Notes under the pieces: model-generated
Databases searched by the model: none
What the model saw: only the letters and a program-made list of their open reading frames with translations
Told to the model about the DNA's origin: nothing
Translations under genes and position numbers: made by a program
Source of the DNA: an uncultured Desulfuromonadales bacterium
GTDB taxonomy: Bacteria; Desulfobacterota; Desulfuromonadia; Desulfuromonadales; Geopsychrobacteraceae
Reading direction: 5' to 3'
Assembly (NCBI GenBank): GCA_947259535.1
Contig: CAMYME010000032.1
Coordinates: 18,649-42,648 of the forward strand
DNA: 24,000 nt
In this document: one piece after another, positions 1 to 24,000 of the stretch
Position numbering within the stretch: the first letter of the stretch is position 1
How the letters are laid out: the number at the start of each line of letters is the position of its first letter

Positions 1-294
1 CTCCTGCAGCAGGACAGCGCTCCGCAAATCTCCAACAGTCTGCTGGCCGATGGCGAGGCGGGCCTGTTCTGTTGGGACCGGAGCGCCCCGACAGTCACCG
101 ACAACCAGATTGTCCGTCAGCAGGAGGAGGGAATTTATCTTGGCCCCGAATGCCGGGCGAAGCTGACCGGCAACCTGATCGAGGCGGTCGATCGTGCCAT
201 CGTCCTGCCTCAGGATGCCGTCATTGACAGCAGTAATCGATTGCAGGCTAATCGGATCGACTTTGCATATTTCCGCCAGGAGGGGAGTCGATGA
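1..294 (+). CDS. C-terminal fragment of a parallel beta-helix (PbH1/NosD-like) repeat protein; the 5' end lies outside the window
   Basis: Frame +1 is open from base 1 to TGA at 292-294. It is absent from the ORF track because it has no start codon in the window. My translation (...TVTDNQIVRQQEEGIYLGPECRAKLTGNLIEAVDRAIVL...) has the same 'N-x-I ... G-I-x-L' periodicity as the next ORF. Its stop overlaps the next start (ATGA at 291-294). Confidence 0.5.
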   Translation, partial: LLQQDSAPQISNSLLADGEAGLFCWDRSAPTVTDNQIVRQQEEGIYLGPECRAKLTGNLIEAVDRAIVLPQDAVIDSSNRLQANRIDFAYFRQEGSR

Positions 295-1355
295 GACGTC
301 TGTTGCTGCTTGTGCTGCTGCTGTTGCCGGCGCCGACGTTTGCATTGCTTCACTACCAAGGGGAGACTTCGCTCTACGAAGATACCGTCTGGGAAGGGGA
401 GGTGCTGATTGACGGAATTCTGACGGTGGCGATGGGGACAACGCTTGAAATCCGCCCCGGAACGGTGGTCCGCTTTACCCGTTTCGACAGTAATTCTGAC
501 CAGATCGGCGAGCATGAGATCTTTATCCAGGGGCGCCTGCTGGCCCTTGGCAGCGCCGAGCAGCCGATCCTCTTCACCTCGGCGGAGACAAGCCCCCGGC
601 CGGGCGACTGGGGGGCGCTGAACATGATGATGAGCGAAGAGGACGGGAACCTGCTCGAACACTGCATCATCGAATACGGCTATCGCGGGTTCCATGCCCA
701 CTTTTCCAAGGGCGAGCTTCGCCACAGCCGGTTCCGCTTCAACCAGCGTGGCGCCCAATTTCAGGAATCTGAGGTTCGCATCGAAGACTGTGATTTCGTC
801 AACAACTTCAATGGTTTGCAGTTCAGAGACGCTACTGTCGCGCTGCTTAATTCCCGAATTCACGACAACCATTGGGGGGTGCGGGCGGTATTCGTCAATT
901 TGCGGATTGAAGGCTGTGAGATCACCGGCAACCGCGTTAACGGCATCAGCCTGCGCGACTCCGATTTCGTTATCGGCAACAACCTGCTGCGCGACAACCG
1001 CCGCGGACTCTATCTGCAGCGCAGCCGCGGGCGGGTGACAGAAAACCGGATTGTCGGGAACCGGGAACATGGCATCTATCTTGAAGATAGTATTGCCGAT
1101 CTGCAGGAAAACCTGCTGGCCGACAACGGACGATCCGGCCTGAAGGTACTAGATTCCGGTGGTGAAGTGATCGGCAATCGGTTTGACGGCAACCACCAGT
1201 TCACGCTGGTCAACGCGGGCGCGGATGATTTCTCCATCGGCGTCAATCAGCTCCCCCTGGTCGGCGCGGAGCTCCTTGACCAACAGGTCCGCCCCGAGCT
1301 CGGTCGGATCGTAGCGCCTGAACCGCTGAAGCGGGCAGCAACCACTGGCCATTAA
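291..1355 (+). CDS. Secreted right-handed parallel beta-helix repeat protein (NosD/CASH/PbH1-like)
   Basis: The 354-aa ORF has an AGGAGGGG Shine-Dalgarno just upstream. The N-terminus is a signal peptide (MRRLLLLVLLLLPAPTFA). It contains many ~22-aa repeats of the type 'I.GN...N...GI.L..S...I..N', for example ITGNRVNGISLRDSDFVIGNNLLRDNRRGLYLQRSRGRVTENRIVGNREHGIYLEDS. Confidence 0.75.
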   Translation: MRRLLLLVLLLLPAPTFALLHYQGETSLYEDTVWEGEVLIDGILTVAMGTTLEIRPGTVVRFTRFDSNSDQIGEHEIFIQGRLLALGSAEQPILFTSAETSPRPGDWGALNMMMSEEDGNLLEHCIIEYGYRGFHAHFSKGELRHSRFRFNQRGAQFQESEVRIEDCDFVNNFNGLQFRDATVALLNSRIHDNHWGVRAVFVNLRIEGCEITGNRVNGISLRDSDFVIGNNLLRDNRRGLYLQRSRGRVTENRIVGNREHGIYLEDSIADLQENLLADNGRSGLKVLDSGGEVIGNRFDGNHQFTLVNAGADDFSIGVNQLPLVGAELLDQQVRPELGRIVAPEPLKRAATTGH

Positions 1356-1377
1356 TTTTCGTATCGAGACAACGAGG

Positions 1378-2283
1378 TTGATTTTGTTTAGACGCAGACT
1401 CCTGATTCTTGCCCTGCTGCTGCCCCTGTTGCTATCCGCCTGTCAGACCCCGGCCGAGCGTCCGGTGATGAAGATCGGCTATATGAACTGCAACAGTGAA
1501 GAAGAGACCCAGAAGCGGTTCAAGCCGCTGACGAAATATCTGTCCGACACGCTGAACGTCGATTTTCAGGCGATTCCGGTCGACACCCAGGATTTCCCGG
1601 AGCGTTTCGCCGCCGGGGAGTTCGAGTTCACCCACACCAATTCGCTGGTTTACGTCATCATGCGCGAGAACCAGCAGATCGAGCTGGTGGCGACCGAAAA
1701 GCGCGGTAATTACGGCACCCACACCGCCGGGGCGATTATCGCCCGCAAGGGGAGCGGGATCGAAAAGCTGGAGGATATCAAGGGTAAGCGGATGATCTTC
1801 GGCCCGCAGCTGGCGCCGAGCGGCTTTCTCGCCCAGTACGACCTGATGCTGCGCGAAGGCCTCGACCCGGAACTGGACCTGGCTTACTACGCGATTCCGT
1901 CCGGCTCGTTCAAACATGAGAAGGTGGTCTACGGGGTCTACTTCGGCCAGTACGACGTCGGCGCTTCGCCGGCTCTTGATCTGGAGCTGATGACCAAGGA
2001 AGGCAAGATCACCGCTGACGATTTCGTCATCCTCGGCCAGAGCCCGATCTTTCCTTACTGCACCTTCGGCGCGCGCAAGGATGTCGATAAGGAACTGGTA
2101 GAAAAGTTCCGTCAGACCCTGGTCGCCCTGACCCATGACGACAGCGTCGAATATCAGGGGGAGAGCCTCAAAGTGCTGGCTTCGGCCTGGATCGATGGTT
2201 TCGAGGCGCTTGAAGACAGCGACTACAACCTGCTGCGGGAGATGGCCAAGCGGGCCAACATGCCGCCTTATCAGGAGTTTTAA
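1378..2283 (+). CDS. PhnD/SsuA-type periplasmic substrate-binding lipoprotein (phosphate/phosphonate-binding-protein fold), with no transporter partner in the window
   Basis: The 301-aa ORF has a signal peptide with a lipobox (LLLSAC). The body resembles the PhnD family (KIGYM...FKPL..YL...L...F...P..., GKRMIFG...S.SG). The start may be TTG 1378 or TTG 1384, and the latter is better spaced from GAGG. No ABC permease or ATPase is adjacent. Confidence 0.65.
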   Translation: MILFRRRLLILALLLPLLLSACQTPAERPVMKIGYMNCNSEEETQKRFKPLTKYLSDTLNVDFQAIPVDTQDFPERFAAGEFEFTHTNSLVYVIMRENQQIELVATEKRGNYGTHTAGAIIARKGSGIEKLEDIKGKRMIFGPQLAPSGFLAQYDLMLREGLDPELDLAYYAIPSGSFKHEKVVYGVYFGQYDVGASPALDLELMTKEGKITADDFVILGQSPIFPYCTFGARKDVDKELVEKFRQTLVALTHDDSVEYQGESLKVLASAWIDGFEALEDSDYNLLREMAKRANMPPYQEF

Positions 2284-2286
2284 TCT

Positions 2287-2826
2287 TTGCTCAAAGACCG
2301 TTTCGACATACTTCTCGGCTGCCTGCTGCTGGTCTGTACCGCGGTGATCGGCGCGCTGCTGCTCGGCGGCGGGTCCCTGGCGTCGCAGCGTGACCTGACG
2401 GTCGACAAGGCGCTCGAGCAGGAGATGGCCTACCAGGCCAAGGTCAGCTTTCTCGAACGGCTCTATGCGCCGGTGACCGAGCTGCGCGCCGACGGACAGA
2501 ACGAAGCGGCGCTGCTCAAGCTCGACGAGCTGTCGCGACGCTACCCGGATGAAGCCCACGGTGAGCTGCTGCGCGGTGAGATTCTCCTGCAGCTGAGCGC
2601 GATCCCGGAAGCGACCAGTCATCTGGCGCGCGCCGTGCGGATGAACGGCGACTATGTCGATCAGCACAGTCCGCTTTCGCGGCGTGAGCTGATCGACCGT
2701 CTGCTGGCAGAAAATCTAACCGGACTGAAACTGCGCGCCAGCAAGAACCCTGCGGCAAGCGGACTGCAGGCGGCGCTGAAAGATCTGTATTATCTTCAAG
2801 GGCGACTGGCCGGGGGCTGTGAGTGA
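2287..2826 (+). CDS. Hypothetical N-terminally membrane-anchored helical (TPR-like) protein
   Basis: The 179-aa ORF starts 3 nt after the previous stop. It has one N-terminal TM helix (ILLGCLLLVCTAVIGALLLGG) followed by an alpha-helical, Leu/Ala/Glu-rich soluble part. I recognise no family. Coding status is supported by tight operon packing and a stop that overlaps the next start. Confidence 0.5.
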   Translation: MLKDRFDILLGCLLLVCTAVIGALLLGGGSLASQRDLTVDKALEQEMAYQAKVSFLERLYAPVTELRADGQNEAALLKLDELSRRYPDEAHGELLRGEILLQLSAIPEATSHLARAVRMNGDYVDQHSPLSRRELIDRLLAENLTGLKLRASKNPAASGLQAALKDLYYLQGRLAGGCE

Positions 2827-3899
2827 TGCGTCTGGCGCTGCGTGATCCGCATACCTGGCTGGTAATGCTGGCCGGAGGGCTGCTGGGGTTGAGCGGCGTC
2901 TGGCTGGCGGTCCTCGGCAACCCGCAGAATTCCGGCATCTGCGTCTCCTGCTTTCTGGAGAACAGCGCCGGGGCGCTTGGTCTGCACGACAACGCCCGCA
3001 TGCAGTATCTGCGGCCGGAATTGATCGGTTTCGTGCTCGGTTCCTTTTTCGCCTCGCTCGGCTTCCGGGAATTCTCCTCCCGCGGCGGCAGCGCTCCTTT
3101 GCCGCGCCTGCTGGCCGGGGTGTTCCTGATCGTCGGCTGCTCGGTCTTTATCGGTTGTCCGATCAAACTGTTTTTACGTTTGGCGGCCGGAGATCTGACC
3201 ACCCTGACCGGCCTGGCCGGGCTGGTGGCCGGCGTCTGGCTGGGGCTCAAGGGACTGGCTGGCGGGGTGCATCTCGGCAGCGCGAACAAACAGCGCGGCG
3301 GCTCCGGCCTCTGGACACCGCTGCTGTTCGTGCTGATGCTGGTGTTTCTGCTGGTTCGGCCCGGCTTTGTTCTCTTCTCTGAGCGCGGCAGCGCGGCGGA
3401 GGCGGCGCCGATGTTGATCGCGCTGGTGATCGGCCTGGTGATCGGGGCGCTGGCGCAACGGACCCGCTTCTGCATCACCGGCAGTCTGCGCGACCTGTTT
3501 ATCATGGGCACCCGCGCGCAGCTGTTCTGGGGTTTTTCGGTCTTTCTTCTGCTCGCTTTCGGCGGTTCGTATCTGACCGGTAATTTCACCCCCGGTCTTT
3601 ACGGTCAGCCGGGTGCGCACCTAGACCTGCTCTGGAGCTTTCTCGGCATGCTGCTGGTCGGGTCGGTTTCGGTACTGATCGGTGGCTGCCCGTTCCGCCA
3701 GCTGATCAAGGCCGGAGAAGGGGATGCCGACGCCGGACTGGTAGTCGTTGGCATGTTCATCGGCGCCGGGCTGGTGCAATCCTGGCAGATCGCCGGGACG
3801 GCGGCCGGGGTGTCGCTTTACGGCAAAGTGGCGGTGGTCGCCGGGTTGGCATTCTTCCTGCTGAATTTGCTGATGTTTCGTGAACGTTCCGCCAGTTGA
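2823..3899 (+). CDS. yedE: YedE-family polytopic membrane protein of the subfamily associated with selenium metabolism (putative Se/S transporter)
   Basis: The 358-aa protein is very hydrophobic, with about 9-10 TM helices. It carries paired Cys motifs as I recall for the selenium-type YedE subfamily: GICVSCF, FIGCPIK, RTRFCITGSLRD and GGCPFRQLIKAGEGD. The GTG 2823 / ATG 2826 start overlaps the upstream TGA (2824-2826). Confidence 0.75.
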   Translation: MMRLALRDPHTWLVMLAGGLLGLSGVWLAVLGNPQNSGICVSCFLENSAGALGLHDNARMQYLRPELIGFVLGSFFASLGFREFSSRGGSAPLPRLLAGVFLIVGCSVFIGCPIKLFLRLAAGDLTTLTGLAGLVAGVWLGLKGLAGGVHLGSANKQRGGSGLWTPLLFVLMLVFLLVRPGFVLFSERGSAAEAAPMLIALVIGLVIGALAQRTRFCITGSLRDLFIMGTRAQLFWGFSVFLLLAFGGSYLTGNFTPGLYGQPGAHLDLLWSFLGMLLVGSVSVLIGGCPFRQLIKAGEGDADAGLVVVGMFIGAGLVQSWQIAGTAAGVSLYGKVAVVAGLAFFLLNLLMFRERSAS

Positions 3900-4240
3900 T
3901 GGCGTTGCATCTGAAAGGGTCGGTTTTGTCGTTATTACAAAGAAATCCGGAAATTGTCTGGCGGCGTGAAAAACGGCGCGAAGAACAGGTGCTCAAAGAG
4001 CTGGAGGAGGGGGGCGAGGTCGCAGAGCGCGGCACGGTGATCCTGCTGATCTCCGGCATGATGCATCAGCTGAACCTGTTGGGCGGCATGATCTGGGATC
4101 TGTGCGACGGCAGCCGCAGCCAGGCGCAGGTGGTCGACCAGCTGCTTGAAGAGTTCGACGTCGAGCGCGCTGAACTCGAAACCGATGTCGCCGAGTTTAT
4201 CGACGACCTGCTGCAACGAGGCTGGCTGATCCATGGTTGA
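3896..4240 (+). CDS. PqqD-family protein (RiPP recognition element / peptide chaperone)
   Basis: The ORF is 113-114 aa. It shows the classic PqqD pattern: NPEIVWRRE...GTVILLISGMMHQLNLLGGMIWDLCDGSRSQAQVVDQLLEEFDVERAELETDVAEFIDDLLQRGWLI. The ATG at 3899 overlaps the yedE TGA (3897-3899). Confidence 0.85.
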   Translation: MMALHLKGSVLSLLQRNPEIVWRREKRREEQVLKELEEGGEVAERGTVILLISGMMHQLNLLGGMIWDLCDGSRSQAQVVDQLLEEFDVERAELETDVAEFIDDLLQRGWLIHG

Positions 4241-5237
4241 TATGACGACCGAACAATTTTCCGCGCCCCTGACTTTCAACTGGACGCTCTCCTATCGCTG
4301 TAACTTCAGCTGCAGCCACTGCTACAGCCGCGACGAGGTGGCCGAAGAGCTTCCGACCGAGCAGATCAAGCAGGTTGTCGATGTGCTCGCCAGGCAGCAG
4401 GTGCCGTTTATCAACTTTGGCGGCGGGGAGCCGCTGATCCGCAACGACCTGCTGGAGATCACCCGCTATGCAACAGCCGAGGGGCTGAACGTCTCGATGA
4501 ACTCCAACGGCTGGCTGCTCGATTATGCCACCGCCCAGGAGCTGAAAGAGGCCGGCTTCAAGAGTGTCGGTATCAGCATCGACAGTGCAACCGGCGCTTC
4601 GCACGACGAGTTCCGCAACATGCCGGGCTCTTTCGAAAAAGCGACCGCCGCCCTGGATGCGCTGCACGCCGCCGGCGTCAGAACCACCATGAGCTCGGTT
4701 ATCTCCAGGATTAACTTCAGGGAATTTCACGCGCTGCTCGATCTGGCCCGCGAACATCATGTGGAACAGGTTTACCTGCACAACTTCAAGTGCAGCGGCC
4801 GCGGCTTCAAAAATCGCGAAGATCTGGACCTGACTCCGCAGGAGTGGAAGGATTTCTACCTCGAGGCGCTTCAGGTCAAGAACGAGACCAAGGACCTGCT
4901 GATCTCCTTCGACGATCCGGTGATCGCCTCATTGCCCGGCTATCAGGATGACTCGCTGGTCAAGGGGAGCAGCTGCGGCAAGTTGTCCCTGCACCTGCGC
5001 CCCAATGGCGACATCACCCCTTGCGGGTTCATTCCATTGGTGGTTGGTAATATTTTGTCAGATGATTTTGAGGATCTATGGTACAATTCCCCTGTTTTAA
5101 CCGCGATGCGCAACAAGGAAGCCAAAGGGAAATGCCAGGGCTGCGGCTCCTACCAGGATTGTCTTGGTGGTTGCACCGCCCGGGCCTTTGCTACCACCGG
5201 CGACCTGAGCGAGCCTGATCCTCATTGTTGGAAATAG
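4233..5237 (+). CDS. Radical SAM / SPASM-domain peptide-modifying enzyme
   Basis: The 334-aa protein has the CxxxCxxC cluster motif (CNFSCSHCYS) and a GGGEPL SAM-binding motif. Its C-terminus has a complete SPASM signature: CGKLSLHLRPNGDITPC, then CQGCGSYQDCLGGC, then a terminal PHC. The start (ATG 4233 or 4242) overlaps or abuts the PqqD stop at 4240. Confidence 0.9.
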   Translation: MVDMTTEQFSAPLTFNWTLSYRCNFSCSHCYSRDEVAEELPTEQIKQVVDVLARQQVPFINFGGGEPLIRNDLLEITRYATAEGLNVSMNSNGWLLDYATAQELKEAGFKSVGISIDSATGASHDEFRNMPGSFEKATAALDALHAAGVRTTMSSVISRINFREFHALLDLAREHHVEQVYLHNFKCSGRGFKNREDLDLTPQEWKDFYLEALQVKNETKDLLISFDDPVIASLPGYQDDSLVKGSSCGKLSLHLRPNGDITPCGFIPLVVGNILSDDFEDLWYNSPVLTAMRNKEAKGKCQGCGSYQDCLGGCTARAFATTGDLSEPDPHCWK

Positions 5238-5272
5238 CCGTTGAAAGTCTCTTTTAACCCGCACAATCGATT

Positions 5273-5277
5273 GGAGG
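5273..5277 (+). promoter_or_regulatory. Shine-Dalgarno (GGAGG) for the 18-codon ORF
   Basis: A perfect GGAGG lies 7 nt upstream of ATG 5285. Confidence 0.6.
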
Positions 5278-5284
5278 TGTCAGC

Positions 5285-5341
5285 ATGAAGAAGTACATGA
5301 AGCCCCGGGTGGTCGGTTCCTCTAACGTTCACCCCTGCTAA
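5285..5341 (+). CDS. Unannotated 18-aa ORF, MKKYMKPRVVGSSNVHPC; candidate precursor peptide for the flanking PqqD/rSAM-SPASM enzymes
   Basis: Hand translation runs from ATG 5285 to TAA 5339-5341. A consensus SD sits at optimal spacing. The ORF lies in the only sizeable gap (5238-5398) of an otherwise gap-free operon, between two maturase paralogs. It is followed 8 nt later by a perfect hairpin. It is too short for the ORF track. Nothing else in the sequence tests whether it is coding. Confidence 0.55.
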   Translation: MKKYMKPRVVGSSNVHPC

Positions 5342-5349
5342 ACGGAACT

Positions 5350-5383
5350 GGGGGGGCAGGTAACTGCCCCCCCAATTCTTTTT
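5350..5383 (+). terminator. Intra-operon intrinsic-terminator-like hairpin (probable partial terminator or transcript-stabilising element)
   Basis: GGGGGGGCAG (5350-5359) pairs perfectly with CTGCCCCCCC (5364-5373). The loop is a GTAA (GNRA-type) tetraloop, and AATTCTTTTT follows (5374-5383). The hairpin sits 8 nt after the small-ORF stop and 15 nt before the next ATG. Confidence 0.65.
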
Positions 5384-5398
5384 CGAGCGAGTTCATTT

Positions 5399-6346
5399 AT
5401 GGCTGTTGACCTGTTGGATGCCCCGCTACGGATCAGTTGGGATCTCTGCCCTGCTGGACAATCCCCACTTTCGAATAACCAACTGCTGCAGGTCGCGAGG
5501 CAGCTGGGCGAGGCCGGTATTTTTTTCGTCACGCTGGAAGACTCCCCGTTAAGGCATCCGCAGATCGGCGAGCTGTTGCAGGAGCTGACCTCGGGCGGTT
5601 GCCAGGTCGCCCTGGTGACTGACGGCTCTGGTGCCGAGCGTGCGGTGCTTGCGCAACTGGAGAGCCAATTCGCGTTGTTTGTCGATGCCGCCAGTTGCAT
5701 TGAAAACCGACGATTGAACGCCGATCTCCTCGGCGAGGTGTTCAGCGAGATCCGCCAGCACCATGCGGAGCCAGCGCTACTCTGGATGCCGAAGCCAGGT
5801 CAGCTGGCTTTGTTGCCGGAATTATTGGTCTTCTGCGCCCGTTGGCAGGTCAGTCATTTTAAGTTGCCAAACCAGAAGATCGGTGCTAATTGTGAAAATT
5901 CCTCAATGCAGACTCTGCCCGACTGTGATGATCTCGACCGGTTGGCAGCGCTGCTCGCGTCTGCAGGCCTGCCTGAGGTTGCTGGTTTGCAGCTGGAAGT
6001 GCACGACCTGTTTATCTGGGAATTGCTGCAGCCGTTGACCGGCGGGCAGAGAAGCGAGTACGGTGGATGTCAGGCGGCCAACAGCCTGGGGCACATCAGC
6101 GGCCAGGCTGAGCTCTGGCCCTGCTCCTCCTGGCCGGAACCGCTCGGTTCCCTGCTGAACGAAGATCTCCTCGATCTCTGGCAGTCGCCGCAGCGGCTGA
6201 AGGTTCGCGAGGAGATCGCCCGACTGCCGCTCGGTTGTGACGGTTGCCGTGACTTCCAGGTCTGTTTCGGCGGCTGTCGCGGCCTTTCCCGCTTCTGCCG
6301 GGACGATGGCCTGGAGCGTGATCTGCTCTGTCGGGAGCGGCGCTGA
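5399..6346 (+). CDS. SPASM-domain protein; a degenerate radical-SAM paralog lacking the CxxxCxxC and GGE motifs
   Basis: The 315-aa N-terminus aligns by eye with the rSAM enzyme (APLRISWDL- versus APLTFNWTLSYRCNFSCSHCYS; FFVTLEDSPL versus FINFGGGEPL), but the SAM-cluster cysteines are deleted. The C-terminus retains the SPASM cysteines: GGCQAANSLGHISGQAELWPC, then CDGCRDFQVCFGGC, then later Cys residues. Confidence 0.8.
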   Translation: MAVDLLDAPLRISWDLCPAGQSPLSNNQLLQVARQLGEAGIFFVTLEDSPLRHPQIGELLQELTSGGCQVALVTDGSGAERAVLAQLESQFALFVDAASCIENRRLNADLLGEVFSEIRQHHAEPALLWMPKPGQLALLPELLVFCARWQVSHFKLPNQKIGANCENSSMQTLPDCDDLDRLAALLASAGLPEVAGLQLEVHDLFIWELLQPLTGGQRSEYGGCQAANSLGHISGQAELWPCSSWPEPLGSLLNEDLLDLWQSPQRLKVREEIARLPLGCDGCRDFQVCFGGCRGLSRFCRDDGLERDLLCRERR

Positions 6347-6355
6347 AAGAACGGT

Positions 6356-7519
6356 TTGATGAGCGATTTGATTTACCTCGATAATGCTGCCACCAGTCAT
6401 CCCAAGCCGGAAGCCGTCTACCGGGCGGTAGAAGACGCCATGCGCATGGGCGCCAGCCCGGGCCGCGGCGGACATCAGCAGGCGCTGTCGGCCGAACGGT
6501 TGGTGTTTGAAACCCGGGAGACACTCGCCAATTTTTTCAACGCCGAGGACTCCGAACAGTTCATCTTTGCTGCCAATGCCACCATGGCGATCAACCAGGC
6601 CCTGTTCGGTATATTGGAGTCCGGCGACCGGGTGGTGACCACCAGCCTGGAGCATAACGCCGTCGCGCGGCCTTTGCGGGCACTGCAGGAGCGCGGCGTC
6701 AGGGTCGAAAAGGTCGCTGCCGGGCCGGATGGGGTCGTTGCCGCTGAAGCGTTGAAAGAATCCTGTCTGGCAGAGAAAACCAGGCTGCTGGTTGTCAATC
6801 ACTGCTCGAATGTCTATGGCGCCCTGCAGCCGATCGAAGGGCTGGGAAACTGGTGCCGTGAACAGGGCATTCTGTTTATGGTTGATGGCTCGCAGAGCGC
6901 CGGTTATTTCCCCATCGATTTTCAGGCTTTGGCTGTCGATCTGTTCGCAGCTCCCGGCCATAAAGGTCTGCTCGGGCCGCAGGGGACCGGTTTTTTGTAT
7001 GTGCGCAAGGGGTTGCAGCTGACCCCATTAATCTATGGCGGCACAGGCGCGAACTCCGGTTCCGACCTGCCTCCCGAGCATCTCCCAGAGCGACTCGAAT
7101 GCGGCACCCTGAACACCCCTGGTCTTGGCGGACTGAAGGCGGCGCTTGAGTTTTTGCAGGGAGTTGGCGTAGAACAGGTTCGCAAGCATGAGCTGCAGGC
7201 GATCAATAGAATATTGAATGGGCTCGGCAACATCGAAGCTGTAACCCTCTACGGGCCGGAATCTGCGACACAGCGCGGCACCGCCATCTCTTTCAATCTG
7301 CAGGGGCGTGATCCGTCCGAGGTCGGTTTCTTACTCGACCAGCAGTATAACATCAGCCTGCGGGTCGGCCTGCATTGCGCCCCCGACGCTCATCGCAGCA
7401 TCGGGACCTATCCGCTGGGAACAGTGCGGGTGAGCCCCGGCTATTTCACCACGGAATCTGAAATCGACACTTTCCTTGGCGCGATTCGTGACCTTGCTCA
7501 CAACCGCGCTAAAAGCTGA
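6356..7519 (+). CDS. Class-V aminotransferase-fold PLP enzyme; cysteine desulfurase / selenocysteine lyase family
   Basis: The ORF is about 386 aa, and the likely start is ATG 6359. The N-terminus is IYLDNAATSHPKP...GASPGRGGH. The PLP-lysine motif is APGHKGLLGPQGTGFLY. The active-site Cys lies in RVGLHCAPDAH. It starts 10-13 nt after the SPASM gene. Confidence 0.8.
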   Translation: MMSDLIYLDNAATSHPKPEAVYRAVEDAMRMGASPGRGGHQQALSAERLVFETRETLANFFNAEDSEQFIFAANATMAINQALFGILESGDRVVTTSLEHNAVARPLRALQERGVRVEKVAAGPDGVVAAEALKESCLAEKTRLLVVNHCSNVYGALQPIEGLGNWCREQGILFMVDGSQSAGYFPIDFQALAVDLFAAPGHKGLLGPQGTGFLYVRKGLQLTPLIYGGTGANSGSDLPPEHLPERLECGTLNTPGLGGLKAALEFLQGVGVEQVRKHELQAINRILNGLGNIEAVTLYGPESATQRGTAISFNLQGRDPSEVGFLLDQQYNISLRVGLHCAPDAHRSIGTYPLGTVRVSPGYFTTESEIDTFLGAIRDLAHNRAKS

Positions 7520-7547
7520 CTGGCAGATTCTCAAAAGGAATGCGATA

Positions 7548-7820
7548 ATGAGATCAATAACCCGCTCTCTCCCGGTTCTGATGGTCCTGGTGTTTCTGCT
7601 CTCCTGTTCATTACCGCCCGAACAGCCGGTGACCCGGAAGATGCTTAAAGCGTCGGGTGTTTATCGCACCTTCAAAATCGAAGAGTCACCGGAAGAGCTG
7701 CTCAATGCTCTCAATGTCGAGGGTGAGGTGGTGATAAAGGCGCTTGAGAGCAACAGGCCGGTTTTCGTCAAGATCCTGGCGACCGCCGAAGGGCTGCAGG
7801 TCACCACCTACGACCGCTGA
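7548..7820 (+). CDS. Small hypothetical lipoprotein
   Basis: I prefer ATG 7548 (with AAAGGAA upstream) to the track start at 7476. It gives MRSITRSLPVLMVLVFLLSC, a signal peptide plus lipobox. The protein is 90 aa and I recognise no family. Confidence 0.5.
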   Translation: MRSITRSLPVLMVLVFLLSCSLPPEQPVTRKMLKASGVYRTFKIEESPEELLNALNVEGEVVIKALESNRPVFVKILATAEGLQVTTYDR

Positions 7821-7870
7821 AACAAAATTGAGGTAACTTCTGTCAACTCTAGAATGAAGGCTGCGATGCG

Positions 7871-9187
7871 ATGAAAAATTATGTTCTGGATACCAATGTC
7901 CTGCTGCATGATCCTCAAGCGATTTTTAAATTTTCCGACAATAACGTTATTATTCCGCTGACCGTCATCGAAGAGATCGATCGGTTTAAAAAGGAACAGA
8001 GTGAAACCGGCCGCAACGCCCGCCAGATCTCCCGGATGGTCGACGAATTCCGCGCCCACAACAGCCTGGTCGAAGGGGTTCCGCTGGAAAGCGGCGGGAC
8101 GCTGAAAGTCGCCATTTACCGCGAGGAATTCCTGAAGAAATTGCCGCCGGAGTTGCGCGTCGACCGTGGCGACAACCGGATCCTGGCGGTCGCTAAAGAT
8201 CTGGAGGAGAACCTGCCGGAAGGTTCGGTTTTCTTTATCACCAAGGACATCAACCTGCGCATCAAGGCCGATACCATCGGCATGATCGCCGATGATTACC
8301 TGAACGACAAGATTGCCATCGACGATCTTTACACCGGGACCACTGAGCTGCATGTCGATCGTGACGCGGTCGACCTGTTTTTCGAGCAGGGCTATCTCGA
8401 CCTTGAGGAAGAGTATAATTCGAATCAGGGAATTACCCTGATCGATGCGGGGAACCCATCTCATTCGGCGATCGGCCGTTACGATGCCCTGAACCAGCGC
8501 CTGACCACTCTGCTGCGGGTGCCCAAGGAAGGGGTCTGGGGGATTCATCCGCGCAATCGCGAGCAACAGTTCGCCTTCGACTTGCTGCTCAACGACGACA
8601 TCCAACTGGTCTCGCTGGTCGGCAAGGCGGGCACCGGGAAAACCCTGCTGGCGATCGCTGCCGGGTTGTTCAAGACCGCCGATGAAAGCATCTACAGCCG
8701 GCTGCTGGTTTCCCGCCCGGTCTTCCCCATGGGTCGCGACCTCGGGTTCCTGCCCGGCGACGTCGAGGAAAAGCTGGCACCCTGGATGCAGCCGATATTC
8801 GATAATGTCGAGCTGCTGCTGTCCAGTGTCGAGGAGGGTGGCAAGCGCAAGCGTGGCTATCGTGAATTGATCGATCTCGGCCTGATGGAAATCGAGCCGC
8901 TGACCTATATTCGTGGTCGCTCCATCCCGCGGCAGTACATGATTGTCGACGAAGCGCAGAACTTGACACCGCACGAAATCAAAACCATTATTACCCGCGC
9001 CGGGGAGGGGACCAAGATCGTCCTGACCGGCGACCCGTACCAGATCGATAATCCCTACGTCGATTCTTCGAGCAACGGCCTGACCTATGCGGTCGAGCGG
9101 CTCAAAGGGCAGGAGATTGCCGGTCACATGACGTTAAGCAAAGGCGAACGTTCCTCCCTGGCGGAATTGGCGGCAAACCTTCTCTAG
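7871..9187 (+). CDS. PIN-domain / PhoH-like ATPase fusion protein (PhoH2/YlaK type)
   Basis: The 438-aa protein has an N-terminal PIN signature (YVLDTNVLLHDP...IIPLTVIEEID). It also has PhoH Walker A (GKAGTGKT) and Walker B-like (IVDEAQNLT) motifs and the C-terminal GDPYQID motif. Confidence 0.85.
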   Translation: MKNYVLDTNVLLHDPQAIFKFSDNNVIIPLTVIEEIDRFKKEQSETGRNARQISRMVDEFRAHNSLVEGVPLESGGTLKVAIYREEFLKKLPPELRVDRGDNRILAVAKDLEENLPEGSVFFITKDINLRIKADTIGMIADDYLNDKIAIDDLYTGTTELHVDRDAVDLFFEQGYLDLEEEYNSNQGITLIDAGNPSHSAIGRYDALNQRLTTLLRVPKEGVWGIHPRNREQQFAFDLLLNDDIQLVSLVGKAGTGKTLLAIAAGLFKTADESIYSRLLVSRPVFPMGRDLGFLPGDVEEKLAPWMQPIFDNVELLLSSVEEGGKRKRGYRELIDLGLMEIEPLTYIRGRSIPRQYMIVDEAQNLTPHEIKTIITRAGEGTKIVLTGDPYQIDNPYVDSSSNGLTYAVERLKGQEIAGHMTLSKGERSSLAELAANLL

Positions 9188-9204
9188 CTCAGAATTGCAT
9201 TTCG

Positions 9205-10224
9205 ATGTTGTTATTAGCCCTGGAAAGCTCCTGTGACGAAACCGCCGCTGCGGTTGTTCGTGACGGCACCGCTGTTCTCTCCAACCTGATCGCTTCGCAG
9301 GCCGATCTGCACGCCGTTTATGGCGGCGTCGTACCCGAGCTGGCATCTCGACGTCACCTTGAAGTGATCAATCCGCTGGTCGAAGCGGCGCTCAATCAGG
9401 CCGATGTCACTCAGGGCGACCTCGATGGCGTGGTGGTGACACGTGGTCCCGGACTGATCGGGGCACTGCTGGTCGGACTTTCGTTTGCCAAGGCCTTCGC
9501 CTATGCCCGTCAGATTCCGTTGGTCGGGGTTCACCACATCGAGGGGCACATCCTTGCCATCCAACTGGAAAAAAAGGTCGAATATCCCTTCCTGGCCGCT
9601 GCGGTCTCCGGAGGGCATACCCATCTGTTTCGGGTCGATGGTATCGGCCAGTACCGGCTGCTGGGACGGACGGTGGATGACGCTGCCGGTGAGGCCTTCG
9701 ATAAGGTCGCCAAGATGCTCAAGCTTGGTTATCCCGGTGGCCCGATTATTGACAAACTGGCTTCCAGCAGTGACGACGGCGGAATCGTCTTCCCCAGGCC
9801 GATGCTGAAAAAAGAGAATTACGATTTCAGTTTTTCCGGCATGAAGACCGCTGTGCTCAATTATCTCCACTCGCTAACCGGTGAGCCGGACGAGCGGCAG
9901 ATCGCACAAATCTCCGCAGCCTTTCAGACCGCCGTGGTCGATGTGCTGACGAAAAAAGCGCTGCGCGCCGCCGCAGCCGAAGGGCTGAACCGGATTGTCG
10001 TTGCTGGCGGAGTGGCCTGCAACAGCGGTTTGCGCCGTCGTTTCGCAGAGCTTGCCGAGCAAAACCAGCTCGAGGTGCATTTCCCTTCACCGATCCTCTG
10101 TGCCGATAATGCGGCCATGCTCGCAGTGGCAGGGGAGCACTATCTGACCCAGGGTTTCCGCTCTGGCCTCGACCTCAACGCTGTTTCTAGCTGGCCGCTG
10201 GAGCAGGCCGCCTGTTTCCCCTGA
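9205..10224 (+). CDS. tsaD: tRNA N6-adenosine threonylcarbamoyltransferase
   Basis: The 339-aa protein has LALESSCDETAAAV at the N-terminus, the VGVHHIEGH metal-binding motif and the GGVACN motif. Its length is typical of TsaD (Gcp/YgjD). Confidence 0.9.
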   Translation: MLLLALESSCDETAAAVVRDGTAVLSNLIASQADLHAVYGGVVPELASRRHLEVINPLVEAALNQADVTQGDLDGVVVTRGPGLIGALLVGLSFAKAFAYARQIPLVGVHHIEGHILAIQLEKKVEYPFLAAAVSGGHTHLFRVDGIGQYRLLGRTVDDAAGEAFDKVAKMLKLGYPGGPIIDKLASSSDDGGIVFPRPMLKKENYDFSFSGMKTAVLNYLHSLTGEPDERQIAQISAAFQTAVVDVLTKKALRAAAAEGLNRIVVAGGVACNSGLRRRFAELAEQNQLEVHFPSPILCADNAAMLAVAGEHYLTQGFRSGLDLNAVSSWPLEQAACFP

Positions 10225-10240
10225 GTCGAAGTGAAACACT

Positions 10241-10738
10241 ATGTGGCGGCGATGGGGCTTTTTTCGGCAGTTCAAACTTAACCTGATAAGACTGATCCGC
10301 CTGCGCGCCGAACCGGATGCCGTTGCTCGTGGCATGGCGCTGGGGCTGTTCATCGGCATGACCCCGACTTTCGGGGTGCAGATGGGCATCGCACTGTTCT
10401 TTGCTTTTCTGTTGCGCCAGAATAAAATTGCCGCCCTGATCGGGGTGTGGAACACCAACCCGCTAACCGCTCCATTTATTTACGGACTGGAGTACGAAGT
10501 CGGCCGGGTTCTGCTGGGCATTGCTCGTCCATACAACCTGGATGCCTTTACCTACGAGGCTTTAACTGAACTCGGCTGGCAGGTGCTTGCCCCGCTCTGC
10601 CTGGGCAGCCTGGTTCTGGGGATTCCGGTCGCGGCGATCGGATACGCCTTGACGGTTCGCTTTGTCCCGGTCATGCGTCAGTGGCGGATTCCCCGCTGGC
10701 CGCGACGCCGCCAGGAAGATATCTCCTCTGATGAATAA
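10241..10738 (+). CDS. DUF2062-family small membrane protein
   Basis: The 165-aa ORF contains the pattern P..VA.G.ALG.FIG.TP..G.Q...A......R.NK.AA..GVW..NP.T, which I recall for DUF2062. It has 3-4 TM segments. Confidence 0.6.
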   Translation: MWRRWGFFRQFKLNLIRLIRLRAEPDAVARGMALGLFIGMTPTFGVQMGIALFFAFLLRQNKIAALIGVWNTNPLTAPFIYGLEYEVGRVLLGIARPYNLDAFTYEALTELGWQVLAPLCLGSLVLGIPVAAIGYALTVRFVPVMRQWRIPRWPRRRQEDISSDE

Positions 10739-11540
10739 TTCCCGCTACCGGACAAAAAAACGTTTCGGCCAGCATTTCCTGCATGACCGTTCAGTCATTG
10801 ACCGGATCGTTGCCGCGGCCCGTATCGAGGCTGAGCACGAAGTGGTTGAAATCGGCCCCGGATTAGGCGTGCTGACCGACGAACTGCTGCCGCGCGCGGC
10901 CCGGGTTCATGTCATGGAGATCGACCGCGACCTGATCGAACGCCTTGAGGCGCGGGATGATGAGCGGCTTACCGTACATGCCGGCGATGTCCTCAAGCTT
11001 CCCTGGCAGCAGTGCCTGCCTGACCCGCCCTATACCCTGGTGGCCAACCTGCCTTACAACATTTCCAGCCAGATCGTTTTTCGGCTGCTCGACCACCGTC
11101 CGTTGTTCCGGCGCATGGTGCTGATGTTTCAGCGCGAGGTTGGAGAACGCCTGGTCGCGGCTCCCGGCGGCAAAGATTACGGAATCCTCTCGGTGCTCTG
11201 TCAGCTCTGGTACGAGATTCGCGTCGTCACCCTGGTCAAGCCGGGCGCCTTTAACCCGCCGCCGAAAGTCGATTCGATCGTCCTTGATTTCCTGCCCCTG
11301 GAACAACCTCGGGTCGATCCGGTTGATGAAGCGTTTTTTGTGAAGGTTGTCAAGGCTGCATTTACCCAGCGGCGCAAAACCCTGCGAAACAGTCTGCAGG
11401 CCGGAGGATTTCCTGCAGCGCAGATCGCTGCCGCCTTGCCACAGGCCGGCATCGACCCCGGCTGTCGCGGTGAGACCCTGACGCTGGCCGATTTTTCCCG
11501 TCTGGCCAAATCCCTGTTCCATTTCCAGAAAAATAAATAA
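10731..11540 (+). CDS. rsmA: 16S rRNA (adenine1518/1519-N6)-dimethyltransferase
   Basis: I prefer ATG 10731 (MNNSRYRTKKRFGQHFL...), which overlaps the upstream stop by 8 nt. The SAM-binding motif is VVEIGPGLGVLT, and NLPYNISS is also present. The protein is about 269 aa. Confidence 0.9.
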   Translation: MNNSRYRTKKRFGQHFLHDRSVIDRIVAAARIEAEHEVVEIGPGLGVLTDELLPRAARVHVMEIDRDLIERLEARDDERLTVHAGDVLKLPWQQCLPDPPYTLVANLPYNISSQIVFRLLDHRPLFRRMVLMFQREVGERLVAAPGGKDYGILSVLCQLWYEIRVVTLVKPGAFNPPPKVDSIVLDFLPLEQPRVDPVDEAFFVKVVKAAFTQRRKTLRNSLQAGGFPAAQIAAALPQAGIDPGCRGETLTLADFSRLAKSLFHFQKNK

Positions 11541-11553
11541 TCTTAACCTTGCC

Positions 11554-11582
11554 TTGCTTACCCTCTCGGCTTCGATTATCAT
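11554..11582 (+). promoter_or_regulatory. Possible sigma-70-type promoter for the glutamate dehydrogenase gene
   Basis: TTGCTT (11554-11559), a 17-nt spacer and TATCAT (11577-11582) lie in the 124-nt intergenic gap. This is a pattern match only. Confidence 0.25.
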
Positions 11583-11664
11583 TTCATGACGATCAGCGGC
11601 GTTCTGCTAATCTGTCGTCTAACGCGCTGGACTTACATAAAAATATCGCTCAAGGGAGTTCGGG

Positions 11665-14600
11665 ATGAAAGTGACTGTTGCCCGCGGCGGACAATTGTCC
11701 GAAGGTCATGACGCAGCATTCCAGAATGTGAAACTCGAAGCCGAATTGAAACGCCTTGGGCAGGAGGAGTGGTTAGAGAAGCTCATCCAGCTGGCGGACC
11801 TGCTGCGAGTACAGATTCCGGAAAATTACCTGGTATCCCTCGATTCTGCAGAGTTGGCGCAACGCCTGATCAGTGTCGGAAACTTTCTCCGGCAGCGGGA
11901 CAGCGAAATCAAAGTCGAGCTGATCCCCTTGGCGACGCCGGGTCATTACTCGCTGTTCTGCAGCGCTCCCGATGCCAATCATATTTTTTCCTCGGTTCAA
12001 GAATACCTGCAGCGTAAATCGCTGCACTTTCGTGTTATCTGCCATCCGATCTTCTCTGTCGAGCGCCATGCCGGGACCTTGAACCGGCTTACCGAGGGGG
12101 ACAGTTCGCTGGAGAGAGAGTCGTTCATCTGGATGGAGCTCGAACGGTTGCCGGTCCGCCTGATCGAAGAGCTCAAGCAGGGCGTCGCGATGATCGTCGC
12201 GGCAGCTTTGCAGACTTATCGCCACCGCGAGCAGACCTGCCAAAGGATTGATGGGCTGCGACAGATTCCCAACCTTGCCCGGTATGCCGATCTTTTCGAC
12301 TGGCTGATGGAGGACAATTTCATCCCGGTCGCCAGCCGCTGCTATCATTTCGCCGGTGGCGACCCGCAGGCTGCACTGGTCGAAGAACCTGAGTATGCTC
12401 TCGGGCTGGCTGAGCTTTATGATCAGCCGTTCGATGTCCATATTCAACCGGTGCCACTGGCTCCCCAGCTGATTGAATCGATGGTGCGGCACAGCGGCGA
12501 TGTCGCTTTGGAAAAAACCGAGCTGCGGTGCCCGCTGCACCGTTTCGAGCGTTTGACGTACATCGGCTTTCGCGAGACTCTGCCTGCTGGCGGCTACCGC
12601 GAACATGCCTTCTGGGGGTTTTATACCCAGCAGAGCATCGATGCCAATACCTACTCGATTCCGGCCCTGCGGCAACGGATCGAGACCATTCAGGCTCAGC
12701 TGAACATCCTGCACGACAGCCATAACTATCGGAAAACCGTTCAGATTTTCAACACATTTCCCAAGGTCGAGCTGTTTTTGATGGGGGATGACGAACTGCG
12801 CCGGATGATGCGCTCGTTCACCCAGATGCATCGCCAGGCGGGGGTCAAGGTGGTGGTCGCGCCCAGCATGTCTGAGCACGGCCTGACCCTGCTGTTGATC
12901 ATGCCAAAGGACTTCTACTCGCCGGACCATCTCTCGCGCATCGAAACCTACCTGCGCCGCTATTTTCGCGCGACTTCAGTCGAGTCGCGACTGATCCATC
13001 TTTCGTCGGACTATCTGAGCCTGCATGTCAATTTGCGACTGAATAAGAGCGAAGTCCATATCGAAATCCAGCAACTCGAACAGGGGCTGACCAGGCTGGC
13101 GCTGCCTTGGAAGCTGAAGTTTCGGGACCTGCTGGAAAAGAACTTCGCCGCCGATTCCTTCGATATCTGGGAGCGCTACATCAAGGCCTTTGACAATGAC
13201 TACCGGGCCCGCACCCACCCGCGCTTTGCCGTTCGCGATGTCCGCAATATCGAACAATTGCTGCGCGAAGAGCAGGACTTTTTCGATATCTGGGGTCCGT
13301 TTCACGAGCGCGATGATTACTACCGCCTGCAGTATTACAGCTTGCAGGAAAGCTACCTCAATGACCTGATGCCGTTCCTGGAAAACCTCGATCTGTACGT
13401 AATCGAGGAAGTCGATTTCACCATCGCCATTACCGACCGGACGGCTTATATCAAGAGCTTCGCCATCCGCCCGAGAACGACGACCGCGTTTGATTTCAAG
13501 GAACTTCGGGATTTGCTGCTGAATACCTTGTCGGCGATGAAGAAGAAAGAGGTCGAAAATGATTATCTGCATCGCCTGTTGCCGCTTACGGCTCTAACCT
13601 GGCGGCAGATTGATGTTTTTCGCGCCTATCGCAACTATTATTTTCAGCTCGGCTGCCCCTTTACCAAAAAACGTGTTGCGTACGCGCTGATCAACAATGC
13701 CCGTGTGGCGCTGCTGCTTTACCGATATTTTGCCGGGCGCTTCAAGCCGGCTGAAGAATGGGCCGACCCGATGACGCGTGAGCTGGAAGTGCTCTCGCCG
13801 ATCCGGCAGGAGCTGGCTGCGGCTCTTGAGGAGGTCAGTGACAGCAACGAAGACAGGATTCTGCGCACCCTGTTCAACCTGATCGATTCAACGGTGCGAA
13901 CCAATTTCTTCCTGCGCAGTGAAAGCGACGATTATTTCATCTCCTTCAAGGTCAGTTCGCTCGGCGTCATCGACATGCCGGCGCCGCGTCCGCTGTACGA
14001 GGTCTACGTCCATTCAGCGACCATGGAGGGAATCCACCTGCGCGGCGGCAAGGTCGCCCGTGGCGGCATCCGCTGGTCTGACCGCCCGGACGACTTCCGC
14101 ACCGAGGTGCTCGGCCTGGTCAAAGCGCAAATGACCAAAAACGCCGTGATTGTTCCGGTCGGCTCCAAGGGTGGTTTTGTGACTAAAAAGACCAGCCCCA
14201 ACCGCGAGCGCATGGGCGAACTGGTGAAACAGGCCTATCAGACCCTGATGCGCGGGCTGCTCGACCTGACCGACAACCGGACACCTGAAGGGGTCATCCG
14301 GCCGCCGGGAATCATCGCCTACGACGATCAGGATCCCTACCTGGTGGTGGCCGCCGACAAGGGTACAGCGCACCTGCCCGACACCGCCAACGCGGTCAGC
14401 GAGTCGTACAACTTCTGGCTGGGCGATGCGTTCGCCAGCGGCGGTTCCCACGGTTACGACCACAAGAAGCTGGGGATCACCGCCCGCGGCGCCTGGGAGA
14501 GCGTCAAACGGCTGTTCCGCGAGATGGGGCACGATACCCAGTCCGAACCCTTTAGCGTGGTCGGCATCGGCGACATGAGCGGCGATGTGTTCGGCAACGG

Positions 14601-16428
14601 CATGCTGCTGTCGGAGAAGATCAAGCTGAAGGCGGCGTTCAATCACCTGCACATCTTCCTCGATCCCGATCCGGACCCGGAGGTGTCATTCAAGGAGCGA
14701 CAGCGGCTCTTCAACCTGCCGCGCTCAACCTGGCAAGACTATAACCCGGAGCTGATCTCCGCCGGCGGCGGGGTCTTCTCCCGTCAGGCCAAGGAGGTCA
14801 AGATCTCCCCGCAAGTGGCTGAATGGCTCGGGATCCGGCAGACCTCGCTCGATGTGCCGACCCTGATTCAGCTGTTACTGAAATCTCAGGTCGACCTGCT
14901 CTGGAACGGCGGAATCGGCACTTATGTGAAGTCTTCGCAGGAGAAGCACGAGGATGCTGGTGACCGGGCCAATGATATCGTGCGAATCAACGCCACCGAC
15001 CTGCAGGCCAAGGTGGTCGGCGAGGGGGGGAATTTGGGGATGACCCAGCTGGCGCGGATCGAGTATGCCAGGCTCGGCGGCAAGTTGAACACCGACGCGA
15101 TCGACAATTCGGCGGGTGTCGACAGCTCAGACCATGAGGTCAACCTGAAAATCCTGCTCAAGCTGTTACTGCAAAAAGACCGACTGGCCACGATGGAGGC
15201 CGGCTACCAGTTGCTGGAAGAGATCGAGGAGACGGTCTGCCGCGACGTGCTGTCCAACAACTACCATCAGACGCTGTCGATATCCCTTGATGAGATCCGC
15301 TGCCTGTCCGATGTCGAGCCCTACCTGGAATTGATGGACCGCCTCGGGCGCTCCGGATTGCTCGATCGGCGCGACGAGTTTTTACCCTCTCGCAAGGATG
15401 TGGCCGCCCGCCAGCCGAACCGGCTGCTGCGGCCGGAGCTCTCGGTGCTGCTGGCCTACAGCAAGATGTTCCTCTATCGTGCGCTGCAGGAGAGCGAGCT
15501 GCCGGAGAACCGGGTGGTCAAGCAGCTGCTGCTCGATTATTTCCCGCAGGAAGTGGAGGAACGCTACCGGGACATTCTGCCTGAGCACCCGCTGGCAAAA
15601 GAGATCACCGCCACCATGCTGACCAACCGGGTTGTCGACCAGGCGGGCAGCACCTTCTGCCAGACCCTCAGTCGCTTGACCGGCCAGAACCAGGTTGCCG
15701 TGGCGGTGGCCTATCTGATTTACGACAGCCTGCTCAACGGGCATGAACTGCGCGGGGCGATCTTCGCTCTCGACTGCCGTATGCCTGCCAAGCGGCAATA
15801 TCAGCTGTTGCTCAAACTTGAAGAGGTGCTGCGTTCGTTCTGCCTCTTCACCCTGAGCAATGGCGTTGCGCTGCCGGATGATGAAGCGGCCCTGGAGATG
15901 ATTTCTGAACAGCTCGATCAGTATCTCGAGCTGCTGCCCAAAGTGCTCTCAAAAGACGAATGGCAGATTTTTGAGACAGATCGGGAAAATCTACAAGCAG
16001 AAGGCCTCTCAGCTGAAATGGCGCTGAAATTTACCGCCCTCGATTACCTGGTCGATTTTATGCCGCTGGTCTGCATGATTCCGCAATCGGGGCAGGATCT
16101 GGAAAAACTGGCGCGCCTGAATGTCATGATCGAGACAAGGATCAATGCCGAAAGCCTGATCATGTCATTGGAGAAGGTGCCGGTGCGCGACAGCTGGGAC
16201 CGGCGGGCCCGTGAGTCCTTGCTCGGCTCGCTGCACTCTGTTATGGTGCGCCTGGTTCAGCAGGTCGCTAATGAAGCGGCGGAAGACCCGCAGAGTTTTT
16301 TCCGCAAGCGTCGGCAGAAGTTGCGGACCTTCGAAGAACTGCGTGACAGCCTGCTGACCGAAACTCCGTCGAATTTTCACCCTTACACCGTACTGCTGCG
16401 CTCCCTGGAAGGTCTTTTAGTCGGATAG
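11665..16428 (+). CDS. gdhB: Large (~180 kDa class) NAD-specific glutamate dehydrogenase
   Basis: The 1587-aa ORF has an AAGGGAG SD. Catalytic-core motifs of the Bac_GDH family are present: [70 protein letters not shown] and [11 protein letters not shown]. Confidence 0.9.
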   Translation: [1587 protein letters not shown]

Positions 16429-16454
16429 GCGAAACGCTGCAGCAGCAAGACACA

Positions 16455-16492
16455 ACGGGGCAGGCGGTCAAATCGTCTGCCCCGTCGATTTT
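16455..16492 (+). terminator. Putative intrinsic terminator after gdh
   Basis: ACGGGGCAG (16455-16463) pairs with CTGCCCCGT (16477-16485) across a 13-nt loop, followed by CGATTTT. The T-tract is short. Confidence 0.45.
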
Positions 16493-16505
16493 GGAGAGAC
16501 CGCAG

Positions 16506-17087
16506 ATGCGCAAAAGACAGCTCGGACCCTGTGTCACCTTTTTCCCGCAACCGACCACCATCATCACCAGCTGCGATGCCTCCGGAGAGGTTAACCTGAT
16601 GACGGCCTCCTGGGCCGGGATCGTCAGCAAAACTCCGCCGACCATCGCGGTTTCCTTGAACAAAGGGCGAAAAACCTACGAAAATATTTGCCAGACCAGG
16701 GAGTTCGTCGTCAATATGGTGCCGGCCTCGCTGGCTGTGGAAGCTGATTACTGCGGGATCCGCAGCGGCCGTAATGAAGACAAACAAGCCGGCTCCGGGC
16801 TGAGTCTGCAGGCGGCCGAACTGGTCGCCGTGCCACTGCTGGCGGAATCGCCTCTGAACGTGGAATGTCGTTTGCTGCAGGAAGTGGAATTGGGGGATTA
16901 CCGACTGGTGATGGGGGAAATCCTGCAGATCCATGCCGCGGAGAGCGCCTTCGACGAAAACGATCAACCGGACTGCCGCCGTTTCGATCCCTTGGTTTAT
17001 CTCGGCGGAATCCGTGAATACTGGGATTTGGGTCAACGCCGCGCTTTCGCCTATAATGATGGAAAGCGTTTGGTTGAAAAAGGCTGA
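16506..17087 (+). CDS. Flavin reductase-like (FMN-binding split-barrel) protein
   Basis: The protein is 193 aa from ATG 16506 (the track start is TTG 16491). The pattern P.P...I.T....G..N.MTASW.G.VS..PP...VS........Y.NI....EF.VN is typical of the flavin reductase/flavoredoxin family. Confidence 0.75.
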   Translation: MRKRQLGPCVTFFPQPTTIITSCDASGEVNLMTASWAGIVSKTPPTIAVSLNKGRKTYENICQTREFVVNMVPASLAVEADYCGIRSGRNEDKQAGSGLSLQAAELVAVPLLAESPLNVECRLLQEVELGDYRLVMGEILQIHAAESAFDENDQPDCRRFDPLVYLGGIREYWDLGQRRAFAYNDGKRLVEKG

Positions 17088-17400
17088 AAATTCAGAATCG
17101 GCACCGAATGCCGCCGTCTCATGAAAAGGTGGTGGACAAGTAAAACAGCGGTATGATATACCGTAAACGCTTTTTTGCGGGGCTGCATCACTTTGTGAGC
17201 CTCAAGCACGTGAGCAGGCCGGCTGGCCCGGGACAGGTACCGGAGCCGAGAATCTGACTTGCTTGCGTCTGCGACATACCGCCTGGATCTCATGGGACCG
17301 GGACGGAAGGTGAGCAGTTTTTCAGGGGAATCCCTGAGGTTTAGGAATGCCTTCCGTTTTAGCGCGGTGGGCATTTTTTGTTAAAGGCAGGAAAATACAA

Positions 17401-18147
17401 GTGAAAAAGCGCAAGACAATCCTCGATATCGGACAGCTGAAGGAGCAGGGCGAGAAGATCACGGTCCTGACCGCGTACGATTATCCTTTCGCCAAATTGA
17501 TGGATCAGGCCGGCATCGATATGATCCTGGTCGGCGACTCGGTCGGCTCGGTGGTCTCCGGCTACGAGAACACCCTGCCGGTCACCCTCGACGAAATGAT
17601 CTACCACACCCGCGCGGTTGTCCGCGGCAGCGAGCAGGCGCTGGTGATCACCGATATGCCGTTCATGTCCTATCAGACCGATATCCGCGACGCCCGACTC
17701 AATGCCGGCAGGTTGATCAAGGAAGGCGCGGCCCAGGCGGTCAAGCTGGAAGGCGGCGAGCATATCGCCGAGACGATCCGGGCGATCGTCGACATCGACA
17801 TCCCGGTGGTCGGGCACATCGGCCTGACACCCCAGTCGATCCACCGCATGGGCGGCTTCAAGGTGCAGGGGCGTCAGGAAGGCGTGGTACTCGAAGGGAT
17901 CCCGCGCGACCTCGCCAAGGAAGTGACCGAGTCTCTCAGCATTCCGACCATCGGCATCGGCGCCGGGGTCGACTGCGACGGCCAGGTGCTGGTGATCCAC
18001 GACATCCTCGGCCTGTGCGACAAATACTCCCCCAAGTTCGTCAAACGCTACGCCGACGTCTCCGGAACCATTTCTGCGGGGATCGGCGAGTATATCCGTG
18101 AGGTCAAGGCCGGCGAGTTTCCGACCCTTGACCACTCCTTCAAGTAA
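17401..18147 (+). CDS. panB: 3-methyl-2-oxobutanoate hydroxymethyltransferase (ketopantoate hydroxymethyltransferase); appears internally shortened
   Basis: Family motifs are present: [31 protein letters not shown] and [19 protein letters not shown] prefer GTG 17401 (VKKRKTILD..., preceded by AGGCAGGA) over ATG 17347, which lies inside a leader hairpin. See the finding on a missing ~19-aa segment after KVQGR. Confidence 0.8.
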
Positions 18148-18151
18148 GCCC

Positions 18152-19003
18152 ATGGACACCATCACTTCTGTCGCCGAGATGCAGCAGCGCTCTCTGGCCG
18201 CCAGGGCGGCCGGTCAGCGGATTGCCTTCGTGCCGACCATGGGCTTTCTACACCAGGGGCATCTGTCACTGCTCGAAGCGGGGCGCAAGCGTGGCGATCT
18301 GCTGGTGCTGTCGATCTTCGTCAACCCGACCCAGTTCGGCCAGGGGGAGGACTATGAGGACTACCCCCGCGACCTGCAGCGCGACGCCGATCTTGCCCGG
18401 TCAGCCGGGGTCGATATCATCTTCGCGCCGACCGCCGGGGAGATGTATCCCAAGGGGTACGCGACCTACGTCGATGTCGAAGGGATCACCGAGATCCTCT
18501 GCGGCGCCAGCCGTCCCGGCCATTTCCGCGGTGTCACCACCGTGGTCAATAAGCTGTTCAACATCGTCCAGCCGGATGTCGCGCTGTTCGGCAACAAGGA
18601 TTTTCAGCAGTTGGCGGTGATCCGGCGGATGACCATTGATTCGAACCTGCCGGTTGAGATCCTCGGTATGCCGATCTTTCGCGAGGCGGACGGCCTGGCG
18701 ATGAGCTCGCGCAATGTCTACCTGTCGCCGGAGCAGCGCCAGCAGGCGTTGGTGCTCTCAAAGTCGCTTGCTGAAGCCAGGCGCCTGGTCGCAGCCGGCG
18801 AAAACGATTGTGCCGCGATTATCGCCGCGCTGCGTGAAATGATCAGCCGCCAGCCGGAGGCGCGGATCGATTACCTGCAGATCTGCCACCAGCTCAGTCT
18901 GCAGCCGCAGGCGCAGGTCGATCGCGACTCGGTGCTGCTGCTGGCGGTTTTCGTCGGCAAAACCCGTCTCATCGACAATGGCTTTCTGCGCGATGCGACC
19001 TGA
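18152..19003 (+). CDS. panC: Pantoate--beta-alanine ligase (pantothenate synthetase)
   Basis: The protein is 283 aa from ATG 18152, 4 nt after the panB stop. It has the PTMGFLHQGHLSL (HxGH) motif, FVNPTQFG and FGNKDFQQ. Confidence 0.9.
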   Translation: MDTITSVAEMQQRSLAARAAGQRIAFVPTMGFLHQGHLSLLEAGRKRGDLLVLSIFVNPTQFGQGEDYEDYPRDLQRDADLARSAGVDIIFAPTAGEMYPKGYATYVDVEGITEILCGASRPGHFRGVTTVVNKLFNIVQPDVALFGNKDFQQLAVIRRMTIDSNLPVEILGMPIFREADGLAMSSRNVYLSPEQRQQALVLSKSLAEARRLVAAGENDCAAIIAALREMISRQPEARIDYLQICHQLSLQPQAQVDRDSVLLLAVFVGKTRLIDNGFLRDAT

Positions 19004-19043
19004 CCCATTGCCGAGTCGCTAGCGGCAACCAACCCGGTATCTC

Positions 19044-20711
19044 ATGATGATCAAAAAAGAACTGGCCCAGGCCAATCTGGAAAATCTCTACCGGATCTTC
19101 ACCGTTCCAGAGGCCCCCGATTCGACCCTCGGCGCTATCGATCATGCGATCACCGAGAATGTCGCCGGCTTCCTGCAGGAGCATGTCGTCGTCCTGGAGC
19201 GGAGCCTGGAAGATATCGAGAAAGATTTCTCCACCCCGCAGATTCCGGAAGAGCCGACCTTCGTCTCCGAGTATACCGACTTCGTAAAAGAAAAGCTGGT
19301 CGCCCAGTCGGTGCACACCGCGGCGCCCGGTTTCGTCGGCCACATGACCTCGGCCCTGCCGTATTTCATGCTGCCGCTCTCGCGGATCATGACCGCCCTG
19401 AACCAGAACCTGGTCAAGGTCGAGACCTCCAAGGCCTTTACGCCGATGGAGCGTCAGGTGCTGGCGATGCTGCATCGCCTGGTCTACAGCGAGTCGGATC
19501 CGTTTTACGCCAAATGGATTCACAACAGCGATCACGCCCTGGGGGCGTTCTGCTCCGGCGGCACCATCGCCAACATCACCGCGCTCTGGACCGCCCGCAA
19601 CCGCCTCTGCGCACCCAGCGGCGATTTCCAAGGCATCGCTCAGGAAGGGTTGTTCCGAGCGCTGCAGCACCTGGATTGCAAAGGGCTGGCGGTGCTGGTG
19701 TCGCGGCGGGGACATTACTCGCTCGGCAAGGCCGCCGACCTGCTCGGCATCGGTCGCGACAACCTGGTGCTGGTCGACACCGACGCCCATAACCGGATCG
19801 ACCTCAAAGAGCTGAAACAGCACTCTGACCGCCTGAAACAGCAGGGCATCAAACCGCTGGCGATCGTTGGAATTGCCGGCACGACGGAGACCGGCAATAT
19901 CGATCCGCTTGCTGCCCTGGCCGATTATGCCTCGGAGCTCGGCTGTCACTTCCATGTTGACGCCGCCTGGGGCGGGCCGACCCTCTTCTCCGCGACCCAT
20001 CGCCATCTGCTGCAGGGGATCGAACGGGCCGACTCGGTGACTCTCGATGCGCACAAGCAGCTCTACGTGCCGATGGGGGCCGGGATGGTGCTGTTCAAGG
20101 ACCCCACCGCGCTGTCTGCCATCGAGCATCACGCCGCCTATATTCTGCGCCATGGCTCCAAGGACCTCGGCAGTCATACCCTGGAGGGTTCCCGCCCGGG
20201 CAAGTCGATGCTGGTGCATGCCGGGCTGTCGATCATCGGTCGAAAAGGCTACGAACTGCTGATCGATCTGGGCATCGAGCGGGCCAGGCAGTTTGCCGCC
20301 AAGGTCGAAGAACATCCCGATTTTGAGCTTATGACCGAACCGGAGCTGAACATCTTCACCTATCGCTACAACCCGGCCTGGGTGCAGGACGCGCTTAAAA
20401 CCGCGACCCCGCCGCAGCAGGGCCAGGCCAACGAGCTGCTCGATCAGGTCATCCGGCTGGTGCAGAAGTATCAGCGCGAGGCGGGCAAGACCTTTGTCTC
20501 GCGGACCCGACTGCGTTCGGCGCGTTATGCGAATCAGATCCTGACGGTGTTTCGCGTCGTGCTCGCCAACCCGCTGACCACCGAAGAGATCATCACCGAC
20601 GTGCTTGACGAGCAGGCTGAGCTGGTCAAGCGGGAAGAGATTCAGGACCTGCTCAGCGCTTTGAAAGCGCTGTTGATTCCACCCGTCGGTTCCGTATCTT
20701 CGCTCTGCTGA
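19044..20711 (+). CDS. panP: Group II PLP-dependent decarboxylase; probable pyridoxal-dependent aspartate 1-decarboxylase (PanP type)
   Basis: The 555-aa protein has SGGTIANITAL and the PLP-lysine motif LDAHKQLYVPMGAGMV. It lies immediately downstream of panB-panC, and no pyruvoyl-type panD is in the window. The substrate assignment comes from context and from my recollection of the family. Confidence 0.65.
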   Translation: MMIKKELAQANLENLYRIFTVPEAPDSTLGAIDHAITENVAGFLQEHVVVLERSLEDIEKDFSTPQIPEEPTFVSEYTDFVKEKLVAQSVHTAAPGFVGHMTSALPYFMLPLSRIMTALNQNLVKVETSKAFTPMERQVLAMLHRLVYSESDPFYAKWIHNSDHALGAFCSGGTIANITALWTARNRLCAPSGDFQGIAQEGLFRALQHLDCKGLAVLVSRRGHYSLGKAADLLGIGRDNLVLVDTDAHNRIDLKELKQHSDRLKQQGIKPLAIVGIAGTTETGNIDPLAALADYASELGCHFHVDAAWGGPTLFSATHRHLLQGIERADSVTLDAHKQLYVPMGAGMVLFKDPTALSAIEHHAAYILRHGSKDLGSHTLEGSRPGKSMLVHAGLSIIGRKGYELLIDLGIERARQFAAKVEEHPDFELMTEPELNIFTYRYNPAWVQDALKTATPPQQGQANELLDQVIRLVQKYQREAGKTFVSRTRLRSARYANQILTVFRVVLANPLTTEEIITDVLDEQAELVKREEIQDLLSALKALLIPPVGSVSSLC

Positions 20712-20727
20712 TTCCCGGAGTGCCGCT

Positions 20728-21996
20728 TTGACGACCATCTATTCGGCGAAATACCTGGTTCCCGCTGACGCCCCGCCCATTGCGAGTGGGGCGTTGCTCG
20801 ATCTGGACGGGGAAATCGCCGCGGTCGGGACTCTTGCGGAGCTCAAACGCAGCCACCCCGGTGTAGAGGTCGTTGAATTTACCGATGGCGTGATCGTCCC
20901 GGTGCTGGTCAACGCCCACACCCACCTGGAGCTGACTGACTATCCGCAATGGGCGGAAAAATCAGGTGAGACGGAAGCACCGAGTGACTTTGTCGACTGG
21001 ATATTGCGCCTGATCAGGGTGAAGCGCCCGCTTGACAAGGCGCTTTTTCACGACTCGGTGGCCAACGGCATAACCCAGTCGGTCGCTTATGGGACCGGCG
21101 CGGTCGGTGATATCCTGTCCCACTATCCCAGCCGCAGCGCCTATCTGGCCGCCCCCCTGCTCGGAACGGTTTTTCTGGAAAGCCTGGGGCAGGACCCGGC
21201 GGTGATTCAGCGGGTCAGGCAGGGGCTGAACAGCGTGCTGCGCGAACCTCAGGCCGGCCCGCTGGCGTTGGGGATCTCGCCTCACTCGCCGTACAGTATC
21301 AGCGGCACCTACATGGCCAGCCTGTTTCAAATGGCCGGTAAGGAAAAGCTGCGCTGCTCCACCCACCTGGCCGAATCGCCTGAAGAGATCGCGTTCCTTG
21401 CCGACAGCCGTGGGCCGCTGGTCAGCAAGCTCTATACGACGATCGGCTGGGAGTCGCTGGTGCCGCGCGCGGCGGGGTGCAGCCCGACCGAATACCTGCA
21501 GAGCAAAGGCGGCCTGTTCCCGGAGAACCTGCTGGTCCATGGCGTGCAATTGACGCGGCCGGAGATCGACCTGCTGGCCACCCACCGCATGCACCTGGCA
21601 CTTTGCCCGCGCTCCAACGCCCGGCTCAATGTCGGCAAGGCTCCCGCCGGCCGGCTGCTCAAGGCCGGCGTCAGGCTGGCGCTGGGAACCGACAGCCTCG
21701 CCAGCAATGACAGCCTGTCGCTCTGGGATGAGATGGCCTTTGCGCGGCGCTGGTTCGCAGGCGAGCTCGATGCGCCGACCCTGTTCCGCATGGCGACCCT
21801 CGGCGGGGCCGAAGCGCTCGGGCTCGAAAGTCAAATCGGTTCTCTGACTGTCGGCAAACAGAGCAGTTTTCAGGTTTTGCGGCCAGACGAGGCGCTGGCA
21901 ATTGACGAATTGGACGATTATTTTATTTCTCCCGGACGCAACGAGGATATCGTGCAGGTTTACCATCAGGGGCGCGCCCTGTTGTCAGGGTTGTAG
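20728..21996 (+). CDS. Metal-dependent amidohydrolase-superfamily deaminase or chlorohydrolase-like protein
   Basis: The 422-aa protein has VNAHTHLELT (the HxH metal site), THLAES.EE, and CPRSN..L..G.AP......G...ALGTDSLASN. The substrate is not inferable from the sequence. Confidence 0.7.
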   Translation: MTTIYSAKYLVPADAPPIASGALLDLDGEIAAVGTLAELKRSHPGVEVVEFTDGVIVPVLVNAHTHLELTDYPQWAEKSGETEAPSDFVDWILRLIRVKRPLDKALFHDSVANGITQSVAYGTGAVGDILSHYPSRSAYLAAPLLGTVFLESLGQDPAVIQRVRQGLNSVLREPQAGPLALGISPHSPYSISGTYMASLFQMAGKEKLRCSTHLAESPEEIAFLADSRGPLVSKLYTTIGWESLVPRAAGCSPTEYLQSKGGLFPENLLVHGVQLTRPEIDLLATHRMHLALCPRSNARLNVGKAPAGRLLKAGVRLALGTDSLASNDSLSLWDEMAFARRWFAGELDAPTLFRMATLGGAEALGLESQIGSLTVGKQSSFQVLRPDEALAIDELDDYFISPGRNEDIVQVYHQGRALLSGL

Positions 21997-22041
21997 AAAT
22001 AGTGCATCTTGGAATCAGGGTTGGCCGAATCGGAGAGGACG

Positions 22042-22518
22042 ATGATTGAAGAATATGGCAGCATTGTCGAATTGAAAGGCAAGGAGATCGCCGTTGTCCT
22101 GTGCAAGCGGAACAGCGCCTGCGACCATTGCGCGTCGAGCGGGTCCTGCATGATCGGCGATGACAGTGAGTCGATGCTGGTGGAGGCCTTCAACGCGATC
22201 GGCGCGCAGACCGGCGACCGGGTCAAGATCGTCACCAGCACCAAGCATTTTCTGCAGTCCTCTTTTATGCTTTACATCGTGCCGATAATCGGGTTATTGA
22301 TCGGGGCCTTCATCGGGCAGGCGATCGGCAACATGACCGACGTCAAGGTCGATCCATCGTTACTTTCAGCGATTCTCGGTGTGGCCTTTCTGGCTGGAAC
22401 CTTTCTCTGCATCAAGGTCGGCACCAGGGCGTTGAAGCGCGAGATCTTCATGCCGCGCATCGTTGAAATTCAAGCCAAACCAGACACGCAGGCGGACGCA
22501 CTTCTCCATGGGCATTAA
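22042..22518 (+). CDS. RseC/MucC-family (SoxR-reducing-system RseC-like) small membrane protein
   Basis: I prefer ATG 22042 (GGAGAGGA SD). The N-terminal Cys-rich domain is [31 protein letters not shown], followed by two TM helices. Confidence 0.65.
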
Positions 22519-22963
22519 AATCATCGCCACCAACAAAAAGGCCTATCACGATTACTATATCGACGAGACCTTCGAGGCCGGCATCGCGCTCACCGGGACC
22601 GAAGTCAAGTCGATCCGGGCAGGGAAGGTGAACCTGAAGGAATCCTTCTGCCGGATCAAGGACGGCGAGGTGTTCATCAACAACATGAACATCAGCCCCT
22701 ACGACTTCGGCAACCGCGAGAACCACGACCCGACCCGCATGCGCAAGCTGTTGCTGCATCACGCTGAGATCGACAAACTGATCCGCCTGACCGAGCAGAA
22801 AGGTCTGGCGATGGTGCCGACCAAGCTCTACTTCAAGCGCAACTACATCAAACTGGAAATCGGCATCGGCCGCGGCAAGAAACTGCACGACAAGCGCCAG
22901 ACGATCAAGCAGAAAGAAGCCGATCGGGAGATGGCCAAGGCGCTGAAGAGTGCTTATCGGTAG
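22508..22963 (+). CDS. smpB: SsrA-binding protein
   Basis: The protein is 151 aa from ATG 22508 ([18 protein letters not shown]...[13 protein letters not shown]...). This start overlaps the rseC-like stop by 11 nt. The track start at 22463 adds a non-conserved extension. Confidence 0.9.
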
Positions 22964-22987
22964 GGAAGTAACTATCCCACCCGATCG

Positions 22988-24000
22988 CTAAAGGATGACC
23001 CCATTTTCACTTTGTCGCGCCTTTTTTGTCGATACATCTCTCATCCACTGAACCCCATCGTAGACTCCCCCAATGAGGGCAATACTGAGGATCGTTAGTG
23101 CAAAAACCAAGAGAGCATAGGTAACTGCCTGCCCTTGACTGATTCCCATACTGCCGAGCAAGACGATTGCCGTCAGCTCCCTCAATCCTAACCCGGAAAA
23201 AGTAATCGGAACCATTGTGATCAGGATCAACACACACCTTAGCCAACCCACGGTCATGAACGACAAGCCGAGATCCATCGACTGGGCAATCGCGTAATAC
23301 GCCACTACGCCCAGCAGGTGCGCCGCAATGGAATACAAAAAAATAAAGAGCAAATTCCGAACCGGCAACCGATGATAGGCGGTGACGTTTTCTTTTAACT
23401 TCATTACGGTCGCCTTAACCCAGGCAAAGTTGGCGACAGGTTCGAAACGCGCAATGAGTGCGAGGGCGGTCCGGCTCAACATAAGAACCATCAACAATGT
23501 ACTAATCACCATCCCGCTCACAAGCCCGAGGAAGGATTCGGCCGACGAAATGGGCCAATCTCCTATAAGCATGATTATACCCACCAGACAAAGAGTAACG
23601 CTTGCTGTTATTCTGTCGGCCAATATCGCTGCCACAGCCCAGGAATACCGTTCTTCAGTACGCACCAGCTTGTAAAACCGGACCGCAAGACCCGTCACGT
23701 TTCCCATGGGTAAAAATAAACCGTAGAAAATTGACGAGATGTTAATGAAAAACGTTTTTGTTCTTGTTAATGCCACCGAATGCGGCGTAATCAGGGCATG
23801 CAGCCGCACTGCAACGGCCAACTGCATAAAGAGTGACATCACGAAGGCGGCCACCAACCAGGGAGCCTTAACGTGAGACATGTTGACCAGAATAGTTTGC
23901 AGTCCGACTTTGTTAAATAAGTACAACAGGATTGTGACGGCCACCGATAGCTTTAATAGATAAATGACAATATTTCGGGCGGCAATCGGTGTATTTGACA
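22988..24000 (-). CDS. Polytopic membrane protein, flippase-like / lysylphosphatidylglycerol-synthase TM-region (UPF0104) family; the N-terminus probably lies outside the window
   Basis: The minus-strand frame stays open from 23944 to the window edge (upstream residues ...SNTPIAARNIVIYLLKLS-). The protein is highly hydrophobic, with 8 or more TM segments. The family call is a recollection-level pattern match. It is convergent with smpB, and its composition is clearly more AT-rich than the rest of the window. Confidence 0.5.
   Translation of the reverse strand, partial: SNTPIAARNIVIYLLKLSVAVTILLYLFNKVGLQTILVNMSHVKAPWLVAAFVMSLFMQLAVAVRLHALITPHSVALTRTKTFFINISSIFYGLFLPMGNVTGLAVRFYKLVRTEERYSWAVAAILADRITASVTLCLVGIIMLIGDWPISSAESFLGLVSGMVISTLLMVLMLSRTALALIARFEPVANFAWVKATVMKLKENVTAYHRLPVRNLLFIFLYSIAAHLLGVVAYYAIAQSMDLGLSFMTVGWLRCVLILITMVPITFSGLGLRELTAIVLLGSMGISQGQAVTYALLVFALTILSIALIGGVYDGVQWMRDVSTKKARQSENGVIL

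Follow-up and report, generated by a model that had tools for sequence, protein, structure and literature searches.

The window analyzed here, a 24,000-nucleotide stretch from an uncultured Desulfuromonadales bacterium, carries on its plus strand the following genes and features:

1..294, plus strand: 3' end of a NosD-like beta-helix gene, truncated by the window start; its TGA overlaps the next ATG (ATGA)
291..1355, plus strand: secreted NosD-like right-handed beta-helix protein, 354 aa (PF13229, 76 bits; PF05048, 65.8 bits)
1378..2283, plus strand: PhnD-like periplasmic oxyanion-binding lipoprotein, lipobox LLSAC (PF12974, 178.8 bits)
2287..2826, plus strand: membrane-anchored TPR-like protein, 179 aa, C terminus R-L-A-G-G-C-E (weak TPR_16 match)
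2826..3899, plus strand: YedE-family putative selenium transporter (TIGR04112, 393.4 bits, cutoff 200)
3899..4240, plus strand: PqqD-type peptide-binding (RRE) protein (PF05402, 65.8 bits; alternative TTG start at 3896)
4233..5237, plus strand: GeoRSP radical SAM (rSAM)/SPASM enzyme (TIGR04303, 452.7 bits, cutoff 400; PF04055 and PF13186)
5286..5342, plus strand: 18-codon putative precursor-peptide gene, MKKYMKPRVVGSSNVHPC-stop (54/81 loci; GGAGG Shine-Dalgarno site at 5273-5277)
5349..5385, plus strand: GC-rich hairpin and T-run, terminator or attenuator, 6 nt past the peptide stop
5399..6346, plus strand: pseudo-rSAM/SPASM paralog (TIGR04304 the best match, full length, 101.6 bits, cutoff 300)
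6359..7519, plus strand: class-V PLP enzyme of the cysteine desulfurase/selenocysteine lyase family (TIGR01977, 446.5 bits, cutoff 377)
7548..7820, plus strand: small lipoprotein, 90 aa, lipobox LLSC; a conserved neighbor of the desulfurase whose membership in the system is uncertain

The YedE, PqqD, rSAM, micro-ORF, SPASM paralog and desulfurase genes and their boundary overlaps were located as described in the initial annotation, but its picture of six translationally coupled genes holds only in part. The stop of the TPR gene overlaps the YedE ATG at 2826 (TGATG, 2824-2828), that of YedE overlaps the PqqD ATG at 3899 (TGATG, 3897-3901), and the PqqD and rSAM genes share 8 nt (4233-4240), whereas the micro-ORF stands 48 nt from the rSAM gene and 56 nt from the SPASM paralog gene. 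The short gap before the desulfurase, given as 10 to 13 nt, counts 9 nt to a TTG at 6356 or 12 nt to the ATG at 6359. The limits proposed for the system (2823-7519) were too narrow: the coupled block begins 5' of 2823 with the genes at 1-294 (partial), 291-1355, 1378-2283 and 2287-2826, whose successive junctions are an ATGA overlap, a 22-nt gap, a 3-nt gap and the TGATG overlap. Since these upstream genes are coupled into the block, the operon extends past the 5' end of the window, which holds the 3' part of one two-module operon cut by the window start.

Profile HMMs placed the proteins in uncharacterized GeoRSP families; placement in unrelated, characterized ones would have refuted the initial annotation and was not the outcome. 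The rSAM enzyme meets the TIGR04303 equivalog cutoff, with residues 10-333 aligned to positions 2-325 of the 325-position model, and contains the motif C23-x3-C27-x2-C30 and a 7-Cys SPASM domain. The next-best models are AhbD (208 bits) and MftC (199 bits), and the solved structure nearest by sequence is PqqE (6c8v, E=3.5e-20). Among its 687 homologs, which the sources label 'GeoRSP system', identity is 71-88% for the best 120. The PqqD protein matches GeoRSP model TIGR04302 best, 6 bits short of the cutoff (94.3 versus 100), and also exceeds the cutoff of the PQQ-type PqqD model TIGR03859 (53.9 versus 46 bits). The proposal that the trio is the GeoRSP system is upheld by cutoff for the rSAM enzyme only; for its two companions it rests on best match, the SPASM paralog falling far below its cutoff. 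The Geobacter SPASM paralog passes TIGR04304 (343.5 bits) and that of the window fails, so the GeoRSP models were apparently built on Geobacteraceae.

The SPASM paralog has lost the SAM-cluster motif CX3CX2C, in agreement with the earlier description of it as catalytically degenerate, and its 7 SPASM cysteines are invariant in the alignment. According to an AF2 model (pLDDT 83.9) with Foldseek matches to SuiB, PqqE, anSME and SkfB over the full length, the protein is predicted to keep the full rSAM fold. Its orthology with the GeoRSP SPASM protein is supported by position, fold and the seven conserved cysteines. The catalogued system (TIGR04302, TIGR04303, TIGR04304) comprises three proteins in the common order PqqD, rSAM/SPASM, SPASM paralog; the Desulfuromonadales form adds a desulfurase and a peptide gene, the latter inserted here between the second and third genes. 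Our literature search found no mention of GeoRSP or TIGR04303.

The desulfurase shares the TIGR01977 family with SclA, the selenocysteine lyase of Enterococcus faecalis (bioRxiv 10.1101/2020.02.07.939272), as well as the group-II NifS-like motif RxGxHCA (here RVGLHCA), and it may also start at the TTG at 6356. Against the SclA model NF040779 it scores 316.7 bits, below the cutoff of 525. The lipoprotein at 7548-7820, for which the HMM scans gave no family match, also follows the desulfurase in distant loci (L112, L127). The SPASM paralog and the desulfurase are both missing from several peptide-bearing loci (L061, L068, L069, L073).

The module upstream consists of envelope proteins. The frame of the truncated first gene is open to its stop at 292-294, and its product is 65% identical to the C terminus of a 264-aa NosD-like protein from another locus (L056); the second NosD-like protein has a signal-like sequence at its N terminus. 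The PhnD-like protein resembles the putative selenate binding protein TIGR04553 and the TtrS sensor domain only weakly, and no ABC partner genes for it are present. The TPR gene is always found between the binding-protein gene and YedE, and 62 loci, with 60 distinct DNAs among them, encode the same RLAGGCE tail, synonymous positions changing freely. YedE, with another possible start at GTG 2823, matches TIGR04112 over residues 14-346 and belongs to the selenium-linked subfamily, a likeness to the YedE/YedF and YeeE/YeeD (TsuA/TsuB) chalcogen uptake pairs. This subfamily is almost confined to SelD-containing organisms and often adjoins selenocysteine lyase-family genes in other bacteria (PMC5322559). 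Here, the difference from YedE/YedF-type pairs is that YedE is always preceded by the PhnD-like protein and the TPR protein with its conserved C-terminal Cys. No operon protein scanned matches a YedF or TusA model, and neither selD nor yedF turned up when 20 ORFs of the window were searched against NCBIfam.

Synteny was counted in the 49 loci that have 4.5 kb or more of sequence on each side, 32 forming a close group and 17 distant. Across three different gene orders, YedE is present in 49/49, the binding protein in 48/49 and a homolog of the 291-1355 NosD-like protein in 46/49. Among the YedE-positive loci are rearranged ones from Geobacteraceae and others from MAGs labelled Nitrospirae and Rokuibacteriota, so the predicted synteny with YedE in other genomes was borne out. 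The system is consequently larger than first noted: NosD-like, PhnD-like, RLAGGCE TPR and YedE proteins accompany PqqD and rSAM in several phyla. The desulfurase, expected to flank the trio, does so in 34 of the 49 loci, namely in all 32 of the close group but in only 2 of the 17 distant ones, and its link to the system is patchy. One could suppose that the chalcogen link is mere hitch-hiking, the desulfurase being a housekeeping enzyme for Fe-S supply that vertical synteny has retained, and YedE with its binding protein an unrelated adjacent uptake operon. Indeed, within the close group housekeeping PhoH2, as well as TsaD and RsmA, are as conserved as the desulfurase (32/32 each), and the terminator-like hairpin lies between the desulfurase and the rSAM part. 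However, YedE and the binding protein remain with PqqD and rSAM in at least three gene orders and several phyla, YedE and PqqD overlap, and the desulfurase recurs after the SPASM paralog in distant loci (L059, L060, L062, L112, L127), which leaves this explanation improbable.

The most informative element is the tiny ORF, which the initial annotation underrated. The micro-ORF is a genuine gene. Of 81 loci, 54 carry it immediately after the rSAM gene, in 52 distinct DNA versions whose variation is nearly all synonymous, with Y4, K6, P7, H16, P17, C18 and the stop invariant. Minor-allele fractions at the three codon positions are 0.086, 0.078 and 0.39, compared with about 0.5 for the flanking sequence. 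All canonical copies encode the final Cys by TGC or TGT and have one of three stops (TGA, TAA, TAG) directly after it, and about 170 family members in the loci examined end in Cys-stop, with one exception. Of 115 metagenomic copies, 113 have a Shine-Dalgarno-like site in front. UGA replacing the Cys codon was never seen, and a selenocysteine-containing peptide is accordingly not indicated. No NCBIfam model matched any of three versions of the peptide, and ten variants were absent from a collection of 15 billion proteins.

The distribution of the peptide bears on what the enzymes modify. Where present in GeoRSP loci, it always comes immediately after the rSAM gene, and the two co-diverge: an 18-aa 'MKKYxKP' type accompanies Desulfuromonadales rSAMs and a 19-20-aa 'MKKxxYxKP' type most of the rSAMs 55-62% identical (L053, L061, L068, L069, L073, L109), except for one 62% identical enzyme with the 18-aa form (L054). 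That the peptide is what the GeoRSP enzymes modify is very probable but inferred, and no chemical step has been tested. No peptide gene occurs within 7 kb in 27/81 loci, including all Geobacteraceae loci, and Geothermobacter-like loci also lack an adjacent one. Furthermore, the family extends beyond GeoRSP: of 73 metagenomic copies that could be classified, 55 lack a GeoRSP rSAM upstream, and the peptide therefore need not depend on that enzyme. Most of the metagenomic copies are orphans near multihaem cytochromes and NosD-like proteins; orphan genes follow CxxxxCH/CxxCH cytochromes in 34 loci and also precede NosD-like or CarboxypepD_reg proteins.

These absences and orphans, together with AhbD and NirJ among the best HMM matches of the rSAM enzyme, could mean that rSAM and PqqD act on another substrate, either tetrapyrrole-like as for AhbD and NirJ or a protein, and that the peptide is independent, for example a Cys-based chalcogen carrier. 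We consider this rather unlikely, as a PqqD/RRE partner typically marks an enzyme with a peptide substrate and the peptide keeps its place after the rSAM gene in GeoRSP loci, its type co-varying with the enzyme clade. Moreover, peptide-modifying systems commonly have several precursor genes or one that lies at a distance.

The hairpin past the peptide gene (stem 5349-5374, 11 bp, then the T-run) is the strongest terminator-like site in positions 1-9300. Hairpins of differing sequence follow most orthologous peptide genes and 74% of the metagenomic copies. This arrangement, with conserved residues distributed over a short nascent chain whose end is Pro-Cys-stop, would also suit a regulatory leader or arrest peptide, in which a ribosome paused at the last codons melts the hairpin and permits read-through into the paralog and desulfurase. 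Such a role is very improbable. In at least 10 orphan loci (clusters c14-, c4-, c29-) the next gene is convergent, which leaves a leader peptide without a target; the peptide is also found in contexts unrelated to one another, the micro-ORF has only one Cys codon, and the adjoining PqqD gene would go unexplained.

Among known pathways, mycofactocin biosynthesis (MftA/MftB/MftC) offers a likeness in its short conserved precursor with the reactive residue last, its separate PqqD-like RRE and its cofactor-like invariant core. MftC acts on the terminal Tyr of MftA by oxidative decarboxylation, and the Cys here, always the last residue, is a parallel to that Tyr. The rSAM enzyme aligns over its full length with PqqE and with the MftC model (residues 8-333, 199.2 bits) but does not reach the MftC cutoff of 265, and the GeoRSP-locus peptide ends in VHPC, not GVY. 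NCBIfam searches with 20 ORFs of the window gave no mftD/E/F-like match; the place of such genes is taken by a pseudo-rSAM paralog and a putative uptake module in the envelope. The PQQ pathway likewise has a hairpin after its small precursor gene, and the passing TIGR03859 score and nearest solved structure point the same way, but the PqqE model cutoff of 381 is not met (127.7 bits), the peptide lacks Glu-x3-Tyr, and no pqqB/C-like match was found among the operon proteins scanned. The SbtM 'selenobiotic' thio(seleno)oxazole RiPPs (Lewis et al. 2021, cited in PMC13188914) resemble the present system in having an rSAM/SPASM maturase acting on Cys or Sec of a small peptide, in related anaerobes and with a selenium connection. 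SbtM is a different enzyme family, TIGR04082 (cutoff 350) being absent from the 25 best families of the rSAM enzyme (the weakest at 77.7 bits), and the selenium link here comes from neighboring genes, not from a Sec codon.

Gene identities, the peptide as a real gene and synteny are observations; the substrate relationship, the chemistry and any involvement of S or Se are inferred. With moderate confidence, we favor a cofactor-like, MftC/PqqE-like peptide maturation that targets the C-terminal VHPC and is linked to the uptake of chalcogen. The PqqD-type protein would hold the 18-residue precursor by its N-terminal Y-x-K-P-x-V-V-G stretch, and the rSAM/SPASM enzyme, whose nearest characterized relatives are MftC, PqqE and AhbD, would modify the precursor's invariant C terminus, Val-His-Pro-Cys-COOH. 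The likeliest chemistry would be either an oxidative decarboxylation that begins with hydrogen abstraction at the terminal Cys, as with MftC on a terminal Tyr, or an intramolecular S-C cross-link within VHPC. The cluster-less paralog may act as a scaffold for Fe-S clusters or as a partner in electron transfer, the selenocysteine lyase-family enzyme may supply S or Se or rebuild clusters, and the hairpin would make the peptide transcript more abundant than the enzyme transcript. The envelope module (NosD-like, oxyanion-binding lipoprotein, TPR ending in AGGCE, YedE) might capture and import chalcogen species, for which YedE comparative genomics points to selenium. The product would be a conserved cofactor- or carrier-like molecule and not a variable antibiotic, a character suggested by the invariance of the peptide core across phyla; HMM scans found no protease, exporter or immunity gene in the window's operon. 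Against this interpretation stand the loci without the peptide, the copies without a GeoRSP rSAM, the peptide-bearing loci without the SPASM paralog and desulfurase, the absence of selD and yedF from the window ORFs scanned, and the fact that NosD-like, Fer4_5 and DsbD/NicO-like neighbors fit metal handling as well as chalcogen handling.

Those neighbors invite another explanation, in which the mature peptide, with its His and Cys ligands, is exported and handles copper or another metal together with periplasmic NosD-like proteins and multihaem cytochromes, YedE and the binding protein supplying sulfur with no role for selenium. At the head of the operon are NosD-like proteins, further neighbors in distant loci are Fer4_5 (NosR/NapH-like), DsbD_2/NicO-like, ResB-like and CarboxypepD_reg/DUF4198-like proteins, and the orphan peptide genes have their cytochrome, NosD-like or CarboxypepD_reg companions. 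On the contrary, nosZ, nosL, nosFY and an exporter were not found in the window's operon, an MFS gene lies near the system in only one locus (L061), the peptide lacks a signal sequence, and this YedE subfamily follows selenium use, not metal use (PMC5322559). We regard a metallophore or metal center as unlikely.

A broader form of the favored maturation hypothesis, in which the YxKP...VHPC peptide is the missing GeoRSP substrate and the precursor of a new Se/S-requiring cofactor or carrier, widespread in sediment anaerobes and tied to NosD-like proteins and extracellular multihaem cytochromes, remains speculative and, as a whole, doubtful. The cluster was already catalogued and never studied; the unannotated peptide gene within it is new, and with this gene and the adjoining putative selenium/sulfur import module found, the orphan GeoRSP family becomes directly testable.

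A single tightly packed run of + strand genes fills the window's first 7.8 kb.

Genes of the run (window coordinates, strand, identity, and model score where there is one)
1-294, +, open frame entering from the window edge
291-1355, +, NosD-like beta-helix protein
1378-2283, +, PhnD-like binding lipoprotein
2287-2826, +, TPR-like protein, 179 aa
2826-3899, +, YedE (TIGR04112, 393 bits, cut-off 200)
3899-4240, +, PqqD (GeoRSP model TIGR04302, 94.3 bits against a cut-off of 100)
4233-5237, +, radical SAM/SPASM enzyme (GeoRSP model TIGR04303, 452.7 bits, cut-off 400)
5286-5342, +, 18-codon open reading frame, the peptide gene
5399-6346, +, SPASM paralog (best model GeoRSP TIGR04304, 101.6 bits against a cut-off of 300)
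6359-7519, +, class-V PLP enzyme, here called the desulfurase (TIGR01977, 446.5 bits, cut-off 377)

All the gene junctions quoted in the initial annotation were found in the sequence. Its coupled block, placed at 2823-7519, begins further upstream, as YedE is joined to four preceding genes through ATGA, 22-nt, 3-nt and TGATG junctions, and the tight coupling claimed at the peptide gene was not borne out, its flanking junctions measuring 48 and 56 nt. The operon is truncated by the window start: the translation of 1-291 shares 65% identity with the C-terminal end of a NosD-like protein (264 aa) from the closest relative (locus L056), which was used as a stand-in for the 5' end. There, a small OpuAC-like protein and a response regulator of the sigma-54 type are encoded ahead of the 264-aa NosD-like gene. 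Since this regulator, of the NtrC type and sigma-54 dependent (L056 173-1546), lies upstream of the operon, a sigma-54 promoter was sought upstream in the relatives; no strict match turned up, and the 236-nt gap after the L056 regulator held no strict -24/-12 promoter, so that none is proposed. No known RNA elements or tRNAs were found in the window. Directly after the desulfurase lies a 90-aa lipoprotein without family match (7548-7820), which may belong to the system because it also follows the desulfurase in L112 and L127, both distant loci (order desulfurase, lipoprotein, TsaD).

The gene identities are established, and the HMM assignments bear out the initial placement in the "GeoRSP" system, as the radical SAM enzyme passes TIGR04303 and the GeoRSP models are the best ones for PqqD and the paralog. 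PqqD also scores 53.9 bits on the PQQ-type TIGR03859 (cut-off 46). The next-best HMM matches of the radical SAM enzyme are AhbD (208 bits), MftC (199 bits, full length) and NirJ, and its nearest solved sequence is PqqE (6c8v, E=3.5e-20). The cassette would work like mycofactocin or PQQ biosynthesis, but it fails the membership tests of both. Judged by family models, its radical SAM enzyme places it in the GeoRSP system, which is catalogued but unstudied, and its paralog makes it a divergent form. Our searches of the available literature found no paper mentioning GeoRSP or TIGR04303, and nothing relevant when radical SAM, PqqD and Geobacter were combined. The description of the paralog as a degenerate "SPASM-only" protein holds insofar as the CX3CX2C radical-SAM motif is lost, with the seven SPASM cysteines invariant in the alignment, but the whole fold is kept in its AlphaFold model (pLDDT 83.9, pTM 0.87). 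Because this model superposes full length on SuiB, PqqE, anSME and SkfB, the paralog is predicted to be a complete pseudo-radical-SAM enzyme, more than a SPASM domain. It also evolves much faster than the radical SAM enzyme (best homologs 40-67% identical, versus 71-88%). The desulfurase reaches 316.7 bits on NF040779 (SclA) against a cut-off of 525 and bears the group-II motif RVGLHCA; its family includes the Enterococcus selenocysteine lyase (cf. bioRxiv 10.1101/2020.02.07.939272).

The peptide gene is real and conserved, and its place after the radical SAM gene is fixed. Compared with 80 loci carrying relatives of the radical SAM enzyme, drawn from species-representative genomes, the window shares with 53 of them an open reading frame directly 3' of that gene, of the form M-K-K-(x0-2)-Y-x-K-P-x-V-V-G-S-S-x-V-H-P-C-stop, in which Y4, K6, P7, H16, P17, C18 and the stop show no variation across 52 distinct DNA versions. 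The mean minor-allele fractions at codon positions 1, 2 and 3 (0.086, 0.078 and 0.39), set against 0.49 and 0.58 in the 30-nt flanks, indicate strong purifying selection at the protein level. A GGAGG site stands 8 nt ahead of the ATG. In the gap before the paralog, the best terminator-like site of the region is a hairpin at 5349-5374 (11 bp, 9 GC pairs) followed by a T-run, and a GC-rich hairpin of varying sequence lies 3' of most peptide copies. Furthermore, the peptide co-diverges with the enzyme: Desulfuromonadales radical SAM enzymes pair with an 18-residue peptide and most of the 55-62%-identical ones with peptides of 19-20 residues (L053, L061, L068, L069, L073, L109), yet L054, at 62% identity, has 18.

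No NCBIfam model matches the peptide, even at E=10, and ten exact 20-residue versions are absent from a collection of 15 billion proteins (neither this look-up nor homology searching accepts sequences as short as the 18-residue forms). Selenocysteine as its last residue was rejected, as TGC or TGT invariably stands before the stop, and TGA, TAA and TAG all serve as stops. In the 27 loci without an adjacent peptide, motif searches, small-ORF lists and a six-frame HMM found none within 7 kb. Six Geothermobacter-like loci (L028, L032, L035, L037, L041, L048) lack both the peptide gene and the hairpin with the other operon genes intact, and their paralog begins 7-34 nt after the radical SAM gene. 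In Geobacteraceae loci, the paralog and the binding-protein gene are separated by an unexplained stretch of 600-680 nt (L071 8865-9546; L074 8834-9488; L076 8933-9541; L080 8858-9281), in which no conserved small ORF was seen.

The neighbourhood is obligatory and wider than the cassette first proposed. In the 49 loci that extend 4.5 kb or more to both sides, YedE, a cassette member from the outset, and PqqD are present in all 49, but so, nearly always, are the PhnD-like binding protein (48/49), the NosD-like protein (46/49) and the TPR protein (43/49), followed by the paralog (42), the desulfurase (34) and the peptide (33). The gene order differs: NosD-like, binding protein, TPR, YedE, PqqD, radical SAM, peptide, paralog, desulfurase in Desulfuromonadales; NosD-like, PqqD, radical SAM, paralog, binding protein, TPR, YedE in Geobacteraceae; and binding protein, an unassigned gene, YedE, NosD-like, PqqD, radical SAM in distant loci, some of them from MAGs labelled Rokuibacteriota, Nitrospirae and Deferrisomatales. 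Retention despite such rearrangement argues that YedE, the binding protein and the NosD-like protein are functionally tied to the PqqD-radical SAM pair. The proposed link to the desulfurase is less secure than that to YedE; the enzyme recurs after the paralog in L059, L060, L062, L112 and L127, but is present in only 2 of the 17 distant loci among the 49, and in the close group, where it is present in 32 of 32, PhoH2 and TsaD are equally so. The Geobacter and distant loci add envelope proteins (CarboxypepD_reg-like, HEAT, Fer4_5 of the NosR/NapH-like type, DsbD_2/NicO-like, ResB-like). One locus from a MAG labelled Nitrospirae (L061) has an MFS transporter gene (5377-6678) immediately upstream of PqqD, the sole candidate exporter seen in any GeoRSP locus.

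The TPR protein (2287-2826) ends in a strictly conserved R-[LFM]-A-G-G-C-E-stop (codons 2803-2826), kept in 62 loci representing 60 distinct DNAs with synonymous change free. This is a second terminal-cysteine motif of the operon, with a possible function in relaying chalcogen to YedE.

The peptide family extends beyond GeoRSP, and most of the classifiable metagenomic copies are orphans. A degenerate DNA pattern (Y-x-K-P-(7 residues)-V-H-P-C-stop), with one match in the window and none in shuffles, was found in at least 120 metagenomic contigs; 18 have a GeoRSP radical SAM gene just upstream, 55 have none although their sequence reaches 1.3 kb or more upstream, and the other 47 are not long enough to classify. 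The metagenomic copies have a Shine-Dalgarno-like site in 113 of 115 cases and a strong downstream hairpin in 74%. Orphans most commonly follow large CxxxxCH/CxxCH multihaem cytochromes (34 loci, e.g. L187, L096, L157, L183) and often lie upstream of genes for secreted proteins of the CarboxypepD_reg/DUF4198-like and NosD-like kinds; in L198, CarboxypepD_reg-like, binding protein, TPR and YedE genes come after the peptide, in that order. In L083 (gene at 4674-6235), L134 and L175, the orphan has as its direct neighbour a B12-binding radical SAM gene, with HpnJ/ApyD-like as best match, which may encode an alternative or extra maturase. A purely leader-peptide role is disfavoured, since in at least 10 orphan loci the next gene is convergent. 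Across 1.7 Mb of collected loci, Cys-stop is the ending of about 170 family members, with a single exception: L116 carries tandem peptide genes about 420 nt apart (5967-6014 and 6393-6434), each with a hairpin, and its second copy, MKYVKPMIVGSGNVHPY, ends VHPY, Tyr replacing Cys.

From what is known of PqqD-type recognition proteins, MftC and PqqE, we infer that PqqD would bind the N-terminal Y-x-K-P-x-V-V-G of the peptide, and that the radical SAM/SPASM enzyme would act on the invariant VHPC-COOH. MftC decarboxylates the terminal Tyr of its peptide. Because Cys is always last and this is the closest characterised full-length relative, our first guess would be oxidative decarboxylation of the terminal Cys, and our second an S-C cross-link inside VHPC. 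An antimicrobial RiPP was rejected as unlikely: the core does not vary between phyla, and no protease, exporter or immunity gene was found in the window's operon, which favours a cofactor or carrier over an antibiotic. Selenium is the leading candidate for the imported species because this YedE subfamily occurs almost exclusively in SelD-containing organisms, often beside genes of the Sec-lyase family (PMC5322559). Sulfur is not excluded; neither is a metal-chalcogenide role, which the NosD-like and cytochrome neighbours suggest.

The GeoRSP name covers a radical-SAM family of hundreds of members, for which the searchable literature gives no publication, substrate or product. New in this analysis are a candidate for the substrate, the actual extent of the system, a second terminal-cysteine motif and the wider orphan peptide family. 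The candidate, an invariant, unannotated 18-residue peptide, makes the orphan family testable in a one-week project of heterologous expression and mass spectrometry. Taken together, a Cys that is strictly terminal, an enzyme resembling MftC and uptake through YedE as an obligatory companion suggest that PQQ and mycofactocin may have a third counterpart among peptide-derived cofactors or carriers, which could be the first with a link to selenium trafficking. To our knowledge, YedE has long been a "putative selenium transporter" without a mechanism; it now gains defined partners (the binding protein, the TPR protein with its C-terminal Cys, and the peptide), and the question becomes directly testable. 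Ordinary gene calling overlooks both the peptide and the orphan copies beside cytochromes, and as ten exact versions are absent from so large a protein collection, the wider orphan set is missed too.

The rest of the window is housekeeping. HMM assignments identify PhoH2, TsaD, RsmA, PanB, PanC, PanP, an amidohydrolase and an RseC-like protein; a 1587-aa ORF without NCBIfam match is taken, on our own reading of its sequence, to be an NAD-glutamate dehydrogenase, and another ORF, likewise, to be SmpB. The pantothenate cluster (17347-20711) combines PanB and PanC with the PLP-dependent aspartate decarboxylase PanP (TIGR03799, 902 bits) in place of the pyruvoyl PanD. The rsmA ORF (10662-11540), with its listed TTG start, overlaps the preceding 165-aa membrane-protein ORF (10241-10738) by 77 nt, and since the match to the RsmA model does not begin until residue 30, translation probably starts further downstream.

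Follow-up and report, generated by a model that had tools for sequence, protein, structure and literature searches.

The window, by which we mean the whole 24,000-nucleotide stretch of DNA analysed here (from an uncultured Desulfuromonadales bacterium, GCA_947259535.1 CAMYME010000032.1:18649-42648), contains a gene cassette that is a variant of the NCBIfam "GeoRSP system". Its features are collected in Table 1. The genes for the PqqD-family protein, the radical SAM (rSAM)/SPASM enzyme and the SPASM-only protein are adjacent and co-directional, and their order is common to 79 related loci. The stop codon of the YedE gene overlaps the start of the PqqD gene, and translation of YedE is coupled to that of the cassette. 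An earlier note on this DNA had pointed to an unannotated 18-codon open reading frame (ORF) between the two maturase genes as a candidate missing precursor peptide.

Table 1. Features of the cassette, with positions counted from the first nucleotide of the window
Feature	Position	Strand	Evidence and remarks
NosD-like beta-helix protein	291-1355	+	Pfam Beta_helix 76.0 bits, NosD 65.8 bits
PhnD-like periplasmic binding protein	1378-2283	+	Pfam Phosphonate-bd 178.8 bits
TPR protein	2287-2826	+	Weak match: TPR_16 21.2 bits, under gathering score
YedE-family putative selenium/sulfur transporter	2823-3899	+	TIGR04112 393.4 bits (cutoff 200)
PqqD-family peptide chaperone (RRE)	3896-4240	+	Pfam PqqD 65.8 bits; TIGR04302 94.3 bits (cutoff 100)
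Radical SAM/SPASM enzyme	4233-5237	+	TIGR04303 GeoRSP_rSAM 452.7 bits (cutoff 400); SAM-cluster motif CNFSCSHC
Shine-Dalgarno (SD) sequence GGAGG	5273-5277	+	7-nt spacer to ATG 5285; read directly
18-codon peptide gene	5285-5341	+	MKKYMKPRVVGSSNVHPC plus TAA (5339-5341); candidate precursor/substrate peptide
Intrinsic-terminator-like hairpin and T-rich tail	5349-5384	+	11-bp stem, GTAA loop; stem-loop proper 5349-5374
SPASM-only protein	5399-6346	+	TIGR04304 101.6 bits (cutoff 300); without CxxxCxxC
Class-V aminotransferase-fold cysteine desulfurase/selenocysteine-lyase-like enzyme	6356-7519	+	TIGR01977 (EF2568 family) 446.5 bits (cutoff 377)

The rSAM enzyme contains both the Radical_SAM and the SPASM Pfam domains. 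Its best secondary family matches were AhbD, MftC, NirJ and PqqE, which are peptide or tetrapyrrole SPASM enzymes, and its closest solved structure was PqqE (6C8V, E = 3.5e-20). Judged from its sequence, the PqqD-family protein clearly has a PqqD domain, in a form divergent from the GeoRSP model. The two genes that flank the ORF had been described as paralogs, and this was correct. By BLASTP, the SPASM-only protein shares 32% identity with the rSAM enzyme over the SPASM domain (E = 2e-9); the N-terminus is colinear and the cluster cysteines are absent, and the protein is thus a degenerate rSAM copy. For the desulfurase, the next-best model was the selenocysteine lyase SclA (316.7 bits, under its cutoff of 525).

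Profile searches with Pfam and NCBIfam found no gene for a leader peptidase or an exporter in the cassette. A 90-residue gene product encoded 3' of the desulfurase gene was considered as the missing YedF/TusA-like carrier and rejected, as it is a lipoprotein. The window's 1,587-residue ORF was likewise rejected as a cytochrome with a second peptide copy; it encodes an NAD-glutamate dehydrogenase and has no peptide gene behind it. Gene order in NCBI assembly GCA_030605225.1 matches that of the window as far as this glutamate dehydrogenase gene.

The 18-codon ORF and its signals

Across the genes at 291-7519, the gap at 5238-5398 is the only intergenic one to exceed about 22 nt. Direct reading found within it each of the elements that the earlier note had described, namely the ATG-to-TAA frame, the GGAGG at its 7-nt spacing and a very stable hairpin directly after the ORF, and the 18-residue peptide has the basic N-terminal half and C-terminal Cys attributed to it. 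A degenerate DNA pattern of the peptide matched once in the window, compared with 0.00 matches expected even when 2 mismatches were allowed. The ORF is therefore far beyond chance.

The hairpin starts 7 nt 3' of the stop codon. Nine of its 11 base pairs are G-C, and it has an MFE of -33.2 kcal/mol (z = -6.2 relative to 200 shuffles). The stem-loop at 5349-5374 is directly followed by ATTCTTTTTC, which gives the arrangement of an intrinsic (rho-independent) terminator, a G/C-rich stem-loop and then a T-run, and it was the strongest terminator-like site by a wide margin when positions 1-8000 of the window were scanned. Rfam gave no matches in the whole window at the gathering score, leaving the gap without a known RNA family. 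As only about 25 nt separate the hairpin from the start of the SPASM-only gene, read-through of the hairpin is required. The predicted structure is probably a leaky terminator or an mRNA-stabilising stem.

Conservation of the ORF

We fetched 79 genome loci via the rSAM protein and listed the ORFs in their gaps plainly, without a peptide pattern. In 38 of these loci, the gap between the rSAM/SPASM and SPASM-only genes contained the same 18-codon ORF, which always ended in H-P-C-stop. In these loci the rSAM enzyme is 50-88% identical to that of the window and the SPASM-only protein 36-67%. At least 41 metagenome loci have the ORF at the same position in the cassette. Metagenome copies (at least 120 loci) were retrieved with a degenerate DNA pattern that fixed the length and several residues, and their uniform length is therefore partly by construction.

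The ORFs of the genome loci comprise 38 distinct DNA sequences that encode 18 peptides. Minor-allele counts at the three codon positions were 36/53/220 for the genome loci, with further counts of 99/121/427 for dispersed metagenome copies and of 48/54/233. When pN/pS was calculated by the Nei-Gojobori method for all 159 collected copies, the value was 0.23 in frame versus 1.45 and 1.77 when the frame was shifted. Within the ORF, nucleotide identity averaged 0.73, versus 0.26-0.29 over the 30 nt to each side, a level expected at random. The earlier note had proposed looking in syntenic gaps for a conserved short ORF, for conservation of H-P-C or S-S-N-V-H-P-C at the C-terminus and for a bias toward synonymous substitutions. 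All three were observed, with H-P-C invariant and the longer motif nearly so.

The peptide is conserved in two parts, an N-terminal block and the C-terminal HPC. Residues M1, K2, Y4, K6, P7, H16, P17 and C18 are invariant, and S12 and V15 are nearly so. An SD-like motif at the same spacing was found in the genome cassette loci; among the metagenome matches listed, it was present in 39/40 cassette copies and 74/76 dispersed copies. A strong hairpin lies 3' of 75/80 cassette and 74/77 dispersed copies. Its sequence differs between contexts, its distance from the stop codon ranges from about 0 to 25 nt, and it is missing from a few cassette loci. The SD sequence and the presence of a hairpin are thus kept together with the peptide while the hairpin sequence varies, and the pattern in which the hairpin alone is conserved was not seen.

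No copy among approximately 200 loci had TGA at codon 18, the Cys position. The selenocysteine-flavoured side idea of the earlier note thus found no codon-level support, and these loci contained no selenocysteine variant of the terminal Cys. One locus (L092) has a tandem second peptide copy, which ends in HPY.

Short ORFs are frequent in GC-rich intergenic DNA and this one is under the length limits of gene callers, so we considered whether it could be a chance ORF, with the terminator hairpin as the gap's only functional element. The comparative data refute this explanation, and the probability that we would still assign to it is negligible. Conservation is specific to the reading frame, length is fixed, the SD sequence is conserved and HPC-stop is invariant, whereas the flanks and the hairpin sequence are unconserved. 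We conclude from the comparative sequence evidence that the ORF is a gene, is translated and is subject to strong purifying selection at the protein level.

Occurrence in desulfurase-containing cassettes

Cassette types were tallied for genome loci with enough flanking DNA. The in-cassette peptide was found in 30/35 desulfurase-containing loci and in 0/23 canonical Geobacter-type loci, which are without the desulfurase, and it is thus confined to the desulfurase-containing variant. Within the 35 are five Geothermobacter-like loci in which the rSAM and SPASM-only genes abut; none of the five has the peptide in the cassette. The peptide was also absent within +/-4 kb of these 5 complete cassettes and of all 23 Geobacter-type loci. 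No recurrent short ORF was found in the intergenic space of either group, and all-against-all clustering of short ORFs from the peptide-less loci, examined for an alternative precursor, gave only shadow frames of conserved genes.

The rSAM and SPASM-only proteins of the Geobacter-type loci both score above the NCBIfam cutoffs (620 and 343.5 bits, respectively, in locus L049). Homologs of YedE, the binding protein, the TPR protein and the NosD-like protein accompany both cassette types. Identity between the two types is 62-69% for YedE, about 54% for the rSAM enzyme, 31-44% for PqqD and 24-35% for the SPASM-only protein. YedE is therefore the best-conserved member of the cassette and a universal partner in both types.

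Copies outside the cassette

Of the metagenome loci listed, 41 are cassettes of the window type, and the other 79 lack homologs of all cassette proteins across several kb of flanking sequence. These dispersed copies, about two thirds of the listed metagenome copies, are self-contained mini-genes with an SD sequence, 18 codons and a terminator. Each follows a gene on the same strand at a distance of 20-110 nt, and these anchor genes belong to three unrelated families. The commonest context among the matches listed is behind giant multi-haem cytochromes of the Geobacter CxxxxCH/CxxCH type (TIGR01904-type, up to 2,201 residues; 29 listed loci). Secreted FG-GAP/ASPIC-like proteins are the anchor in 14 listed loci, and in another 14 it is an HD-domain protein (Pfam) situated between proteins that, judged from sequence, are DnaJ-like and BI-1/YccA-like. 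Among the matches listed, the contig flanks of the 79 dispersed loci contained no recurrent maturase.

The cytochrome anchors have a median identity of 41% and occur on contigs of 35-64% GC, which suggests that the linkage is old or recurrent. Among the matches listed, Ser12 is encoded by TCN in 79/80 cassette copies and by AGY in 74/79 dispersed copies. This switch between codon families, with Ser kept in both, indicates that cassette and dispersed copies are two old lineages. A mobile DNA repeat was rejected as the cause of dispersal, as the flanks and hairpin sequences are unconserved (identity 0.26-0.29) and viral contigs contained only the single copy described below. Two dispersed copies were found on one contig.

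A single peptide copy was found among 2.9 million viral contigs. This phage copy (L204) lies approximately 375 nt upstream of a radical SAM gene (phrog_9298). It was rejected as a second pairing of peptide and rSAM enzyme, as three related phage rSAM loci (47-50% identity) are without such an ORF.

The dispersed copies raise the question of whether the peptide has a function of its own, perhaps as a small regulator or as a protein that partners extracellular multi-haem cytochromes. For such a stand-alone protein, the cassette would be only one of several settling places, and the rSAM enzymes would have another substrate. Canonical GeoRSP loci, which work without a nearby copy, would fit this explanation, as would the excess of copies outside cassettes, the breadth of the cytochrome linkage and the separate old lineages. 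The position within the cassette is, however, precise: in about 80 loci of wide divergence, the gene occupies the operon's only gap, between the maturase genes. The dispersed contexts (cytochromes, FG-GAP proteins, HD/DnaJ/BI-1) have no common function, and the peptide has no signal sequence, so that extracellular cytochromes would be out of its unaided reach. Orphan extra copies of a precursor gene also have a precedent in pqqA. We consider a stand-alone protein unlikely.

The dispersed copies also bear on a cis-acting role, in which the peptide would be a leader or arrest peptide and a ribosome paused at H-P-C-stop would mask the 5' arm of the hairpin and thereby govern read-through into the SPASM-only and desulfurase genes. 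The hairpin lies 7 nt past the stop codon in the window, the downstream genes depend on read-through, and a Pro near the stop codon is known from arrest peptides such as TnaC. Many dispersed copies, however, precede a convergent gene or have nothing downstream to regulate. The variable spacing between stop codon and hairpin, the few cassette loci that lack a hairpin and the conservation of the whole peptide in unrelated contexts are also difficult to reconcile with arrest, which we regard as highly improbable.

A candidate precursor peptide

We think it probable that the ORF product is a substrate (precursor peptide) of the adjacent PqqD and rSAM/SPASM enzymes, comparable to PqqA or MftA. The gene is real, its product is conserved in two blocks and read-through of the hairpin is obligatory. 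The cassette is the sole context of the peptide that contains peptide-modifying machinery (the PqqD RRE and the SPASM rSAM enzyme), and the short ORF is co-directional with the adjoining RRE protein and the modifying enzyme, as for RRE-dependent precursors. Synteny is tight across 38 genome loci with diverged rSAM and SPASM-only proteins, and the in-cassette peptide co-varies with the desulfurase. The reading put forward in the earlier note is therefore upheld, by synteny, H-P-C and synonymous bias, as a well-supported inference. Several observations weigh against it. The 79 dispersed copies among the listed metagenome loci have neither a cassette gene nor another recurrent maturase beside them, and the 5 Geothermobacter-like and 23 Geobacter-type loci are peptide-less and without an alternative ORF. 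The cassette has no leader peptidase or exporter, and 18 residues are a tight fit for a recognition sequence plus a core.

If the peptide is such a precursor, its N-terminal M-K-K/R-Y-x-K-P block would be bound by the PqqD-type recognition protein. The invariant C-terminal V-H-P-C would then be presented to the radical SAM/SPASM enzyme, which would abstract a hydrogen atom and modify the C-terminus. Both the type and the site of this chemistry, which we would place at the C-terminal HPC, are inferred. Candidate reactions include a Cys-centred cross-link, oxidative decarboxylation, and sulfur or selenium chemistry (insertion of S or Se); oxidative decarboxylation or cross-linking of the Cys is suggested by analogy with MftC. 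Another candidate is a cyclophane-type His-x-Cys link at the C-terminus. The YedE transporter and the desulfurase could be the suppliers of sulfur or selenium, and the catalytically degenerate SPASM-only paralog could serve as an Fe-S partner or scaffold.

A strong SD sequence combined with a leaky hairpin would yield the peptide in large excess over the enzyme. The stand-alone copies elsewhere would give extra supply of a precursor of which one molecule is consumed per product. That the peptide hardly varies along its whole length suggests that its product has a fixed cellular role (as a cofactor, a carrier or a metal/chalcogen ligand) and is not a variable antibiotic.

The presence of sulfur- and selenium-handling genes allows for another function, in which the peptide is a sulfur or selenium carrier and not an rSAM substrate. 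Its C-terminal Cys would be loaded, as a persulfide or selenosulfide, by the desulfurase/selenocysteine-lyase-like enzyme or with chalcogen that YedE imports, and would pass this load onward. TusA/YedF/YeeD-type small Cys proteins normally accompany YedE/YeeE transporters, and the window has no YedF/TusA-like gene, the one other small gene in the vicinity being that of the lipoprotein. The peptide has a single invariant Cys, the best-conserved cassette member is the translationally coupled YedE, and the in-cassette peptide is restricted to desulfurase-bearing loci. Such a function would, however, leave the flanking PqqD peptide chaperone and the rSAM enzyme unexplained and the invariant N-terminal Y/K/P block without a role, and known carriers are folded domains of approximately 75-80 residues. 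As a full explanation we find it quite unlikely, but a carrier role is compatible with the precursor model and could be one step of it.

A more specific form of the precursor model, which we offer tentatively and as doubtful, is that the peptide is converted into a cofactor or redox/chalcogen carrier not known before, comparable to PQQ or mycofactocin and possibly with extra S or Se. The GeoRSP-like cassette of metal-respiring Desulfuromonadales would produce this molecule, and through the cytochrome-linked copies its supply would be tied to extracellular electron transfer.

Annotation status and significance

The peptide had no match in Pfam or NCBIfam, including the PqqA and MftA precursor models, even at E <= 10. 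A 54-residue concatenate of three natural peptide variants was used as the query against 5.8 billion proteins. Only six entries were recovered, all representing the same ORF with spurious N-terminal extensions and recorded as "hypothetical protein" or unnamed. That a family of more than 150 loci yields only six mis-started entries is attributable to a gene shorter than the limits of gene callers. In the literature searched, there was no mention of the GeoRSP system or its TIGR accessions and no described substrate or product, and searches on the peptide motif, on rSAM with SPASM, PqqD and selenium, and on YedE with radical SAM found nothing relevant.

The peptide therefore represents an unannotated, new peptide family and is the best substrate candidate for this orphan radical-SAM/PqqD system. 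With it, the GeoRSP system gains a first concrete substrate candidate, of 18 residues, and becomes testable. Among RiPP precursors it would be unusual in being ultra-short, almost invariant despite wide divergence, multi-copy, dispersed and located amid sulfur/selenium-handling genes, traits that speak for a cofactor, carrier or ligand with a conserved cellular role and against an antibiotic. The hosts are bacteria of broad interest, known for extracellular electron transfer. The near absence of a family of this size from a 5.8-billion-protein collection also exposes a systematic blind spot of annotation.

Comparison with known systems

Sactipeptide and ranthipeptide systems differ from the window in their maturases, with the window rSAM enzyme scoring 108.5 bits on StsB (cutoff 625) and 77.7 on AlbA (cutoff 850); the SCIFF maturase model was absent from its top NCBIfam matches. 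The window peptide also has one Cys only. The SbtM thio(seleno)oxazole system (TIGR04082) is similar in that an rSAM/SPASM maturase acts on Cys or Sec in a short peptide. Matches to TIGR04082 were, however, weak and partial: against a cutoff of 350 bits, the SPASM-only protein of the window scored 17.8 and the L049 rSAM enzyme 74.7. In addition, no peptide copy has TGA at the Cys position.

Triceptide rSAM/SPASM enzymes act on aromatic-x-X triplets, including triplets with His first, as for HtkB and HaaB, and HtkB links His-C2 to Lys-C-beta (PMC11499958). The invariant Y4-x-K6 and H16-P17-C18 of the peptide resemble such triplets, as a resemblance of motif only. The window enzyme falls outside this family by sequence (best such model WgkB, 91.7 bits versus a cutoff of 650), and in the literature read no motif with Cys in third position is reported.

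Canonical GeoRSP systems (TIGR04302/TIGR04303/TIGR04304) share with the window the PqqD, rSAM/SPASM and SPASM-only core, with the rSAM enzyme above cutoff, and the accessory partners (YedE-like transporter, PhnD-like binding, TPR and NosD-like proteins). They differ in that the window PqqD (94.3 versus 100) and SPASM-only protein (101.6 versus 300) are both under cutoff, and in that the window type has, in addition, a cysteine desulfurase and the 18-residue peptide gene, neither of which is near the canonical loci.

In mycofactocin biosynthesis, the chemistry takes place at the extreme C-terminus of the short, conserved MftA, a PqqD-like chaperone is required and the product is a cofactor. Of the secondary matches to the window rSAM enzyme, MftC was one of the best (199.2 bits), although under its cutoff of 265. 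The window peptide ends in Pro-Cys whereas MftA ends in Val-Tyr, and the cassette has sulfur/selenium-handling neighbours and no homologs of mftD, mftE or mftF.

The PQQ system differs in that the window rSAM enzyme, at 127.7 bits on TIGR02109, is far under the PqqE cutoff of 381, that pqqB, pqqC and pqqF genes are absent, and that the peptide has neither a match to the PqqA model nor a Glu/Tyr pair, its conserved end being H-P-C. In both, the gene of a very short, highly conserved peptide adjoins those of a chaperone of the PqqD family and a SPASM rSAM enzyme, the latter having PqqE as its closest solved structure in the window's case. PqqA has a basic/aromatic-x-K-P stretch near its N-terminus, a stem-loop follows pqqA, and some genomes have extra pqqA copies.

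Mini-gene copies outside the maturase cassettes

The mini-gene, consisting of Shine-Dalgarno sequence, short ORF and terminator and encoding the same 18-aa peptide, was also observed outside any maturase cassette in metagenome loci (within L080-L199; examples in the table). Among the metagenome matches listed, the gene directly 5' of these dispersed copies encoded a giant TIGR01904-type multi-haem cytochrome in at least 29 loci, an FG-GAP/ASPIC-like secreted protein in at least 14 and an HD-domain protein in at least 14. Cytochrome-linked mini-genes among the matches listed had a median anchor identity of about 41% and lay on contigs of 35-64% GC.

We compared the codon for Ser12 (window 5318-5320) between the two groups. 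It was TCN in 79 of the 80 cassette copies listed and AGY in 74 of the 79 dispersed matches listed. Two base changes separate TCN from AGY, yet serine is retained in both groups. Judged by this codon, the cassette and dispersed copies are two old gene lineages.

One metagenome locus, L092, carries tandem copies. The second has 17 codons, encoding MKYVKPMIVGSGNVHPY followed by a stop, with the last codon changed from TGC to TAC; it retains AAGGAGG and a hairpin of its own and lies downstream of an apparent cytochrome 3' end. The retrieved protein P0006 ends in HPG and likewise lacks the terminal Cys. Both are either naturally occurring rare variants or copies undergoing decay.

A phage contig (78 kb, 34% GC) also bears a copy, with a DNA helicase gene (phrog_62) on one side and the gene for a radical SAM domain protein (phrog_9298) on the other. 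As the mini-gene was absent from the three related phage rSAM loci examined, the pairing of peptide and rSAM protein in phage is not conserved.

Features located in the window and in fetched loci (L092-L167, metagenome; L047-L054, Geobacter-type GeoRSP loci; L200, GCA_030605225.1)
Feature	Locus	Position	Strand	Remarks
Dispersed mini-gene	L112	4176-4232
Dispersed mini-gene	L117	3994-4050
Dispersed mini-gene	L109	6199-6255
Dispersed mini-gene	L095, L167
Tandem mini-genes	L092	5958-6014; 6382-6435		~420 nt apart
Phage mini-gene	L204	6695-6751	-	IMGVR_UViG_3300002231_000542; peptide MKKYMKPKVVGSSSVHPC
Antisense ORF	window	5338-5700	-	120 aa; overlaps hairpin and start of SPASM-only gene
Small lipoprotein gene	window	7548-7820	+	~90 aa, conserved; signal peptide, lipobox
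Small lipoprotein gene	L200	12334-12609		as above
PhoH2 to NAD-glutamate dehydrogenase	window	7871-16428		3' of cassette
Intergenic region (100-210 nt)	L047	6874-7053		adjoins binding-protein gene
Intergenic region	L049	6874-7077		as above
Intergenic region	L050	6890-7098		as above
Intergenic region	L054	6939-7036		as above
ResB-like to cupin genes	L051	411-3656		5' of PqqD
YedE-like transporter	L051	7565-8632		3' of PqqD

Genes around the window cassette

The genes for PhoH2 (PIN+PhoH), TsaD, DUF2062, RsmA, a SurA-like protein and NAD-glutamate dehydrogenase follow in the same order in the window and in GCA_030605225.1; the window therefore derives from a close relative within Desulfuromonadales. 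The top matches of its rSAM protein (88%) were from Malonomonas and Desulfuromonadales MAGs. In both sequences the lipoprotein gene, whose product had no Pfam match, lies between desulfurase and PhoH2; it is possibly, but not necessarily, part of the cassette. The antisense ORF probably arises as a shadow of the GC-rich coding region.

Comparison with canonical Geobacter-type GeoRSP loci

In L047, L049 and L050 the intergenic region sits between the binding-protein and TPR genes. Short ORFs that resemble each other (VRGECPVERM... and MRGERPVALR...) can be read on both strands of the Geobacter-type region, pointing to a putative conserved palindromic element; other Geobacter-type loci lack it. 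Upstream of PqqD, canonical loci such as L051 encode a ResB-like protein, a small cupin and an ArsP-type permease fusion, and downstream of it a YedE-like transporter; YedE-type transport is therefore common to both cassette types.

Follow-up and report, generated by a model that had tools for sequence, protein, structure and literature searches.

What is left for a radical SAM protein to do once the site of the cluster that cleaves SAM is gone? A gene within a 24,000-nucleotide stretch of DNA from an uncultured Desulfuromonadales bacterium, analysed here as a whole and called the window, raises this question. It codes for a relative of radical SAM (rSAM)/SPASM enzymes and belongs to a block of co-directional genes, which reads as follows.

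291-1355, plus strand: secreted right-handed beta-helix (NosD-like) protein (PF13229, PF05048), the first gene of the block
1378-2283, plus strand: PhnD-like periplasmic oxyanion-binding lipoprotein (PF12974, E 1.5e-52)
2287-2826, plus strand: membrane-anchored TPR-like protein of 179 residues (weak TPR matches) with the C-terminal end LYYLQGRLAGGCE
2823-3899, plus strand: YedE-family putative selenium transporter (TIGR04112, 393 bits, cut-off 200)
3896-4240, plus strand: PqqD-family peptide chaperone (TIGR04302, 94.3 bits, cut-off 100; PF05402)
4233-5237, plus strand: active radical SAM/SPASM enzyme, the GeoRSP system rSAM, of 334 residues (TIGR04303, 452.7 bits, cut-off 400; PF04055, PF13186)
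5285-5341, plus strand: 18-codon gene for MKKYMKPRVVGSSNVHPC followed by a stop codon, a candidate precursor peptide, with GGAGGTG as ribosome-binding site upstream
5349-5385, plus strand: GC-rich hairpin with a T-run, terminator- or attenuator-like, directly 3' of the peptide gene
5399-6346, plus strand: pseudo-radical-SAM/SPASM protein (pseudo-rSAM) of 315 residues, an intact reading frame with an ATG start
6356-7519, plus strand: class-V aminotransferase-fold cysteine desulfurase or selenocysteine-lyase-like enzyme (TIGR01977, 446.5 bits, cut-off 377)

The stop of the YedE-family gene overlaps the start of the PqqD gene, and the 3' end of the latter shares 8 nt with the beginning of the rSAM gene. 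TIGR04302 is the top-scoring model for the PqqD-family protein, and its match to PF05402 is clear. The desulfurase scores 316.7 bits on the SclA model against a cut-off of 525; SclA itself prefers selenocysteine over cysteine (bioRxiv 10.1101/2020.02.07.939272). A weak match links the PhnD-like protein to a putative selenate-binding protein model (TIGR04553). The NosD-like gene is syntenic in Desulfuromonadales loci and was not seen in the canonical GeoRSP loci; whether it belongs to the GeoRSP system is uncertain. Genes for ArsP, ArsR and a bile-acid/ACR3-type transporter are found among the neighbours in related loci.

Paralogy, fold and the missing SAM-cluster site

The pseudo-rSAM consists of an N-terminal half that forms a partial TIM barrel without a SAM cluster and a C-terminal half that is a SPASM domain. 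An earlier note on this DNA, made by eye, had taken it for a paralog of the neighbouring rSAM enzyme with a homologous N-terminus, and both claims are borne out. In a profile-profile alignment (hhalign) of 42 pseudo-rSAM homologs with 25 rSAM orthologs, residues 2-297 match residues 5-318 of the partner with a probability of 99% and an E-value of 4.2e-18, and DAPLRISWDL is paired with SAPLTFNWTL as proposed. The paralogy is thus true and full-length. It takes profiles or structure to detect the N-terminal part, as plain BLASTP between the two proteins finds the SPASM part only (E 2e-9). The family profile reaches more distant relatives as well: its match to SuiB (E 1e-11) spans residues 21-311, and that to PqqE residues 16-311.

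Structure prediction agrees. The AF2 model of the pseudo-rSAM is confident (pLDDT 87.7, pTM 0.88) and shows strands and helices alternating across residues 11-201. Foldseek searches with this model return SuiB, PqqE and anSME with E-values of 2e-11 to 4e-9 and TM scores of 0.57-0.70; the top matches are rSAM enzymes throughout, including BlsE and SkfB (TM 0.55-0.70). The modelled fold is homologous to rSAM cores, with a (beta/alpha)6 TIM barrel that is partial.

Which parts of the rSAM core were lost, and which were kept? The positions concerned are given here with their counterparts in the partner, which has 11 invariant cysteines in a 3 + 8 pattern (C23, C27, C30, C187, C248, C264, C301, C304, C310, C314 and C332).

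5447-5452, plus strand: codons C17-P18, the deletion point at which 13 partner residues, RCNFSCSHCYSRD with CxxxCxxC, are absent (hhalign)
5534-5551, plus strand: LEDSPL, residues 46-51, degenerate counterpart of the SAM-binding GGE motif GGGEPL (hhalign)
6068-6124, plus strand: upstream SPASM cysteine pair C224 to C242 (EYGGCQA...WPC), invariant, aligned with partner C248 and C264
6236-6277, plus strand: SPASM block C280-x2-C283-x5-C289-x3-C293 (CDGCRDFQVCFGGC), invariant, aligned with partner C301, C304, C310 and C314
6329-6331, plus strand: seventh SPASM cysteine C311, invariant, aligned with partner C332

Both losses described by eye hold in the profile alignment: a 13-residue gap removes exactly the segment that carries CxxxCxxC, and partner GGGEPL is paired with E-DSPL. 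Within the family P50 of this motif is invariant and L51 nearly so. The radical SAM model PF04055 gives no match to the pseudo-rSAM at E<=0.1. An alternative three-cysteine site, which would have overturned the claim, was sought in every cysteine column of the N-terminal half, and no conserved triad emerged from 42 close and 28 distant sequences. Among the 42 homologs C17 occurs in 43% (18/42), C68 in 88% and C146 in 95%, other cysteines being rare, and none of the N-terminal-half cysteines is conserved across clades in the distant alignment of 28 sequences. The protein is devoid of any sequence requirement for the SAM-binding cluster, and without a SAM-cleaving [4Fe-4S] cluster it would produce no 5'-deoxyadenosyl radical.

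Two technical explanations for the missing segment were considered. That CxxxCxxC sits on a missed upstream exon or behind a frameshift is ruled out: nothing but the peptide gene and the hairpin lies in the 161 nt upstream, and the N-terminus MAVDLLDAPLR matches the start points of 41 homologs, so that no such segment has been overlooked. Selenocysteine read-through was likewise rejected, as the sole in-frame stop in a homolog (L062) is TAA and not TGA.

Retained cysteines and a named family

The second half of the earlier claim, that the auxiliary-cluster cysteines are intact, needs a small correction. The SPASM block and the upstream pair are indeed invariant, but the eighth auxiliary cysteine of the partner, the invariant C187, is paired with I161, which leaves seven of eight. 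These seven (C224, C242, C280, C283, C289, C293 and C311) form the SPASM motif C-x(9-17)-C ... C-x2-C-x5-C-x3-C ... C and are kept in 42/42 close homologs as well as in 28/28 sequences of an alignment spanning distant clades. The general SPASM models score the pseudo-rSAM just under their thresholds (TIGR04085, 24.6 bits against 27; PF13186, 16.6 bits against 21.5), and TIGR04085 matches 41/42 homologs at E<=1e-5. Judged by the cysteine pattern, the protein is predicted to bind Fe-S clusters, with enough ligands for two, one ligated by Cys throughout and the other held by three cysteines. An open site on this second cluster would depend on partner C187, a putative ligand, in fact serving a cluster.

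Conservation extends past the cysteines. The alignment of 42 sequences, which share 42-67% identity, has 44 invariant columns, among them the motifs PxRxxW, KLPN, HDxFxW and EYGGCQA, and this points to purifying selection. Across distant clades H202, F205 and Q225 are invariant, and D203 and R11 nearly so. The rate of evolution of the pseudo-rSAM is much higher than that of its partner (median identity over 50 loci 42% vs 75%), which could reflect relaxed constraint.

How unusual is such a protein? The earlier note thought it so, a view that the databases do not sustain: it is no isolated oddity, as there is a named family, TIGR04304, and a wider clade of proteins of about 300 residues without a SAM cluster. 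TIGR04304, the "GeoRSP system SPASM domain protein", is the best NCBIfam match of the pseudo-rSAM and aligns end to end (residues 6-311 with profile positions 2-292 of 293), at 101.6 bits and E 4.2e-29, below the cut-off of 300. It is the top model for all 42 close homologs too; the best E-value among them is 1.7e-34, and all fall below the cut-off. A clade starting MNLKEL...PIRIYWDL passes the model at 309-350 bits, and the pseudo-rSAM shares 22-28% identity with members above the cut-off. JGI and NCBI label many homologs with the same family name. Among 143 new cluster representatives of the wider family CxxxCxxC is absent in nearly all, and 79 clusters (50% identity) at E<=1e-30 have their architecture in common. 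The pseudo-rSAM is a divergent representative, from Desulfuromonadales, of a family that databases have catalogued and named, the GeoRSP system SPASM domain proteins, but that is uncharacterised. The library searched contained nothing relevant on GeoRSP or TIGR04302-04304, nor on "pseudo radical SAM" proteins.

The peptide gene, the cassette and possible roles

The gap between the two paralogs holds what is new in this analysis: a conserved, previously unannotated 18-codon peptide gene. It was found between rSAM and pseudo-rSAM in 55/64 genome loci and in 42/80 metagenome loci, the latter often incomplete, and always on the same strand. Its variation is of the coding type, with a column entropy of 20.1 at codon position 3 compared with 5.0 at positions 1 and 2. 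It is also present in two loci, L141 and L142, where the identity of the rSAM is only about 54-55%. No NCBIfam model matches the peptide, N-terminally extended versions included, and no paper in the library searched contains its motif. The peptide is probably the substrate of the system. The hairpin behind its gene has 11 pairs, 9 of them GC, with a free energy of -30 kcal/mol (z -4.6), and is kept in 11/11 related loci inspected with differing stem sequences. An HPC-type peptide was not found within the locus DNA examined of L018, L039, L057, L060, L061 and L062, nor in that of the canonical GeoRSP loci L065, L072 and L073.

Practically every complete genome locus has the rSAM gene directly upstream of that for the pseudo-rSAM. 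When loci were retrieved independently with the rSAM as query, a pseudo-rSAM relative stood 3' of it in 45/51. The remaining 6/51, one of which (L142) still has the peptide, have no relative within 3.5 kb, so that the pseudo-rSAM is not obligatory everywhere; no complementary loss of cysteines was seen in these rSAMs, all of which keep the 3 + 8 pattern. Much of the synteny falls within one order and reaches the housekeeping genes PhoH and TsaD, and phylogenetic inertia may account for some of it.

How do these observations fit together? We lean, by a modest preference, towards a machine for peptide maturation in which the pseudo-rSAM joins PqqD, the GeoRSP rSAM and the 18-residue peptide as a SAM-inert, Fe-S-bearing accessory subunit. 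The rSAM would be offered the leader MKKYxKPxVV by PqqD and would carry out a radical step on the GSSNVHPC core, while the pseudo-rSAM would dock to the complex of PqqD, rSAM and peptide. The clusters of the pseudo-rSAM could then relay, between turnovers, the electron required by the rSAM. Alternatively, the open iron of the three-Cys cluster might hold a thiolate or selenide ligand, for which the candidates would be the invariant C-terminal Cys of the peptide, or sulfur or selenium from the adjacent desulfurase/lyase. Electron relay, thiolate binding and S/Se handling are thus all conceivable functions of such a subunit. The earlier note had suggested a partner or scaffold, an electron conduit or a donor or carrier of S/Se, and on these the gene context sends mixed signals. 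Counting against the accessory-subunit reading are the SPASM scores under threshold, the faster evolution, the distant family members that have no rSAM as neighbour, the 6/51 rSAM loci without a relative, the synteny that may stem in part from common descent, and the canonical loci, near which neither the desulfurase nor an HPC peptide was detected.

A more specific scenario can be drawn up, though we regard it as distinctly unlikely. The GeoRSP cassette would make a small, nearly invariant peptide-derived cofactor or metallophore from ...VGSSNVHPC through chalcogen or metalloid chemistry at the C-terminal His-Pro-Cys, for example insertion or exchange of S/Se. The pseudo-rSAM would be the cluster-bearing subunit that passes S/Se, taken up by the YedE/PhnD-like module and handed on by the SclA-like lyase, to a radical intermediate made by the rSAM. 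If true, two proteins would split a logic that biotin synthase, lipoyl synthase and PapB hold in one chain.

The desulfurase gene begins only 9 nt past the stop codon of the pseudo-rSAM, and the terminator-like hairpin sets the peptide gene apart from this pair. Both features would suit an independent Fe-S protein whose true partner is the desulfurase/selenocysteine lyase, which it would serve as persulfide or perselenide acceptor or as cluster scaffold or carrier in YedE-linked S/Se trafficking, the adjacency to the rSAM being secondary. Essentially every Desulfuromonadales locus has a desulfurase behind the pseudo-rSAM, and the adjacency recurs in three clades: the two genes also stay together in L060 and L062, with neither rSAM nor PqqD nearby, and in a third clade (L116, L118, L122, L124). 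Further distant family members occur alone or in unrelated contexts, with no rSAM as neighbour but, for example, MTHFR/FolD (L064), a two-component system and sigma factor (L069) or DUF1178 (L071). What makes this account rather unlikely in our eyes is the situation in the canonical loci, which have no desulfurase and in which the rSAM and pseudo-rSAM genes are translationally overlapped, with 4-11 nt shared between the stop of the one and the start of the other. The 45/51 rSAM-anchored loci with a relative directly 3' of the rSAM speak against it too, as does the fold, in which the protein matches peptide-modifying rSAM/SPASM enzymes and not known scaffolds such as IscU, SufU and NifU.

Could the old barrel cavity have acquired a different chemistry? 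The strictly conserved polar motifs outside the cysteines, which lie in the barrel and where it joins the SPASM domain, together with the confident barrel model, would be in line with a neofunctionalised non-radical enzyme that uses R11, K155, N158, H202, D203, E220, Y221 and Q225 for a second reaction on the peptide that follows the rSAM step, such as cyclisation at the C-terminal HPC or an elimination there. We consider this quite improbable: HMM and Foldseek comparisons revealed no similarity to any non-radical enzyme family, and several of the positions are conserved structurally in the active partner as well (FDDP vs VHDL, for instance).

Non-canonical cluster motifs exist in the radical SAM superfamily, and C68 and C146 are fairly conserved within the clade, which would leave room for a cryptic active enzyme with its SAM-cleaving cluster on unconventional ligands. 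With the cluster loop deleted entirely, the GGE motif gone, PF04055 unmatched and just these two partly conserved N-terminal-half cysteines, neither of them kept across clades, this is highly improbable. A functionless, decaying relic of gene duplication, to which the faster evolution and the in-frame TAA of one distant homolog (L062) might hint, deserves next to no weight given an intact reading frame across dozens of lineages, the 44 invariant columns, the 79 clusters of common architecture and the confident fold prediction.

GeoRSP among known systems

As the pseudo-enzyme is already catalogued, the finding in its original wording is no discovery. What the window supplies is a concrete, synthesisable candidate substrate for the GeoRSP system, MKKYMKPRVVGSSNVHPC, and a defined set of proteins: PqqD, rSAM, SAM-inert paralog and lyase. 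The role of a SPASM protein without a SAM cluster, and with it the idea of auxiliary clusters provided in trans by a dedicated subunit, thereby becomes directly testable. The recurrent neighbours (YedE, the PhnD-like binding protein and the SclA-like lyase here; ArsP, ArsR and the bile-acid/ACR3-type transporter in related loci) hint to a biochemistry of sulfur, selenium or metalloids in metal-reducing Desulfuromonadales and Geobacter relatives.

The closest comparison is with the canonical members of TIGR04304. Like the pseudo-rSAM they have about 300 residues, a P-x-R-x-x-W-D start, no CxxxCxxC and the seven-Cys SPASM pattern, and their gene directly follows those of the TIGR04303 rSAM and PqqD. 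The upstream genes correspond to those of the window: the PhnD-like gene is conserved, a YedE-like/Sulf_transp gene is found in L065, L072 and L073, and a gene of the size and position of 2287-2826 codes for a protein of about 176 residues with a C-terminal Cys (C-terminus YYL.R.AGSCG). In contrast, the clade of the pseudo-rSAM has a peptide gene and hairpin between the paralogs and a desulfurase downstream, while in the canonical loci the genes overlap and an ArsP_1 permease and a cupin are present, with no desulfurase or detectable peptide.

The same concept has been named in Halobacteria, where TIGR04347 (pseudo-SAM/SPASM) describes an rSAM/SPASM homolog without a true SAM site. This model of 390 positions (cut-off 525 bits) stands for another lineage and system: it gives no match to the pseudo-rSAM at E<=0.01 and weak matches in 6/42 close homologs (best E 2.8e-8), whereas the active rSAM matches better, at 156 bits.

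Mycofactocin maturation (MftA, MftB, MftC) resembles GeoRSP in its short, highly conserved precursor with the critical residue at the C-terminus and in its PqqD-family chaperone. The MftC model gives the GeoRSP rSAM 199 bits against a cut-off of 265, which places MftC among the closest characterised relatives of this rSAM. The precursors differ at the C-terminus, HPC in GeoRSP vs GVY in mycofactocin, and the mycofactocin system is not known to have a SAM-inert paralog. The cassette has no obvious export or immunity genes, so a cofactor-like product would fit better than an antibiotic.

Thioether maturases of the PapB/CteB type, known from ranthipeptides and sactipeptides, offer a parallel for the clusters themselves. 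They have a SPASM auxiliary cluster on three cysteines, and the precursor here likewise has an invariant Cys. PapB ligates its auxiliary cluster AC1 through three Cys, and the thiol of its substrate binds to one of the auxiliary clusters; variants without the RS cluster that still carry clusters can pass electrons to another rSAM enzyme (PMC10470005). These maturases keep CxxxCxxC and the SAM site and do their own chemistry, whereas in the GeoRSP cassette the predicted cluster module is a separate, SAM-inert polypeptide.

A radical SAM paralog without a canonical SAM cluster

The genes of the cassette in the window are co-directional and overlap or are separated by very short gaps.

Features of the cassette (coordinates in the window, strand, description)
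291-1355, +, beta-helix/NosD-like protein
1378-2283, +, PhnD-like binding protein
2287-2826, +, 179-aa membrane-anchored TPR-like protein with C-terminus GGCE
2823-3899, +, YedE-family putative selenium transporter (TIGR04112, 393 bits)
3896-4240, +, PqqD
4233-5237, +, radical SAM enzyme (rSAM)
5285-5341, +, 18-codon gene encoding MKKYMKPRVVGSSNVHPC, ATG to TAA with GGAGGTG upstream, between rSAM and pseudo-rSAM
5349-5385, +, GC-rich hairpin of 11 pairs with a T-run, immediately downstream of the peptide gene (-30 kcal/mol, z -4.6)
5399-6346, +, SAM-inert paralog (pseudo-rSAM), 315 aa, N-terminus MAVDLLDAPLR
6356-7519, +, cysteine-desulfurase-family enzyme (TIGR01977, 446 bits)

After the desulfurase comes a putative lipoprotein of 114 aa (7476-7820, +), which is syntenic in most related loci and matched no Pfam or NCBIfam family. 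Housekeeping neighbours, all on the + strand, are a PIN-PhoH ATPase (7871-9187), a 1587-aa NAD-specific glutamate dehydrogenase (11665-16428), and panB, panC and a PLP-dependent decarboxylase (17347-20711).

The protein encoded at 4233-5237 is a genuine radical SAM/SPASM enzyme: it matches PF04055 and PF13186 and reaches 452.7 bits on TIGR04303, above the cut-off of 400. Between its 334-aa gene and the pseudo-rSAM lies a gap of 161 nt. BLASTP aligned the C-terminal 80 residues of the two proteins alone (32% identity, E 2e-9), and family alignments of 42 target homologs and 25 partner orthologs were therefore made. Compared by hhalign, these match with a probability of 99% and an E-value of 4.2e-18 over target residues 2-297 and neighbour residues 5-318. 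The result reproduces the correspondences that an earlier note had drawn by eye, which were thus correct. DAPLRISWDL pairs with SAPLTFNWTL in homologous N-termini, a 13-residue gap in the target takes out exactly RCNFSCSHCYSRD, the bearer of CxxxCxxC, and E-DSPL stands opposite GGGEPL, so that the GGE motif is lost. A search of the N-terminal half for an alternative three-cysteine site was negative; the two cysteines common there in the target clade, C68 (88%) and C146 (95%), are not retained across clades. The pseudo-rSAM cannot form a canonical SAM cluster.

The auxiliary SPASM cysteines, which the same note took to be intact, are kept with one exception. C224, C242, C280, C283, C289, C293 and C311 are invariant in 42 of 42 close homologs and also in an alignment of 28 sequences across distant clades, down to 22-28% identity. 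In the partner family, eight auxiliary cysteines are invariant in addition to the three of the SAM site, and the C187 of the partner lies opposite I161 of the target in the hhalign comparison; the target therefore retains seven of the eight. Judged from sequence, this pattern would leave one predicted cluster with three cysteine ligands.

Is this a free-standing SPASM domain? The profile of the target family matches SuiB (5v1q) over residues 21-311 (E 1e-11) and PqqE (6c8v) over residues 16-311 (E 1e-8), both matches beginning just past the position of the SAM-cluster loop. A confident AlphaFold2 model (pLDDT 87.7, pTM 0.88) has strands alternating with helices, followed by the SPASM region, and the top Foldseek matches in the PDB are exclusively rSAM enzymes, namely SuiB, PqqE, anSME, BlsE and SkfB (E 2e-11 to 7e-8, TM 0.55-0.70). 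Based on these results, the protein is a full-length rSAM/SPASM derivative.

An old family of SPASM proteins

The best NCBIfam match of the target is TIGR04304, "GeoRSP system SPASM domain protein", which it matches end to end (E 4e-29), with 101.6 bits under a cut-off of 300, as is also the case for all 42 homologs. JGI and NCBI have already given this name to many homologs, for example in Desulfuromonas versatilis, and those of Malonomonas rubra and Geopsychrobacter are named merely "SPASM domain-containing protein". An exhaustive profile search with the target family returned 79 clusters at E<=1e-30 and 588 at E<=1e-10, counted at 50% identity. CX3CX2C occurs inside the first 140 residues of just three of 143 new representatives; nearly all others are ~300 aa long, start with M..L..P[LI]R..WD and contain the SPASM block, and a subgroup with MNLKEL..PIRIYWDL exceeds the TIGR04304 cut-off (309-350 bits). 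From these scores and representatives it follows that the Desulfuromonadales clade of the target is a sister of the canonical TIGR04304 family. The target is a divergent member of a named, uncharacterised family, and its lineage of SPASM proteins without a SAM cluster is old and sizeable. Calling such a protein unusual was therefore an overstatement; the earlier interpretation is right in its core, and the observation behind it is confirmed with one small correction. A literature search found no paper on GeoRSP, TIGR04302-04304 or the pseudo-SAM models.

Stand-alone members, distantly related to the target and lacking an rSAM neighbour, also occur beside MTHFR/FolD (L064, 6998-7897), beside a two-component system and sigma factor (L069, 3268-4164) and beside DUF1178 (L071, 688-1566). 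These unrelated contexts suggest that the family has roles outside GeoRSP.

The cassette and a candidate peptide in related loci

The gene order of the cassette recurs in 64 genome loci, essentially all of them Desulfuromonadales-type MAGs and isolates. Across the order it reaches beyond the cassette to PhoH and TsaD, so the synteny partly reflects simple relatedness, a warning that conserved gene order near the cassette is easily over-read. Three canonical GeoRSP loci, which belong to other lineages, are more informative. They keep the PhnD-like protein, a ~176-aa protein, the YedE-like protein, PqqD, rSAM and pseudo-rSAM, the start of the last overlapping the rSAM stop by 4-11 nt. An independent metagenome search with the rSAM as query gave 51 loci with enough downstream DNA. 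In 45 a target relative directly follows the rSAM, and the six exceptions all have more distant rSAMs.

The canonical loci also contain an ArsP_1 permease (610-634 aa) and a cupin. In L127, one of the exceptions, ArsR, a bile-acid (SBF)/ACR3-type transporter and ArsP_1 (4614-7032) come after the rSAM, and L130 has ArsR at 6536-6895. This recurrence of arsenic-resistance-type genes next to GeoRSP-type rSAMs hints at a metalloid link. Between the PhnD-like protein and YedE, the TPR-like protein (175-179 aa; L065 2277-2807, L072 2609-3139, L073 2655-3182) has a C-terminus, YYL.R.AG[SG]C[GE]-stop, that is shared by the two GeoRSP clades, as YYL.R.AGSCG in the canonical loci, and may serve the transporter as a thiol relay partner.

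Short basic leaders beside a PqqD-family protein and an rSAM/SPASM enzyme are the standard arrangement for rSAM-modified peptides. The 18-codon gene, conserved in about 100 related loci, has the same strand and position in 55 of the 64 genome loci and was also recovered from 42 of the 80 metagenome loci, which are often incomplete; it was not found in the available DNA of four Desulfuromonadales loci or of the canonical loci. Its core consensus is [VIT][GSA]S[SGAT][NS][VI]HPC, then stop. Among 53 distinct DNA versions the column entropies sum to 20.1 at third codon positions and to 5.0 at first and second positions, with 9039 synonymous versus 3486 non-synonymous codon differences, a coding-type pattern. 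Peptides are also found beside rSAMs of only about 54-55% identity: MKIKYIQPKIVGSSNIHPC in L141 and MKKIPYVKPRIAGTSSVHPC in L142, the latter, from a high-GC lineage, at about 4514-4573. L142 has no target relative within 3.5 kb of its rSAM, and so the rSAM-peptide pair can exist without one nearby. For the peptide MKKYMKPRVVGSSNVHPC, searches turned up neither an NCBIfam model nor a paper; 18 codons are probably below what gene callers usually report. The peptide is probably the substrate (precursor) of the GeoRSP system, with the loci that lack it as a caveat. A hairpin is also present at this place in all 11 related loci inspected, with differing stem sequences. It may control how much peptide is made relative to enzyme, or divide the operon upstream of the pseudo-rSAM and desulfurase genes.

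Possible roles and known systems

Besides its strictly conserved SPASM signature, the target has further invariant polar motifs (PxRxxW, KLPN, HDxFxW, EYGGCQA), and it is usually co-encoded with its active paralog. We infer, as the most likely reading, that it would bind two Fe-S clusters, one with an open or non-cysteine site, and act as an accessory subunit in maturation of the HPC peptide. The highest-rated rival, in which the target truly works with the desulfurase in place of the rSAM, is possible though unlikely. Distant SAM-cluster-less homologs with 28-31% identity (L060 6986-7969; L062 7001-8011, with its reading frame interrupted by TAA at 7442-7444) have no rSAM or PqqD within 7 kb and adjoin homologous cysteine desulfurases of 43-44% identity (8251-9396 and about 8160-9300, respectively); the canonical loci examined (L065, L072, L073) lack a desulfurase. 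Neofunctionalisation into a non-radical enzyme, rated next, is improbable. A cryptic active rSAM and a dead relic are both very unlikely. The faster evolution of the target (median identity 42% versus 75% for the partner) fits a lost catalytic constraint, but it also makes a precise catalytic role harder to claim.

As an accessory subunit, the target could hold the invariant C-terminal cysteine of the peptide, or sulfide or selenide from the adjacent lyase. That enzyme is similar to SclA, a selenocysteine lyase (317 bits, cut-off 525), and SclA of E. faecalis prefers selenocysteine (bioRxiv 10.1101/2020.02.07.939272). A split pair of radical generator and chalcogen donor, making a Se- or S-modified peptide cofactor, is a speculative and rather unlikely extension. 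With a candidate precursor peptide and recurrent sulfur-, selenium- and metalloid-related neighbours, the window renders the orphan GeoRSP system experimentally approachable.

The concept itself has a counterpart in TIGR04347, "pseudo-SAM/SPASM", a separate named database family. Two precedents from PapB make the accessory role plausible: its auxiliary cluster AC1 has three cysteine ligands and the thiol of the substrate cysteine is a ligand of one auxiliary cluster, and re-reduction of its SAM cluster is an intermolecular electron transfer, with variants lacking the RS cluster still giving electrons to another rSAM enzyme (PMC10470005). By analogy, a separate cluster-bearing paralog such as the target could be a dedicated redox partner of the rSAM.
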